This document shows positions 1 through 35,711 of a stretch of DNA of 35,711 nt, piece after piece. The stretch covers positions 1-35,711 of the forward strand of contig JACOTS010000134.1 of the NCBI GenBank assembly GCA_016178265.1, written 5' to 3'. The DNA comes from Candidatus Melainabacteria bacterium. Lineage in GTDB: Bacteria > Cyanobacteriota > Vampirovibrionia > 2-02-FULL-35-15. The position numbers and the translations under genes are program-made. The notes under the pieces are model-generated. The model was not told where the DNA came from. It did no database searches and saw only the letters and a list, made by a program, of their open reading frames with translations. How positions within the stretch are numbered: position 1 is the first letter of the stretch; the number at the start of each line of letters is the position of its first letter.

Positions 1-239
1 TATAGTACTTACCTATGTTATTTAATAAAGCCGAGCAGTCTTCCTCAAGTAAAAACTATAAAGAAAGACTTTGAGAGGCAGTCTTTGGAAACCCAGCCCT
101 TAAAAAGGGCTGGGGGATTATAAATAAAGTATCAAACTGCTCGAAAGGGGTGTACTGCTGAGTGTATGAAATGTTAAAAACTACTCTATTTTGCTAAGTG
201 ATTTTTGAGATAGCTTCAAGCGAGCGTTATAATAATCAC

Positions 240-599
240 ATGGTTTTAAGAATAAATGGAAAAATACCAGTGCTTGTAATTGCCTTGGAAACTCCCTCCG
301 GGCAGTTTGAACTTGCAAAAAACAGAATTCTAAGTCAAAAAATCGCTCCAAATATAGGAGATTTAGAAGTTACAGAGTATGGTTATCCACCAAGCATTGA
401 AAATGTTGATTTCAGCACCGGTGTGGCTAAAGAGCAAATAGATGAAGAATATCTTCCAGCTTTAGAAAGAGGTTATTTATTAATTGATGGAGAATCTCTT
501 CCAAATACAAGAGCTGCTATTGAAAAAGAAATAGATGCAAAATTAGGGGAAGCAGCAAAAGCTAGATTTATTGCTATAAACACTTTTAGCAGGAATTAA
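240..599 (+). CDS. hypothetical protein
   Basis: ORF 198..599; ATG at 240 preferred because TATAAT (228-233) lies 6 nt upstream; no recognisable motif. Confidence 0.55.
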   Translation: MVLRINGKIPVLVIALETPSGQFELAKNRILSQKIAPNIGDLEVTEYGYPPSIENVDFSTGVAKEQIDEEYLPALERGYLLIDGESLPNTRAAIEKEIDAKLGEAAKARFIAINTFSRN

Positions 600-3340
600 T
601 TCCCTAGCCATTTGCTAAATCTAGAAGCAAGATCTAAAACAAAATCCAGAGAAAATATCCCTTTTTGGTTTCTTGTAGAATTATTTGTGTTCCCTAATTT
701 GTTTTTTTCAGCAAACCATTTCATAAACTCTTCTACATTGCCTTTGTACTTCTCTACAAGTATTTTCTTAAAGAGCATAGGTTCAGACCCTGCTTTAAAT
801 ATTTCAATTTTATAAGGGGTATCTAAGACATGCTCACATTTAATGGTTATTTCTTCACCGCCTGCTTTTTTAACTTTTACGTCAACATCTCTTTTATCTG
901 GATCTAGATTATCTAAGCCTTGAATTGAAATCATATCAGTTGGATCAAATTTTGTTCTATCACTTGGATTTTTAAAAGTAAGATAAAGAAGACCTTGTTC
1001 AATGGCATTTTCCCTGTGAATAGGTGCATAGCTCTCTGCAATGGCAATCCTGGTTCTTAAATGTCTTGGAATAAAGGCTGCTGCTTCTCTGGAGCTACCT
1101 GAGCCAAAGAGCTTTCCGCCAACCATTATAGAACCGTTATGCTTTCCTTTGTATTCTTTGGCAAGGTTATAGTAGTGCTGTGGATCTTTCCCTTCCCTTA
1201 GAGCAATACTTTCAAAAAAGCCATGCTCAAGCTCAAGGAGATTTCCTCTTTTAGGAATATATTTTTGTCCTGCTTTAGATAAGTCGTCAGTGGTTACGTT
1301 GTCTCCTAGTACAAGTAAAACAGGCAGATTTTCAATCTTGCCTGGTGTATCATACATATCGCCTGGAAGAGGTGCAATTGTACTACCGTCATATTTAACT
1401 TCTATGTCTTTTGCTTTATCTTTTGGGGCAGGAAGAACAAAAGCAGGCCTTACGCCAGAGGGATCATTAAAGTTATTTGACACAACAGGAGTGAGTCTTG
1501 CCTCAGCAGTTGGGTTTGAAAGCTTTAGCTTAACTGTTTTTCCACCTTCATCTTTTGTAATAAATGCTCTTTCTTTCGGATCATATGCATCTAATCTGCC
1601 GCAAGCAGCAAGATAAACTACAACTCCTGGTGCAGCAAGATAAACTTGATCTATATCGCTACCGGATCTTCCGGTGAAATTTCTATTAAATGATCTGACA
1701 GATGCAGTATCAGGGTTAGGCGCAAATCCCATACCAATACAAGGACCACAAGCACTGTCAAGTAAAATAAGGTGCCCTTCCCTAATAAAATCCTGAATAG
1801 TTTTATTTTCTTGGACAGAAAGCCACCCATCACGAGAACCATAGGTGACACTTACAGGCACAGAATTTACCCTATCTACTTTATGTTTTGCAAGCTGAAC
1901 ATTAGCCCAAAGAGCTGCTTCTATATCGTCTTTGCCAGAGTGGGTGCAACTGCCTATACTTCCTGAACCAATGTCCAGACTAAGATTTCTCTTGTCATAT
2001 TTCTTTTTCATGTCTAACTCTTGCATTGCAAAATTGATTAAAGTTTGATCCGGAGTTCTTCTTAGCACTTGTTTTGAATTTGCTTTAACTAATTTTTCTA
2101 CTTTTGATTTATCAACTTTCCCTTCTGTTAAAAAATCTGTGTGATGTGCCAAGAGATCCTCATTTATGAATTTAAGTACAAGAGGAATCTCATCCAAATA
2201 AAAAACATTTTTAGGATTACCAGGTAAAGCTAAAGCAGGATGAAGCTCTTCTGACAAATTGTACTCAAGTACCTTGTCATAGTATTTTTTAGGATCTTTT
2301 TTAACTTCAGAATCAGGATTGAAATCATCAAGATGTGCTCTAACCCAATTGGCAAGCTCTTTTCTATCCCTTGACTCTAAATATTCTGCTACTTGTTCAT
2401 CTGGAGGGAAAAGCCCTGTTCCCATACCCCCGTCAACCAGTGAATTAGTAATAGAACTCCTTCCAACAACAGAAACCGAATGAACACCTTCTCCAAAAAA
2501 TTCAATATAACTCCCATTCCCCTCATTTCCAAAAAGCCTTATTATATCCCTGTTTAAAAGCTGAACAATTTGTTTTGGTTCTATTCCAAGAGGAAGTGAT
2601 CCTTTAAGATGAACACCAATAATTGGATTTCTGTCAACAGGCATAGGGAGATCAGCAACAAGAGATTTTGCTATGCTCCATCCGCCTTTTCCAATTGCAA
2701 ACATTCCCATTCCGCCGCCTGTTGGGGTGTGTGAGTCAGCACCAAATAATATTCCACCTGGAATATCAAAATATTCATCACTTACACGGTGACATATTCC
2801 ATTGCCTGGAAGTGAAAAGATAATCCCTCTTTTGCTTGCACTTGTCCCTAAGAACTTAATTCCTTCTTTATCCTGAATAATAGCAGCTTCCATGCCATGA
2901 TCAACTTTTATATTGTGGTCGTAGTATAAAACAGTAAGAGTATTTGTTTGTTCTTTTCCAAGCATGTTAAATAAAAGCTCAGCTTGAAGCAAAAGAAGCT
3001 TTCCTGTAGCATCTTGAATAAGCAAAAGATCTGGTTTTAGATAAACAATAGAATCTTTTTTATTTGGATCTCCTGCCTGCAAGTGGGCATACCATATTTT
3101 TTCCGTTGCTGTAAGAGGTCTTTTAACGGACTTGGCATGGCTAGATTCGCTAAAGACAGGTGGTCTTGCGTTCTTTACCTTCACAACAAAATTATTATCC
3201 TCTGGTGTGTTTGGATAACCTTGAAGCTCTTTTCTTGGGTCATAGACAATTGGTTTCGGAGGATTTGAAATAATAGGCAAAGAAAGTGAAACTTTCATTT
3301 TTTTGTCCTTTTTGTTTTTAGCTGTTTCACTATTGTACAT
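596..3340 (-). CDS. aconitate hydratase family protein (divergent)
   Basis: QDATG, DH, GICH, GADSHTP, IGSCT, ACGPCIG (three Fe-S Cys), SFNRNFTGR and GSGSSRE motifs; AGGAG upstream. Confidence 0.9.
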   Translation of the reverse strand: MYNSETAKNKKDKKMKVSLSLPIISNPPKPIVYDPRKELQGYPNTPEDNNFVVKVKNARPPVFSESSHAKSVKRPLTATEKIWYAHLQAGDPNKKDSIVYLKPDLLLIQDATGKLLLLQAELLFNMLGKEQTNTLTVLYYDHNIKVDHGMEAAIIQDKEGIKFLGTSASKRGIIFSLPGNGICHRVSDEYFDIPGGILFGADSHTPTGGGMGMFAIGKGGWSIAKSLVADLPMPVDRNPIIGVHLKGSLPLGIEPKQIVQLLNRDIIRLFGNEGNGSYIEFFGEGVHSVSVVGRSSITNSLVDGGMGTGLFPPDEQVAEYLESRDRKELANWVRAHLDDFNPDSEVKKDPKKYYDKVLEYNLSEELHPALALPGNPKNVFYLDEIPLVLKFINEDLLAHHTDFLTEGKVDKSKVEKLVKANSKQVLRRTPDQTLINFAMQELDMKKKYDKRNLSLDIGSGSIGSCTHSGKDDIEAALWANVQLAKHKVDRVNSVPVSVTYGSRDGWLSVQENKTIQDFIREGHLILLDSACGPCIGMGFAPNPDTASVRSFNRNFTGRSGSDIDQVYLAAPGVVVYLAACGRLDAYDPKERAFITKDEGGKTVKLKLSNPTAEARLTPVVSNNFNDPSGVRPAFVLPAPKDKAKDIEVKYDGSTIAPLPGDMYDTPGKIENLPVLLVLGDNVTTDDLSKAGQKYIPKRGNLLELEHGFFESIALREGKDPQHYYNLAKEYKGKHNGSIMVGGKLFGSGSSREAAAFIPRHLRTRIAIAESYAPIHRENAIEQGLLYLTFKNPSDRTKFDPTDMISIQGLDNLDPDKRDVDVKVKKAGGEEITIKCEHVLDTPYKIEIFKAGSEPMLFKKILVEKYKGNVEEFMKWFAEKNKLGNTNNSTRNQKGIFSLDFVLDLASRFSKWLGN

Positions 3341-3371
3341 GGCTTCTCCTAAGATTTAGATGATCATACAT

Positions 3372-4142
3372 TTATTTTACAAGACATTTGCCAGCTAATT
3401 TGTCAGTCACAATATAAAGGTTTTTATGTAATTGCAGTGCACTTCCTGGCACATTTTTTATATCTATATTTTTGTTAAATGCAAGGTCTAAAGATCTAGA
3501 TTTTTCCTCTCCATAAGCAAGAAGGATAGCTTTTTTAGCACCAAGTATATCTTTTATTCCAAGCGTAACTCCTTTTTTGAAAGACTTCTTGATCCCCCCC
3601 TTTTTTTCTTTAATTCTTTTTTTAATATTTCTTGCTGTTTTTGGATGCAACTTTACGACATGTACTGATGAGTTAAGGAAAGCCTTTCCTTTTGTGTTAT
3701 ATGCAATATGCGGATCATAGTGAGGACCTATTCCTAAAGTAACAAGATCTATCCCTTTGTTTTTGCTTATAAATTTTTTTAAGTTGCTAATTGTTTTTTT
3801 TAAATTTTGGTTGCCATTGATTAAACAAACATTTTTTGCTTTAACAATCTTAAATAAATCCCTTAGCTCATAATTTAGTTCAAAATTAAAACTAAGGGAA
3901 GAAGTTGGTTTAGCTCCAACTATTTCATCTATTTGTAATACTTTTACTTGTCTCCAAAAATGAGGATTCTTTTTAGCATCGTTTGATATAAGCTTATGTA
4001 GTCCATCTGTTGTTCTTCCTGCAGCAAGAGCTAAAAGAGATGCAGGTTTTTTCTTTATCTGAGCCTTTATGTACTTAAAAGCAATGTTATTTCCTGTCTT
4101 TTTGCTTTTCACTGTAGATAATTTGTATTTTTTGCGTGACAT
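3372..4142 (-). CDS. nagB: glucosamine-6-phosphate deaminase/isomerase family protein
   Basis: LALAAGRT, QIDEIVG, LGIG..HIAYN, GVTLGIKDILGAK and PGSALQLH motifs; divergent from nanE. Confidence 0.75.
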   Translation of the reverse strand: MSRKKYKLSTVKSKKTGNNIAFKYIKAQIKKKPASLLALAAGRTTDGLHKLISNDAKKNPHFWRQVKVLQIDEIVGAKPTSSLSFNFELNYELRDLFKIVKAKNVCLINGNQNLKKTISNLKKFISKNKGIDLVTLGIGPHYDPHIAYNTKGKAFLNSSVHVVKLHPKTARNIKKRIKEKKGGIKKSFKKGVTLGIKDILGAKKAILLAYGEEKSRSLDLAFNKNIDIKNVPGSALQLHKNLYIVTDKLAGKCLVK

Positions 4143-4204
4143 ATGAAAATATTTTAATTATACTTTTTATGAGGAATAGATGCGGTACCAAGTTAAAGGA
4201 AAAA

Positions 4205-4286
4205 TAAGCTTTTTGTCCGATTTATTCGGCAAAAAGCGTCGAGGATAAGGAGCGAGTTGAGCGTTAGCGCGAAACGAGCGTTATAG
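4205..4286 (+). repeat. two-hairpin GA-tandem element, copy A (5' of nanE)
   Basis: taagctttttgtccgatttattcggcaaaaagcgtcg...gcGAgttGAgcgttagcgcGAaacGAgcgttatag, immediately followed by the nanE ATG. Confidence 0.9.
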
Positions 4287-4976
4287 ATGATCGAAATTTT
4301 AAGAAATAAAGTTATTGTATCTGTTCAAGCACAGGATAATGAACCATTAAATAAACCAGAGCACCTTCTTGCAATAAGCGAATCTGTTATTAATGGAGGA
4401 GCTGGTGGGCTTAGGCTTTGTGGAGAAGGAAATATTAAGTTTATAAAGGACAAAGTTAATGTTCCAATAATTGGACTTACAAAAATACAACCAACCCCAA
4501 TAAATTTTTTAGATGTGGTTTTTATCACAACCTCATTAAAGGATGCAAGGAAACTTTTGGATTTAGGGATTGAATGCATTGCAATTGATGGAACAGGCAG
4601 ATTGCGCTTGGATGGCTCAACACTTGACGATCAAATTAAACTAATTAAAAAAGAAAAAAGACTGGTTATGGCAGATGTTGCTACTTTTGAGGATGGAATG
4701 AGTGCAGCAGAAAAAGGAGCAGATCTAATTTCTACTACCTTATCAGGTTATACAAAAGAAACTAGATATAAAGCAAATGAAGGACCGGATTTTAAGCTTT
4801 TAGAAGAACTCATGGAAGAATGTCCTGTGCCCGTGATATTAGAAGGACGTATTTGGAATCCTGAAGATGTTAAAACTGCTTTTGAAATAGGAGCTTTTGC
4901 TGTAATTATTGGTACTGCAATAACCCGTCCCCATTTAATTACAAAGAGATTTGTTAGTTTGGTGCCGCAAACTTAA
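4287..4976 (+). CDS. nanE: N-acetylmannosamine-6-phosphate 2-epimerase
   Basis: IVSVQA, VPIIGLTK, MADVAT, TTLSGYT, EGRIWNPE and GTAITRP motifs. Confidence 0.93.
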   Translation: MIEILRNKVIVSVQAQDNEPLNKPEHLLAISESVINGGAGGLRLCGEGNIKFIKDKVNVPIIGLTKIQPTPINFLDVVFITTSLKDARKLLDLGIECIAIDGTGRLRLDGSTLDDQIKLIKKEKRLVMADVATFEDGMSAAEKGADLISTTLSGYTKETRYKANEGPDFKLLEELMEECPVPVILEGRIWNPEDVKTAFEIGAFAVIIGTAITRPHLITKRFVSLVPQT

Positions 4977-5726
4977 AATCCAAGCAGCAAGAATCATTGG
5001 ATTTGAACCAGATGACAATTTTCTTTTCATTTCAGCTTCTTTTCCAATGGTTTTTGCAATTGCAATAAGATCTTGGTTGATTCTATCAAGAGATCTAAAT
5101 CGTATCTTTCTACTGTCTATTTCTTGTGTGAATACTCTAGAGGTAGCTACTTTTACCCTTCTTTGGTTCCCTTTAAGTACAAAGATTCTTTTAAGCTCAT
5201 TTGCAAAATCTCCATAGTTTCTTGATGTTTCTAGGTCATCAGGCTTTCTTTCTGTGCTTTGACTTCGTCTCCTGTAAGCTTGCTGCAATTTTTTAGCTGC
5301 AAAATAAAGAGCCTCAATTTGTGCACTTGGACTGTATACTAATGCTCTTGCAACCTCATTTTTTTCAAACAAAAAAGAAAGAGAGCTTATAAACTCATTT
5401 AAATTTTCCTTGTTTCCTTTTGTAGCTTTATAAGCTGATACAATCGCAGATTTATATAATCTGTCGTTGTAGGTCTTAAGATCCGATCTTTCTAATAAAG
5501 ATAAATTATTTATTCTTTTAATTGCTTCATAAGTTGTTATGGACTCACCTGCGATTTCATTTCTTATTAAAGGAATGCAGCCACAACCATGTTTTAAACC
5601 TTCAAGTTCAAGACTTACCCTTTCATGATCGATAGGGTCAGAACTTCTTCTAGTTACTTTTTGGGGATTAGACAGTGGAAAAAGTTCTAATTGGGTACCA
5701 GCTACACTTTTTGTGGATAAAGTCAT
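4935..5726 (-). CDS. hypothetical protein
   Basis: 263-aa ORF; 3' end overlaps nanE convergently by 42 bp. Confidence 0.6.
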   Translation of the reverse strand: MTLSTKSVAGTQLELFPLSNPQKVTRRSSDPIDHERVSLELEGLKHGCGCIPLIRNEIAGESITTYEAIKRINNLSLLERSDLKTYNDRLYKSAIVSAYKATKGNKENLNEFISSLSFLFEKNEVARALVYSPSAQIEALYFAAKKLQQAYRRRSQSTERKPDDLETSRNYGDFANELKRIFVLKGNQRRVKVATSRVFTQEIDSRKIRFRSLDRINQDLIAIAKTIGKEAEMKRKLSSGSNPMILAAWILSLRHQTNKSLCN

Positions 5727-5798
5727 AATATGTGGCTCTATAGTAGCAAGGGTAAAAACATATAGAGAATTTTTAAGTGTTTTTTAATTTTTGGACTG

Positions 5799-7268
5799 CT
5801 ATTTGTTCTTCTTTGGCTTAAATCCTTTAGATAGCCTCCTTTGAGCCCGATTTGTACCTTGGGAAGGACCACCCTCGGCAAGCCCCTTTAACATGTCACC
5901 AGGATTTAATCCGCCGCCTTGAAACATTCCCATAAGGGGCTTTATTTTATCCATTACTTTTTTTGTTTGTCTAAACTCACTTATTAACTTATCAACATCC
6001 TGCATTTTTAAACCAGCACCTCTTGTAATTCTTGCTTTTCTTCCAGAGTTTAAAAGATCAGGATTTCTTCTTTCCCGAATTGTCATGCTTTGAATGAGAG
6101 GCCTAAACCTTCTAATTTTTGATTCCCCTTCTTGAAGCATCTTGTTTTGCATGTCTTTGTTTAAACCAACGCCTGCTTGATTTAACATTCCCCCCATACC
6201 AAGCATATTAAAAATGCTTGAAAAATCACCTAGTTTTGACATCATTCCTTGAGCCTGAAGGAAAGTTTCAAAGTTAAATTCTTTTAACAAATTTTTTTCT
6301 ATTTCTTTTGCTTCTTCTTCCTTTATTTTTTCTTGTGCTTGCTCTATAAAGGTAAGCACATCCCCCATCCCTAATATTCTTGAAGCAATTCTTTCAGGAT
6401 AAAAAACCTGCAGAGCATCCATTTTTTCTCCAATGCCTGCAAACTTAATTGGTTTTTTTGTCTCTTCAACAACAGATAAAGCAGCACCACCTCTTGCATC
6501 ACCGTCAAGCTTTGTAAGGATGATCCCTGTAATTCCAATTTGAGTATTAAATGCTTGTGCAATAGATGCAGCATCCTGTCCAATCATAGAATCTATGACA
6601 AGAAGTTTTTCAACTGGATTTGTGATTTTTTCTACCAGTAACAGTTCTGCCATAAGTTCTGTGTCAATTTGAAGCCTTCCAGCAGTGTCTAGAATTATTA
6701 CATCGTGATTATTATTTTTAGCAAACTCAAGAGAATTTTTAGCAAGGTCAATGGGGCCTTTGTCACTGGTCACTGGTCCGTTAGAAATATAGACCGGAAT
6801 TTCTATTTGTTTACCTAATGCTTGCAGCTGTTCAATAGCAGCAGGTCTTTTTAAATCCAAAGGAACAAGAAGAGGATTTTTCCCTTGTTTTTTAAGATAT
6901 TGAGCTAGCTTTGCAGCACTGGTTGTTTTTCCTGCGCCTTGTAAACCAAGTAAAAGTATTATATTTGGAAGAGGTGAAACCTGAAGATTTAATTGTGTTT
7001 CGTTACTTCCAAGCAAAAGGACTAGCTCATCATGCACAATCTTGATGAATTGATCGCAAGGGGAAACCCCCTTTATAACAGCTTCTCCAAGAGCTTTTTC
7101 TTTTACATGACCTGTGAAGGTTTTAATTGCTTTTAAGCTTACATCAGCATCAATTAATGAACGTTTTACTTCCCTAATGGCATCCTCAATGTTTTCTTCA
7201 GTTATTTGAGATTTTCCTCGAAGGGAGGTAAAAACATTTTGCAAATTGTCGCTTAGAGTATTAAACAC
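5799..7268 (-). CDS. ffh: signal recognition particle protein
   Basis: GLQGAGKTT, DTAGRLQID and TKLDGDARGG motifs; Met-rich M domain. Confidence 0.97.
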   Translation of the reverse strand: MFNTLSDNLQNVFTSLRGKSQITEENIEDAIREVKRSLIDADVSLKAIKTFTGHVKEKALGEAVIKGVSPCDQFIKIVHDELVLLLGSNETQLNLQVSPLPNIILLLGLQGAGKTTSAAKLAQYLKKQGKNPLLVPLDLKRPAAIEQLQALGKQIEIPVYISNGPVTSDKGPIDLAKNSLEFAKNNNHDVIILDTAGRLQIDTELMAELLLVEKITNPVEKLLVIDSMIGQDAASIAQAFNTQIGITGIILTKLDGDARGGAALSVVEETKKPIKFAGIGEKMDALQVFYPERIASRILGMGDVLTFIEQAQEKIKEEEAKEIEKNLLKEFNFETFLQAQGMMSKLGDFSSIFNMLGMGGMLNQAGVGLNKDMQNKMLQEGESKIRRFRPLIQSMTIRERRNPDLLNSGRKARITRGAGLKMQDVDKLISEFRQTKKVMDKIKPLMGMFQGGGLNPGDMLKGLAEGGPSQGTNRAQRRLSKGFKPKKNK

Positions 7269-8733
7269 AAGCTAGCCTTTCCACCTCTATTTTATGCTTA
7301 AGTACAGTTTCTTTGTTTAGATGTCCTTGTATATTTTCCCAAGGAAGCTTTGTGTTTTTATCCCATGTTTTAAACACATAGTGATCAATATCAACATTTT
7401 CTTCTTTAAATACTTTGTTAAAGCTTCCTAGTGTAAAACCATATCTATAAGCTTTTTCCAAACATTTTGCAAGGGTTCTGTCCCCCCTGGATAAAAGAGC
7501 TTGTATTAAAGCCCACTTATAGCTTTCTGGCTTAAAAGCTATTCCTGTTTTATGCAGTTCTCTGGATAAAAACTTTAGTTTTTTGTCTGATTCTTTATCT
7601 ACACCGTACCATTGAAACGGGGTAGAAGCTTTGGGTACAAATATAGAGCACCCCCATGTTAACCCCTTGCCTTTATTAGTGGTTTTAATGTGCTTAAGAA
7701 ACCTAACAGTTTCCAATAAATCATCCTCTGTCTCATAAGGCAATCCAACCATTCCATAAAGCTTTATTGAGCTTATGCCAGCGTTATAAATAGTTTGTAT
7801 TGAATTAACTATGGTGACAGACTTGGCACCAAGCTTATAAAGTCCTCCCGCAAGGTTTTGAGAAATTGTGTCTGCTCTAACAGATGCAATTTGAACCTGC
7901 AGTTCAGAGGTCCCTTTTTTTGATAAGAGATAATTTATTAAAGATTCAAATTCAGGATGTTGGGTAATTGAAGGACCTAATAGACCTATTTTATTTGTAT
8001 GTTTTAATCCAAGCTCAATGACAGGAATTAACTTCTCTTTTAGATCAGGTGTTCTGAAAGGAAGAGATCCATAGCTTGCAAGACAAAATCTGCAAAGCTC
8101 AGGGCAACTCCTGACCACCTCCACAATAAAGGTATTAGGCCATATGGAATTCTCTGTAAGGATAGATGAGTAAGAAAGTAAATCTTTTGAAACTTCTTTT
8201 TTAATAAGTTTATTGCTCATGCTTGGAATATATATGAAAGGAAGCTCAGAGAGTCTAAACAATTTTTCCTTTCTTCTAAGATCTTTTATTTCATACAAGA
8301 CATCCAGGAAATCTTCGTATATTGTTTCAAGATCCCCAATCAAAAAGAAGTCCAAGAAAGCTGCAAAAGGCTCTGGATTTGCACTTGGAACCACACCACC
8401 TGCAAATATAAGAGGATCAAAATCTTTCCTTTCGTCTGAATAAATAGGAATCTGATTCTTTTCAAGCATCTCAAGAATGTTTTTGTAATCCAGTTCCCAG
8501 CTAAATGAAAATCCTATATATGAAGGGTTGTCTGAATTCTTTTCCTGAATATCTGTAAAATAACGAATAGTGTTTATATTTTTACTTTGGTTTAAATATT
8601 TCCAGGCAGTTTGATAGCCTAAACTTGCCATACCTATTGAATAGCTGTTAGGAAAAGCAATTGCAAGCGTTAATGCATCTCTGTTTTTTACAGGAACATC
8701 TATTAAAAATTTCTCTTTGTTAAATAAGTTCAT
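7261..8733 (-). CDS. radical SAM protein (B12-binding/TIGR03960-like), apparent internal deletion
   Basis: CPELCRFC (CxxxCxxC), FPNSYSIGMASLGYQ and KLYGMVGLP motifs; start taken at ATG 8733; stop overlaps the ffh GTG. Confidence 0.85.
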   Translation of the reverse strand: MNLFNKEKFLIDVPVKNRDALTLAIAFPNSYSIGMASLGYQTAWKYLNQSKNINTIRYFTDIQEKNSDNPSYIGFSFSWELDYKNILEMLEKNQIPIYSDERKDFDPLIFAGGVVPSANPEPFAAFLDFFLIGDLETIYEDFLDVLYEIKDLRRKEKLFRLSELPFIYIPSMSNKLIKKEVSKDLLSYSSILTENSIWPNTFIVEVVRSCPELCRFCLASYGSLPFRTPDLKEKLIPVIELGLKHTNKIGLLGPSITQHPEFESLINYLLSKKGTSELQVQIASVRADTISQNLAGGLYKLGAKSVTIVNSIQTIYNAGISSIKLYGMVGLPYETEDDLLETVRFLKHIKTTNKGKGLTWGCSIFVPKASTPFQWYGVDKESDKKLKFLSRELHKTGIAFKPESYKWALIQALLSRGDRTLAKCLEKAYRYGFTLGSFNKVFKEENVDIDHYVFKTWDKNTKLPWENIQGHLNKETVLKHKIEVERLACV

Positions 8734-8787
8734 GATATCGTTATTAATTGTAATCCATTGTGAGCGAGCCGGTTTTGCAATAAGCAA

Positions 8788-9129
8788 ATGCAAGAAGAAA
8801 GCAAGAAAAATCCAATACAGTCAGAGCTTATTTACGAAATATACGATAAGCTAAACAAAGAATATTTTGAGGGACAGCTGTCCTATATAAGGATACTTTG
8901 GAGCGACTCTTTTGGGCACGGGAAATATTTTAAGCAATTTGGAGATTTTATTGCACTTCCTGGAAAACGTCCTGTCATAAGGCTTTCTAGGCATTTATGT
9001 GATGAGCCAAAAAAAATAGCCCCTGTTTTATATCATGAGATGGTGCATTTTTGGCTTTATGCAAATAAAAAGCCTTGGGGTCATACCAAGGCTTTTAAGA
9101 AAAAACTTAAAGAATTCAAGATGAAATAG
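8788..9129 (+). CDS. SprT-like zinc metalloprotease domain protein
   Basis: LNKEYFEG, LYHEMVH and GHTKAF motifs. Confidence 0.8.
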   Translation: MQEESKKNPIQSELIYEIYDKLNKEYFEGQLSYIRILWSDSFGHGKYFKQFGDFIALPGKRPVIRLSRHLCDEPKKIAPVLYHEMVHFWLYANKKPWGHTKAFKKKLKEFKMK

Positions 9130-9348
9130 TTATCTGTTTTCATGAAAAACAGATTTTCTTACCCTTGAAAATTGATCTGTCTGACGCCCTTTGGCTACTA
9201 CATTCCTTTGTTTTAACATTGAGGTAGGTATTTCATGAGGATCAATGCGGTGTCCATGATCTTGAGGAGTAACATCCTTTAAAGAATGTACGTAAGGGAA
9301 TACTCTGCTTGTAATATTTGCACCATTAAATGATAGGCTAAAACTCAT
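9130..9348 (-). CDS. small hypothetical protein
   Basis: ATG at 9348 preceded by AAGGAAGGAG; stop abuts the SprT stop. Confidence 0.55.
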   Translation of the reverse strand: MSFSLSFNGANITSRVFPYVHSLKDVTPQDHGHRIDPHEIPTSMLKQRNVVAKGRQTDQFSRVRKSVFHENR

Positions 9349-9527
9349 AATAAATTCTCCTTCCTTAATTACCAATATAAAATTGTTTTTGATACTATCA
9401 TATAGCAAAGAGAAATTAGTTAAGAATTATATTAGATTTTTTTAAGCTTAAGCTTCGCTGGTTTTGCAAAGTACGCTAAGATTACTTCTTTCTTGTTTTG
9501 GATATAATAAACATTGAGGAAAATGTA

Positions 9528-10268
9528 ATGGCAGACGCAAAGGATCCAAAAGAATATTTAATAGTTGCACTAGATGTACAGTCTAAGAAAGAGGCACTAG
9601 AGATTGTTAATAAACTGAGATCAGATGTTTCTTATTTTAAGGTTGGTCTTACTCTTTTTGCTGGTGAGGGCCCTAAAATAATCGATGAAATTAAAAAATT
9701 AGGATGCAAGGTATTTCTTGATGGAAAATTTTTAGATATACCACATCAAGTATCAGGAGCAGTATCAAGCTTAGTTCATCATAAAGTTGATATGATGAAT
9801 GTGCATTTAACAGGTGGAATGCAAATGCTTCATGATGCAAAACAAGCAATTATAAATACTGCTACAAAGTTAAATATACCTCCCCCAAAACTTTTAGGAG
9901 TTACTGCGCTGACAAGCATCAATGAGGAAATCCTGCAAGAAAATTTGCAGATTAAAGCACAAATAGATGAATATGTTTTAAACAGAGCTAAAATTGCAAA
10001 AGAAGCAGGGCTTGATGGCATAGTTTGTTCTCCAAAAGAAGCTTCACTTGTAAGAAAAGAGCTAGGCAAAGATTTTTTAATTGTTACACCTGGGGTAAGG
10101 CCTAAGTGGGCAGAAAAAAATGATCAAAAACGAATATCAACACCAAAAGAGGCAGTTAAAAACGGTGCTAATTTTGTTGTTATTGGAAGACCAATTACAG
10201 ATGCAAAAGATCCTCTGGATGCAGCAAGGAAAATATTAGATGAGATTAGTCAAGCAAAACAGGTTTAA
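9528..10268 (+). CDS. pyrF: orotidine-5'-phosphate decarboxylase
   Basis: IVALD, FKVG, DGKFLDIP, VTPGVR and VIGRPI motifs; GAGG upstream of ATG 9528. Confidence 0.96.
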   Translation: MADAKDPKEYLIVALDVQSKKEALEIVNKLRSDVSYFKVGLTLFAGEGPKIIDEIKKLGCKVFLDGKFLDIPHQVSGAVSSLVHHKVDMMNVHLTGGMQMLHDAKQAIINTATKLNIPPPKLLGVTALTSINEEILQENLQIKAQIDEYVLNRAKIAKEAGLDGIVCSPKEASLVRKELGKDFLIVTPGVRPKWAEKNDQKRISTPKEAVKNGANFVVIGRPITDAKDPLDAARKILDEISQAKQV

Positions 10269-10309
10269 AAAATATAGTGGATTATAATGTATAATTTAAA
10301 TGCAAAAAA

Positions 10310-11407
10310 ATGAAAGAAACAAAGGATTTATATGAAATATTAGGTATTAACCGCTCTGCTACAGCGCAAGAGGTAAAAAAGGCATATAAGCAACTTGCCA
10401 GGAAATATCATCCTGATAATAAAGAAACAGGGAATGAGGATAAGTTTAAAGAAGTTAGCTTGGCATACGAAGTTTTACAGGATCCTAAAAAAAGAGCTGT
10501 ATATGATGAGTATGGAATTGAAGGCTTAAGAGGCGGTGCATCCGGAGCTAGTGGTTTTGATTTTGGTTTTACTGATTTAAGTGATATATTTGCTGAGTTT
10601 TTTGGAGGCGGTTTTGCAGGTGCAAGGCAAAGGCATGCTGGACCACAGAGGGGTTTGGATGTTAGGTATGATTTAGAAATAAATTTTCTAGAAGCAATTA
10701 AAGGATGTACTAGAAAAGTTACTTTAGATATATTGGATGGATGCAATAAATGTAAAGGAAGTGGTGTCACAGAAGGATCAAAACTAGTTACTTGTACAAG
10801 TTGTAATGGCATGGGAGAAGTAAAAAAAGTGTCCGAGTCTTTCTTTGGGCACGTAACTAGAATAGCTACTTGCCCTACTTGTGAAGGACAAGGGCAAATT
10901 CCAGAAGAAAAATGTTCAGAATGTTTAGGAGAAGGAAGAAAGAAAGCAAAAAGAAATGTAGATGTGAAAGTCCCTTGTGGAGTGGATGACGGTGCAAGAC
11001 TTCGTTGGGGAGGGAAAGGGGAAGCAGGAGTTAGAGGTGGTCCACCAGGAGATTTATATGTAATTCTTCATGTAAAAGATCATGAGATTTTCCAAAGAGA
11101 AGGATTAAATATTTTAGTTAGACAACATGTTTCATTTACTCAAGCAGCACTTGGCGGAATAATTAATGTTCCAAGTACTGAAGGAGAAAAAAAACTTACT
11201 ATTCCAAGTGGAATTCAATCTGGGACAATTTTAACTATGCCTGGCCTTGGGGCACCCAAATTAAATAATCCTTCAAGAAAAGGAGACCAACTTATTGAAA
11301 TTATTATTGCAACACCTACAAAGCTATCACCTGAAGAGAAAAAGATATTTGAGCAATTAGCAAATATAGAACAGCAAAGACAGGATAAAAAGTTTGGAAT
11401 TTTATAA
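10310..11407 (+). CDS. dnaJ: molecular chaperone DnaJ
   Basis: J domain with HPD, G/F region, four CxxCxGxG zinc-finger repeats. Confidence 0.96.
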   Translation: MKETKDLYEILGINRSATAQEVKKAYKQLARKYHPDNKETGNEDKFKEVSLAYEVLQDPKKRAVYDEYGIEGLRGGASGASGFDFGFTDLSDIFAEFFGGGFAGARQRHAGPQRGLDVRYDLEINFLEAIKGCTRKVTLDILDGCNKCKGSGVTEGSKLVTCTSCNGMGEVKKVSESFFGHVTRIATCPTCEGQGQIPEEKCSECLGEGRKKAKRNVDVKVPCGVDDGARLRWGGKGEAGVRGGPPGDLYVILHVKDHEIFQREGLNILVRQHVSFTQAALGGIINVPSTEGEKKLTIPSGIQSGTILTMPGLGAPKLNNPSRKGDQLIEIIIATPTKLSPEEKKIFEQLANIEQQRQDKKFGIL

Positions 11408-11489
11408 AAACGATATATTATCTCTGAATTCTAAAAGAATTCTATAGTCTTTTAGCTTCTACCCGCTTATTTGCTATAGTCAAAAGGAC

Positions 11490-12272
11490 ATGTCAAATAA
11501 TATTTCAAGTATATATAATGCACTTTTAACAGCAAAAACAGTTTTACCTAGAACTGTTGCAAATAGACTTCCGCTTTTGGTTCAGCCACAAGATGAAATT
11601 GTTTATGAAGGGTTTGATAGACATGACTTTCCTAGATTTGGAGGAGATGTTCAATATTCTATAGGTCAGGGTGCAAAACTCAAGTGCATTGGTTGGTGTT
11701 ATGGAAAATATAAGGGAGATAGCTTTGTTAAGACCAGAAACCCATTTGGAAAAATTCACTATATTTTTGAAGGAGAATTAATTGACAACAGCACATTTAA
11801 ACCACATAAAGGTCAAGATAAAGAAACAGAAAGAATGATTATTCCTTTTAATGATGATTTAGATGATAGCGAAAGACTATGTAGAAATGAGTTAGAGTTG
11901 CCGGAAGATGAAATATTTAGAGGTGAATTAGATTATCCAGATGCAGAAGATATTGCAAGAAGAGATTTGCTTAGGGAAGAAATTGTTTCATTTTCAGCAT
12001 CTAGAACACCTGCAGGAAATGATACTCATGAAACATATGAATATACCGGGACATATGAAGATGACAGCGGTGTATATAAAACAGTTAATGCAAGGATTGC
12101 TATAGATGAAGAGGTTTTAATTGAAAGAGTTTTGAAAGCTGATAAGCACAGCGATGTAAGCGTGGATCATAAGCCACAAATTAATTACTATTGGACTTTG
12201 GTTAGGCATAATCAAGAAGAGAAAACAAACACCCCTTTTATATCTGTGACACAAACCAGAAAAGCCGCATAG
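11490..12272 (+). CDS. hypothetical protein
   Basis: 260-aa acidic ORF with AAGGA upstream; no recognised domain. Confidence 0.65.
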   Translation: MSNNISSIYNALLTAKTVLPRTVANRLPLLVQPQDEIVYEGFDRHDFPRFGGDVQYSIGQGAKLKCIGWCYGKYKGDSFVKTRNPFGKIHYIFEGELIDNSTFKPHKGQDKETERMIIPFNDDLDDSERLCRNELELPEDEIFRGELDYPDAEDIARRDLLREEIVSFSASRTPAGNDTHETYEYTGTYEDDSGVYKTVNARIAIDEEVLIERVLKADKHSDVSVDHKPQINYYWTLVRHNQEEKTNTPFISVTQTRKAA

Positions 12273-12287
12273 CTTATAATATGTACT

Positions 12288-13283
12288 ATGCCTGACATAA
12301 AATCTGAATATCTAGAAGCCTCAAAAAAAATAGAATCTGCCCTCTATGAAGTAAAAAAAATTATTGTTGGTCAGGATGCTATTTTAGAAAGAATATTTGT
12401 TGCACTTCTTGCAGGTGGGCATATTCTTCTTGAAGGTCCGCCAGGACTTGCAAAAACACTTATTTTAAAGACTTTTTCTGAGGTTCTCGATTTAAGTTTT
12501 CAAAGAGTTCAATTTACCCCGGATCTTTTGCCATCTGATTTAATTGGCACACAGATATATAATCAAAAAACAAGTGATTTTGAGACAATTTTAGGTCCAC
12601 TTTTTGCAAACCTGGTTTTGGCAGATGAAATAAATAGAGCCCCTGCAAAGGTACAAAGTGCCCTTTTAGAAGCGATGCAAGAAAAGCAGGTTACAATAGC
12701 GAAAAATTCATACCCGATTGAAGAGCCATTTATAGTGCTTGCTACCCAAAATCCAATTGAATCCGAAGGAACTTATCAACTTCCTGAAGCACAAATTGAC
12801 AGATTTATGTTTAAGCTTTTAATTAGTTACCCAAACTCAAAAGAAGAGATTGCAATAATAAACAGGTTTTGTACAGAGAAATTACCAGGGCTTAAAAAAG
12901 CAATTGCAAAAAGTGAACTGTTGAAATTTCAACAATTAACAAAAGAAGTTTATGTAGATCCAAGCATAATTGCTTTTGTTGCAGACTTAACTTCTGCAAC
13001 TAGATTCCCAAAAGATTTTAATTTAGAGAAAGTATCTGAGTATATTAGTTATGGTGCTTCTCCAAGAGCATCATTAAATCTAACGCAAGCAGCAAAAGCA
13101 CTTGCCTTAATTAAAGGCAGGGATTATGTAAAAGAAGAAGATATCGAAAGTGTAACATTTGATGTTTTAAGGCATAGAATAAATCTAAGCTATGAAGGGA
13201 TAATGGCGAAAGAAACACCTGAAACAATACTCACACACCTGCTTCATAAAATTAAACCTAAAAAAGTTATCCACGCTAAATAA
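12288..13283 (+). CDS. MoxR family AAA+ ATPase
   Basis: LEGPPGLAKT, QFTPDLLPSD, LADEINRAPAKVQSALLEAMQE, ATQNPIE and GASPRA motifs. Confidence 0.95.
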   Translation: MPDIKSEYLEASKKIESALYEVKKIIVGQDAILERIFVALLAGGHILLEGPPGLAKTLILKTFSEVLDLSFQRVQFTPDLLPSDLIGTQIYNQKTSDFETILGPLFANLVLADEINRAPAKVQSALLEAMQEKQVTIAKNSYPIEEPFIVLATQNPIESEGTYQLPEAQIDRFMFKLLISYPNSKEEIAIINRFCTEKLPGLKKAIAKSELLKFQQLTKEVYVDPSIIAFVADLTSATRFPKDFNLEKVSEYISYGASPRASLNLTQAAKALALIKGRDYVKEEDIESVTFDVLRHRINLSYEGIMAKETPETILTHLLHKIKPKKVIHAK

Positions 13284-13448
13284 ACCTCTTAAATCTGCTT
13301 ATTTTGGTAGTATTATCTGCTTTTAATGAATAGTAGGGCTATCCATTGGCTCATTAAGGCGCTTTTGATGCACACTTAACCTTCTTGGGTAATATAACTA
13401 TGGTGCAACTTTGAGTCAATATTCTTAATTTAAGAATGAGGAAGGGAT

Positions 13449-13709
13449 ATGAAAAACTTAATTTGGATTTTAATTCTGGCCGTATTGATGTTAAATATGA
13501 TATTTATAAATCATACTTTAGCAAAGGAAGAGCCAGCAGCATTATGTGATTCTAAGGGAAATGCTGTTTGTAGAAATAAAGGCACTCTTGAATGTCCTCC
13601 TGAGCACCCATATTTAAAATGTTTTGGTCTTTTTGCTGCATGCACAGATCAATTAAAGGGTGGAACCGGAGTAAATCCAGTTTGCAAGCTTCCTGCTACT
13701 AGTAATTAA
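13449..13709 (+). CDS. small secreted Cys-rich protein (6 Cys)
   Basis: signal peptide ending TLA; GAGGAAGGG RBS. Confidence 0.75.
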   Translation: MKNLIWILILAVLMLNMIFINHTLAKEEPAALCDSKGNAVCRNKGTLECPPEHPYLKCFGLFAACTDQLKGGTGVNPVCKLPATSN

Positions 13710-13731
13710 ACTTTAAAAATGTAAATTGATA

Positions 13732-13749
13732 ACATAAGTTAACTTATGT
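13732..13749. promoter_or_regulatory. 18-bp perfect palindrome, possible operator
   Basis: ACATAAGTTAACTTATGT about 50 bp upstream of the 13798 ORF. Confidence 0.4.
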
Positions 13750-13797
13750 GAATAATAAGTGTATAGAGTTACTAATAAATTTTAAGGAGAAAAAACA

Positions 13798-14847
13798 ATG
13801 AAATTATTTCGCCGCTCATTGTCCATCGTTTTAATTTTTGGACTGATCTTCTGCATGGCCTTCTTATTAAATTTTACAATTGCCCAGGAAGATACTGGTT
13901 ATTATGCACCTGATTATCCAACAACAGACAGTAATCCTGGACATGTTGGTGATCATGGAGATGGTAGCGATTCAAGTCATGATGGCCGCGGTGATACTGA
14001 TACTGATGGCGGTGGTGATACTGATACTGACGGCGGTGGTGATACTGATACTGATGGTGGTGGAGGATTCCCTGGCGGAGGTGGACTTCCCGGTGGCGGT
14101 GGACTTCCCGGCGGCGGTGGATTCCCTGGCGGTGGTGGACTTCCCGGTGGCGGCGGATTACCTGGCGGCGGTGGCGGACTTCCTCCTGGCGGTGGTGGCC
14201 CAATTCCAACTGGCTGTGTAAGTGATTCAGAGTGTAGTCCAGATTGTTGTGTAACTGGTGTATGTGTACCATGTGGTGGACCTGGAGGTACTGGTCCTAG
14301 TGGACCAACTTGTGGAGATGGAATTTGTGAATCAGGAGAAGATGCAACCATGTGCCCAGGTGATTGTGAGACCTGTGGAAACGGATCATGCGGACCTGCT
14401 GAAAACCCGTGTACTTGTGAAGCTGATTGTGGATCTCCTTGCAGTACTGTAAGCGCAGGGACATGCGATCCTTCTACTTGCACAGGTTGTAATGAATGTC
14501 AGACTGTAGATTATCCTGATGCGTGTGGTGGTACATGTCCTATGCAACAATGTGTACCTATTACCCCACCAGCTTGTGGAGGCGGTGATTATAATACCTG
14601 CACAACAGAAACATTAGATTATACTACGTGTACTTGTGTATCTAATACTTATGGAACCCCTGAAACTTGTCCAAATGGTACAACATGTTGCTCAGCAGGT
14701 GGTGTAAGTTGTTGTCCTTCAGATCCTGTTACTACCTCTGGTGGATTTGGAACACAAGGAGGAGGCGGCGGTGGCGATCCTTGTGCAAGCGTATGTTCCG
14801 GAAGTGCATTTAGTAGAGCATGTCAAAGGTGCCTTGCTGCTCCATAG
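13798..14847 (+). CDS. secreted Gly/Pro-repeat, Cys-rich protein
   Basis: signal peptide; AAGGAG RBS; CGDGICESGE..CPGDC motif resembling myxobacterial Cys-rich repeats. Confidence 0.8.
   Translation: MKLFRRSLSIVLIFGLIFCMAFLLNFTIAQEDTGYYAPDYPTTDSNPGHVGDHGDGSDSSHDGRGDTDTDGGGDTDTDGGGDTDTDGGGGFPGGGGLPGGGGLPGGGGFPGGGGLPGGGGLPGGGGGLPPGGGGPIPTGCVSDSECSPDCCVTGVCVPCGGPGGTGPSGPTCGDGICESGEDATMCPGDCETCGNGSCGPAENPCTCEADCGSPCSTVSAGTCDPSTCTGCNECQTVDYPDACGGTCPMQQCVPITPPACGGGDYNTCTTETLDYTTCTCVSNTYGTPETCPNGTTCCSAGGVSCCPSDPVTTSGGFGTQGGGGGGDPCASVCSGSAFSRACQRCLAAP
13990..14199 (+). repeat. coding tandem repeats (GDTDTDG x3; GGG[FL]PG x~6)
   Basis: 21-bp and 18-bp tandem units visible in the DNA. Confidence 0.85.
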
Positions 14848-14850
14848 TAA

Positions 14851-14919
14851 TTAATTGCTGTTTGTAGTACACCATTAGGTGCTATGAGTGCTGCGTGTTT
14901 TGAGTGTTTGGGATTATAA
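14851..14919 (+). pseudogene. orphan alternative C-terminus of the Cys-rich protein
   Basis: in frame after TAG TAA it reads LIAVCSTPLGAMSAACFECLGL*, resembling the real end SVCSGSAFSRACQRCLAAP*. Confidence 0.6.
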
Positions 14920-14943
14920 ACCAGTTGTCAAAGTAACTGAAGT

Positions 14944-14980
14944 AAGATACCTTATAATTTACTAAGGTATCTTTTTCTTT
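14944..14980 (+). terminator. intrinsic terminator
   Basis: AAGATACCTTA...TAAGGTATCTT followed by a T-tract. Confidence 0.65.
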
Positions 14981-14993
14981 TTGGAGGAGGCTA

Positions 14994-16283
14994 GTGAAAA
15001 TATTCTCACATGCACCAATTGTTCGTAGAGACTTTATAAGAATAGGCACACTTGGTGCACTTGGTATGTTAATTCCAGAGACTATAATGCCTCTTAAGAA
15101 TGCATTTGGAGCTGAAGAAAGTAGCTCAGCTACTATAGATAGAAAAAAGAACTATAGAATTGTTGAAGCAGAAAGTAGCAAAGGAACAAAACCTATTGTA
15201 ATTGTCTGGCTTCAAGGAGGACTTAGCCATCTGGATACATTTTCACCTGTTCCTGAAATGCCCTCTGAAATGAGAGGACCTTTTAAACAAATATCAACAA
15301 AAATACCTGGACTCTATGTTTCTGAAACTATTCCAAATACTGCAAATGTAATGCATCACGTGGCACTTCTTAGAAATATTTACCATACACAAGGGGATCA
15401 TAATCTTGCTGCAAATAGGGTTTTTGCAGGGGTGGATGACCAGACCCCTACATTTGATCCTAAGTACAAACCTTTTATTGCAATGCTTGGAAATTATTTA
15501 AGCAGTGACTCTGTTGGTTATATGATAATAAACCCTAATACTTATTCAGTTACAAAAAGTACCTCACCTGACGATGCTCTTGTAATAGAAAGACATAAAT
15601 GGATGAAAGCTTATAACTCACCTTTTGGAGATACTGTTGATCCTGAAAGAATCAATAGAAGAGCAGGTCTTAGAGCCCAACTCTCTGATGGCTGGAATCT
15701 GGCAGGAGAAAAAGGAAAAAGATTGGATGAGCTAATGGACAAAGGAAGAAAAGTCCTTACTGGTGATTTAAGTAAAGCATTTGATTTGAAAGGTGTTTCA
15801 GAGAAAGAAAAAGAAAGATACGGGAAAAGTGAGTTTGGTGATGCAGGGATAATTGCAAAAAGACTTATTAGAGCTGGAGCACCTATTGTTCTTATAGATT
15901 ATGGAAACTGGGATCATCATGAAAATATACAAGAAAGATTTAAATATGATATGCCGCCACTTGATTATTTGCTTTCTGCTTTAGTTGAAGATTTAAAGGA
16001 TGAAGCAATAGTAGTGATAGCTTCTGAGTTTGGAAGAACCCCAAAAATCAACCATAAAAAAGGGCGAGATCACTGGCCTCAATCTAATTCGGTGGTAATT
16101 TGTGGTCCAAACATAAAGCCTGCTGTTTATGGAAAGCTTGATTCTCAAGGTAATGTTTTAGGTGAGAGGTTTAATGGGGCATATCTTGGTCCTACTATTT
16201 TAAAAGCTGCTGGTTACGAAATAAAAGAAGATAGAGGTGGTGCATTGAGTAATGAATGCTTGCCTTGCTATCCGATTTTTTAA
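14994..16283 (+). CDS. DUF1501 domain protein with Tat signal
   Basis: RRDFIRIG twin-arginine motif; WLQGGLSHLDTF, WDHH, SEFGRTPKIN and GRDHWP motifs; GGAGGAGG RBS. Confidence 0.88.
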   Translation: MKIFSHAPIVRRDFIRIGTLGALGMLIPETIMPLKNAFGAEESSSATIDRKKNYRIVEAESSKGTKPIVIVWLQGGLSHLDTFSPVPEMPSEMRGPFKQISTKIPGLYVSETIPNTANVMHHVALLRNIYHTQGDHNLAANRVFAGVDDQTPTFDPKYKPFIAMLGNYLSSDSVGYMIINPNTYSVTKSTSPDDALVIERHKWMKAYNSPFGDTVDPERINRRAGLRAQLSDGWNLAGEKGKRLDELMDKGRKVLTGDLSKAFDLKGVSEKEKERYGKSEFGDAGIIAKRLIRAGAPIVLIDYGNWDHHENIQERFKYDMPPLDYLLSALVEDLKDEAIVVIASEFGRTPKINHKKGRDHWPQSNSVVICGPNIKPAVYGKLDSQGNVLGERFNGAYLGPTILKAAGYEIKEDRGGALSNECLPCYPIF

Positions 16284-16503
16284 TTAGCTGCCAACAAAAT
16301 TTCTTCTATATATCACAAATAAACTTCTTACATGTTACATACAAAAGTCTTATTCATTTGAAATAAGTCGTTTGGAGAATGAAATACAAAACTTACAAGT
16401 TACTTACATTTGCTACAAATAACTTTTTTTTGTAGACTACACACCTAGTGGGGAAAATTAGGTTTTTTATAAAACTCTTAAGAGGGGTTGGAGGAAATAG
16501 TTT

Positions 16504-19500
16504 ATGCCAAGTATTACTTCTGTTAATCACACACTAGGAAATGGTAAAGGATTAGTTACACAAAATGATGTTACATCTGAAGATAAAGTAAGAGGCAGCT
16601 CAAAACAAAGTAATAAAGGGCTTTCAAGAGCAACGAGTTTTGTTGCAAAAGCTGTTGCATCACTGGCACTTCTTATGCCACTTATTGATGCTTCTAGTGT
16701 AGATGCTGCAAATAATCCTGAAAGAGAAAAAGCAGTAGCAAAGTTTGGCGATGATTCATGGGCTGCATTAAGAGATGCTTTAAAGCAAGATAAATTAAAA
16801 GATCTTCCAAATGCAAGATCACTTTGGAACAATATAAAAGCAGTTCTTCATGTATCAGATGATACAAAGATAGAAGCAGTTGATGCACTTAGAAAAGAGC
16901 TTATATCAACAGGGATTAAAAATTCAAATATACCTCCGGAAATAGTTCATGAGGCAATTTATACAACCTCAGTTGTGGCACAAAGCATAAATAAAGATCT
17001 TGCTGCTAACAATAAAAAGCTAGCTGAGCTTGATAAAAAGATGGCTGAACTGGCAACTAAATCAGAAGGAATTACAAAAAATGGTGGTCAGCTTTCAAAA
17101 GAAATGACTGATGAAAAAGCTAAATTCGATAGCGACAAAGCAACACTAATAGCTGAAAATAAAACACTGGAAGGAAGACTAGCAAAAATTATAGAGCCTG
17201 TAGTTCCATTTATGGGCAAAATTATAGTTGATGTTACCAAAGAAGGTGGTAAAGAAGAAAGATTTCTTGTCCGCCCATCTGAAGTAGGAAGATTTTATGG
17301 AGGAGATGACCTATTCGCTAGCGGCCCTAGCTATGAAAAAGTTAAAGTCTATAACAGCAATAACTTTGAAAATCTTGCTGCTTATACACTTGCACAAGCA
17401 GGGGAAAAAGGATTCTTTGAAAAAGTTGGAAGAGAACTCCTTACAAGTGGAAATGATGAAGCAAGAAGAGATGAATTTTTTAACATCTTTAAGTACACAG
17501 GATCGGATGTTACCCTTCCAAAAGATGTAACAGAAAAATCAAAAGAATGGATCTATGGAAGAAAACAAATGGAAGCCTTCAATAAGGGGGATGCAGCAGC
17601 AGCAGAACCAGCAAGCTCTAATACAGATATAGAGTTTGAGATTATAGAGCCTGACAATGCTAAAGATAAAGCTCCTGTAGACAAAGGAGTTAAGGACTCG
17701 CAACCGGTGCCTCCAGGAAGTACTGTTATTGTGCTTCCACCAGGAACTGAAATTGGAACTGCTAAAAAGCATCCAACACCTGATGTTCCTCGTGGTGCTA
17801 GCTATGGTTCAATTGAAGAGCTAAGAAAGATAAATGAGAAGCTTGTAAAACCTCTTCTTCCATACCCATACAGCAAATCAGCAAGTGATCAAGACTTTAT
17901 TGCTGATAATGTTTTAATGCTTGCAAAGCATGGAGATGAGCTTGCACTTCCAGCTTGTGCGCAATGGTTTGCAATTAAGAGCTATTCGGAAGGTTCCAGC
18001 GGTGGAGGTTTCTTTAGCTCTGCTTCACCAGCAGATATGAAGATGCTTGAAGCACTTTCAATTATGGCTCAAAAAGATGAAGTTGCATTTACAGTACTTG
18101 AAAGATACATAGGATCATTTCCAAAACAATTTGAGAGAACCTTTCTTTATGGTACCTATGCTCTTTGGGACTCACCTCAAAAAAGAGCAGGGGCTGAGAT
18201 GATAAAAGCACTCAATCTTCATAAAGATAATGCAAAAAATCTTGTTACTGCACTATCTAATAAAGAAACAAAACTTATTTGGCCTGAACCTATGTCAGAT
18301 ACTGATGTAGAACATGTAAATAAGCTAAGAGATGCAGGAAGAAGTGTAGCTTTAATGATCATGGCTTTTGATGATAAAGCACACAACTTTACTCCTTATC
18401 TTAGAGACATTGTAAAAAATGACTTTGCTAAAGATATGGAAAGATTTGTTTCTATGATTGGGGTAGCACTTGCAAAAGACAAAGAGTCTGTTGAACCTCT
18501 TTTGAATATTGCTATCGATGAAACAAAACCTATGGGAATGCGTGAGCTTGCTCTTGATGCGGTTCTTTATATTGACAGACCTGATCTTATTCCGGCTGCA
18601 ATAAGAGAAAAAGAAGCAGAAGGATCTCCATTTACTGGAGCAAAACTTAGGCACTTCTTCCCTAATCTTATTGAAAGAACAAAGCCAGAAACTGAAACAG
18701 ATTTCTGTGCTGCTATTGAAGGAAAAAATCCTTTTCAAGCAAGGATTAAAGCTCAATATGACAGGTGGCTTACACTTGAAAATGCAGCCATTGAAAGTGC
18801 AAAAGCAAAAGGTGGTGCGCCTGGAACAATTACCGATGCTCAGAAACTAGGGGCATTTATTGAACTTAGAGAACGTGAGCTTGGTGGAACAGGCATGGCA
18901 CTTTCTGGAAGAGCAGGGGATGCAACATTTAGCAGTAAGTATGTTAAACCAATGGTTAACTACCTTAAAGATCACAGAGATATAAAGAAACCTCTTTATT
19001 GGGGAATTGCATACTCTATGATGGATGTGCTTGGTAAATCAAATGCTACCGAGGCAGCACCACTGCTTAGAGACATGGCAACTTATCCAGAGATTTATGT
19101 CCAAGATAATTCACGTGGACAAGGATTCTTTGGGTTTTTTGATGTGCTCTTTAATAATTTTGAGATGTCACTTATCAAAGCAAATGCAATTAAAAACTTA
19201 GGTGGTGTAGTTGACCTAAAAAATCCTGCATCTGATGAGGCAAAAGTGCTTCACTTAGTTGCACTTAAAGATTCTTCGCTTGACTACAGATGGATGGCAC
19301 AAAAAGGGCAAAGAGAGCTTGCAAGAAGATATGACAGTGCAATGGCTGGTTTAAAACCAGGCGATGCAACATTTGATGAGCTTTCTAAAGCACGTGCTGC
19401 TCATGCCAGTGAAATGGTTGGGCAAATGCAGTATCATGCAGAGGGACGTGAATACGAAACCCAGATGCGCCTTTTTGATCTTAGAGAGCAGTTTATGCTT

Positions 19501-20739
19501 GCAAAAGGTGCTGATATGATGGGCGGAACAAAAGATCTTGTTATGCTTGCTCATGAAGCATCTAAGAAAGATGCTAAAGCACCTGTCATTCGTACAGTTA
19601 TGCATGCTCTATTTTCAAATGGAAAAGGAGTGGATGAGATAAAAGCTCTTGGATTTCCAGCTGACGTTGCTGACAATGCATGCGCAATGTATAAGATGGT
19701 AAATGAACAAGAGTACTGGCTTGGCAAAAAAGAAGACAGGAAATTTACAGGTGAAGGAGTAGAAGTAGCAATAGTTGACGGTGGCTATGTATATCCTCTA
19801 GATATTAAAGGTTTTGAAGGACTAAAAGAACGTATTGTATATCCTGAAAAACTAGTTACATGGTCAGACCTTACAACTTGGCTTGACTTACATCCTACAA
19901 TGGTAGCTTCTACTTTGCATAAAGCTGCACCAGCAAGTGCAAGTGATAAGATTCACTCTTATAGCTTCATGGCAAGTATTCCTGAAACACCGTTTAGACC
20001 ATGGGGTACTCAGGATTCAGCGTTGTATGCGCTTGAAGATATTGCACAAAATAAAATAGCAGGCGAGTCGAATGTCGAGCTCATTAACTATTCATGGGGA
20101 TATATTAACTTTATCCTTGCGAATGAAAAAATGAGATCTGACTTTATTGATATTGCTTCTGCATACATGGAAACGTTAAGTAAAATAAACACCATGCATA
20201 CAGTTGCTGCAGGAAATGAGCATGGAGCATTCCCAGCATTTGTAAGATATGGTTCAGTTGGTGAGTTAAATGTGCTTGGGCTTAGAATGGACAGCAACAA
20301 TAAATTCACAAAGCCTGATGGTGTGTTTTATGCATCAGCTATGGATAAGTATGCAGACAGGCTTGCTGAGTTTACATCTAAGCAAGATCCACTTCGAGCA
20401 GCAGAAGCAATAACAATGCTTAGCTTCCAAGGTGTTCATGTACTAGTTCCTTATCCTCTTGACGGAGCTTGGGATGTACAACCTGTAAATGGAACTTCAT
20501 TTGCAGCACCTAATAACGAAGCAGTGCTTGCATGGGGTCTTAGTGCTCGAAAGAAACTAGGGCTTCCTGAACTCTCAGCTTCTGATTGGGAAACACTCCT
20601 TCAAAGGTCAAACAAACACTTTCCACAAAGGGAAAATTGGGAAGGTGGGAAATACTTTGATGCTACCCAATTTATGAAAGATGCAACAACCTTTAAAGCT
20701 GATGTTAAACAACCAGCGGTTGCAGAGGCTAATAAATAG
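16504..20739 (+). CDS. large exported protein with C-terminal S8 (subtilisin-like) peptidase domain
   Basis: VAIVDGG (Asp), LHPTMVAS (His), AAGNE (oxyanion Asn), GTSFAAP (Ser); helical N-terminal region; GGAGG RBS. Confidence 0.8.
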   Translation: MPSITSVNHTLGNGKGLVTQNDVTSEDKVRGSSKQSNKGLSRATSFVAKAVASLALLMPLIDASSVDAANNPEREKAVAKFGDDSWAALRDALKQDKLKDLPNARSLWNNIKAVLHVSDDTKIEAVDALRKELISTGIKNSNIPPEIVHEAIYTTSVVAQSINKDLAANNKKLAELDKKMAELATKSEGITKNGGQLSKEMTDEKAKFDSDKATLIAENKTLEGRLAKIIEPVVPFMGKIIVDVTKEGGKEERFLVRPSEVGRFYGGDDLFASGPSYEKVKVYNSNNFENLAAYTLAQAGEKGFFEKVGRELLTSGNDEARRDEFFNIFKYTGSDVTLPKDVTEKSKEWIYGRKQMEAFNKGDAAAAEPASSNTDIEFEIIEPDNAKDKAPVDKGVKDSQPVPPGSTVIVLPPGTEIGTAKKHPTPDVPRGASYGSIEELRKINEKLVKPLLPYPYSKSASDQDFIADNVLMLAKHGDELALPACAQWFAIKSYSEGSSGGGFFSSASPADMKMLEALSIMAQKDEVAFTVLERYIGSFPKQFERTFLYGTYALWDSPQKRAGAEMIKALNLHKDNAKNLVTALSNKETKLIWPEPMSDTDVEHVNKLRDAGRSVALMIMAFDDKAHNFTPYLRDIVKNDFAKDMERFVSMIGVALAKDKESVEPLLNIAIDETKPMGMRELALDAVLYIDRPDLIPAAIREKEAEGSPFTGAKLRHFFPNLIERTKPETETDFCAAIEGKNPFQARIKAQYDRWLTLENAAIESAKAKGGAPGTITDAQKLGAFIELRERELGGTGMALSGRAGDATFSSKYVKPMVNYLKDHRDIKKPLYWGIAYSMMDVLGKSNATEAAPLLRDMATYPEIYVQDNSRGQGFFGFFDVLFNNFEMSLIKANAIKNLGGVVDLKNPASDEAKVLHLVALKDSSLDYRWMAQKGQRELARRYDSAMAGLKPGDATFDELSKARAAHASEMVGQMQYHAEGREYETQMRLFDLREQFMLAKGADMMGGTKDLVMLAHEASKKDAKAPVIRTVMHALFSNGKGVDEIKALGFPADVADNACAMYKMVNEQEYWLGKKEDRKFTGEGVEVAIVDGGYVYPLDIKGFEGLKERIVYPEKLVTWSDLTTWLDLHPTMVASTLHKAAPASASDKIHSYSFMASIPETPFRPWGTQDSALYALEDIAQNKIAGESNVELINYSWGYINFILANEKMRSDFIDIASAYMETLSKINTMHTVAAGNEHGAFPAFVRYGSVGELNVLGLRMDSNNKFTKPDGVFYASAMDKYADRLAEFTSKQDPLRAAEAITMLSFQGVHVLVPYPLDGAWDVQPVNGTSFAAPNNEAVLAWGLSARKKLGLPELSASDWETLLQRSNKHFPQRENWEGGKYFDATQFMKDATTFKADVKQPAVAEANK

Positions 20740-20759
20740 CAGAAGACAAGCTGAACTTT

Positions 20760-20791
20760 AGGGTCAGGTTTAAGTTAAATCTGACCCTTTT
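20760..20791 (+). terminator. intrinsic terminator
   Basis: AGGGTCAGGTTTA-agt-TAAATCTGACCCT followed by Ts. Confidence 0.75.
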
Positions 20792-20861
20792 AATTATTTG
20801 TAGGGTTAACATTGGTTTCTAATATTTGTTTAGGGAATGCTTAATTTATAAGGGTGTTTCT

Positions 20862-21110
20862 ATGAAAGCTGTATTGTTGGCTTTAATTGTGTGCATGGGG
20901 CCTTACTCCTGTTCTTATGCTGCTACAGAGGACTCCTTAACAGGTTTTGTTAATAATTCTTTGCAAGGAATCACAGGAAGTGTAACATTTGAAAATACTG
21001 ATTCTGCAACAGAAGGAGCATACGAATATTTTCTTAATGATTATCATTATCTAGACAGTGATGTTAAGTTGGATCTAGATCCCGCTTCTACAGAGAATTA
21101 CCCAAAATAG
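20862..21110 (+). CDS. small secreted hypothetical protein
   Basis: MKAVLLALIVC..SYA signal-like N-terminus. Confidence 0.6.
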   Translation: MKAVLLALIVCMGPYSCSYAATEDSLTGFVNNSLQGITGSVTFENTDSATEGAYEYFLNDYHYLDSDVKLDLDPASTENYPK

Positions 21111-21111
21111 C

Positions 21112-21159
21112 TTATTTCTTCTTTCCAGTGATTATGGGTTCTGCTACGCTAGCTGGGAC
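21112..21159 (-). pseudogene. displaced duplicate of the fusA 3' end ([15 protein letters not shown])
   Basis: 48 bp encoding the same 15 aa plus stop as 21246-21293, with 8 third-position differences. Confidence 0.95.
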
Positions 21160-21248
21160 CTTGTTTTTATACCGCTCGCCTCGTGCGAACACTCGGCTCG
21201 CTTGTAAAGTCACGACGCATTTTGCCAAGTGAATTGGACAAAATGCTA
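21160..21248 (-). repeat. two-hairpin GA-tandem element, copy B (3' of fusA)
   Basis: minus strand TAGcattttgtccaattcacttggcaaaatgcgtcg...gcGAgccGAgtgttcgcacGAggcGAgcggtataaaaacaa. Confidence 0.9.
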
Positions 21249-23324
21249 TTTCTTTTTGCCAGTTATAATAGGCTCAGCTACGCTAGCTGGGACTTCTTCG
21301 TATGCGGCAAATTCCATAGTAAATGTCCCTTGACCTTTGGTTCTATTTCTTATGTCTGTTGCATATCCAAACATTTCAGATAAAGGCACCTTGCCGTTTA
21401 CTTTTGAAAGTCCTCTTTCTGTAGTCATTCCTTCAACACGTCCGCGCCTTGAAGAAACATCCCCAATCACATCACCCATAAACTCTTCCGGGACCTCAAT
21501 TTCAAGATTCATTACAGGTTCCAAAAGAGTTGGTTTTGCTTTCATAAAACCTTCTTTAAATGCCATAGAACCTGCAATCTGAAATGCCATATCTGAAGAA
21601 TCTACATCATGGAAACTTCCATCATGAAGTGTAATTCTAAGATCAATTACAGGATACCCTGCAAGCACCCCACCTGCCATAGCTTCTTTAACTCCTTTTT
21701 CAACCGCAGGAATATATTCTTTTGGAATAATACCACCTACAATTTTGTTTACAAACTCAAATCCTGAGCTTCTTTCAAGCGGTTCCACGTCAATAACAAC
21801 GTGACCATATTGACCACGACCGCCAGATTGCCTGATATATTTTCCTTCTTGAGTAACTCTGGCTTTGCAGGTTTCACGGTATGCAACTTGTGGTTTACCT
21901 ACATTAGCCTCCACTTTAAACTCTCTTAAGAGCCTATCTACAAGAATTTCAAGATGAAGTTCTCCCATTCCTGAAATAATTGTTTGCCCTGTTTCATGAT
22001 CCACATGCACTTTAAAGGTAGGATCTTCTTCTGCAAGTTTTTGAAGTGAAAGCCCAATTTTTTCTTGATCTGCCTTTGTTTTTGGTTCAATTGCAACCGA
22101 TATAACAGGATCAGGGATATGAAGAGACTCAAGAATAATTGGCTTTTTCTCATCGCAAAGAGTATCTCCTGTAGAGGTATCTTTTAAACCAACTACAGCA
22201 CAAATATCTCCTGCATATACTTCGTCTACTTCTTTTCTATCATCAGCCTGTAGTTTTACTATACGACTAATTCTTTCTTTTGCGTCCTTGCTTGCATTAT
22301 AAATATAGCTTCCTGCCTTCAGGCAACCGCTATATACCCTAATAAAGGTCAGTCTTCCAACAAAAGGATCTGTCATTATTTTAAATGCAAGTGCTGCAAA
22401 AGGTTCATTATCATCTGACTTACGTTGTATTTCAGATCCATCTTTTAAAATCCCTTTTATAGCTTCAACCTCAGTTGGGTTTGGCAAGTAATCTACTACT
22501 GCATCAAGAAGCTGTTGAACACCTTTATTTTTAAAAGCAGATCCACATGTAATTGGAATTATCTGTAATTTGCATACAGCATTGTGAAGTGCTTGCTTGA
22601 GCTCAGGAACAGGAATTTCTTTACCCTCTAAATATCTGCTCATTAAATCATCATTGGTTTCAACTATGGCTTCTACAAGTTTTTCTCTTAATTCTTTTGC
22701 TTTGTCCATAAGCTCAGTAGGAACATCAACCGTGTCAAATTTTCTTCCCATCTTATCGGTTTCATCGTAGATGTATGCTTCCATCTCAAGAAGGTTTACG
22801 ACACCTTTTAACTGATCTTCAGATCCTACCGGGATTTGAATTGGGTGTGCATTGACTTTAATTTCATTAATTACTTGACTTACAACCTTGAAAAAGTCGG
22901 CACCTGTTCTATCCAATTTGTTTACAAAAATAATCCTAGGTACTTTATATCTGTCAGCTTGTTTCCAAACAGTTTTTGTTTGAGGTTGTACCCCGCCTAC
23001 GCCGCAAAGAACAATTACAACGCCGTCAAGCACTCTCATAGAACGCTCAACTTCAATGGTAAAGTCAACGTGACCAGGGGTATCAATTAAGTTTATATAC
23101 TTATCTTTCCATGTGGTTGAAATAGCTGCAGCAGTTATGGTAATTCCTCTTTCTTTTTCTTGTGCCATCCAGTCTGTAACTGTAGTACCTTCATGGACCT
23201 CGCCAATCTTATGAACAAGTCCTGAGTAAAATAAAAACCTTTCTGTGGTTGTGGTCTTTCCTGCATCAATATGAGCAGCAATTCCCATGTTAATTGTTTT
23301 ATCTAATGGTATTTGACGTGGCAC
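21246..23324 (-). CDS. fusA: elongation factor G
   Basis: [26 protein letters not shown] and GMGELHL motifs; GTG start with AAGGAG RBS. Confidence 0.98.
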
Positions 23325-23337
23325 AATGATCTCCTTT

Positions 23338-23425
23338 TTGTTTTTATAACGCTCGTTTCGCGCGAACGCTCAACTTGCTTTTCCCCTTCGACGCTTTTTG
23401 CTGAGTAAATCAGACAAAAAGCTTA
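23338..23425 (-). repeat. two-hairpin GA-tandem element, copy C (5' of fusA)
   Basis: minus strand taagctttttgtctgatttactcagcaaaaagcgtcg...gcAAgttGAgcgttcgcgcGAaacGAgcgttataaaaacaa, followed by the RBS. Confidence 0.9.
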
Positions 23426-23515
23426 GCTTTATAATAGGATACGGTATAACCCAATAAGTTTCCAAGATATTTTAAATTCTTTTAACATTAGAGATAGCAA
23501 ATAGCATTTAACTAT

Positions 23516-24424
23516 GTGCTATACGATATTATTATAGAAGTGTTTTTTGACTTCTTACAACTGCTTTTGCACTATGGAATAACCATAATTCCTGCCTTTT
23601 TAGTAGCTCTTTTAATCTCAGCAATACTTGTAGAGTTTATACCAGAATGGGTTTATGAACGAATATTAGGGTCAAACCAATTTTTATTTATTTTGCTTGC
23701 AAGTTTTGTCGGAGCATTAATACCTATATGTACATGTGGGATGATCCCACTTGCTGGAAAATTGCATAAAAAAGGAGCTTCGTGGCTTATAGTAGTTGCA
23801 TTTTTAACAGCAGGCAATGCAAGTAGTATAACTTCATTAATTATGACCCTTGTAATGGGCACAGGAATTACATTTGGGAGGTTTGTTTTTGCAGTAATTT
23901 TTGGGCTTTTAGTTTCTTATATTTTTGTATTAATTTTTAAACCTAAAAGTTTGTTGTCAGAAAATGGTGGGCATTCTGATAATATAACAATTTCTAAAAA
24001 GGAAAAAATCACAAATGAGTTTGTAATCCTTGTAAAAAACTTTGGACCATGGGTGATTGCTGCTGTACTTATTGCAGCTTTTATCTCGCTCTTTTTGTCA
24101 TATGAATTTGTAGTTAGCTTTGCAGGGGTTGGAAATACTTTTGCCCCGTTTGTGTTTGGTGTAGTTGGGTTCCCTTTTTATTTTTGCGCAGGAGCAGATA
24201 TTCCAATTAGTAGTGCACTACTGGCAAAAGGTGCAGGGCTTGGAAGCATTTTATCCTTCATGACTGCCTCACCAGGGGTTAATCTTACAACTCTTCTTAT
24301 TTATCAAAAATGGCTTGGGCTTAAAAACTCTATTATTTATTTAATTATTTCTGTTTTGATTTGTGGAATACTTGGAATGAGAGTTAACTTTTTTATGCTT
24401 CCAATTTCGCCATATCCGTTTTAG
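23516..24424 (+). CDS. DUF318/ArsP family permease
   Basis: multiple TM helices; PICTCGMIP and YFCAGADIP motifs. Confidence 0.85.
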   Translation: MLYDIIIEVFFDFLQLLLHYGITIIPAFLVALLISAILVEFIPEWVYERILGSNQFLFILLASFVGALIPICTCGMIPLAGKLHKKGASWLIVVAFLTAGNASSITSLIMTLVMGTGITFGRFVFAVIFGLLVSYIFVLIFKPKSLLSENGGHSDNITISKKEKITNEFVILVKNFGPWVIAAVLIAAFISLFLSYEFVVSFAGVGNTFAPFVFGVVGFPFYFCAGADIPISSALLAKGAGLGSILSFMTASPGVNLTTLLIYQKWLGLKNSIIYLIISVLICGILGMRVNFFMLPISPYPF

Positions 24425-25143
24425 AGGGAGAACACGAGATCAAATGTTTTAATCTCTTTCTTTGCTCTTGTATTTATGTGCTTTTGCAGTAATTTAAGAG
24501 CTCCTCTTTTTGTTTCCATATCGCTATTTGTTTGTATAGTAGGTAAGCCAAGTATATCTAATATTCCATTGGAAATTGATATATGATCAATAGCAAGGCA
24601 TTCATCGCATAAAAGTCCACCAAGGATACTTGAGTAGGGGTAAGTATCCTTGCTTTTAACGATTTCCTTGCTACATGCTACACAGGTTTCAAGCTGTGGT
24701 TTTAGTCCATGAAGGGACAAAAATTGAATAATAAATCTTATAGCTACTGTTTCGGGGGATTTGCTTGTTTGCAATTCATCAAGCATTGAATAAAGAAGTT
24801 CAAAGATATGATTGCTTTCTTCTTCTTCTTCTTGTGCAAAATTGTTAACTATATCCAAAAATAAAATTCCGTAAAATAAAAGATTAGAGCTAGATCTTAG
24901 TTTTGGAAAAGTAGTTATTTGTTCAATGTCACAAAGAGTGTCTAAATTTTTCCCTTTGGCAAATTGAAAAAAAGAGCAATACAAGAGGTCTGTTCTACCA
25001 GAAAATTTCCCACTTGGCTTTTTAGCTCCTTTTGCAATACACCTTACTAAACCGTTTTCTTTGGTATATATGTTAAGTATTTTATCTGCTTCAGATAAGT
25101 TAAAACTTTTTAAGATAATGCCTTGATCATTGTATGAGGGCAT
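24421..25143 (-). CDS. recO: DNA repair protein RecO
   Basis: GIILKS..LSEADKIL, AKGAKK and CxxC...CxxC zinc motifs; ATG 25143 preferred over GTG 25173. Confidence 0.92.
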   Translation of the reverse strand: MPSYNDQGIILKSFNLSEADKILNIYTKENGLVRCIAKGAKKPSGKFSGRTDLLYCSFFQFAKGKNLDTLCDIEQITTFPKLRSSSNLLFYGILFLDIVNNFAQEEEEESNHIFELLYSMLDELQTSKSPETVAIRFIIQFLSLHGLKPQLETCVACSKEIVKSKDTYPYSSILGGLLCDECLAIDHISISNGILDILGLPTIQTNSDMETKRGALKLLQKHINTRAKKEIKTFDLVFSL

Positions 25144-25297
25144 GAATGTAAAGACCAAAAAAAATGCTATCACTTAGAATTTTAAGAGACTTTTACATAT
25201 TTTGCGTTAAAATATAAAGCTTTGATTAATTTAATTCCTAAATAGCCAATAAGTGATTGTAGGATGGTAAGTTGGTTATTATCTAGCTGAGATGGAG

Positions 25298-25335
25298 GAG
25301 CGAGTCGAGTGTTCGCACGAGACGAGCGATTATAA
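25298..25335 (+). repeat. GA-tandem element, copy D (hairpin 2 only, 5' of HTH gene)
   Basis: gagcGAgtcGAgtgttcgcacGAgacGAgcgattataa directly before the ATG. Confidence 0.85.
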
Positions 25336-25662
25336 ATGACAAGTGAAAGAGAAGTTGTTAGGCAAGATGTTCCTCAAGAAGTAGAAGCAGACTTAACTGA
25401 TGAGACAAGAGTTGCTCTAGCACTTTATTTAAAAGTATATTCTGAAGGAAAAGTTACCCCGCAAGGCATTATAGTGCCTGAGTTAAATATTCATAAGCTG
25501 GCACATGCTGCAGAAGTTCCAAACAGGCAAGTAAGCAAAACTTTTGAAAGACTTAGAGGAAAAGGATTTTTAGGAAACCTTCCTTCAGGGCATCTTGTTG
25601 TCAAAAACCTAGAAGAGTTTCAACAATGGTTAGTTAGCCAAGGCGCATCAATTGATGTGTAA
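25336..25662 (+). CDS. small winged-HTH (Crp-type) DNA-binding protein
   Basis: LNIHKLAHAAEVPNRQVSKTFERLRGKGFL..LVVKNLEE resembles a Crp C-terminal HTH. Confidence 0.65.
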   Translation: MTSEREVVRQDVPQEVEADLTDETRVALALYLKVYSEGKVTPQGIIVPELNIHKLAHAAEVPNRQVSKTFERLRGKGFLGNLPSGHLVVKNLEEFQQWLVSQGASIDV

Positions 25663-25745
25663 GCTTTTGTCCAACTTGTTTGGCAAAAGCGTCGAGGATC
25701 AAAGAAGCGAGTTGAGTGTTCGCACGAAACGAGCGGTATAAAAGT
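25660..25745 (+). repeat. two-hairpin GA-tandem element, copy E (3' of HTH gene)
   Basis: TAAgcttttgtccaacttgtttggcaaaagcgtcg...gcGAgttGAgtgttcgcacGAaacGAgcggtataa. Confidence 0.9.
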
Positions 25746-25804
25746 AGTTTCAACAATGGTTAGTTAGCCAAGGCGCATCAATTGACGTTTAAGCTTTTGT
25801 CCAA
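25746..25804 (+). pseudogene. duplicate of the HTH gene 3' end plus the start of another element copy
   Basis: 59-bp direct repeat of 25616-25674 with 2 synonymous differences. Confidence 0.93.
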
Positions 25805-25813
25805 ATTAAAAAA

Positions 25814-26038
25814 CTATTCTGCTGCTTCTTCTTCTCGAGGTACGCATGTACCGTAATCAGTACCTTCTTCTATTTCACATTCAAATTTATCAGGATTACA
25901 ACAAGGATCCCAACTAGGTGGATCTCCGCATACGCCTCCTTCAACAGCACAAGAGCAAAGCCCATTTTGAATTGGCAGTGCGGCCAGGCAAAAGGCAAGA
26001 GGTATAAGGACTATTAGTTTCTTTATAAAATTGTTCAT
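25814..26038 (-). CDS. small secreted Cys-rich (knottin-like) peptide
   Basis: signal peptide followed by C-X6-C-X8-CC-X6-C-X10-C. Confidence 0.7.
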   Translation of the reverse strand: MNNFIKKLIVLIPLAFCLAALPIQNGLCSCAVEGGVCGDPPSWDPCCNPDKFECEIEEGTDYGTCVPREEEAAE

Positions 26039-26197
26039 AAGTTTCCTACAGAGTTTTACAGCTAGTTATCTTATACCCACTGCCTGTGACGCAAAGCAAC
26101 AAAAATCCTAATATGAGTTATTTTTAACCTAAATTCCTCTATTTACAGTACCTGTTTAAATTGAAGTTAACATTGAATTCTAAGGGGAATCCCTATG

Positions 26198-27259
26198 TCA
26201 GGCTATGACAGAGGTATTGAAAAGTTCTTTTATTTCTTTTTTATAGTCCCCTTCAACTATCCCTTTTTCTGTGATTATGCCTTTAATATATTCTCTAGAG
26301 GTAATGTCAAAAGCAGGATTAAAAGCCTGTGTAGAAGGGTGGCATATTAATCCTTCATTAATTAGTGTTACTTCCTTTTCATCTCTATTTTCAATAGGAA
26401 TTTTGTCTCCTGTTTCAATACTTAAATCAAAAGTGGAAAGAGGTGCTGCTATATAAAATGGTATGTTGTTTTCTTTTGCAAGTACTGCAAGTTGGTAGGT
26501 ACCTATTTTATTTGCTGTATCACCGTTGCTTGCAATTCTATCTGCTCCAGCAATAACAATATCAATAAATCCTTTTTTCATAAGGTATCCGCAAGCAGTA
26601 TCTGAAATTAATGTGCAATTTATTCCATTTTCAATACACTCGAAAGTTGTTAATTTGGCCCCTTGTTGTCTGGGCCTGGTTTCGCTTGCAAAAACTTTTA
26701 TTGATGGATCATATTGATGTGCAGTTAAAATAATCCCAAAAGCTGTTCCAATGCCTCCGGTTGCAAGTGCCCCTGTATTGCAGATAGTAAGAATACCTGC
26801 TCCTTTTGGAATAACTTTAGAACCATATCTGCCTATATTTGCACACCTTTGCGCATCATCTTCATGAATCCAAATAGCACGTTTTTTTAAGGCAGTAATT
26901 ATTTCAAGTGTGTCATCTAACGAGGCAACTTCATGTAACATTAAATCTACTGCCCATCTCAAGTTAATTGCGGTTGGCCTTGCGTTTTTAATTTCCTCAC
27001 CAATTGCTTTAAGTTTATTGATTAACTTTTTACCTTCAAGTTTTTTGTATTCAAGTGCTGCAAGAAATATGCCATATGCAGCAGCAATTCCTATTAAAGG
27101 AGCACCCCTTACAGACATATTTTTAATTGCACGGGTAACTTCGGTATAAGACCTTGCTTTTATGTACTTTTTAGATAACGGTAATACTCTTTGATCAAGC
27201 AAAGATAATTCATCGTTTTCTAACTTAATAGGTTGAATCTTAGAATTTATCTTTTGCAT
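26198..27259 (-). CDS. mtnA: S-methyl-5-thioribose-1-phosphate isomerase
   Basis: LDQR, VRGAPLIG, RPTAINL, CNTGALAT, ETRP, GADRI and ANKIGTY motifs. Confidence 0.95.
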   Translation of the reverse strand: MQKINSKIQPIKLENDELSLLDQRVLPLSKKYIKARSYTEVTRAIKNMSVRGAPLIGIAAAYGIFLAALEYKKLEGKKLINKLKAIGEEIKNARPTAINLRWAVDLMLHEVASLDDTLEIITALKKRAIWIHEDDAQRCANIGRYGSKVIPKGAGILTICNTGALATGGIGTAFGIILTAHQYDPSIKVFASETRPRQQGAKLTTFECIENGINCTLISDTACGYLMKKGFIDIVIAGADRIASNGDTANKIGTYQLAVLAKENNIPFYIAAPLSTFDLSIETGDKIPIENRDEKEVTLINEGLICHPSTQAFNPAFDITSREYIKGIITEKGIVEGDYKKEIKELFNTSVIA

Positions 27260-27278
27260 AAGCAATATTTTAATGATA

Positions 27279-28139
27279 TCAGATTGAACTAAATTTTAAA
27301 TCAGAATAAATTATTTTGCTTATTTCTTTTATAAACTTTTGCCCGCTTAAATCGTTCCAAGGTCTTTTTACTATTATTGAGATCCCTATTCTTTTTTGAA
27401 ATGGCAAATAAATAATTCCTGCATCACCCACACAAGTGCCCACTGTTCCTGTTTTATGAGGGAAGGAGGTAAATTTACCAATACCTTGTTTAATTAATGC
27501 TTTATTTTTAACTTTTGTCAAAGTTCTTTTTAAGTATTTTCTGGAGTCGTTACTTAAAAGACTTCCTTCAAGGGATTTTTCAAATAATGCAACTAAATCT
27601 CGCGGACTTATTTTATTTTGACTTTTACTGAAGCTACCGATAGGCTCAATAAGAGCGGTATTTTTTAGTCCTAGTTTTGAAATCTTTTCATTGCACGATT
27701 TTGGACCGCCTAAAAAATCAATAATCATATTTGTTGCTGTATTATCACTGATTGTAAGCATCTGTTCAAAGGCTTGCCTAAGCGAGATCTTTGTTCCTGC
27801 TTTGGCATTTTTCAGGGATCCCGTTCCACTAACTTTGTGCTTATTTAATAGAGTTAAATTCTCATCAAATGAAATTTTTCCTTTGTCGATCTCTTGTAAA
27901 AGAACTACTGCAATTGGTATTTTTATTAAACTTGCTGCAGGAAAAGTCGTATCTCCGTTTATATTAATTTCAGACTGTGTCCAGCTTGGTTTAACATATA
28001 TGCCACAAAATAACTGTGGATATTGTCTCATCTTTGCATTTATTTTTGAAAGTAAAGAAGTAGTTGAGCCTATGTTTTTTGAAATTACTTTTGGGGAATA
28101 GATAAAAAAGGAGAAAAATACTAGAATAGTATAAAGCAT
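27279..28139 (-). CDS. class A beta-lactamase-like serine hydrolase (PBP-A-like)
   Basis: AASLIK (SxxK), SDN and HKTG motifs; signal-like N-terminus from ATG 28139. Confidence 0.85.
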   Translation of the reverse strand: MLYTILVFFSFFIYSPKVISKNIGSTTSLLSKINAKMRQYPQLFCGIYVKPSWTQSEININGDTTFPAASLIKIPIAVVLLQEIDKGKISFDENLTLLNKHKVSGTGSLKNAKAGTKISLRQAFEQMLTISDNTATNMIIDFLGGPKSCNEKISKLGLKNTALIEPIGSFSKSQNKISPRDLVALFEKSLEGSLLSNDSRKYLKRTLTKVKNKALIKQGIGKFTSFPHKTGTVGTCVGDAGIIYLPFQKRIGISIIVKRPWNDLSGQKFIKEISKIIYSDLKFSSI

Positions 28140-28140
28140 T

Positions 28141-28812
28141 ATGAATATTTGTTTTGATCTTGATGGTCCCATAATTGATGTTTCTGATAGATATTATCGG
28201 GCTTATCTTGAGAGTTTAAAAGGGTACGATATTTCCTCTGAGCATATATTATCAAAAGAAGATTTTTGGAAGTTTAAGCAAAATAGGGTTACTGACATTG
28301 AAATTGGTATTTTGACGGGTCTTACCTTTAAAGAAGCTAAGAAATCAGCAGATTTGAGACGTAAAATAACATTCTTAAGTGAATTTTTACCACTGGACAA
28401 ACTTTATGGAGATGTAATTGAAACATTTAACTTTTTAAACTCAAAAGGGATACCATTTTTCATGGCAACCCTTCGCAGGGATAGTCAAATGCAATATGCA
28501 GTAAAGCAGTTTAAGCTTGATAAGTATTTTAATAGCAACTTCCTTTTTGCACTTGAGGAGGAGCAAAAAGTAGAAGGAGATATTCAGGAAAAATACACGC
28601 TTTTTTTTAGCGCAATAAATAAACTGCATTTAAATCCCCAAGAAACGTGGATAATTGGTGATTCTGATACTGATATTCATGCAGCAAGACTTGCAAAGAT
28701 TAAAACAATCGTAGGAATAACTAGAGGAATTAGAAGCAAAGAGCAACTAGAGATATTAGCACCTGATTATATAGTTTCAAATTTGAGGGAATTTGTTAGC
28801 TTGATAAAATAG
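28141..28812 (+). CDS. HAD family hydrolase
   Basis: FDLDGPI motif I and IGDSDTD motif IV. Confidence 0.9.
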   Translation: MNICFDLDGPIIDVSDRYYRAYLESLKGYDISSEHILSKEDFWKFKQNRVTDIEIGILTGLTFKEAKKSADLRRKITFLSEFLPLDKLYGDVIETFNFLNSKGIPFFMATLRRDSQMQYAVKQFKLDKYFNSNFLFALEEEQKVEGDIQEKYTLFFSAINKLHLNPQETWIIGDSDTDIHAARLAKIKTIVGITRGIRSKEQLEILAPDYIVSNLREFVSLIK

Positions 28813-28860
28813 CGTTACTACCTAGCTACCGTAATATTCCCAAGTAAACTATTCAAAAGG

Positions 28861-28966
28861 TAAGGTTTTATCCGATTTATTCGGTAAAATCTTGATAGCA
28901 ATGTTAAGAAGTAGCTAATATATGCACTTTGCAAAACCGGCGAAGCCCATTCGTGGGCGAGCCGGT
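28861..28966 (+). repeat. variant element copy F (hairpin 1 plus a different GA/TTCG hairpin)
   Basis: taaggttttatccgatttattcggtaaaatct and accggcGAAgcccaTTCGtgggcGAgccggt. Confidence 0.7.
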
Positions 28967-29001
28967 GGCAGGCAGAAACAAAATAGCTTTTACGATACTT
29001 G

Positions 29002-30006
29002 TTATCTTAGCTTAGATCCTACTTTTAATAATGCAAATAAAGGGTTTTGTCTTGTTTTTAAATCATCAAGCTCTTCTTCTAACTCTTTGATTTTTTGTCT
29101 TAATCTTAAGGACTGGTGTTCATGTTTTCTTTGAAGGGTCAAAAGTTCTTTTCTGTGTTGATCACTTGACTTAAGATAGTAAGCTTCCCATGCCTTTTGT
29201 TTTCTATCTATCAGCTCTTCTATTTGCTTTTTTAATGTAGAAATTTGTTCTTTATATTGCTCTTCAATTTCTTCTCCTCGGGCTCTAAATTCTTCTTCCA
29301 TTTCATCAATGATTTCTCTTAGTTCTTCTGCTTCAGCTAAATTGTCTTCTGATTTTACAGATAATTCTTCATTCCTTTTTTTTGTTTCTTCAAGCTCTGT
29401 TTCTTTTTTAATCAAGGCTTCATAAAGCTCTTTAGCTTTTTTCCCTTTTATTTTTAATGGGGTTGCACCTTCCTTATATGCAGCAAGAAGGGCTTCTAAT
29501 TGTTTCTTTTGACTTATTGCATCAGCAAGCCTTCTATCCATGCTATCAAGAGTTTTTTGTTTTACTTCTAGCTCTTTTTGAAGCATTGCCATATTTGAGA
29601 TTTCTGAATCTGAATTTAATAAGTCTTCAAGAGTTTTTTCCAGTTCATGAACTCTGCTCCTTAAGCTGGTTAATTCCTGCCTTGCTATATTAAGAGATTG
29701 TTTAAGCCTGTATGTCGGAGATAAAGCAAGGATATTTTTTATTTCATCACTGTGTTCTATATCTGTACTTTTTAATATTTCAGAAACTGAAGAAAGCACT
29801 TTTATTTCATTATTTGAAAGTCCTGAGGCTCTAAGCTTATGAAAAAATTGAATTAGTTTCAGTTCTTCATCAGTAAAGGTATTAATTGCATTATCATCAG
29901 AATTTCCTGCTAGCTCTAGTTCTTGTTCATAAAACAATAGTTCTTCTTCGCTAATATTTAGCTTTTTAAGAAGATCTTCTCTGTCTATTTTTGTTTGTTC
30001 TGCCAT
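29002..30006 (-). CDS. MerR-like HTH plus long coiled-coil protein
   Basis: N-terminal LNISEEELLFYE..FTDEELK..GLSNNEIK; Glu/Lys heptad-rich remainder. Confidence 0.65.
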   Translation of the reverse strand: MAEQTKIDREDLLKKLNISEEELLFYEQELELAGNSDDNAINTFTDEELKLIQFFHKLRASGLSNNEIKVLSSVSEILKSTDIEHSDEIKNILALSPTYRLKQSLNIARQELTSLRSRVHELEKTLEDLLNSDSEISNMAMLQKELEVKQKTLDSMDRRLADAISQKKQLEALLAAYKEGATPLKIKGKKAKELYEALIKKETELEETKKRNEELSVKSEDNLAEAEELREIIDEMEEEFRARGEEIEEQYKEQISTLKKQIEELIDRKQKAWEAYYLKSSDQHRKELLTLQRKHEHQSLRLRQKIKELEEELDDLKTRQNPLFALLKVGSKLR

Positions 30007-30076
30007 TTAAGTACTTTTTTATTTGAATTTGTAGAAAATATTTAACATTTATATTACCATTATGACTTGACCAGAT

Positions 30077-30997
30077 ATGATGGTAAATAAGATAAAAAAG
30101 TTAAGATTAAATATTTCTAATCTACAAAAGCAAGTATTAATATTATCCCTTGTTTTTTTATTTGTAGGAATACATTGTTTTGCAAAAGATTTGCCTGCGG
30201 ATAAAAATGACCTTAAAGTTATCATATTCCCTGAAAAGCCGAAACAAGGGGATACTGTTTCTGTAAAAATCAAGAAACACCCAGAGGTTAAAAATCCTCC
30301 AAAGGTTTATTTTGAAAAATCCAAACAAGCTGTGTTTGAGATTAATGATACTTGGTATAGAAGTCTTATTCCCCTTACAGCTAGTAAGAAGCCAGGTACA
30401 TATGGACTTGATGTTTTTTATGATGATAAGAAAAAAAATATAGATCTTATAGTTGGCATAACTGACTACATAGTTGAAGAACTTACCTTAACCAAAGAAA
30501 TTGCAGGTCTTATGACTACACCAATTGAAAGAAAATCAGTTGGTAATGCAATAAATGCAATTAGTGATATTAGGTATTGGGATGGAAAGTTTAGTTATCC
30601 ATCTTCTGGAAAGCAATCTACCCCATATGGGGTAAAAAGAAAAATAAACGGGGTGTTAAATGAAAGCTATTTTCACAAAGGACTTGATTTTGCAGTTCCA
30701 ACAGGAAGTAAAGTAATTTCCCCTGCAAAAGGGAAAGTAATTCTTGCAGGGCATCAAAAAAATGGATTTGTAGTAAATGGAAATTGTGTTTTTGTCGACC
30801 ATGGTCATGGGGTTGTAAGTGCATTTTTACACTTAAGTGAAATTAATGTTAAAGAAGAAGACATAGTTGAAAAGGGTCAGTTAGTTGGAAAAGTAGGTGG
30901 TACAGGCATTGCAACTGGACCACATCTACATTGGGGTATATATGTTTTTGGTCAGCCTGTTGAACCTGAGCTTTGGGTAAAACAAGTGGTAGACTAG
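30077..30997 (+). CDS. M23 family metallopeptidase
   Basis: HKGLD, DHGHG and TGPHLHW motifs; signal-like N-terminus. Confidence 0.92.
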   Translation: MMVNKIKKLRLNISNLQKQVLILSLVFLFVGIHCFAKDLPADKNDLKVIIFPEKPKQGDTVSVKIKKHPEVKNPPKVYFEKSKQAVFEINDTWYRSLIPLTASKKPGTYGLDVFYDDKKKNIDLIVGITDYIVEELTLTKEIAGLMTTPIERKSVGNAINAISDIRYWDGKFSYPSSGKQSTPYGVKRKINGVLNESYFHKGLDFAVPTGSKVISPAKGKVILAGHQKNGFVVNGNCVFVDHGHGVVSAFLHLSEINVKEEDIVEKGQLVGKVGGTGIATGPHLHWGIYVFGQPVEPELWVKQVVD

Positions 30998-31177
30998 TTA
31001 TTATTAGTATGTCATGATATGTTGTAAATGACTTATTATAAGTACAATTGCCAAAATTGGAAGTGTAACAAGTTCTGACATTAATTAAATAGATTATAAG
31101 TTAAAATAGGGCATGCTTAGCAAGGAAATGCAAGCATTGTGACTTAAGGGGAAGTAACGGGAGGGAAAGATTGGCCT

Positions 31178-31474
31178 ATGTTTAATAAGATAAGGATATT
31201 ATTTTACTCACTAGCTCTTATTGTTTTTATGACAGCATGTGCTGCACCAAAGCCAGCTGAAGAAGTAGATGAGCTAGAAGAAGAGTTTGAAGAAGTTCAA
31301 GAAGAAGACGAAACAGAGGAAGCAGTAGAAGAAGCTACAGAAGAAGCACCTGCTGAAACTCCAGCTGAAGCGCCCGCAGCACCAGCTGAAGAAAAAGCAA
31401 TGACTGATTCTGGAGCACAAGGTGAAGCAGAAGAAGCTACAGCACCTGAAACTGAAGAAACAACAGAAGAATAA
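31178..31474 (+). CDS. acidic low-complexity lipoprotein
   Basis: lipobox MTAC; Glu/Ala-rich; GGAGG RBS. Confidence 0.75.
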   Translation: MFNKIRILFYSLALIVFMTACAAPKPAEEVDELEEEFEEVQEEDETEEAVEEATEEAPAETPAEAPAAPAEEKAMTDSGAQGEAEEATAPETEETTEE

Positions 31475-31490
31475 ATTGTTTAACCATTTT

Positions 31491-31527
31491 TAGGACTGGC
31501 CATATAACTTAGCCAGTCCTAATTTTT
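31491..31527 (+). terminator. intrinsic terminator
   Basis: TAGGACTGGC...GCCAGTCCTA followed by Ts. Confidence 0.7.
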
Positions 31528-31540
31528 AGGAGGACGAAAA

Positions 31541-31672
31541 ATGAAAAAAATTCTATTAGCTTTGCTTGTAATGCAATTTACTTTTCTTCTATCAGGGTGC
31601 TGTCCCTGTGCTCTAAAAGATAAACCACAAGAAGAGCCGCCTGCTAACCAGGAATCTCAAATTGAAGAATAG
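31541..31672 (+). CDS. 43-aa lipoprotein absent from the ORF track
   Basis: AGGAGG RBS; MKKILLALLVMQFTFLLSGCCPCALKDKPQEEPPANQESQIEE*; lipobox LSGC. Confidence 0.75.
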   Translation: MKKILLALLVMQFTFLLSGCCPCALKDKPQEEPPANQESQIEE

Positions 31673-31673
31673 T

Positions 31674-32522
31674 ATGAATGCATTGCCTAAGTCTGAAATT
31701 AAAGCAATAACAAAGCTTCTTAAAACAAATGATGAATCAACAACATCCTTGCTTAAGGAACAGCTTAAGACTTTTGATATAAAGCTTTTAAAAGAAATTG
31801 AAGCTGAAATTCCTAAAGGTGACGATAGTCTTAGGGAGGGGTTTTTAAGTTTAATAACTGAGATTAAAAGAGAAAAGCTAAAGGAAGAATTTTCCAGGTG
31901 GTCAGGAAATAAATTGAGTACTTTAGAAGAAGGAATATTTTTAATTGCTTTATTTAATAACCCCCTTATTGATACCGAGAATTACTCTAAAATTTTAGAT
32001 AAATGGAGCTTGGAATTAAAACAGCATCTGGAAAAAGTTAAAGTTCCAGGTGATGTAACTTCAATTGTTAATGAGATTAATCACTTTTTGTTCATGGAGC
32101 TTGGGTTTAAAGGTAATAAGAAAGACTACTATGATCCTAGTAACAGTTTTATTGATGTAGTTATTGATCAAAAATCAGGTAATCCAATTTTACTTTCTAT
32201 AATTTATATGCTTGTTACAAATAAAATTGGGCTGCCAATAAAAGGCGTTAATATGCCTGCTCATTTTCTTGTTCAATACTTAGATACTTTTGAACCTATA
32301 TATGTAGATCCTTTTGGTCAGGGAGAAATTGTAACCAGGGAAGTTTGCAAGGACAGAATCAAAAGTTTAAAACTTGAGTGGCAAGAAAGCTACCTAACCG
32401 CTCCAACGGATAAACAAATAATTTTACGTGTAATGCAAAATCTTATCAATATTTATAATGACACCGGACAAGTTGATTTAAAAGAATGTTTAGAAAGTTA
32501 CATCAAAGCACTTAAAACATAA
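31674..32522 (+). CDS. transglutaminase-like SirB1 family protein
   Basis: LGFKGN..YYDPSNSFI, GNPILLS, GVNMPAHF and VDPF motifs. Confidence 0.85.
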   Translation: MNALPKSEIKAITKLLKTNDESTTSLLKEQLKTFDIKLLKEIEAEIPKGDDSLREGFLSLITEIKREKLKEEFSRWSGNKLSTLEEGIFLIALFNNPLIDTENYSKILDKWSLELKQHLEKVKVPGDVTSIVNEINHFLFMELGFKGNKKDYYDPSNSFIDVVIDQKSGNPILLSIIYMLVTNKIGLPIKGVNMPAHFLVQYLDTFEPIYVDPFGQGEIVTREVCKDRIKSLKLEWQESYLTAPTDKQIILRVMQNLINIYNDTGQVDLKECLESYIKALKT

Positions 32523-32587
32523 TATGCATGACGCTTTGGTTATGCTTGCTATTTTATGTAAATTCTTACTAAGTTATAATCGTATAC

Positions 32588-34861
32588 ATGACAGTTCTTG
32601 CAAATCAAAGACTAGAAATAAATGATGCACTGCTTGCTAAGTTAAAGCTTACTTGTGAAGAATATAAGAAAATAGTAGATCTTATAGGCAAAAAACCCAA
32701 TGAAGTTGAACTGCATATGTTTTCTGTTATGTGGTCTGAGCACTGTGCTTATAAGAACTCAAAACCACTGCTTAGAACTTTACCTACAAAAAATAAGTTT
32801 GTCGTAGTAGGACCAGGAGAAAATGCCGGGGTTATAGATTTAGGTGATGGCATTAAAGTTGCTTTTAAAATAGAATCTCACAACAGACCGACTGCAATTG
32901 AGCCTTTCCAAGGTGCAACAACAGGAGTTGGTGGCATTCTAAGAGATATTTTTACAATGGGGGCAAGACCTGTAGCTATTTTAGATAGTCTTAGGTTTGG
33001 TGATTTAAATATTGCAAGGACAAAATATTTATTCTCTGGAGCAGTAGGTGGAATATCTCACTACGGTAACTGTACAGGGATACCAAATATTGGTGGAGAA
33101 GCTTATTTTTATCCTACCTATAATGAAAATCCTCTTGTTAATGCTATGTGTATAGGAATAATGGAAACAGACAGTATTGTGAAATCAGCTGCATCTGGTA
33201 TAGGAAATCCAGTGCTTTATGTTGGTTCAAAAACAGGACGTGATGGCATAGGCGGAGCAAGCTTTGCAAGTTCTGGGCTTACTGAAAAAAGTCATGAAGA
33301 TAGACCTGCTGTTCAGGTAGGAGATCCATTTACTGAAAAGCTTTTAATTGAAGCTTGTCTGGAAGCTTTTAAAACAGGATATATTGTTGCTGCACAAGAT
33401 ATGGGAGCAGCAGGACTTACCTGTTCAACATCAGAAATGGCTGCAAAAGGAAAAGTTGGTATTGAGATTGATTTAGATAAAGTACCCATTAGAACAGACT
33501 TACTCCTTCCTGTTGAATACATGATTTCAGAGTCACAGGAAAGAATGCTTTTTGTTGTAAAAAAAGGATATGAAAAAGACATAACAAAGATATTTGATAA
33601 GTGGGGATTGGATTCTGTTCAGATTGGACAGATTACAGATACAAAAAATGTGGTTGTAAGCTATAAAGGAGAAATAGTTGTTGATGTGCCTGCTGATGCT
33701 CTTGTATCTCAAGCTCCTGAATATAAAAGAGAAGGTATTGAACCTTCATACATATCAAAAAACAGACAATTTAATGAGAGTGAAATCCCTGATTTAAAAC
33801 AAGAAGACATACTACCTACACTTCATAAACTTTTAGAGTCCCCAAACATATGTTCTAAAAAATGGATTTATAGGAAATATGATCACCAGGTGCAAACAAA
33901 TACGGTAATCAAACCAGGCGGAGCAGCTGGTTTAATAAGACTTAAACGGTGTATAGCACGAGATACGAAATACGGTATACGAAATACTGAAACAGGTTTA
34001 GCTGTACCCTTAGATGGTAACTCTGCTTATGTTTATCTTAATCCTTATTTGGGCTCAATGATTGCAGTAGCTGAAGCAGCAAGAAATGTTTCTTGTACAG
34101 GAGCACTGCCAATTGCAATAACAAATAATTTAAATTTTGGAAATCCTGAAAAACCTGAAATATATTGGCAACTTTCTGAATCTGTAAGAGGAATAAAAGA
34201 TGCTTGCACAGCTCTTGATACACCAGTTACAGGGGGAAACGTTAGTTTATATAATGAAGGTAGTGGAGTTGATATATGGCCTACCCCAGTAATAGGAATG
34301 GTTGGCTATCTGGAAGATGTAAGTTTAGCAGTTGGTAGTAGTTTTAAAACTTGTGGTGATGTGATTCTCCTTTTAGGAGAACAAAAAAATGAAATAGGAG
34401 CATCTGAATATTTATATTTAAAAACAGGAAAAATCCAGGGGAAAGTACCTGAGCTTGATATAAGGCTTGAAAAAAATGTTCAAAGCAGCGTAAGAGAATT
34501 AATTAAAAGAAAACTTATTAATTCTGCTAATGATTGTTCAATTGGTGGACTTCTTGTAACCCTCTTAGAGAGTGCTTTTCCAAATGCTCTTGGCTTTACG
34601 CTTTCCAAGCTCCAGGCTCCAAGCTCTAAGCTCAGATTGGATGCTTTATTATTCGGTGAGACCCAGAGCAGAATAATAGTAAGCTTCAGTAAAGAGAAAG
34701 GACAAGAAGTAGAAAATCTACTGAAAGAACTAAACTGCCCTTACCAAAAGATTGGTAGTATTCAAGAAAAATTTATAGAAGCAAAATCTCTAGGAATAAA
34801 AGCTCCAATAAATGAATTAAAGGAAATTTGGCAAGAAACTTTAAGTATTAAATTATCCTAA
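32588..34861 (+). CDS. purL: phosphoribosylformylglycinamidine synthase subunit PurL
   Basis: WSEHCAYK, GENAG, KIESHN, QDMGAAGL, SESQERM and GGNVSLYN motifs. Confidence 0.97.
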   Translation: MTVLANQRLEINDALLAKLKLTCEEYKKIVDLIGKKPNEVELHMFSVMWSEHCAYKNSKPLLRTLPTKNKFVVVGPGENAGVIDLGDGIKVAFKIESHNRPTAIEPFQGATTGVGGILRDIFTMGARPVAILDSLRFGDLNIARTKYLFSGAVGGISHYGNCTGIPNIGGEAYFYPTYNENPLVNAMCIGIMETDSIVKSAASGIGNPVLYVGSKTGRDGIGGASFASSGLTEKSHEDRPAVQVGDPFTEKLLIEACLEAFKTGYIVAAQDMGAAGLTCSTSEMAAKGKVGIEIDLDKVPIRTDLLLPVEYMISESQERMLFVVKKGYEKDITKIFDKWGLDSVQIGQITDTKNVVVSYKGEIVVDVPADALVSQAPEYKREGIEPSYISKNRQFNESEIPDLKQEDILPTLHKLLESPNICSKKWIYRKYDHQVQTNTVIKPGGAAGLIRLKRCIARDTKYGIRNTETGLAVPLDGNSAYVYLNPYLGSMIAVAEAARNVSCTGALPIAITNNLNFGNPEKPEIYWQLSESVRGIKDACTALDTPVTGGNVSLYNEGSGVDIWPTPVIGMVGYLEDVSLAVGSSFKTCGDVILLLGEQKNEIGASEYLYLKTGKIQGKVPELDIRLEKNVQSSVRELIKRKLINSANDCSIGGLLVTLLESAFPNALGFTLSKLQAPSSKLRLDALLFGETQSRIIVSFSKEKGQEVENLLKELNCPYQKIGSIQEKFIEAKSLGIKAPINELKEIWQETLSIKLS

Positions 34862-34885
34862 AATTAGAGCAATCAACACACGTCA

Positions 34886-35557
34886 TTAGTGTAACTGTAA
34901 AAGTGGAAACAATTCAGCATCTGACTTGCCTGCATGAATGTTCCAATCATACAGTATCTTTTCTGCTTCAGTTATTTTTTTTGTATTCCAGTAAGGATGA
35001 TTACCTAACATGCCATATTGCCTGACATAGTTTGCAATATCAGGGGGCATTGCTTGAAGTAAGTAATCAGCAGTTTCATGAGAGTCTCCACCATCTGAAA
35101 TTAAAGCAGCTAAATATTTATACATCATTTCAATTTCTTCTTTTGGAAGATTGTGCCATAGTTCCTCAATCTCTCTTGTCAAAATTGTCTCGCTTGGTAT
35201 TCCCGGAAAATGGTCAAAATGTTTATTAACGTCTAAGCATTTGAAATGAGTATGAAATGGAATAAATGAATTAGCAGCCAGTGCAACACTTTTAACAACT
35301 TGGAGCCCACTTTTTTCTTCAAACCCTTCATTACGCGTGGAAACATAGCTAGCCGGCAGTAGAGAACCTACAAGTTCTGCATTATGCCTTACTTTTAAAC
35401 CTTCTTGGCTTGCACCACGTATTAGCCTGTCAAAAAACTGAGCAAGGGTTTCAATGCCAAGCTCTGATTTTCTATTTCCTCCAAGTGCTACTTGCATATC
35501 ACTAGCAATGCGACCTGCCATATGGGTTTTTACAACCGGTGATAAACTAATTGCCAT
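34886..35557 (-). CDS. hypothetical protein
   Basis: 223-aa ORF with AAGGAG RBS. Confidence 0.65.
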   Translation of the reverse strand: MAISLSPVVKTHMAGRIASDMQVALGGNRKSELGIETLAQFFDRLIRGASQEGLKVRHNAELVGSLLPASYVSTRNEGFEEKSGLQVVKSVALAANSFIPFHTHFKCLDVNKHFDHFPGIPSETILTREIEELWHNLPKEEIEMMYKYLAALISDGGDSHETADYLLQAMPPDIANYVRQYGMLGNHPYWNTKKITEAEKILYDWNIHAGKSDAELFPLLQLH

Positions 35558-35711
35558 AAATTTCTCCTTTAATAATCAACTAAAATTTATTTTTTCTTTT
35601 TTGTAGTGGAAAGATAGTAACAAAGCTTGACTTTGACTTGCAATATGGCTTTATGTATTAAACATGTTATTTTCTTCTGTCAGTCATTCTTAATCTTTTT
35701 TGGATCTTAGA

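Follow-up and report, generated by a model that had tools for sequence, protein, structure and literature searches.

A lineage-restricted, probably mosaic family of two-hairpin intergenic repeats in groundwater Melainabacteria

The element and its copies in the window

The window, by which we mean the whole 35,711-nucleotide stretch analysed here (contig JACOTS010000134.1 of a Candidatus Melainabacteria assembly), carries a short two-hairpin element beside a NanE-family gene, beside fusA (identified by its EF-G domains) and beside a further open reading frame (Table 1). That copies are dispersed through the window was proposed by the first-pass annotation and is borne out: four are full, scoring 93-105 bits with a covariance model built from these same four copies and run on the window with filters off, one retains hairpin 2 only, and one hairpin-1-like piece lies inside another repeat. 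A doubtful remnant near the left end adjoins a fragment that is found beside truncated copies elsewhere.

Table 1. Copies of the element and neighbouring features in the window
Feature	Position	Strand	Remarks
Doubtful remnant	159-236	+	AAGCGAGCGTTATAA, similar to hairpin 2 end plus tail; 10.8 bits, E 0.67, 64%; weak
TATACT, -10-like box	4159-4164	+	GTGACA 17 nt upstream; consensus match only
Copy A, full	4205-4286	+	Covariance model 4205-4290, 105 bits
Copy A, TAAG	4205-4208	+
Copy A, hairpin 1	4208-4237	+
Copy A, GTCG	4238-4241	+
Copy A, linker	4242-4251	+	AGGATAAGGA; purine, Shine-Dalgarno-like
Copy A, hairpin 2	4252-4279	+
Copy A, tail	4280-4286	+	GTTATAG
Gene after copy A	ATG 4287	+	No gap; NanE-family by Pfam
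X2 of fusA	21113-21159	-	Second copy of last 15 codons and stop, after the element
Full copy downstream of fusA	21163-21249	-	102 bits; starts at fusA stop TAG (21246-21248); hairpin 2 21174-21201; linker GTGACTTTACA, not Shine-Dalgarno-like
X1 of fusA	21247-21293	-	8 differences from X2, all at third codon positions, no amino-acid change
Full copy upstream of fusA	23340-23425	-	104.8 bits; hairpin 2 23351-23378, GCAAG at first G.A; inserted after a conserved promoter-like block and ahead of the Shine-Dalgarno and GTG (23324) of fusA itself
Partial copy	25287-25335	+	Covariance model 25268-25339, 43 bits; without hairpin 1; linker GATGGAGGA, hairpin 2 25300-25327, tail GATTATAA, then ATG 25336
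X1 of ORF 25336-25662	25616-25677	+	2 differences from X2, both at third codon positions
Full copy at TAA stop of ORF 25336-25662	25660-25745	+	92.8 bits; hairpin 1 25663-25690, hairpin 2 25707-25734
X2 of ORF 25336-25662	25746-25807	+	Last 14 codons, TAA and first 12 nt of hairpin 1 repeated after the element
Larger, different MITE (about 165-190 nt)	28812-29001		Ends GTTACTACCTAGC...GGCAGAAAC; flanking direct repeat AAAATAGC
Hairpin-1-like stem-loop in larger MITE	28866-28889		Covariance model 28861-28904, 25 bits

The conserved unit is a two-hairpin core: a T is bulged in hairpin 1, two tandem G.A/A.G pairs mark hairpin 2, the hairpins are joined by a linker rich in purines, and an A-rich tail, GTATAAA, closes the unit. 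In copy A, hairpin 1 consists of 8 bp, the bulged T, 4 bp and a 5-nt loop, and hairpin 2 reads gc-GA-gtt-GA-gcg-TTAG-cgc-GA-aac-GA-gc. The modules of the family are the two hairpins, an upstream purine-rich tract with heptad periodicity and 41-nt inserts nested within hairpin 2.

At the position orthologous to that of copy A, 10 other genomes of the same bacterial family have no element. The TATACT box upstream is conserved in position with these orthologues, where it stands 7-13 nt before the ATG; judged from this -10-like box, transcription would start upstream of copy A and place it within the 5′ UTR. Ending right before an ATG, a property first ascribed to two of the copies, applies to copy A (0 nt after the tail) and to the partial copy but not to the copy upstream of fusA, which ends 20 nt from the GTG and leaves the gene its own Shine-Dalgarno. 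The latter is also the carrier of the AA reported at the first GA (GCAAG, at 23378 on the minus strand).

Compensatory changes in both hairpins

When 58 copies drawn from six genomes were aligned by fitting them to the model, 99.3% of the cells in paired columns were paired, against 84.1% in shuffles, and both sides had changed in 15 of the 20 pairs, in agreement with the covarying stems described at first sight for both hairpins. Cells with a double change numbered 165, compared with 38 in shuffles and 9-23 when the partners were slid, and none of 500 shuffles reached the observed values; these controls, shuffled and slid pairings, ignore the phylogeny of the copies. A second alignment, made by nhmmer from sequence only and comprising 117 distinct copies, gave 2130 Watson-Crick cells out of 2165, and the overall proportion of paired cells is 98-99% across both alignments. 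The tandem G.A pairs and the bulged T are nearly invariant, as expected from the initial reading: the four G.A/A.G columns are kept in 111-116 of the 117 copies and the T in 110. The GTCG after hairpin 1 turned out not to be constant, with CGTCG in 41 of the 117 copies and CGCCG, CGCCA and CGACG also common.

We conclude from these patterns that selection maintains the predicted base pairing of the core. The original claim of structural selection is strongly supported, both by covariation in the two alignments and by compensatory changes at a syntenic locus in three genera (see below). The mismatches proved uninformative as a test between RNA and DNA: in the second alignment G.T and A.C occur 15 times each, so there is no wobble asymmetry of the RNA type. 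In predicted stability, hairpin 2 is better on the G.A strand by 2.4-4.2 kcal/mol, its antisense counterpart being weak (-3 to -7 kcal/mol, with C.U/U.C loops). Taken as an isolated 28-mer, hairpin 2 has no extra stability over shuffled sequences, as RNA or as DNA (z -0.2 to -1.75). The structure had been read as either an ssDNA transposition substrate or a cis-acting RNA; selection itself stands, and either reading may hold, as the type of mobility described below needs no internal hairpins, the mismatches show no RNA-type asymmetry and the sense bias favours RNA.

A previously undescribed family within one lineage

The element belongs to a previously undescribed family of short intergenic two-hairpin repeats, in which compensating mutations keep both hairpins. 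Copies number about 70-77 in this genome and are scattered over more than 50 contigs: nhmmer gave 77 matches, 52 of them full length, and the covariance model 71 (E<=1e-5). Of the 11 other genomes of this bacterial family, 10 contain matches to the model, with 1 to 63 copies each, and there are none in 49 genomes from nine sister families; copy number per genome ranges from 0 to 71. Stretches with the exact pattern were found 80 times among the genomes of 185,579 species, 72 of them in five 'Candidatus Melainabacteria' MAG records and the remaining eight as single scattered matches, and the exact hairpin-2 pattern had no match among viral contigs. The named public records that carry the family are groundwater 'Candidatus Melainabacteria' MAGs, and the 15 matching sequencing runs listed are of groundwater or soil DNA, none being of RNA.

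The proposed comparison with Rfam (release 15) gave no family match, whether in the whole window at gathering scores or, with permissive filters, in the region 4180-4300 around copy A at E<=10. Among the papers listed, work on MITEs in Melainabacteria comprises a general survey of insertion sequences, and work on MITEs and hairpins in cyanobacterial intergenic DNA includes nothing on this lineage. A CRISPR repeat, suggested by the GTT...GAAAC contained in hairpin 2, was rejected, as the genome has no array of a repeated 22-mer at 50-90-nt spacing. We consider it probable that the element is one copy of a lineage-restricted mosaic family of intergenic repeats, of the MITE/REP/BOX/ERIC kind, in a groundwater lineage.

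Mobility

In related genomes the core is mobile as a miniature transposon. In two genomes of one related genus (G004 and G009) and in two named MAG records it lies inside units of 122-125 nt with 13-nt terminal inverted repeats (GTTACTRCCTAGC...GGTAGGTAGAAAC), 8-bp target duplications and unrelated flanks. We examined 59 distinct copies bounded by terminal inverted repeats (TIR); the flanking 8-mers are identical at at least 7 of 8 positions in 43 of them, against 58 of 2000 control pairs. Their orientation to genes is unbiased (n=28: 5 sense-tandem, 11 antisense-tandem, 7 convergent and 5 divergent). A second subfamily of the relatives has other ends, GGACTTACGC...GCGTAAGTC.

As in MITEs, these units have no coding capacity, occur in both orientations and vary widely in copy number between genomes. 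The copies of the window and of its genome differ from MITEs in that they have neither inverted-repeat ends (50 aligned flanks) nor, by inspection, target duplications; the relatives' TIR motif flanks only a different, 165-nt repeat in this genome. The internal core is also better conserved than the ends and occurs alone at syntenic sites, and we found no autonomous partner: in the draft assemblies of this genome and G004, no pair of TIR motifs 0.6-4 kb apart surrounds a transposase, the pairs present bounding MITE-sized units only. ORFs of the DDE_Tnp_1 type (the single one of this genome, on contig C172, and in G009) were rejected as partners as they stand without the repeat's ends, and IS110 DEDD was not found in the copy-rich genomes.

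Mobility, one of the two options of the first-pass annotation, is real, but it is of the kind that uses TIR and 8-bp duplications, and the Y1 transposase of an ssDNA route was not found in the copy-rich genomes. It could still be argued that the element is purely selfish DNA whose hairpins are signals for ssDNA mobilisation, in the manner of IS200/IS605 palindrome-associated derivatives or REP/RAYT, with the orientation bias of this genome arising from strand-specific insertion and with no role in RNA. The bulged T of the sub-terminal hairpin 1 and the conserved TAAG 5′ of the element may recall IS608-type ends. The imperfect sub-terminal hairpins, the strand-asymmetric structure, the presence of TIR-less copies without target duplication and the copy number range all agree with such systems, and without selection on either RNA strand one would expect G.T and A.C mismatches in equal numbers. 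Against this, Y1_Tnp (PF01797) has no match in any of the five copy-rich genomes (this genome, G000, and G001, G002, G004 and G009), although the 89.5% completeness of G000 means that a missing transposase is no proof of absence; its matches fall in 6 of 12 genomes of the bacterial family, all copy-poor. The TnpB Zn-ribbon family is likewise found in none of the five, and hairpin 1 is not related to hairpin 2, in contrast to IS608 ends. Moreover, the TIR form with 8-bp duplications implies dsDNA cut-and-paste or copy chemistry, for which internal hairpins are not needed. A comparison with REP features had been suggested at the outset: REP superfamilies are defined by GTAG or CGTC tags, unpaired tetranucleotides at one end of a 20-40-bp palindrome (PMC3733652), neither of which is present, the tetranucleotide after hairpin 1 being a variable GTCG (CGAC on the other strand). 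On balance we regard a purely selfish ssDNA element as quite unlikely.

Orientation, operons and start codons

The element is in sense orientation in all window copies, as described initially; genome-wide this is a bias and no rule, with 30 sense and 7 antisense copies between co-directional ORFs (one-sided binomial p about 1e-4; the ORF map is a crude one, drawn from stop to stop). Among the antisense copies, three lie beside tRNA genes. Copies occupy 5′ UTRs and intercistronic gaps of operons, including S19-L22, L15-SecY, IF1-L36 and pntAA-pntAB-pntB, where the gaps of orthologues are short and element-free; the pnt junctions of six other genomes, for example, measure 0-60 nt and hold no element. 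The better stability of the G.A strand, the 30:7 sense bias and the presence of copies in obligately co-transcribed operons possibly favour a role at the RNA level.

In 23 copies a start codon follows hairpin 2 by 6-15 nt, the tail often ending 6-11 nt before the ATG, a closeness that any insertion into a short operon gap would in part produce. Between hairpin 2 and the start, 22 of these 23 have no Shine-Dalgarno-like motif. Such a 4-mer lies in the 12 nt before hairpin 2 in 21 of the 23, against 23 of 45 other copies (Fisher p=0.001), an association that may reflect subfamily ancestry as the copies are not independent. This arrangement resembles a split ribosome-binding site, in which a hairpin moves a distant Shine-Dalgarno close to the AUG, as in phage T4 gene 38: in copy A (TAAGGAG, hairpin 2, 7 nt, ATG) and in the partial copy at 25287 (GGAGGA, hairpin 2, 8 nt, ATG) the only Shine-Dalgarno-like sequence lies just 5′ of the 28-nt hairpin, with none after it. 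However, when the distance to the AUG is counted by hand through the folded hairpin, about 9 of 21 copies have a suitable 7-10 nt and the others 12-19 nt, and only about a quarter of the genes in this genome have any Shine-Dalgarno, so that the idea, with its putative dependence on folding, fits only a minority of copies.

We envisage that copies are transcribed together with neighbouring genes and that selection would retain only those harmless in that RNA. The sense-direction sequence after the hairpins is GCGTCG and GGTATAAA; with no U-run after either hairpin, transcription would read through. The tail would let the downstream gene begin translation, and in part of the copies a folded hairpin 2 could bring the Shine-Dalgarno-like linker near the AUG. 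The hairpins may also serve as barriers to decay or processing. A terminator function was rejected, since a simple terminator scan called no copy on either strand, and is at most a weak idea for the antisense copies beside tRNA genes.

The position of the tail, -10-like and just upstream of start codons and tRNA 5′ ends, could also suggest a portable promoter; TTGAGC of hairpin 2 would then be its -35 box, and the tail would supply TATAAA as the -10 box. The spacing between these is 18-19 nt, compared with 16-18 nt for sigma-70-type promoters, and the supposed -35 is a stem arm that covaries away from consensus (CCGAGT, CTGAGC, TGGAGC). Furthermore, TATAAA is separated from the ATG by 1-5 nt, or from tRNA +1 by 2-8 nt, too little for a transcription start, which in sigma-70-type promoters lies 5-9 nt downstream. 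Tails also point towards the 3′ ends of tRNA genes and the stops of convergent genes, and a promoter scan lists no site in any window copy. Given the spacing, the covariation and the negative scans, we discarded this reading as having next to no likelihood.

Copies beside tRNA genes

In this genome, 7 of the 29 tRNA genes have a copy beside them, with the element's tail end 3-9 nt from the tRNA; the element's 5′ end is never within 30 nt of one. Of the seven, three stand next to the 5′ end of a tRNA gene on its own strand, and the other four adjoin a 3′ end from the opposite strand. tRNA genes are the neighbours of most copies in copy-poor genera (8 of 11 in one named MAG). The copy beside tRNA-Met is syntenic in three genera, where the element aligns and its flanks do not, and its stems differ in a compensatory manner: GCG/CGC, GTG/CAC or GCA/TGC in the apical stem of hairpin 2, and GTGA/TCAC or CTGA/TCAG in the inner stem of hairpin 1. 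On the antisense strand of some tRNA-adjacent copies, those at tRNA-Met, hairpin 2 is followed by TTTT or TTTTT.

These placements raise the possibility that the element primarily serves the host in cis, linked to tRNA genes and to translation genes with high expression, be it as a hairpin in RNA or DNA that binds a protein, as a terminator or as an insulator, and that the transposon of a related genus merely captured it. The consistent approach of the tail to tRNA genes, their predominance in copy-poor genera, the synteny with compensatory changes at tRNA-Met and the T-runs after antisense hairpin 2 of the tRNA-Met copies would all suit it. The negative terminator scan and the weak antisense hairpin 2 do not, and no single role at the transcript level fits a tail that points to tRNA 5′ ends and 3′ ends equally; gene conversion from paralogues could also keep syntenic copies similar. 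We know of no protein that binds the element. This origin seems to us rather unlikely, and we retain the mosaic repeat family as the preferred reading.

Duplicated gene ends

At two window loci the end of the gene upstream of the element (X1) recurs after it (X2; Table 1). Such duplications, of 47-62 nt, accompany 3 of the 77 copies of this genome and none of 82 distinct copies in other genomes, and long flank duplication as a general insertion signature was rejected on these counts. In each of the three cases of this genome, the opening 12-20 nt of hairpin 1 come directly after X2, which points to a duplication or recombination mechanism. Over four loci compared, all 18 differences between X1 and X2 are at third codon positions and synonymous, where 20-24% synonymous differences are expected at random.

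Purely synonymous divergence could mean that X2 is translated, the hairpin past the fusA stop acting as a recoding signal and X2 forming the C-terminus of an extended EF-G. In the genome studied here, the X2 of fusA is in the -1 frame, open for 114 nt, with possible entry at GGC AAA AAG, 6 nt before hairpin 1, and in genome G001 no stop after the TAA interrupts the zero frame across the entire element and into X2. Stop codons nevertheless block the path to X2 in genome G008 and at the second window locus, and two open paths in four are only mildly unusual, each having, by a rough estimate, a 6-9% chance. Recombination with a diverged allele, both gene ends having once been functional, explains the synonymous-only pattern with no need for recoding. 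We therefore hold recoding to be very improbable.

Comparison with other repeats and significance

Among mosaic or structured intergenic repeats, E. coli REP/BIME, pneumococcal BOX, enterobacterial ERIC and the Neisseria Correia elements are the closest counterparts in kind. Like them, the element is short, non-coding, hairpin-forming, modular and intergenic, its orientation matters and it would be co-transcribed with neighbouring genes. It has no sequence relation to any of them and carries neither a GTAG nor a CGTC tag. In contrast to them, its two tandem G.A/A.G pairs would give a continuous helix on one strand only, at least 23 copies have the tail 6-11 nt away from a start codon, and copies stand inside ribosomal-protein operons. 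Integron attC sites share the imperfect hairpins with extrahelical bases, one strand that folds well and a sense placement 3′ of genes. The suggested attC check, made by reading the consensus for core sites, found neither R′′ (RYYYAAC) nor R′ (GTTRRRY) at the consensus ends, hence no GTTRRRY at the 3′ end; nor is there a cassette array, the element being dispersed on many contigs and often located in 5′ UTRs.

Our favoured interpretation is that the family is probably a new one, mosaic and MITE/REP-like, and that its structured core is tolerated at the RNA level and may be put to use there, by a mechanism that we infer. A more far-reaching version joins several observations: the core would be a portable RNA module kept beyond genus-level time, evolving by compensatory changes in place beside tRNA genes, and recruited in this genome by at least 23 genes as their standard intercistronic or 5′-UTR unit, among them genes of the ribosomal-protein, SecY and transhydrogenase operons. 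Its double tandem-G.A hairpin would set the geometry between Shine-Dalgarno and AUG and/or bind a dedicated protein, and the gene-end duplications at fusA, synonymous-only in three genera, would mark element-driven recoding or allele replacement. We consider this combination unlikely as a whole.

The results add a well-defined structured repeat family to poorly studied non-photosynthetic relatives of cyanobacteria that are known only from metagenome bins. They also describe a natural experiment, in which the same core is randomly oriented transposon cargo in one genus, an end-less and sense-biased occupant of operons and 5′ UTRs in another, and a syntenic tRNA-adjacent element across genera. 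With this contrast one can test how a mobile repeat comes to be tolerated, or put to use, in RNA. On the practical side, many copies lie at contig ends, hence the fragmented assembly, and gene-start prediction in these genomes should mask or model the family.

Finally, element content differs between strains of this species, as seen in the sequencing runs of three other studies. In three other groundwater runs, 9 letters replace positions 25699-25804, so that hairpin 2 and X2 are absent and hairpin 1 is kept. Contigs of runs X3 and X6 continue at 25285, tentatively, into TAAG and hairpin 1 sequence resembling the copy upstream of fusA. The larger MITE, of which the genome has at least 22 copies, is missing in runs X3, X6 and X7, where position 28811 is joined directly to 29002.

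Structure and conservation of the element

The first-pass annotation had described a dispersed two-hairpin element, and this claim is sound: the window contains four full copies and one copy reduced to hairpin 2, called by repeat finding and a covariance model trained on the four full copies, and the family extends genome-wide. In copy A, hairpin 1 is GCTTTTTG-T-CCGA TTTAT TCGG CAAAAAGC, the purine linker is AGGATAAGGA, hairpin 2 is GC-GA-GTT-GA-GCG TTAG CGC-GA-AAC-GA-GC and the tail is GTTATAG, directly followed by the ATG.

Copies of the element and other mapped features (window coordinates unless a contig or locus is named)
Feature	Location	Strand	Remarks
Copy A	4205-4286	+	TAAG, hairpin 1, GTCG, purine linker, hairpin 2, tail, ATG at 4287 (5′ to 3′)
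Full copy (A)	4205-4290	+	covariance model
Full copy (post-fusA)	21163-21249	-	covariance model
Full copy (fusA-upstream)	23340-23425	-	covariance model
Full copy (B)	25660-25745	+	covariance model
Hairpin-2-only copy	25287-25335		repeat finding and covariance model
Doubtful fragment	159-236		repeat finding and covariance model
Hairpin-1-like stem-loop	28866-28889		part of another repeat
Duplicated gene end	21113-21293
Duplicated gene end	25616-25807
Duplicated gene end	C163:15101-15303		another contig of this genome
Duplicated gene end	L135 and L137		3′ of fusA, other genomes
TATACT box	4159-4164
Purine-rich tract	4184-4204
Second MITE	28812-29001		8-bp flanking repeat AAAATAGC
Tandem 18- and 24-nt repeats	13980-14202		GGTGGCGGTGGACTTCCC...; TGATGGCGGTGGTGATACTGATAC; inside ORF 13798-14847
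GAA/GCA-rich imperfect repeats	31261-31471		in a small ORF
Repeat-filled region	C102:4700-5060		another contig of this genome

The proposed covarying stems and G.A pairs were borne out, with double changes far above shuffled and slid controls, and the structural claim holds. In a model alignment of 58 copies from six genomes, 99.3% of paired cells were complementary compared with 84.1% after shuffling; 15 of 20 pairs showed changes on both sides, and double-change cells numbered 165 against 38 in shuffles and 9–23 with partners slid; none of 500 shuffles attained the observed values. Since this alignment is biased towards the model, the count was redone without it, using nhmmer to align 117 distinct near-full copies by sequence only (this genome, 54; other genomes, 63); here 2130 of 2165 stem cells are Watson–Crick. 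The inner stem of hairpin 1 varies as GTGA/TCAC, CCGA/TCGG, CCAA/TTGG, CTGA/TCAG and GTAA/TTAC; one hairpin-2 triplet occurs as GTT/AAC, GCT/AGC, GCC/GGC and GTG/CAC, the other as GCA/TGC, GCG/CGC and GTG/CAC. Of these copies, 111–116 keep each of the four G.A/A.G columns and 110 the bulged T, and the loop of hairpin 2 is TTCG in 66 and TTAG in 49. This conserved tandem-G.A hairpin is one of the features that lift the family above the ordinary.

Stem mismatches comprise 15 G.T, 15 A.C and 5 others, and thus no wobble asymmetry exists between strands. Folded as RNA, the G.A strand of hairpin 2 has an energy of -7.0 to -11.3 kcal/mol and the complement one of -3.0 to -7.1; in neither case is the stability beyond that of shuffled sequence, and DNA parameters give weak folds for both strands.

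A match to Rfam, put up for checking by the first-pass annotation, did not emerge: there were none at gathering scores in the window or at E ≤ 10 for the element, and an Rfam identity is ruled out. REP families are defined by a GTAG or CGTC tag (PMC3733652); tagged REPs of this kind are ruled out on that description, the motif here being GTCG/CGAC and variable. The GTCG reported after hairpin 1 is indeed present in copy A but varies across the 117 copies. An integron attC site (on core sites), a promoter or canonical terminator (on the respective scans) and a CRISPR repeat were also rejected, and no link to a Y1 transposase, TnpB or an IS110-type enzyme was found. Literature searches, judged from their listings, turned up nothing on repeats in this lineage. 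The element represents a new family of intergenic repeats that are structured, mosaic and mobile.

Distribution

The genome of the window is a 1.87-Mb draft (184 contigs, 33.6% G+C, 89.5% completeness; the window is contig C149). Iterated nhmmer gave 77 matches, 52 of them full length, and the covariance model 71 at E ≤ 1e-5; several copies occupy contig ends. Among 60 relatives searched with the covariance model, 10 of the 11 other genomes of the same family were positive (63, 34, 17, 6, 6, 5, 4, 2, 2 and 1 copies) and none of 49 genomes from nine other families of the class. An exact hairpin-2 pattern, scanned across 185,579 species with a single genome per species, found 80 stretches, 72 of which lie in five 'Candidatus Melainabacteria bacterium' records, all groundwater MAGs; the other eight are isolated single matches in unrelated, mostly G+C-rich organisms, where we estimate about four by chance. 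The pattern had no match in viral contigs. Three copies of an unrelated repeat (GCGAGCAGAGAATTGGGGCGAATCGAGC then CACCCCTCTCGAGAGGGG) match it in two MAGs titled uncultured Ignavibacteria (loci L056 and L110); this is probably a different repeat family that matches by chance.

A transposon form in relatives and an end-less form in this genome

In a related genome (G004, 28 copies at E ≤ 1e-8) and in loci from two named MAG records, the core lies inside a larger unit: a left end GTTACTRCCTAGC, about 20 nt with GTGTATAAGAGCATAAC, then TAAG, hairpin 1, linker and hairpin 2, and a right end GGTAGGTAGAAAC. Sequences flanking the units are mutually unrelated. Around the 122–125 nt units, flanking 8-mers match at 7 or more of 8 positions in 43 of 59 distinct units, against 58 of 2000 control pairs, a pattern that marks them as miniature inverted-repeat transposons. 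In a second subfamily the ends are GGACTTACGC...GCGTAAGTC, and hairpin 2 differs as well. Copies in G004 show no orientation bias with respect to neighbouring ORFs (n = 28: 5 sense-tandem, 11 antisense-tandem, 7 convergent, 5 divergent). Insertions nested within hairpin 2 occur at G004 loci L158-L162 and, in this genome, at C100:7687 and C65:14540-14633: some copies have a 41-nt two-hairpin insert (CCGCTCAG..CTGAGCG plus GCCTCGCC..GGTGGG), and one has a 20-nt insert in the loop.

In this genome, 50 aligned flanks lack inverted-repeat ends and a short target duplication, and the motif GTTACTACCTAGC flanks only a different 165-nt repeat (at least 22 copies, one in the window). On a crude stop-to-stop ORF map that ignores tRNA genes, copies between co-directional ORFs are 30 sense and 7 antisense, three of the latter adjoining tRNA genes. 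Judged by Pfam neighbours, copies interrupt conserved operons: S19-[element]-L22, L15-[elements]-SecY, IF-1-[element]-L36 and pntAA-[element]-pntAB-[element]-pntB, both pnt junctions being element-free (0–60 nt) in six other genomes. Copies also lie upstream of EF-G, EF-P, RNase J, MetK, TatC, FliQ, CoaD and others. A second feature of this kind is a contrast: in one genus the copies ride in transposons and are randomly oriented, whereas here they are end-less and sense-biased and sit at operon junctions and start codons.

The second MITE (~165–190 nt) has GTTACTACCTAGC ends in common with the relatives' transposon; inside it are a G+C-rich hairpin, CCGGCGAAGCCC...GGGCGAGCCGG, and a stem-loop resembling hairpin 1. 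Many copies in this genome are preceded by a purine-rich tract (in the upstream 60 nt; 65.5% A+G against 50.5% genome-wide; for example on contigs C57, C159, C142 and C35) with a 7-nt period, GAGATAG GAGTTAG GAAATAG GAATCAG... (autocorrelation 0.367 at lag 7, 0.29–0.316 at other lags). Some intergenic regions hold two or three tandem elements with such tract between them.

Contigs from four groundwater runs of four studies were compared with 20500-29500 at 90% likeness. In three runs, 28811 is followed after 16 other letters by 29002, and the 190-nt repeat is therefore absent; three join 25698 to 25805 with 9 letters between, so that copy B keeps hairpin 1 and misses hairpin 2 and the duplicated gene end. 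Tentatively, given 35–37-letter sides in metagenome contigs, some diverge at 25285 into sequence resembling the 5′ end of the fusA-upstream copy, and others at 24421/24422, here a convergent gene junction without an element, into element-like sequence.

Retention at tRNA genes

ARAGORN predicts 29 tRNA genes in this genome, and at seven the tail of an element ends 3–9 nt away: three at 5′ ends on the same strand, four at 3′ ends on the opposite strand. In copy-poor genera the majority of copies adjoin tRNA genes. The four genes that precede the copy at tRNA-Met(cat) here also precede it in a named MAG from a different genus, and do so in a third genus with two extra ORFs intervening. Across the three genera, the intergenic regions align over the element only, and the copies show compensatory changes in both hairpins. 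Such retention means that either the resident copy is under selection or it has undergone gene conversion by paralogous copies.

An intrinsic-terminator-like hairpin is separated from the copy next to tRNA-Met by 350 nt packed with pieces of other hairpin repeats (GGATTTGTCTGGTTCATCCAGCAAATCC, GGTTTTGTCCGATTTATTTGGCAAAACC), so that some intergenic regions amount to graveyards of repeats.

Start codons and translation

Ten other genomes have no element at the site of copy A, and there a TATACT box stands 7–13 nt before the ATG; the box is retained upstream of the element here, which would place copy A in the 5′ UTR. A long ORF starts 6–15 nt past hairpin 2 in 23 of the 68 copies with a recognisable hairpin 2, and at least five more such copies, for example before L36, fall below the ORF threshold. 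The gap to the start lacks a Shine–Dalgarno (SD)-like motif in 22 of the 23. An SD-like 4-mer lies within 12 nt before hairpin 2 in 21/23 start-adjacent and 23/45 other copies (Fisher p = 0.001), a 5-mer in 19/23 and 12/45 (p = 2e-5); the copies being related, this association may partly reflect ancestry. In phage T4 gene 38, a folded hairpin bridges the ribosome-binding site. By analogy, the layout here would fit a hairpin-bridged site, though two further caveats apply: counted by hand, spacing through the hairpin is 7–10 nt for about 9 of 21 copies but 12–19 nt for the others, and among first-ATG starts in this genome no more than about 25% show an SD-like motif at all. The element's RNA may itself have a role.

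TATA[AC]T boxes pile up in this genome with their ends 6–8 nt ahead of the first ATG in long ORFs (18, 20 and 16 cases; background about 3–4), and also occur near the start in orthologues of the gene at 4287. On this evidence, some of the lineage's genes may be leaderless.

Duplicated gene ends

Three of the 77 copies, all beginning at a stop codon or close to one, have behind them a repeat of the upstream gene's last 14–20 codons, its stop and the first 12–20 nt of hairpin 1. In two other genera, the same kind of duplicate follows diverged elements located downstream of fusA; among 82 distinct copies in other genomes it was found in none. At four duplicated loci, all 18 differences fall at third codon positions with no amino-acid change, random changes being synonymous in only 20–24%. 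Translation of the second copy would be one explanation: its frame here is -1, and from GGC AAA AAG, 6 nt before hairpin 1, that frame stays open for 114 nt; in a related genome (G001) the zero frame is open across the entire element. At the other two loci, stop codons block the path to the second copy. We favour the reading that diverged functional alleles were joined by recombination ending at the element. These synonymous-only duplications are a third feature above the ordinary.

The post-fusA layout itself comprises a slippery-looking AAAAAG, a 6-nt spacer, a hairpin and an open -1 frame into the duplicate. Elsewhere in the window, the tandem 18- and 24-nt repeats are predicted to encode a Gly/Pro-rich repeat region, and the GAA/GCA-rich repeats an acidic Glu/Ala/Thr-rich stretch.

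Follow-up and report, generated by a model that had tools for sequence, protein, structure and literature searches.

Some five genes in each genome of a single family of groundwater bacteria carry, directly before their previous 3' end, a short unit that is composed of a copy of the last 10-25 codons and a structured repeat that we call E. From our point of view, this arrangement is best explained by a unit of replacement gene end plus E that is installed and spread by host recombination, a reading to which we give a probability of about 0.48, that is, slightly below one half. The gene would now stop within the copy brought by the unit, and its former end would persist as an untranslated stub between the A-rich tail of E and the neighbouring gene.

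The element E and its copies in the window

E occurs dispersed in the genome as a structured repeat of about 85-130 nt that lies between genes and is specific to the family. It consists of two covarying hairpins, with a conserved CGTCG motif after hairpin 1 and a GAGCG-TATAAAA tail after hairpin 2, and nhmmer returned 75 hits in the present metagenome-assembled genome (MAG). In the alignment, 97.9% of the cells are paired and 10 of the 20 pairs have changed on both sides; hairpin 1 taken alone is 98.1% paired and has six covarying pairs. None of 500 shuffles reached the observed percentage of paired cells, the number of doubly changed cells or the covariation score, and 49 of the 500 attained the observed count of doubly changed pairs. 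A covariance model built from the copies, as proposed in a preliminary description of this DNA, found matches in all 12 genomes of the family (12-130 each) and in none of 19 other genomes of the class, and E is confined to this one family. The Rfam 15 covariance models gave no match at E<=1 between positions 20000 and 27000 of the window, and a consensus scan placed no canonical promoter or terminator within the element copies. Partial copies keep the 3' end and lose varying amounts of the 5' part (model positions 27-54 to 83/84), and solo copies of hairpin 1 are numerous in the genome.

The window, i.e. the whole stretch of 35,711 nt that was analysed, contains the following features:

4203-4293, + strand: element copy A, full length (hairpin 1, CGTCG motif, hairpin 2, GAGCG-TATA tail), its tail lying over the ATG of the ORF at 4287-4976
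20826-21110, + strand: convergent ORF of 94 aa without Pfam match, with a stop codon 2 nt away from where the fusA stub ends
21112-21159, - strand: fusA stub, in which the last 15 codons are present a second time, untranslated and with a TAA stop
21160-21250, - strand: element copy B, flanked by the fusA stop (TAG, 21246-21248) on one side and by the stub on the other
21246-23324, - strand: fusA, elongation factor G (692 aa), with a GTG start preceded by AAGGAG
23337-23427, - strand: element copy C, upstream of fusA; a 15-nt leader that includes a Shine-Dalgarno sequence comes after its tail
25293-25335, + strand: element copy D, 3' half only (hairpin 2 and tail), its tail adjoining the ATG of the HTH-like gene
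25336-25662, + strand: HTH-like gene (108 aa) without Pfam family
25658-25748, + strand: element copy E, starting at the TAA of the HTH-like gene
25746-25807, + strand: HTH-gene stub, with the last 14 codons and TAA at 25748-25792
25814-26038, - strand: convergent Cys-rich ORF of 74 aa, downstream of the HTH-gene stub
28864-28889, + strand: copy of hairpin 1 only

The last 47 nt of fusA (21247-21293) are repeated at 21113-21159 with a period of 134 nt (85%), and the tail of copy B, ...GGTATAAAAACAAG, adjoins the stub. Live end and stub are identical over their first 17 nt and show 7 differences in 15 codons, all of them synonymous, both reading as the same 15 residues; the stop codons differ as well, being TAG in the live end and TAA in the stub. 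At the second locus, positions 25616-25677 of the HTH-like gene are repeated at 25746-25807 with a period of 130 nt (95%) and two synonymous differences. Here the tail of copy E, ...GGTATAAAAGT, adjoins the stub, and the stop of the stub is followed by GCTTTTGTCCAA (25793-25804), which equals the first 12 nt of the element and belongs to hairpin 1. The HTH-like nature of the 108-aa product is a lead that derives solely from Atlas features with scores below 0.9. The 74-aa Cys-rich ORF is kept beside this gene in related metagenome loci that have neither element nor stub.

The preliminary description had taken the upstream copies C and D to be the brackets of a cassette. They are, however, ordinary copies of E, which precedes at least 34 genes and 3 tRNAs, and whole-gene cassettes are therefore not needed. 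Nor is the idea supported that copy B was once the leader of a second fusA copy, the tail common to B and C being a match of only 11 nt; among the 44 aligned element copies, TATAAAAACAA is present in these two only.

Recurrence and coding past of the stubs

The layout of gene, element and recoded last codons, originally noticed at fusA and the HTH-like gene, is real and recurs beyond these two loci in whole-genome scans and in relatives. It exceeds chance: of the 7 matches that a protein-level scan of the 1.87-Mb MAG (G000) gave, five show an E-like element that separates the gene end from the stub, while two lie in longer tandem repeats. Stubs behind E-like elements are found in this genome at five protein genes and one tRNA; clpC is among the genes with a stub, and the tRNA-Arg shows a 49-nt exact repeat that extends from the anticodon stem to the 3' end. 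In the relative G010, 5 of 17 matches were associated with E and the other 12 lay within repeat-protein arrays. As such, the suspected tie between duplicate ends and the element was borne out, with the A-rich tail of an E-like element adjoining the stub in 10 of 10 matches outside repeat-protein arrays in the two genomes. The inserts between end and stub measure 72-160 nt and contain the hairpin element and nothing else, the unit being without an encoded enzyme.

The best matches to fusA of the MAG among genome contigs are 76-77% identical and come from mixed phyla, so that they give no taxonomic placement. Stubs of fusA were found in 3 of the 12 family genomes and at none of 80 fusA loci of other phyla, stubs of glmS in 2 of the 12 with the same junction, and stubs of an M15 peptidase gene in G010, G011 and G004, again with the same junction. 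For these three genes and the HTH-like gene, stubs thus occur in several genera or lineages, often with an identical junction. Among 17 metagenome loci of the HTH-like gene, most are empty and one has the same structure; one of the 17 combines a different E subfamily with a stub that is only 31/45 identical and yet has the same junction. The best-scoring E copies of relatives had a stub at none of 30 loci (88 kb), so that stubs accompany a minority of copies.

One junction of the duplication is always at the tail of E, and in four of the five most alike pairs the duplication ends inside hairpin 1, with the initial 12-30 nt of the element coming after the stub. Pairs that are 96-100% identical comprise HTH, clpC, glmS and tRNA-Arg in G000 and M15 in G011. 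The junctions of different target genes revealed no common core sequence, and microhomology at the junction was rejected as a general rule, as a comparison of the 12 gene nucleotides on the left of the repeat with the element tail at 10 loci gave a summed score of 10.5 against a null mean of 10.5 (P=0.50).

In total, 63 nucleotide differences separate gene ends from stubs, but only 11 amino acids are changed by them, 7 of which belong to junction codons (P<5e-5). Since the differences are almost only synonymous, both copies must have been coding at the time of divergence. Amino-acid changes in stubs were seen for COX1 (2), the G010 dehydrogenase (2), M15 (2) and orf82 (1). Translation of the stubs themselves was considered and rejected, as an in-frame TAG lies directly upstream of the HTH stub and the stub at locus L020 is without an in-frame start codon; an in-frame ATG stands at the start of only 2 of 15 stubs. 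A clustering of identity towards the 5' side was likewise discarded, the mean relative position of 78 differences being 0.56, which represents a weak 3' bias only.

The notion that the stub is the surviving end of the old allele was confirmed at one locus, the semialdehyde-dehydrogenase gene of G010. Its stub is 38/42 and 35/42 identical to two congeners, whereas the live end reaches 32/42 and 29/42, and the informative sites favour a match between stub and congeners by 7:1 and 6:0, which marks the stub as the displaced old end. The window just upstream is native-like (0.90-0.92 identity), from which it follows that the foreign piece is short. The corresponding direction counts for glmS and M15 of G010 were 3:2, 2:2 and 1:2 informative sites.

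Proposed installation and spread of the unit

In the reading that we prefer, the host's own recombination would pass the unit between related strains and species, with the gene body serving as left homology and the 30-75-nt stub as a short right arm. Spread of this kind would leave end and stub identical where donor and recipient are alike and synonymously different where they have diverged. Against it counts that no movement of the unit was observed among the contigs, that some stubs carry the amino-acid changes mentioned above and that recombination via a diverged arm of 30-75 nt is inefficient, and the constant junction at the tail is left unaccounted for. It could also be that the identical junctions across genera reflect one old insertion followed by vertical inheritance and homogenisation by gene conversion instead of transfer. 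If spread by host recombination holds, an enzyme-less REP-like repeat repeatedly rewrites the 3' ends of housekeeping genes (fusA, glmS, clpC, tRNA) harmlessly and leaves dated scars that could be used as markers of strain recombination in an uncultured lineage, which may be Melainabacteria-like. The case would further illustrate the invasion of compact genomes by non-autonomous repeats where the ends of genes overlap the signals of their neighbours.

A true mobile cassette appears rather unlikely to us, although it is the alternative that survives best. Here, replacement end and E would form a non-autonomous integrative unit that is moved by a recombinase in trans, either Xer-like or unbinned; each lineage of units would be dedicated to one gene end, and the recoded end that it carries would make integration inside the gene harmless. 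The insert is indeed discrete and short, the body of the G010 dehydrogenase gene remains native until some 20 codons ahead of its stop, and the same junction recurs across genera at glmS, M15, fusA and the HTH gene. Moreover, several pairs show a 5' identity block of 14-53 nt with the differences 3' of it, comparable to att cores, and classic attachment genes (glmS, tRNA-Arg) are among the targets, the tRNA being repeated from the anticodon stem to the 3' end. The missing core common to the target genes speaks against such a unit, as do the viral contigs: none has the hairpin-2 core of E, and carriage by phages was rejected because the four viral matches to a short E subfamily motif are chance coding sequence without hairpins.

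Of the enzymes that the preliminary description had proposed to look for, reverse transcriptase (RVT_1) and the HUH transposase Y1_Tnp (PF01797) gave no match in the MAG; the TnpB zinc-ribbon domain (PF07282) and IS110 were without a match as well, and resolvase had a weak one only. The part of the proposal that stood concerns tyrosine recombinases, for which the Phage_integrase model gave three matches, two of which exceed the Pfam cut-off and have the size of Xer-like enzymes. While this shows that such enzymes exist in the MAG, which is 89.5% complete in 184 contigs and of a kind in which binning often misses mobile genes, none of the stubs has an integrase nearby. The movement of cassettes as originally postulated likewise found no counterpart, be it as an excision product, as an empty/filled polymorphism within the species (no same-species genome with an empty site was found) or as a recombinase beside a stub. 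Neither circle junctions nor joints of gene body straight to stub were seen in contigs, in which rare variants are dropped. Forms that skip 21160-21293 or 25678-25807 were absent among the joints listed for Logan contigs, a search that is silent on rare forms. If the units were truly mobile, they would be the smallest known elements with a rescue copy of their own target. We consider it unlikely that enzyme-less cassettes of 130-190 bp, each with a synonymously recoded rescue copy of the codons that it displaces, find their way in different genera to the 3' ends of genes both ordinary and essential, moved by an unrecognised structure-specific activity at the tail and the hairpin-1 loop of E; if they did, they would constitute a natural counterpart of 'recoded rescue' gene drives.

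One could further speculate that a nicked target receives a copy of E, made from the tail towards hairpin 1 through either target-primed reverse transcription or replicative template switching, and that 30-75 nt of the target are thereby duplicated, with a later exchange of the live end by recombination giving rise to the synonymous divergence. This would fit the constant tail junction, the position of the A-rich tail next to the downstream repeat copy, the partial copies that keep the 3' end and lose a variable 5' part, and the 96-100% identity of the young pairs. It is nevertheless quite improbable, since no reverse transcriptase was found in the MAG and a simple target duplication does not give the initial 12-30 nt of the element that come after the stub in four of the five most alike pairs. 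Furthermore, an intragenomic donor was rejected, as no insert has a near-identical copy elsewhere in the genome, and each strongly diverged pair would need a second event that ends inside about 100 nt.

Tandem duplication of element-gene units followed by deletion of most of the second gene copy is very improbable. It might start from unequal crossing-over between flanking E copies or from transformation-induced merodiploidy, with only those remnants surviving that are too short for RecA-driven collapse, and the copies of E on both sides of fusA and the HTH gene as well as the presence of TATAAAAACAA in copy B and the leader-side copy C are in line with it. According to one report (PMC3784515), dispersed repeats in the donor DNA provoke duplications in transformation, and partly repeated transforming fragments create tandem duplications bounded by repeats. 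However, 18 of 18 stub loci would each require a deletion that begins with the bases directly behind the tail and halts 10-25 codons ahead of the stop, a remnant of the 5' part of a gene was never seen, and copies that are born identical leave the synonymous-only divergence unexplained.

Even less credit is due to a selected functional duplication, in which the last codons double as signals of the neighbour (a convergent terminator or the next ribosome-binding region), so that in a compact genome an intergenic insertion survives only if that stretch is present twice. A convergent gene does face five of six stub loci in G000, the G010 glmS stub ends 4 nt before the ATG of the next gene, and the initial 17 nt of the fusA stub, read on the opposite strand, fold into a hairpin of -11 kcal/mol, directly after which comes a T-run that complements the tail of E. 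Yet an opposite-strand terminator was present at only 2 of 11 loci (fusA and tRNA-Arg) and is rejected as a general feature, and selection would account for the retention of the stubs but neither for their origin nor for the codon-level conservation.

That strain variants were mixed around a repeat during assembly is hardly conceivable, even though the genome is a MAG of 184 contigs and Logan contigs break within the element and within the HTH duplicate, because a tail-to-stub junction cannot arise without reads that contain it and because the architecture is present in independent assemblies of other genera, including G010 (7 contigs), and in metagenome contigs. Single Logan contigs cover downstream gene, stub and tail of the element in two runs of one study, namely X1 (20500-21194), which may be the source sample, and X3 from another sample (20965-21198, 2 changed letters).

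Comparison with known systems

A restored 3' end of the target gene is characteristic of certain integrative elements, such as islands in tRNA and tmRNA genes, e14 or phage 21 in icd and ICE/CIME at fda. In the present case, too, the insert completes the live gene and the original end forms the far-side direct repeat, the replacement ends differ synonymously, and the targets are conserved genes (tRNA, glmS, fusA). Unlike these elements, only 72-160 nt lie between the repeats, with neither an integrase nor other genes, and one repeat family serves many unrelated targets that share no core. Integron cassettes and their attC sites are similar in that structured, hairpin-forming repeats like recombination sites lie between genes, and in the idea of a promoterless unit that is inserted at a resident locus. 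The MAG, however, has no intI-attI platform, cassette array or GTTRRRY boxes, the junctions are without a GTT core (integrases were sought with the Phage_integrase model), and the 'cargo' is a fragment of the resident gene.

Homology-facilitated illegitimate recombination inserts foreign DNA by long homology on one side and a short or illegitimate join on the other. Its known cases give variable inserts and usually come with deletions, whereas here the insert always ends at the tail of E and the join recurs at the same codon across genera. By analogy, the arrangement also resembles synthetic 'recoded rescue' homing drives, in which the insert carries a recoded gene end and the original end lies behind it, but it comes with no known nuclease or guide and with no evidence of drive. 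A diversity-generating retroelement was rejected, as RVT_1 had no match and the differences include C/T and G/A at third positions, are not adenine-specific and leave the protein unchanged.

Bacterial MITEs are small, non-coding, dispersed repeats beside genes that are co-transcribed, fold into hairpins and at times provide gene signals, and E is likewise a small, non-coding, gene-adjacent hairpin repeat. It differs from them in that its ends, TAAGC... and ...GAGCGGTATAAAA, are not terminal inverted repeats; no short fixed target duplication was noticed in the copies, which were read and not counted, and the flanking repeats are 30-75 nt of gene end. Correia/NEMIS, ERIC and RUP belong to the bacterial MITEs (PMC3733652, Background). 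REPIN/RAYT systems and the IS200/IS605-derived PATE differ from E in that the MAG (89.5% complete) gave no match to a Y1 HUH transposase or TnpB.

A close resemblance in form exists to REP elements, in particular to CGTC-tagged REPs (Di Nocera et al., 2013; PMC3733652), which are short, high-copy intergenic stem-loops near or over stop codons and, in the CGTC class, have no known dedicated transposase. The tagged REPs carry an unpaired terminal CGTC tag, a CCA tail and stems of 8-9 bp that begin with A-T, and in the main text of that paper neither 'duplicat' nor 'target site' occurs. E differs as a composite of two hairpins with a conserved tail, a bulged 12-bp stem that starts with G-C and no CCA tail. 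It is, as a REP, a short palindromic stem-loop in many intergenic copies (75 nhmmer hits plus solo hairpins), and its hairpin 1 is followed by a nearly invariant C-G-T-C (columns 35-38, at least 90% conserved), which may correspond to the tag of that class.

Displaced gene ends behind a structured repeat

In about five genes per genome, a family-specific structured repeat lies between the live end of a gene, i.e. its current 3' end, and a displaced, formerly coding end. This is a real, recurrent and lineage-specific feature with a clear evolutionary signature. The repeat, termed element E, comprises two hairpins over ~85 nt, and the untranslated second copy of the last codons that follows its tail is called the stub. 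Five copies of the element (A to E) are found in the window, and at two genes the sense-strand order is as follows:

21246-23324 (-), fusA: copy C, fusA, copy B, repeat of the last 15 codons
25336-25662 (+), HTH-like gene of 108 aa: copy D, gene, copy E, repeat of the last 14 codons, initial 12 nt of the element

The live end and stub of fusA pair over 47 nt (period 134) with 7 differences in 15 codons, all of them synonymous, and with stop codons TAG versus TAA; the pair of the HTH-like gene spans 62 nt (period 130) and differs at 2 synonymous sites. The layout claimed for these genes in the preliminary description is hence present at both, and the tail it had assigned to copies B and C, TATAAAAACAA, is shared by these two and by no other of the 44 aligned copies. 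Copies C and D, which lie upstream and were regarded there as part of a bracket, need no special role because the element precedes dozens of genes. An assembly artefact, which had been named as a possible objection, is opposed by Logan contigs from two sequencing runs of one study, X1 (which may be the source sample) and X3. The X1 contig carries the downstream gene, the fusA stub and the element tail together (20500-21194), and the X3 contig likewise joins all three, with 2 changed letters (20965-21198); the contigs stop within the repeat, and the tail-to-stub junction is continuous DNA.

All ORFs of G000, the metagenome-assembled genome (MAG) that holds the window, were scanned at the protein level for a repeat of their C-terminus <=450 nt downstream, which gave 7 hits. 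An E-like element separates gene end and stub in 5 of them, and the remaining 2 lie within longer tandem repeats. A DNA-level scan added tRNA-Arg, the 3' 49 nt of which (anticodon stem to end) reappear unchanged 178 nt downstream, following a variant element. In the relative G010 (whole genome, 2.21 Mb, 7 contigs), scanned up to 500 nt downstream and with less strict match settings than G000, 5 of 17 hits have an E-like element and 12 are situated inside repeat-protein arrays. Duplicate ends are as such found well beyond the window, at 5 protein genes and tRNA-Arg in G000 and at 5 genes in G010.

Protein genes with an E-like element and a stub (assignments by Pfam, apart from the HTH-like gene)
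G000: fusA; HTH-like gene; ClpC-type ATPase; GlmS; COX1-family oxidase subunit
G010: cytochrome c assembly protein; semialdehyde dehydrogenase; M15 D-Ala-D-Ala dipeptidase; 82-codon ORF; GlmS

Several of these sites recur. The fusA stub is present in G000, G001 and G008, with a junction common to the latter two, and in 0 of 80 loci from other phyla. The glmS stub occurs in 2 of 12 family genomes (G000 and G010) at the same codon. The M15 gene has its stub at one codon in G010, G011 and G004 and none in G008, while G001 gave a short C-terminal match only and G005 no match to the query. Such identical junctions in different genera may reflect transfer or old inheritance. Among 17 metagenome loci of the HTH gene, L011 shows the G000 structure, in L020 the element belongs to another sub-family and the stub, which starts at the same nucleotide, is only 31/45 identical to the live end, and at L025/L026 a neighbouring ORF has a stub of its own. 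At most of the other loci both element and stub are missing, and the stop codon leads directly into the convergent neighbour.

The orientation is the same in every case, with the element tail abutting the stub and hairpin 1 coming after the live gene end. Stubs follow 3 of the 72 G000 copies with an intact 3' end, and since none was present at 30 loci (88 kb) surrounding the copies with the best scores in relatives, they accompany roughly one copy in fifteen to twenty. A 61-nt direct repeat on G000 contig C147 (18546-18785; 90% identity, period 179) comprises the apparent starts of two neighbouring small ORFs and has no hairpin element between its copies.

Stubs as former coding ends

Ten pairs of live end and stub contain 63 nucleotide differences and only 11 amino-acid changes, 7 of which fall into the first one or two codons, and these codons are part of the element tail. 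When all or half of the differences were placed at random, so few amino-acid changes were never obtained (20,000 trials). Further G010 pairs show 2, 2 and 1 amino-acid changes, all I/V, F/L, I/M or S/D, and the M15 pair of G004 shows one D/E change. Judged from the in-frame TAG at the junction of the HTH stub and the missing start codon of the L020 stub, the stubs are not read as protein. The small number of amino-acid changes, together with the unread state of the stubs, indicates that both copies were in working genes when they diverged.

The preliminary description had further postulated that the stub is the remainder of the displaced resident allele. At the G010 semialdehyde dehydrogenase, comparison with two congeners' gene ends gives identities of 38/42 and 35/42 for the stub and of 32/42 and 29/42 for the live end. 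At sites that differ between live end and stub, the congeners match the stub 7:1 and 6:0 (hand count); the stub also has the congeners' residues D and V and runs on into their downstream sequence. Here the stub is thus the old end. The foreign piece is short, roughly the new end plus the element, because identity to the congeners is still 0.90-0.92 in the 20 codons that directly precede the duplicated part; in the last window it is 0.70-0.74, versus 0.88 between the congeners themselves. The same test favoured neither live end nor stub at G010 glmS and M15 and at L020.

Structure, range and setting of the element

In the G000 MAG (1.87 Mb, 184 contigs, 89.5% complete), nhmmer (E<1e-3) detected 75 copies of the element besides many solo copies of hairpin 1. 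According to the alignment of 44 full copies, the element opens with TAAGC and hairpin 1 (12 bp, one bulge), continues with CGTCG, which hardly varies, and a spacer rich in purines, and then has hairpin 2 (three short helices with two tandem G-A/A-G steps between them and a UUCG or UUAG loop), CGAGCG and a TATAAAA-type tail. Covariation is seen in both hairpins, with 97.9% of cells paired and changes on both sides in 10 of 20 pairs. None of 500 shuffles matched the observed percentage paired, the number of doubly changed cells or the covariation score, the count of doubly changed pairs was equalled in 49 of 500, and pairing falls to 32-48% if partner columns are slid by one to three. Rfam gave no match, and by a simple consensus scan the copies contain neither a sigma-70 promoter nor an intrinsic terminator.

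A covariance model made from these aligned copies matched in 12 of 12 family genomes (12-130 each) and in none of 19 genomes that represent eight other families of the class. Sub-families whose hairpins differ in sequence keep this architecture along with the motifs ACGTCG and GAGCG-TATAAA. Element copies turn over fast, as two strains with a 99% identical HTH protein differ by two compensatory base-pair swaps in the same-site element, and one strain has a full-length upstream copy where the other has a half-length one. The nearest Atlas cluster bears the label Melainabacteria and the best outside match of fusA is to Candidatus Obscuribacter (76%), which is a lead for taxonomy and no more. One sub-family carries a ~40-nt purine-rich module with repeated GGA (GGAGATAGGAATTAGGAAATAGGAATCAG) ahead of hairpin 1 (G000 contigs C2, C17, C19, C35, C142, C144 and C159), which lies between element copies arranged in tandem (period about 123 nt); its GGA repeats are reminiscent of CsrA-type binding motifs.

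With regard to the 72 copies with an intact 3' end, an ATG lies within -4 to +7 nt of the match end in 24, leaving no room for a Shine-Dalgarno (SD) sequence. Genes that start right after the tail, many of them 0-3 nt beyond it, include those for L22 and S10 (as read from their N-termini) and one read as L36. The start codon is 10-25 nt off in 10 copies, several preceded by an AGGAG-like motif, and other downstream genes such as fusA retain an AGGAG leader. The sequence pattern suggests leaderless or SD-independent starts directly after the structured element. A tRNA 5' end on the same strand follows the tail by 0-4 nt in 3 copies, and a convergent tRNA 3' end by 1-6 nt in 4. The tRNA-adjoining copies are located on contigs C98, C102, C43 and C144, and the element fills whole intergenic spaces up to the RNA gene boundaries. 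On C17 (3204-3332), a 129-nt version with about 45 extra bases between the hairpins sits between a gene read as tuf and rpsJ, inside a ribosomal protein gene cluster.

Origin and spread of the inserts

From our point of view, a short unit consisting of a replacement gene end and the element would be inserted ahead of the resident end and then spread by homologous recombination, with the gene serving as left arm and the stub as short right arm. Such a unit could enter orthologous sites despite differing downstream synteny; what follows fusA differs in each of the ten relatives from the family in which this flank was read. Transfer between diverged lineages would leave synonymous-only differences between live end and stub, and transfer between like strains, or birth in place, would leave identical pairs. 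Recombination with insert-less alleles could also overwrite a stub with working sequence. Repeats of 30-75 nt are so short that RecA would seldom collapse them, which would explain why only short stubs are seen.

Identity reaches 96-100% in five pairs (HTH, clpC, glmS and tRNA-Arg in G000; M15 in G011). In four of the five most alike pairs the stub is followed by the element's first 12-30 nt, breaking off within hairpin 1 and, in three of these four, at its loop. No such remnant follows the stub in strongly diverged pairs (fusA in three genera, L020, L025, and the dehydrogenase and glmS genes of G010). The L011 live end carries codons found in the G000 stub of the HTH gene, and this pair hence began identical. 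Stubs also decay, since the 3' part of the L011 stub is replaced by a short low-complexity stretch.

The enzyme-driven cassette first proposed for these loci would account for a discrete unit, for recurring junctions, for identity blocks of 14-53 nt on the 5' side in several pairs and for the presence of glmS and a tRNA among the targets. In all cases one of the junctions coincides with the element tail. The junctions of different target genes have no core sequence in common, the 12 nt left of the junction are no more tail-like than random gene 12-mers, no near-identical copy of any insert exists elsewhere in G000, and the hairpin-2 core was found in no viral contig. As to the accompanying enzyme that the proposal implies, the G000 MAG has no match to RVT_1, Y1_Tnp, the TnpB zinc-ribbon domain or the IS110 transposase; it does have three Phage_integrase matches, two of them above cut-off (311 and 282 aa), and one weak resolvase-like stretch within a 902-aa frame. 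Absence of an enzyme from the organism is not implied, because the MAG is incomplete and mobile genes often fail to bin. We consider an enzyme-driven cassette possible, at a fairly low probability.

Integrative elements restore gene ends at tRNA genes and at icd. Gene-end restoration is alike in the present case, which differs in that there is no integrase and the insert is <200 nt. The CGTC-tagged REPs (PMC3733652), for which no transposase is known, resemble the element in hairpin 1 plus the CGTC part and differ in stem length, tail and composite build; the main text of that paper mentions neither duplications nor target sites. The nearest precedents for host recombination are transformation-driven duplication at dispersed repeats (PMC3784515) and homology-facilitated illegitimate recombination. 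No title or abstract among the matches listed by full-text literature searches, which leave out subscription journals and supplements, describes a repeat family flanked by recoded gene ends. The feature is most suitably classed as a REP-like repeat with an att-like gene-end duplication.

Some further observations concern the window itself. At 21140-21172 (+), on the strand of a convergent 94-aa ORF, the first 17 nt of the fusA stub form a -11 kcal/mol hairpin directly followed by CTTGTTTTTATA, the complement of the element tail, which together make up a predicted terminator-like site for this ORF. The convergent ORFs 23516-24424 (+) and 24421-25173 (-) have 4 nt in common. An X1 Logan contig departs from the window at 24421 with 19 other letters, followed by a match to the hairpin-1 region near 21224, and may represent a variant with an element between the two convergent ORFs. 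Lastly, the ORF at 13798-14847 contains 18-nt and 24-nt tandem repeats that code for Gly-Gly-Gly-(Leu/Phe)-Pro and Asp-Gly-Gly-Asp-Thr-Asp-type units.

What the first reader, a model, noticed from the sequence alone, without database searches (positions are those of the whole stretch)
21112..21293. fusA 3' end present twice, identical in protein but differing at 8 third positions
The in-frame end is GTC CCA GCT AGC GTA GCT GAG CCT ATT ATA ACT GGC AAA AAG AAA TAG. The copy 134 bp downstream is GTC CCA GCT AGC GTA GCA GAA CCC ATA ATC ACT GGA AAG AAG AAA TAA. The first 17 nt are identical (a possible crossover core) and every difference is synonymous, so both versions evolved as coding sequence rather than one decaying neutrally. 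The distal stop lies 1 nt from the convergent gene's stop at 21110. This tight packing suggests the distal copy is ancestral and the in-frame end came from another allele (inference).
Basis: partly seen in the sequence, partly recalled or inferred. Interest (0 to 1): 0.82.

Follow-up and report, generated by a model that had tools for sequence, protein, structure and literature searches.

The report
Displaced fusA end beside structured repeat
The last 48 bases of the elongation factor G gene really occur twice, separated by one copy of a small two-hairpin repeat that litters this genome, and the second copy is most likely an untranslated relic left by recombination rather than a working piece of the gene.

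Summary
The last 48 nt of fusA (21293..21246, minus strand) recur at 21159..21112. The 8 differences all fall on third codon positions and both copies encode the same 15 residues.

It is one copy of a dispersed, about 85-nt, two-hairpin element that I call E:
- 57 near-full copies in this 1.87-Mb genome.
- 9 of its 20 base pairs show compensatory changes.
- Found only in this family among the genomes searched, with no Rfam match.
- It points the same way as transcription, usually from a stop codon to the next start codon.

The layout "gene 3' end, E-type element, copy of the gene 3' end" recurs at 5 more loci here: a glmS-like gene, a Clp ATPase gene, tRNA-Arg and two others. It also recurs in two other genera, including an independent fusA case.

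A 98%-identical metagenome relative carries a third synonymous version of the fusA end, with different DNA downstream.

Best reading (0.5): gene ends travel with their downstream element between lineages by recombination. An untidy join at the element's 3' end left the other allele's end as a relic. Which copy is the older resident is unresolved. No integrase, reverse transcriptase or matching transposase end was found. This is a new variant of a known kind of scar.

The parts
21246..23324 (-). fusA (elongation factor G), 692 aa, complete
   Evidence: ORF list; Pfam GTP_EFTU, EF-G_D2, EFG_III, EFG_IV, EFG_C
21246..21293 (-). Proximal, in-frame copy of the fusA terminus (15 codons plus TAG)
21161..21249 (-). 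Element E: one copy of a dispersed two-hairpin repeat. Its first bases overlap the fusA stop codon
   Evidence: Own-genome search, nhmmer, covariance model hit at 97.3 bits, RNA fold -28.4 kcal/mol with z -3.15
21217..21246 (-). Hairpin 1 of E (12 pairs), starting at the last base of the stop codon
   Evidence: Consensus fold with compensatory changes; single-sequence fold
21174..21201 (-). Hairpin 2 of E, with two tandem G-A/A-G internal loops and a TTCG loop. A 38-nt stretch covering it (21165-21202) is identical to the half-element upstream of rpsJ on contig C17
21112..21159 (-). Distal copy of the fusA terminus (15 codons plus TAA). It is out of frame with fusA by 2 and begins directly after the 3' end of E
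21092..21111 (-). Degenerate copy of the first about 18 nt of E after the distal stop. It overlaps the end of the convergent small ORF
   Evidence: The blastn self-match extends to 21092-21159 against 21228-21293, 68 nt at 80.9%; alignment
20862..21110 (+). Convergent small ORF (82 aa from ATG; hydrophobic N-terminus), an orphan
   Evidence: no Pfam family; no homologue in 120 other class genomes; absent from L159
20760..20788 (+). Terminator-like hairpin with T run after the 1411-aa gene. Part of the stretch missing in L159
23338..23426 (-). Second full E copy, directly upstream of the fusA start
   Evidence: 107.5 bits
25659..25747 (+). E copy of the second case in this window, following ORF 25336..25662
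25746..25807 (+). Distal copy of the last 46 nt of ORF 25336..25662 plus the first about 13 nt of E (2 coding differences, both synonymous)

Best explanation
What it is: the distal 48 nt is an untranslated relic of a second allele of the fusA terminus. It sits next to a small structured intergenic element, E.

What E is: an element found only in this family, about 85 nt long, made of two halves.
- Hairpin 1 starts at a stop codon.
- Hairpin 2 ends in TATAAAA, often right at the next start codon.
- E points the same way as transcription, so it most likely acts in the RNA as an inter-gene unit. That role is inferred.

How the duplication arose (inferred):
1. In this lineage the last 20-75 nt of a conserved gene and the element behind it are exchanged between strains and species as one piece.
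2. On the gene side the incoming DNA pairs by homology inside the gene. In fusA this would be in or before the 17-nt identical block.
3. On the other side the 3' end of E is joined without homology, at 2-4 nt of chance identity (AAG here), a few tens of bases upstream of the resident stop.
4. The result is gene, incoming terminus, E, resident terminus.

Because both termini had been working gene ends in different lineages, they differ only at synonymous sites.

Shown: the repeat itself, the element family and its structure, the recurrence of the layout, and the existence of at least three synonymous alleles of the terminus.

Inferred: the joining mechanism, and that the distal copy is not translated.

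Unresolved: which of the two copies was the resident one.
For: 1. The DNA between the copies is a repeat family.
- 84 nhmmer hits in the genome, 57 of them near-full.
- 20 consensus pairs, 9 with changes on both sides.
- 12 of 12 family genomes have matches at E <= 0.001.
- At E <= 1e-6: 6 of 11 other family genomes have matches, and 0 of 109 genomes from 10 other families of the class.

2. E follows transcription. Among neighbouring ORFs within 60 nt of 53 copies:
- upstream neighbours are on the same strand in 16 cases and the opposite strand in 2;
- downstream neighbours are on the same strand in 19 cases and the opposite strand in 3.

3. The layout recurs.
- An unbiased self-comparison of the genome listed 36 direct-repeat pairs spaced 40-600 nt.
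- Six of these have the form: gene 3' end, two-hairpin insert of 66-126 nt ending in ..GCG(G/T)TATAAA-like sequence, copy of the gene 3' end.
- The six genes are fusA, ORF 25336..25662, a Clp ATPase gene, a glmS-like gene, a gene on contig C113, and tRNA-Arg.
- A 729-kb sample of genome G002 gave 2 more among 25 pairs: a sigma-70 gene, and tRNA-Lys with a shorter insert that is not E-like.
- Of 10 family fusA loci that could be read, 1 (G001) has its own case, with a different E-like insert and a 30-nt copy.

4. In all cases the distal copy begins directly after the insert's 3' end.

5. Across the 7 protein-gene cases, 17 of 19 coding differences are synonymous (my count).
- By contrast, the distal tRNA-Lys copy differs at 6 of 42 positions. 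By my reading, 3 of these break T-stem pairs. That is what free decay looks like.

6. Contig L159 has a 98.0%-identical fusA (40 differences in 1969 nt, 34 at third positions, in patches).
- Its last about 22 nt are a third synonymous version.
- They are followed by a different hairpin element, and then, 126 nt on, by the neighbouring gene.
- So termini and downstream elements are replaced together between near-identical backbones.
Against: - No spanning molecule. No single read or contig was seen across both copies.
- No known mechanism explains why the non-homologous join should fall exactly at the 3' end of E in every case. That regularity points to something specific to the element that I did not identify.
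- In three E cases the distal copy also includes the first 13-20 nt of E, ending in the loop of hairpin 1. The simple model does not predict this.
- In 5 of the 6 cases in this genome the two copies are 92-98% identical. A same-molecule duplication fits them just as well.
- Donor lineages are hypothetical. No genome of the same genus is held, and only one close metagenome contig was found.
Confidence: 0.5

Rival explanations
1. E inserts as a transposable element and makes a long, variable target-site duplication from the same molecule. One fusA copy was later overwritten by a diverged allele through ordinary homologous recombination.
For: - The form 'dispersed repeat flanked by direct repeats of the target' is the textbook signature of transposition.
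- Most cases have nearly identical copies: 51 of 52, 73 of 76 and 59 of 62 nt.
- In genus g5 the E core sits inside a clear inverted-repeat element with an 8-bp duplication, so it can ride on transposons.
- The genome has an IS1634-family transposase (342 bits against a cut-off of 100). IS1634 and IS1549 are reported to make direct repeats of 8-514 bp, with no mechanism known (PMC2266710, passage read).
- L159 shows that terminal allele replacement does happen at this very site.
Against: - E in this genome has no terminal inverted repeats.
- The 12-bp ends of the IS1634-type element match neither the ends of E nor the g5 element.
- Only 3 of 72 E copies show flanking repeats, and 0 of 84 sampled copies in relatives do.
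- All 8 E-type cases duplicate the 3' end of a gene on the same strand as the element. None duplicates a gene start or plain spacer.
- In three cases the duplicated stretch includes part of E itself, which a target duplication should not.
Confidence: 0.2
2. Ordinary attachment-site scar. An integrase-bearing island or prophage once integrated into the fusA 3' end, bringing a replacement end, and later lost nearly all its DNA. This would be like a decayed element that keeps only attL and attR.
For: - The same logic holds for e14 in E. coli icd. The icd gene runs into the prophage, a C-terminal pseudogene icdC lies at the other end, and excision brings in mainly synonymous changes (PMC13626634, passages read).
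- Decayed elements that keep attL and attR are described as CIMEs (PMC5704250, passage read).
- The targets here are classic ones: tRNA-Arg from just before the anticodon stem to the 3' end, tRNA-Lys from the anticodon loop to the 3' end, and the glmS end.
Against: - The 86 nt left is not random debris. It is one intact member of a multi-copy family with its canonical ends.
- The same kind of insert lies at six unrelated targets, which a site-specific integrase would not serve.
- The genome has only 3 tyrosine-recombinase hits, none at these loci.
- No relative shows an island at fusA: 10 of 10 readable family loci have none within the 140 nt printed.
Confidence: 0.1
3. The distal copy is kept in coding shape because ribosomes reach it. 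A -1 shift on C-AAA-AAG (21258..21252), 7 nt before hairpin 1, puts the ribosome in a frame that stays open through E and ends with the same 15 residues.
For: - The distal frame is open for 53 codons back to a TGA at 21276..21274, inside fusA.
- Spacing is 134 = 2 mod 3, which is the -1 frame.
- A Lys-Lys slippery run, a spacer and a 12-pair hairpin lie in the usual order.
- In G001 the distal copy is in frame 0 and the insert has no stop, so read-through would reach it.
- These are the two cases with many differences, all synonymous.
Against: - 35 of 159 E-copy frames are open by chance.
- The two fusA cases would need different recoding events.
- The other 3 protein cases tested are not open.
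- The heptamer lacks the first matching base.
- A 38-residue insertion before a repeated tail has no evident use.
- No expression data were available.
Confidence: 0.04
4. Assembly chimera. Two strains' versions of the fusA end were strung together through the repeat.
For: - The genome is a 184-contig metagenome-type assembly.
- The public-run contigs break inside E, where 38 nt are identical to another copy.
- The two copies look like alleles.
Against: - The odd junction (E 3' end joined to a 48-nt fusA fragment, followed by the small ORF) is itself present without differences in a 4903-nt contig of X1. It is also present in a contig of another sample, X3.
- Depths on both sides are alike: 6.56 and 6.3.
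- Eight further loci in three genomes share the layout.
Confidence: 0.04

Closest known systems
Prophage e14 (and phage 21) in the E. coli icd gene, with the icdC pseudogene
   Same: - The 3' end of a conserved protein gene is present twice.
- The in-frame end is supplied by incoming DNA and the other end is a displaced fragment.
- The differences are mostly synonymous (PMC13626634, passages read).
   Different: - There, a 15-kb prophage with its own recombinase lies between the copies. Here there are 86 nt of a multi-copy non-coding repeat and no integrase.
- Here the same insert type occurs at several unrelated genes.
- Phage 21 is recalled from memory and was not read.
CIMEs: decayed integrative elements that keep attL and attR
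   Same: Target-end repeats flank DNA that has no recombination genes of its own (PMC5704250, passage read).
   Different: - CIMEs are leftovers of one particular island at one integrase's site.
- Here the insert is a conserved structured family, and the targets are many.
Small dispersed structured repeats of bacteria (REP/BIME, ERIC, Correia-type miniature transposons; named from memory)
   Same: - Short, hairpin-forming, multi-copy and intergenic, in transcribed spacers.
- In genus g5 the E core lies within a true miniature inverted-repeat element with an 8-bp duplication.
   Different: - In this genome there are no terminal inverted repeats and no short duplication of fixed length.
- The ends coincide with stop and start codons.
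- A minority of copies carry 29-77-nt copies of the upstream gene's end.
IS1634/IS1549 long variable direct repeats
   Same: - Direct repeats of variable, unusually great length (8-514 bp) flank the inserted DNA, with no mechanism known (PMC2266710, passage read).
- A transposase of this family is present in the genome.
   Different: - Those are 1.5-2-kb autonomous elements.
- The ends of E do not resemble the ends of this IS.
Homology-facilitated illegitimate recombination
   Same: A linear DNA enters by homology at one end and joins without homology at the other (PMC3240628, abstract in the search listing only).
   Different: - I did not read whether such events give duplications.
- The join here is always at the element's 3' end, which that process does not explain.

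Membership tests
Integrase-made attachment-site scar (attL/attR) | Direct repeat of the target gene's 3' end on both sides of the inserted DNA | tested here: met
   47-48 nt at 85% identity, spaced 134 nt
Integrase-made attachment-site scar (attL/attR) | A site-specific recombinase gene in or beside the insert, or remains of island genes | tested here: not met
   The insert is 86 nt. The 3 PF00589 hits in the genome lie on contigs C12, C140 and C35:1289-1675, not here
Integrase-made attachment-site scar (attL/attR) | One recombinase serves one target sequence | tested here: not met
   The same insert family lies at fusA, glmS-like, Clp ATPase, tRNA-Arg and two other genes
Miniature inverted-repeat transposable element | Many copies of similar length | tested here: met
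   57 near-full copies
Miniature inverted-repeat transposable element | Terminal inverted repeats | tested here: not met
   None at the ends of the 24 aligned copies. They are present only in the g5 form
Miniature inverted-repeat transposable element | Short target duplication of fixed length | tested here: not met
   3 of 72 copies have flanking repeats, of 46-75 nt; the others have none above control level. The g5 form has 8 bp
Derivative of the resident IS1634-family element | Ends matching the IS ends | tested here: not met
   The 12-bp perfect inverted repeat of the IS was found only at IS copies
IS200/IS605-type hairpin element | Y1 transposase available in the genome | tested here: not met
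   PF01797: 0 matches in G000 (89.5% complete). It is present in 6 of 12 family genomes but in none of the five with the strongest E matches (bit scores above 90: G000, G001, G002, G004, G009)
Diversity-generating retroelement (template and variable repeat) | Reverse transcriptase nearby, and differences only where the template has A | tested here: not met
   PF00078: 0 of 12 family genomes. Only 5 of 8 differing sites have A in the distal copy
Any described RNA family (Rfam 15) | Match to a curated covariance model | tested here: not met
   0 matches at gathering score in the window. Only tRNA was found at E <= 0.01 in six loci, including this one
Programmed -1 ribosomal frameshift site | X XXY YYZ heptamer, 5-9 nt spacer, downstream structure, and an open -1 frame | tested here: inconclusive
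   C AAA AAG (the first base does not fit), a 7-nt spacer, a 12-pair hairpin and an open frame of 53 codons. The pattern is not shared by the other cases

The most novel reading that the evidence does not exclude
E-type elements are integrase-free homing cassettes. Each copy moves between genomes together with the last 20-75 nt of the conserved gene it follows (fusA, glmS, clpC, a sigma-70 gene, tRNAs). That stretch serves as its address, and a defined cut at the element's own 3' end serves as the other joint. In this way an 85-nt non-coding element can enter the ends of essential genes without harm, and it leaves the old end behind as a relic.
Probability: 0.2. Interest if true: 0.8.

Novelty: new variant of a known kind. 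Interest (0 to 1): 0.55.

Why it matters
If the reading is right, the ends of highly conserved genes in this groundwater lineage are not inherited strictly with the gene. They are swapped together with a small structured spacer element. This would explain strings of synonymous changes at gene ends that otherwise look like selection or sequencing error.

It also adds a family-specific, strongly covarying RNA-like element that is in no library. That element frames genes from stop codon to start codon, and its function can be tested.

Finally, it gives a set of natural junctions (nine loci in three genera) from which the joining rule of a small non-autonomous element could be worked out.

Tried and rejected
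- Reads. Only contigs of runs could be laid, and none spans both copies. Runs X4 and X7 from other studies cover only parts of fusA: a 410-nt contig with 16 differences ending near 21259, and a 168-nt identical contig ending at 21287. They say nothing about the junctions.
The runs are groundwater metagenomes.
- RNase P. I first took the contig C113 case for the 3' end of RNase P RNA. Rfam found nothing there. It is a protein-gene end, with 1 synonymous and 2 non-synonymous differences.
- Enzyme searches in the own genome with no match: Y1 transposase, reverse transcriptase, IS110 transposase, TnpB-type domain.
- IS91-type Y2 transposase: no match in 12 genomes, but the control genomes did not match either, so this says nothing.
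- IS1634-type element: present and apparently polymorphic, but its ends are unrelated to E.
- Short palindromes at the left edge of the repeats. Stems were 6, 3, 2, 5, 4, 4 and 4 pairs, against 22% of random sites with 5 or more. They are not enriched.
- Recent tandem duplication of fusA through the two flanking E copies. Those copies are only about 75% identical, so I rejected a recent event.
- Constant unit length. The spacings are 129-152 nt in 6 of the first 7 cases. I noted this but can neither explain it nor show it to be more than chance.
- The small ORF beside the distal copy has no homologue in relatives' fusA loci or in 120 class genomes.
- Literature. In the listings I saw no paper describing small repeats that carry gene-end copies. 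These few searches do not show that none exists.
Full report
THE OBSERVATION

The window encodes elongation factor G on the minus strand at 21246..23324. The ORF is 692 aa and has the full set of EF-G domains. Its last 48 nt, 21293..21246, recur at 21159..21112.
- The repeat finder reports 47 nt at 85% identity, spaced 134 nt.
- Compared codon by codon, the copies differ at positions 18, 21, 24, 27, 30, 36, 39 and 48, all third positions.
- Both copies read [15 protein letters not shown] and then a stop. The first 17 nt are identical.
- The distal stop ends one base from the stop of the + strand ORF 20826..21110.
- If the 8 differences fell at random on 48 sites, all would hit third positions with P = 3.4e-5.

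WHAT LIES BETWEEN THE COPIES

It is not. A search of the window's own genome (1.87 Mb, 184 contigs, 33.6% G+C, 89.5% complete) with 21100-21300 gave 46 matches, and all but the self-match cover the middle part of the query only. A profile built from 42 aligned copies finds 84 hits, 57 of them near full length. I call this element E.

Structure of E:
- In an alignment of 24 copies, the consensus fold has 20 base pairs. Nine of them keep pairing through changes on both sides.
- Hairpin 1 has 12 pairs and starts right at a TAA or TAG.
- Hairpin 2 has a TTCG loop and two internal loops of tandem G-A/A-G.
- The element ends in GGTATAAAA.
- The copy at fusA folds at -28.4 kcal/mol, z = -3.15 against shuffles.

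Distribution of E:
- Rfam has nothing like it: no match at gathering score in the window, and only a tRNA at E <= 0.01 in six loci that hold E-type elements.
- A covariance model finds matches in 12 of 12 genomes of the family at E <= 0.001. Counts run from 6 to 111 per genome.
- At E <= 1e-6 it finds matches in 6 of 11 other family genomes, and in 0 of 109 genomes from 10 other families of the class.

Relation of E to genes:
- E follows transcription. Among ORFs within 60 nt of 53 near-full copies, the upstream neighbour is on the same strand in 16 cases and the opposite strand in 2. The downstream neighbour is on the same strand in 19 and the opposite in 3.
- In a dozen copies the element ends within 2 nt of the next start codon.
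- Half elements occur alone: hairpin 1 only, or hairpin 2 only.
- For example, hairpin 2 lies directly upstream of rpsJ on contig C17, and 38 nt there are identical to the fusA copy.
- fusA itself has a second full E directly upstream of its start, at 23338-23426.

My reading, an inference, is that E is an inter-gene unit that works in the transcript.

THE LAYOUT RECURS

For each of 72 copies that have the element's 3' end, I aligned the 100 nt before E against the 130 nt after it. Copies with under 30 nt of flank were skipped.
- Three copies stand out, with scores of 100, 82 and 57. About 600 mismatched control pairs had a 99th percentile of 40.
- These are a Clp ATPase gene on contig C163, ORF 25336..25662 in this same window, and fusA.

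An unbiased self-comparison of the whole genome listed 36 direct-repeat pairs spaced 40-600 nt. Besides these three, it holds three more with the same form, with inserts of 66-126 nt that share E's architecture (a hairpin after the stop, a second hairpin, an end like GCGGTTATAAA) but not its sequence:
- the last 52 nt of tRNA-Arg(ACG): 51 of 52 identical; the tRNA is confirmed;
- the end of a glmS-like gene plus hairpin 1: 73 of 76 identical;
- the end of a gene on contig C113: 33 of 36 identical.

The other pairs in that list are E-E pairs, repeats inside proteins, or other things.

Other genera show it too:
- Among 10 family fusA loci that could be read, one (G001) has its own version. After the fusA stop comes a 99-nt E-like insert that the E profile does not recognise, then a 30-nt copy of the fusA end. 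There are 5 differences, all at third positions, P = 1.8e-3.
- A 729-kb sample of genome G002 gave 25 repeat pairs. Two are of this kind: the end of a sigma-70 gene with an E-family insert, and the last 42 nt of tRNA-Lys with a 46-nt insert that is not E-like.
- Among 84 sampled E copies in relatives, most of them from genus g5, none has a long flanking repeat.

In g5 the E core sits inside a classical miniature transposon, with 13-nt imperfect inverted ends and an 8-bp target duplication.

FEATURES SHARED BY THE CASES

- The distal copy always begins directly after the insert's 3' end, with 2-4 nt that fit both sides.
- The duplicated gene is always on the same strand as the insert, and it is always the gene's 3' end.
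- In the three E cases the distal copy runs on into the first 13-20 nt of E and stops in the loop of hairpin 1.
- In the Clp case, ten further bases after that resemble the gene's last three codons again, which hints at nested events.
- Spacings are 134, 130, 141, 178, 143 and 152 nt in this genome, and 129 nt in G001.

ARE THE COPIES ALLELES?

Over the seven protein-gene cases I count 19 differences in coding parts. Of these, 17 are synonymous, and the 2 that are not both lie in the C113 case.

The distal tRNA-Lys copy shows what free decay looks like. It has 6 differences in 42 nt, and by my reading 3 of them break T-stem pairs. A fusA relic that had drifted freely from an identical start should likewise show changes at first and second codon positions. 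It shows none in 32 such sites.

Direct evidence for several alleles comes from the one close relative I could find, metagenome contig L159:
- Its fusA is 98.0% identical: 40 differences in 1969 nt, 34 at third positions, clustered in patches.
- The neighbouring 1411-aa gene is 97% identical.
- Its last about 22 nt of fusA are a third synonymous version: 6 differences from each of the window's two copies.
- Only 126 nt, holding a different hairpin element, separate the two genes.
- E, the distal copy, the small ORF 20862..21110 and the terminator at 20760-20788 are all missing.
- The last two codons of the 1411-aa gene also differ.

So between nearly identical backbones, the spacer and both adjoining gene ends are exchanged as a block.

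HOW IT MOST LIKELY AROSE

I take the duplication as a by-product of such an exchange. DNA carrying 'fusA terminus + E' paired by homology inside fusA. The 3' end of E was then joined without homology 48 nt upstream of the resident stop, leaving the resident terminus behind. The mirror event is also possible, in which the distal terminus and the small ORF were the incoming piece.

The join and its direction are inferred. Evidence on direction is mixed:
- L159 agrees with the in-frame copy at three differing sites and with the distal copy at three others.
- The small ORF has no homologue in 120 other class genomes.

What this model does not explain is why the join is always at the element's 3' end, and why part of E is duplicated too. 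That is why I give it no more than 0.5.

RIVALS

1. Transposition of E with a long, variable target duplication, followed by allele replacement (0.2).
- It fits the nearly identical pairs.
- It gains some colour from an IS1634-family transposase in the genome. That family is reported to make 8-514-bp direct repeats (PMC2266710, passage).
- Against it: E has no inverted ends. The ends of that IS match neither E nor the g5 element. A target duplication should not contain part of the element.

2. A decayed integrase-borne island, like e14 at icd with its icdC fragment (PMC13626634, passages), or a CIME (PMC5704250, passage) (0.1).
- The targets are classic ones.
- Against it: the insert is an intact member of a repeat family present at six unrelated targets. 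No integrase lies nearby.

3. Translation of the distal copy by a -1 shift at C-AAA-AAG, 7 nt before hairpin 1 (0.04).
- The frame is open for 53 codons. In G001 read-through would do the same.
- Against it: 35 of 159 E frames are open by chance, and the other cases do not fit.

4. Assembly chimera (0.04).
- The unusual junction is itself present in contigs of two samples, and the layout recurs in three genomes.

No reverse transcriptase was found in any of the 12 family genomes. The own genome has no Y1, IS110-type or TnpB-type protein.

VERDICT

The thing is a recombination or insertion scar beside a previously undescribed structured repeat, one of at least nine such loci in three genera. 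It is a new variant of a known kind of scar, of moderate interest. The element family, and the rule by which it drags gene ends along, are the parts worth following.

Noticed in passing
window 25288-25807: Second case of the same layout. ORF 25336..25662 (108 aa, no Pfam family) has a hairpin-2 half element directly before its start. After it come a full E, a 46-nt copy of its own end (2 differences, both synonymous) and the first 13 nt of E.
   Followed up: yes
L079-L158 (genomes G004, G009): In genus g5 the E core is embedded in a miniature transposon of about 125 nt. It has imperfect 13-nt inverted ends, an 8-bp target duplication, and TTAAG just before the duplicated 8 bp in many copies.
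   Followed up: partly
G000 contig C172 (locus L289) 142-1933: An IS1634-family element with a 521-aa transposase and 12-bp perfect inverted ends. Its assembled flanks are identical to stretches inside contigs C17 and C146 that run on without the IS, so the insertions appear polymorphic in the population.
   Followed up: partly
G000 contig C17 (locus L246): tuf is followed by a hairpin, a spacer and a hairpin-2 half element directly before rpsJ. fusA is not next to tuf in this genome. It stands alone between two E copies on another contig.
   Followed up: no
window 20862-21110 (+) and about 25810-26040 (-): Both duplicated gene ends in the window face a small convergent ORF with a hydrophobic N-terminus, and the second ORF is rich in cysteine. 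The first has no Pfam family and no homologue in 120 class genomes.
   Followed up: partly
window 21246-23214 against L159 1-1968: The 40 differences between the two fusA genes are patchy: 11 lie within one 60-nt stretch 240-299 nt before the stop, and there are long stretches with none. This looks like short imported tracts.
   Followed up: no
G000 contigs C2, C17, C35, C57, C142, C144, C159 and others: Many E copies are preceded by the same purine-rich spacer of about 40 nt and form arrays of E, spacer, E. Repeat copies often lie at contig ends, so they probably break the assembly.
   Followed up: no
window 16504-20739 (+): A 1411-aa ORF whose only Pfam hit is a weak subtilase match near the C-terminus. 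Its last two codons differ from those of the 97%-identical copy in L159.
   Followed up: no
L045 (G000 C163:15000-15400) 301-330: After the distal copy and the partial E of the Clp ATPase case, ten bases again resemble the gene's last three codons. This may be a still older relic of the same kind.
   Followed up: no

What the first reader, a model, noticed from the sequence alone, without database searches (positions are those of the whole stretch)
25616..25804. HTH gene 3' end duplicated around element E, with the repeat extending into a further truncated element
25616-25674 is repeated at 25746-25804 (period 130 bp). The only two differences are synonymous (GAT/GAC, GTG/GTT). The distal copy is also followed by gcttttgtccaa, the start of the element, so the older end already carried an element. 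This points to repeated rounds of the same event. The period is close to the 134 bp seen at fusA.
Basis: partly seen in the sequence, partly recalled or inferred. Interest (0 to 1): 0.72.

Follow-up and report, generated by a model that had tools for sequence, protein, structure and literature searches.

The report
Spare gene ends flanking a small repeat
A real 130-base duplication leaves a spare copy of a gene's last 15 codons behind a small two-hairpin repeat, and the same layout recurs at other conserved genes and tRNAs in related bacteria, with the spare copies still spelling the same amino acids.

Summary
25616-25677 recurs at 25746-25807 (62 nt, 3 differences, period 130). An independent metagenome contig (L106) and the unitig depths of the source run both show it, so it is not an assembly error.

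Element E is an ORF-less repeat of about 83 nt with two covarying hairpins. The genome holds at least 71 copies, and the element was found only in this family of Melainabacteria-labelled genomes.

The layout [gene 3' end + stop]-E-[copy of that end] is recurrent. In this genome it occurs at the HTH-like ORF, fusA, clpC, glmS and tRNA-Arg. In other genera it occurs at fusA (two), glmS, an SDR gene, tRNA-Thr and the same HTH-like ORF. One junction always lies at the element's A-rich 3' tail.

All 30 differences between proximal and distal coding copies at seven loci are third-position and synonymous. Neutral decay does not predict this.

At this locus the distal 'truncated element' is a decayed older copy. 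The two differences arose later, in the functional copy.

Best reading: an element-linked local duplication whose spare ends are kept coding by recombination with intact alleles. The main rival is an imported cassette carrying a surrogate gene end. No mobilising enzyme was found. This is a new variant of known kinds.

The parts
25295..25335 (+). Half copy of element E (second hairpin, CGAGCG, tail ATTATAA) ending directly at the ATG of the ORF
   Evidence: L106 has a full element-linker-element dimer here, about 200 nt longer.
25336..25662 (+).
   Evidence: No Pfam family. Weak ArsR/SmtB-like NCBIfam hit below cut-off.
25616..25662 (+). Proximal copy A: last 47 nt of the ORF including the stop TAA (25660-25662). 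This is the functional gene end.
25663..25745 (+). Element E. Hairpin 1 at 25663-25690 (left arm 25663-25674, loop 25675-25678). Spacer GTCGAGGATC... at 25691-25711. Hairpin 2 at 25712-25729 (tandem G.A pairs, TTCG loop). CGAGCG at 25730-25735. A-rich tail GTATAAAAGT at 25736-25745.
25746..25792 (+). Distal copy A': spare copy of the last 47 nt plus TAA. No in-frame start codon; a TAG stands in frame just before it.
25793..25813 (+). Relic of an older element: left arm of hairpin 1 (25793-25804) joined to a tail remnant ATTAAAAAA (25805-13)
   Evidence: A contig in run X3 reads hairpin 1 + GATTGCGGT + ATTAAAAAAC, i.e. GCGGT-tail as in intact elements (one 89-nt contig, weak).
25814..26038 (-). 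Convergent 74-aa Cys-rich ORF with a signal-like N-terminus. In most relatives its stop lies a few bases from the stop of the 108-aa ORF.
21246..23324 (-). fusA (EF-G). Its last 48 nt (21246-21293) form the proximal copy of the second case in the window.
21160..21245 (-). Element E after fusA
21112..21159 (-). Distal copy of the fusA end (15 codons + stop). It has 8 differences from the proximal copy, all third-position synonymous (the stop changes TAG to TAA).
23338..23425 (-). Element E upstream of fusA. Only this copy and the copy after fusA share the tail TATAAAAACAA.
4208..4287 (+). Element E ending at the ATG of the ORF at 4288. It lies downstream of a -10-like ATTATACT that relatives also have before this gene, so it probably sits in the transcribed leader.

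Best explanation
The 130-bp repeat is a real duplication linked to the element.

Element E is a small ORF-less repeat with two hairpins. It often sits just upstream of a start codon or tRNA, and in part of the copies directly after the stop codon of the preceding gene.

At this locus the ancestral state was the 108-aa ORF followed by one element that abutted the convergent gene. Before this genome and the L106 strain split, the unit [last 47 nt + stop + element] was laid down a second time. The new junction joined the element's A-rich tail (TATAAAAGT) to a purine-rich site in the gene (TAGAAG|AGTTTC).

The proximal copy finishes the gene. The distal copy is a displaced spare. The element behind the spare then decayed by internal deletion, differently in each strain.

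The likely mechanism is inferred, not shown. It is template switching or illegitimate recombination during replication at the hairpin-rich element, without a dedicated enzyme.

The spare ends keep their coding sense across the family. The inferred reason is that they are repeatedly exchanged by homologous recombination with intact alleles of the same gene in genomes that lack the insertion.

Shown: the anatomy, the recurrence, the junction position and the synonymous-only divergence. Inferred: the order of events, the template switch and the recombinational refreshing.
For: Reality of the repeat.

Element family:
- 71 core matches in the 1.87-Mb genome.
- Hairpin 2 covaries in 70 copies: the four variable pairs form standard pairs in 65/70, 65/70, 70/70 and 68/70, each with 2-3 pair types. 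Hairpin 1 is stable in 66/70.
- A same-strand ORF of 60 aa or more starts within 60 nt in 34/71 copies, mostly 5-10 nt after CGAGCG.

Association with the element:
- 3 of 71 copies have a flanking duplication of the upstream gene end (scores 68, 55, 36; next best 22).
- In an unconditional self-BLAST, the five non-coding short-range duplications that hold a gene end or tRNA end (HTH-like ORF, fusA, clpC, glmS, tRNA-Arg) all bracket an E-type element.

The junction lies at the element tail in all of them.

Ancestral state: none of the 11 same-family genomes has an element or duplication after this ORF, and 15 of 17 metagenome loci have none.

Decay of the distal element differs between strains:
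- This genome keeps the left arm plus the tail.
- L106 keeps only 38 nt of A', followed by unrelated sequence.
- A contig in X3 has hairpin 1 joined to GCGGT-tail.

The differences arose stepwise in the proximal copy: GACGTT, then GACGTG, then GATGTG.

Elements turn over quickly between near-identical strains. At the orthologous copy hairpin 2 reads TG..CA in one strain and CA..TG in the other, and the upstream region holds a half element in one and a dimer in the other.

No Y1 transposase or reverse transcriptase was found in the genome, which is 89.5% complete.
Against: - A plain tandem duplication of [gene end + element] cannot be general. In G010 the distal glmS copy sits in the native context, 4 nt before the next gene's ATG as in G004 and G002. 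That leaves no room for a former second element.
- Neutral decay of the spare predicts mostly non-synonymous changes. All 30 differences at seven loci are third-position synonymous. The proposed 'refreshing' is an added assumption with no direct test here.
- The same junction position recurs in different genera: glmS in G000 and G010; fusA in G001 and G008; the HTH-like ORF in G000 and L115 within 1-2 nt. This suggests either a site-specific process or spread of a ready-made cassette.
- Microhomology at the junction is modest and absent at fusA in G001 and G008.
- The 'tail relic' rests on one 89-nt contig laid at 90% likeness.
Confidence: 0.5

Rival explanations
1. Imported cassette with a surrogate gene end. 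The mobile unit is [gene 3' end + stop + element], possibly with the second copy serving as right homology arm. It enters the same conserved gene of a new host by homologous recombination or by homing. The proximal copy is then foreign and the distal copy is the displaced native end. This matches mobile endonuclease ORFs in fungal mitochondria and integrative elements that restore the gene they interrupt.
For: - Synonymous-only divergence follows at once if both copies were functional alleles in different lineages: 30/30 differences. In L115, 15 nt differences in 48 include CTC/TTG and AGT/TCA codon-family switches and only one amino-acid change.
- The same junction position occurs in different genera, with patchy presence. 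G010 has the glmS case but its congeners G005 and G011 do not.
- The distal copy lies in native context in G010.
- In L115 the distal copy is nearer than the proximal one to 6 of the 7 closest relatives' gene ends (0.79-0.81 against 0.69-0.77).
- Precedent: Glomus and Allomyces mitochondrial genes with an inserted C-terminus, a mobile ORF and a native C*-terminus, with synonymous differences (PMC3630166, passages read).
Against: - There is no ORF or nuclease in or beside the element.
- The element at fusA in this genome belongs to this genome's own subfamily (cc..gg type, also on C10, C17, C43, C56). It does not look foreign.
- At the finding's own locus the two copies differ by 2 of 47 nt, and both changes arose in situ.
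- The L115 tilt is only 2-5 nt of 48.
- G010's two glmS copies are equally far from the congeners (6-7 mismatches each; my count from the sequences).
Confidence: 0.28
2. Footprint of site-specific integration. A tyrosine recombinase integrates elements into the 3' ends of tRNA and protein genes. The duplicated end is the attL/attR identity block. E is a miniature element, or what is left of the attP arms.
For: - The targets are classic for integrases: two tRNAs duplicated from the anticodon stem to the 3' end (50 and 53 nt), and glmS.
- The left boundary is fixed within a gene across genera.
Against: - There is no integrase next to any case. The genome has only three Phage_integrase matches (C12, C140, C35:1289-1675), and the last lies 27 kb from the tRNA-Arg case.
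- Most of the 71 element copies have no flanking duplication.
- A circle of 121-189 bp is an unlikely double-stranded substrate (general knowledge).
- The repeat length is not fixed (27-77 nt).
Confidence: 0.08
3. Ordinary replication slippage that happens to include the element, with no role for the element.
For: - Short period (121-189 nt).
- A-rich partial microhomology at several junctions: TAAAAG/TAGAAG at this locus and TATATAAAA/GATATAGA at glmS.
Against: - All five non-coding gene-end or tRNA-end duplications in the genome-wide scan bracket an E-type element, which occupies about 0.3% of the genome.
- The junction is always at the element tail.
- The layout recurs in five genera.
Confidence: 0.05
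4. Assembly artefact: a collapsed or expanded repeat.
For: The genome is a draft of 184 contigs, and Logan unitigs break inside the repeat.
Against: - An independent contig, L106, has the duplication with strain-specific differences.
- The depth of the shared unitig equals the sum of the flanks, and the junction is bridged in X1 and X2.
Confidence: 0.01

Closest known systems
Mobile endonuclease ORFs with duplicated C-terminal gene ends in fungal mitochondria (Allomyces atp6; Glomus atp6, atp9, cox2, nad3)
   Same: The layout is gene core, functional 3' end, inserted element, displaced spare 3' end. Differences between the two ends are largely synonymous (PMC3630166, passages; partial C-terminal duplications of cob and atp6 in PMC6279837, passage).
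   Different: Those inserts carry a homing-endonuclease gene of about 1 kb, and HGT was inferred from relatives. Here the insert is 66-160 nt with no ORF, belongs to a 70-copy intergenic repeat family, and occurs in bacteria.
attL/attR repeats of integrative elements in the 3' ends of tRNA and protein genes, and their integrase-less remnants
   Same: A direct repeat made of the target's 3' end keeps the gene intact. tRNA repeats start at the anticodon stem.
   Different: There is no integrase and no cargo. The 'element' is a short repeat that mostly occurs without any duplication (68 of 71 copies).
REP/BIME, MIRU-like and MITE-type intergenic repeats
   Same: Small, ORF-less, multi-copy, hairpin-forming, sitting between genes. 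Tandem dimers occur (period 121-126).
   Different: No terminal inverted repeats were seen, no fixed short target duplication, and no RAYT or Y1 transposase. I did not find long codon-preserving duplications of the neighbouring gene end described for these elements (searches; review passages).

Membership tests
MITE | Terminal inverted repeats at the two ends | tested here: not met
   The element ends (5' AAGCTTTTTG..., 3' ...CGAGCGGTATAAAA) are not complementary. The inverted-repeat scan of 24500-27000 reported no pair joining them.
MITE | Short target-site duplication of fixed length | tested here: inconclusive
   Flanking repeats are absent in 68/71 copies. Where present they measure 27-77 nt. 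A 3-nt TAA repeat cannot be excluded.
REP/REPIN with RAYT | A RAYT (Y1 transposase) gene in the genome | tested here: not met
   PF01797: 0 matches in G000, which is 89.5% complete. The control genomes gave hits.
IS200/IS605-derived palindrome-associated element | Subterminal hairpins at both ends, no target duplication, TnpA in trans | tested here: inconclusive
   Two hairpins are present, the first with a conserved bulged base. TnpA was not found.
Integrative element att sites | Direct repeat equal to the 3' end of the target gene or tRNA | tested here: met
Integrative element att sites | Recombinase gene within or next to the element | tested here: not met
   The 66-160-nt inserts hold no ORF. 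The PF00589 matches lie elsewhere.
Mobile ORF with carried C-terminus (fungal mitochondria) | Endonuclease ORF between the two gene ends | tested here: not met
   No ORF lies between the copies.
Mobile ORF with carried C-terminus (fungal mitochondria) | The distal (native) end is closer to close relatives than the proximal (inserted) end | tested here: inconclusive
   In L115 this holds for 6 of the 7 nearest relatives, by 2-5 nt of 48. For G010 glmS there is no difference (from the sequences).
Simple tandem duplication | Two complete head-to-tail units | tested here: not met
   The second element is a relic in G000 and is absent in G010, G001 and G008.
Known RNA family (Rfam 15) | Match at the gathering score | tested here: not met
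   Window 20900-26100 was searched at E up to 10. The only hit over an element is a 15.6-bit hit to Clostridiales-2 (gathering score 58.6).

The most novel reading that the evidence does not exclude
E-type elements are a new kind of ORF-less bacterial mobile element. They settle in the 3' ends of conserved, often essential genes and tRNAs while supplying or generating a codon-preserving spare end. The two copies of the gene end then act as homology arms, so the cassette can be excised, re-inserted and passed between genera by the host's own recombination. This would be a nuclease-free counterpart of the C-terminus-swapping mobile ORFs of fungal mitochondria.
Probability: 0.2. Interest if true: 0.8.

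Novelty: new variant of a known kind. Interest (0 to 1): 0.6.

Why it matters
If the pattern holds, a tiny non-coding repeat repeatedly remodels the ends of core genes (EF-G, GlmS, ClpC, tRNAs) without breaking them. It leaves spare ends that stay 'in code'.

That would show a route by which selfish or regulatory repeats spread safely into gene-dense genomes that carry no transposase. It would also show a way for allele fragments of essential genes to move between lineages.

For annotation, such spare ends could be mistaken for pseudogenes or for assembly errors.

The element is also an uncharacterised structured repeat. Its hairpins covary, one has a UUCG-type loop and tandem G.A pairs, and it lies in mRNA leaders in a little-studied phylum.

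Tried and rejected
- Long target-site duplication by staggered cuts. Rejected for this locus. The proximal left arm is followed by the rest of an element while the distal left arm is followed only by a tail remnant, which is the opposite of what a cut in a resident hairpin would give. The lengths also vary from 27 to 77 nt.
- Hammerhead ribozyme reading of GAG-stem-CGAAAC. Rejected. The 'GAA' positions vary (AA, AG, GG, CA) and covary with the two bases before GAG.
- Sigma-70 promoter or intrinsic terminator reading of the element. The simple scan flags neither. The would-be -35 covaries as a stem.
- Translation of the distal copy. There is no in-frame start, and the periods (130, 134, 141...) are not in a constant frame.
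- Mini-ORF and longer diverged gene copy in L115. The alignment showed that stretch to be the element itself.
- Solo left arms as insertion targets. None were found beyond the duplication loci (noisy seeds).
- Link to phages. The only 2 matches in viral contigs are both high-GC chance hits.
- clpC in relatives. My script's stop-codon logic failed, so presence or absence there was not reliably examined.
- Longer-range (0.5-6 kb) duplications flanking an ORF. There were 46 pairs, and none was followed up as a nuclease-bearing case.
- A part of the stretch without cover in X2, X3 and X5 is not evidence of absence.

Full report
**Observation**

The window holds a direct repeat of 62 nt, 25616-25677 and 25746-25807, with 95% identity and spacing 130. 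The proximal copy contains the last 47 nt, including the stop TAA, of a 108-aa ORF at 25336-25662. The two differences inside the coding part are third-position and synonymous. After both stops comes GCTTTTGTCCAA. In the proximal copy this is the left arm of a hairpin that continues into a full element (25663-25745). In the distal copy it is followed by ATTAAAAAA and then the stop of a convergent 74-aa ORF.

**Not an artefact**

- L106, a metagenome contig 95-97% identical over the two BLAST segments that match window 24425-26516 (97% over the ORF), has the same gene end, element and second gene end.
- In run X1, which may be the source, the 40-nt unitig common to both copies has depth 14.9. 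The unitigs entering from the left and leaving to the right have depths 6.35 and 8.6.
- Unitigs bridge the junction between the element tail and the distal copy in X1 and in X2.
- These are contigs, not reads, so they show presence only.

**The element**

- A degenerate core pattern finds 71 copies in the 1.87-Mb, 184-contig genome, which is 89.5% complete.
- A copy consists of five parts:
  - hairpin 1, with a 12-bp stem, one bulged base and a 5-nt loop;
  - GTCGA plus a purine-rich spacer;
  - AGCGAG and hairpin 2 (YY-GA-G-YR-TTCG-YR-C-GA-RR);
  - CGAGCG;
  - an A-rich tail, (G)TATAAA(A).
- In 70 copies the four variable pairs of hairpin 2 form standard pairs in 65, 65, 70 and 68 cases, each with two or three pair types. 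The loop is TTCG in 51 copies and TTAG in 16. Hairpin 1 folds below -8 kcal/mol in 66 of 70.
- In 34 of 71 copies a same-strand ORF of at least 60 aa starts within 60 nt, mostly 5-10 nt after CGAGCG. Several copies end at the first base of a tRNA.
- At 4208-4287 the element lies between a -10-like box, which relatives also have before this gene, and the ATG. It is therefore probably transcribed in the leader.
- Head-to-tail dimers with period 121-126 and a purine-rich linker occur on at least five contigs.
- No Rfam family matches.
- The element was found in same-family genomes only. No genome of nine other families (0 of 29) matched the 651-nt query that contains it.
- In a scan of species-representative genomes, the low-GC matches all lay in three MAGs whose record titles read Candidatus Melainabacteria.
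- A second subfamily, here called Eb, has the same plan: AGTGAAGG-hairpin-CCGGAACGTCGT ... AGCGAAG-hairpin-GGAGCG-TATATAAAAA.

**The layout recurs**

- Conditioning on the element, 3 of 71 copies have the upstream sequence repeated downstream: this locus, fusA, and clpC on C163.
- Without conditioning, a self-BLAST for short-range direct repeats gave 27 pairs.
  - The five pairs that hold a gene end or tRNA end outside coding repeats all bracket an E-type element: the three above, the 3' 50 nt of tRNA-Arg(ACG) on C35, and the end of glmS on C74.
  - Four further pairs are element dimers.
  - The rest are coding repeats or paralogues, apart from two left unexplained (C113, C6).
- In other genera:
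  - fusA is duplicated around different element variants in G001 and G008. It is not duplicated in G002, G003, G004, G006 or G007. G005's contig ends inside the gene.
  - glmS is duplicated around Eb in G010 only, out of 11 relatives.
  - Of 16 further Eb loci fetched from G010, G001 and G008, 2 have the layout: an SDR-type gene end in G001 and the 3' 53 nt of tRNA-Thr(CGU) in G008.
  - The same 108-aa ORF has the layout around Eb in metagenome locus L115, from another genus.
- After this ORF, none of 11 family genomes and 15 of 17 metagenome loci have neither element nor duplication.

**Common features**

- One junction always joins the element's tail to a point 27-50 nt before the stop, or to the 5' side of the anticodon stem in tRNAs.
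- The periods are 121, 129, 130, 134, 135, 141, 143 and 189 for protein genes, and about 178-180 for the two tRNAs.
- In this genome the repeat runs on past the stop into the first 12-30 nt of the element. In G010, G001 and G008 it stops at or 1-2 nt after the stop codon.
- The junction position is the same in two genera for glmS (G000, G010) and for fusA (G001, G008). For the 108-aa ORF (G000, L115) it agrees within 1-2 nt.
- Partial A-rich similarity between the tail and the gene sequence left of the junction exists at several loci. Examples are TAAAAG/TAGAAG here and TATATAAAA/GATATAGA at glmS. It is lacking at fusA in G001 and G008.

**The spare ends stay in code**

- Over the whole coding part of the duplicates at seven loci with at least one difference, all 30 differences are at third codon positions and synonymous, including two stop-to-stop changes. 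There are no indels.
- The loci are fusA in G000, G001 and G008; glmS in G010; the SDR gene in G001; clpC; and this locus. The glmS copies in G000 are identical.
- If the same numbers of substitutions are placed at random, the chance that all are synonymous is 1e-5, 2.5e-4, 2.6e-4, 1.5e-4, 0.014, 0.054 and 0.25 for the single loci.
- The pairs were located in that script by their shared peptide. The limits of each duplicate had been set beforehand by nucleotide alignments. Detection by nucleotide similarity does not favour synonymous over non-synonymous change.
- The less clean case is L115. There, 12 of 16 codons differ, including CTC/TTG and AGT/TCA switches, with one amino-acid change, Q to E.
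- In fusA of this genome, half of the third positions differ while none of 32 first and second positions does. The 21 nt after the distal stop resemble the element start at only 16 of 21 positions with one gap, and they overlap the end of a convergent ORF.

**History at the finding's locus**

- Relatives show the ORF's stop a few bases from the convergent gene, so both the element and the duplication are derived.
- L106 shares the duplication but differs in three ways.
  - Its proximal end reads GACGTT, as the distal copy does here.
  - Its distal copy stops after 38 nt and is followed by 31 unrelated bases.
  - Hairpin 2 of the orthologous element reads CA..TG instead of TG..CA, which is four compensatory changes among otherwise 2 differences in the element.
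- Run X3 holds the intermediate GACGTG. It also holds one 89-nt contig that joins hairpin 1 and its spacer, through GATTGCGGT, to ATTAAAAAAC and the convergent gene. GCGGT followed by an A-rich tail is the normal end of an element, so ATTAAAAAA after the distal left arm here is best read as the tail of an older element that lost its middle.
- Three strains thus carry three different wrecks of the distal element.
- Upstream of the ORF, L106 has a full dimer where this genome has half an element. Elements are gained, converted and eroded on the time scale of about 2% sequence divergence.

**Mechanism**

- I found no Y1 transposase and no reverse transcriptase. There are only three tyrosine-recombinase matches, none beside a case. 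The element was not found in viral contigs apart from two chance hits.
- Best-supported reading: a local event linked to the element, namely template switching or illegitimate recombination whose fixed end is the element tail. The event either re-copies [gene end + element], or copies an element in from elsewhere and returns upstream of the departure point, which duplicates the gene end.
- Returns downstream would delete the neighbour's sequence and be lost, so only duplications survive.
- This accounts for the association with the element, the variable lengths, the relics and the lack of an enzyme.
- It does not by itself explain the synonymous-only divergence or the shared junction positions.
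- For those I infer exchange with intact alleles. The distal copy plus its downstream flank is homologous to element-free alleles and can be overwritten by them. An [end-element-end] segment can also enter a naive gene by ordinary double crossover, because both arms match the gene end.
- The stronger form of this idea, in which the cassette arrives from another lineage and the proximal end is foreign, is the main rival. Fungal mitochondria give a precedent (PMC3630166, passages read; PMC6279837, passage).
- The one test I could make leans that way only weakly. In L115 the distal copy is nearer to 6 of the 7 closest relatives.

**Comparison and novelty**

- The layout works like the att repeats of integrative elements and like the C-terminus swaps of mitochondrial mobile ORFs. 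The insert, however, is a 66-160-nt ORF-less member of a 70-copy structured repeat family.
- It fails the defining tests for MITE (no terminal inverted repeats), REPIN (no RAYT found) and integrative element (no recombinase).
- I found no description of such repeats in Melainabacteria or of codon-preserving gene-end duplications around small bacterial repeats. Full-text searches gave nothing relevant, and the review PMC3184786 (passages only) has nothing on it. These searches cover open-access papers only.
- I rate it a new variant of known kinds, of moderate to high interest. The anatomy and the statistics are firm. The mechanism is inferred.

Noticed in passing
window 25714-25727 against L106 (alignment A1, columns 562-569): The orthologous element copies of two strains that match at 95-97% identity differ by four compensatory changes in hairpin 2 (TG..CA against CA..TG). 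In each strain the half or full element upstream of the same ORF carries the same variant. This suggests gene conversion among element copies.
   Followed up: partly
G000 contigs C2, C31, C57, C144, C159; L106:990-1200: Head-to-tail element dimers with period 121-126 are joined by a purine-rich linker (AAGGAGATAGGAGTTAGGAAATAGGAATCAGAAAAGATCTAAG). The same linker precedes many single copies, so the full element may be about 125 nt.
   Followed up: partly
window 4180-4290: A 12-codon mini-ORF (ATGAGG...AAATAA) lies between a -10-like box and the element. Its stop overlaps the element's first bases (TAAGC).
   Followed up: no
window 28866-28889: A hairpin-1-like palindrome (TTTTATCCGATTTATTCGGTAAAA) stands alone without the second hairpin. 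Nine such solo hairpins were counted genome-wide with noisy seeds.
   Followed up: no
window 13980-14202: Tandem 18- and 24-nt repeats encode Gly-rich (GGGLP-like) and Asp/Thr-rich units inside a coding region.
   Followed up: no
window 31261-31471: A degenerate 12-39-nt repeat encodes a Glu/Ala/Thr-rich acidic low-complexity stretch.
   Followed up: no
G000 C113:1468-1655 and C6:11480-11602: Two further short-range direct repeats (36 nt with period 152; 39 nt with period 84) are not explained. The C113 insert contains a hairpin-1-like palindrome. No tRNA or Rfam family was found there.
   Followed up: partly
window 21246-26038 and relatives (G002, G003, G006, G007, G008): fusA and the 108-aa ORF lie 3-4 kb apart on the same contig in five other genera. 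The 108-aa ORF is usually followed by a convergent small Cys-rich secreted ORF. Both have no family assignment.
   Followed up: no
window 24669-24714 (-): A sub-threshold Rfam hit to ssNA-helicase RNA (20.9 bits against a gathering score of 41.5), with the UGUAGCAUGUAGCA tail intact, lies inside the recO coding region. It is probably chance.
   Followed up: no
L022, L049, L054, L096 (Melainabacteria-labelled MAG loci): Some element copies carry an extra nested hairpin (GCCGC...GGGCGG, about 40 nt) inserted before hairpin 2. In these genomes the tail is GTAGGTAGAAAC and the copies are nearly identical, as after a recent burst.
   Followed up: no
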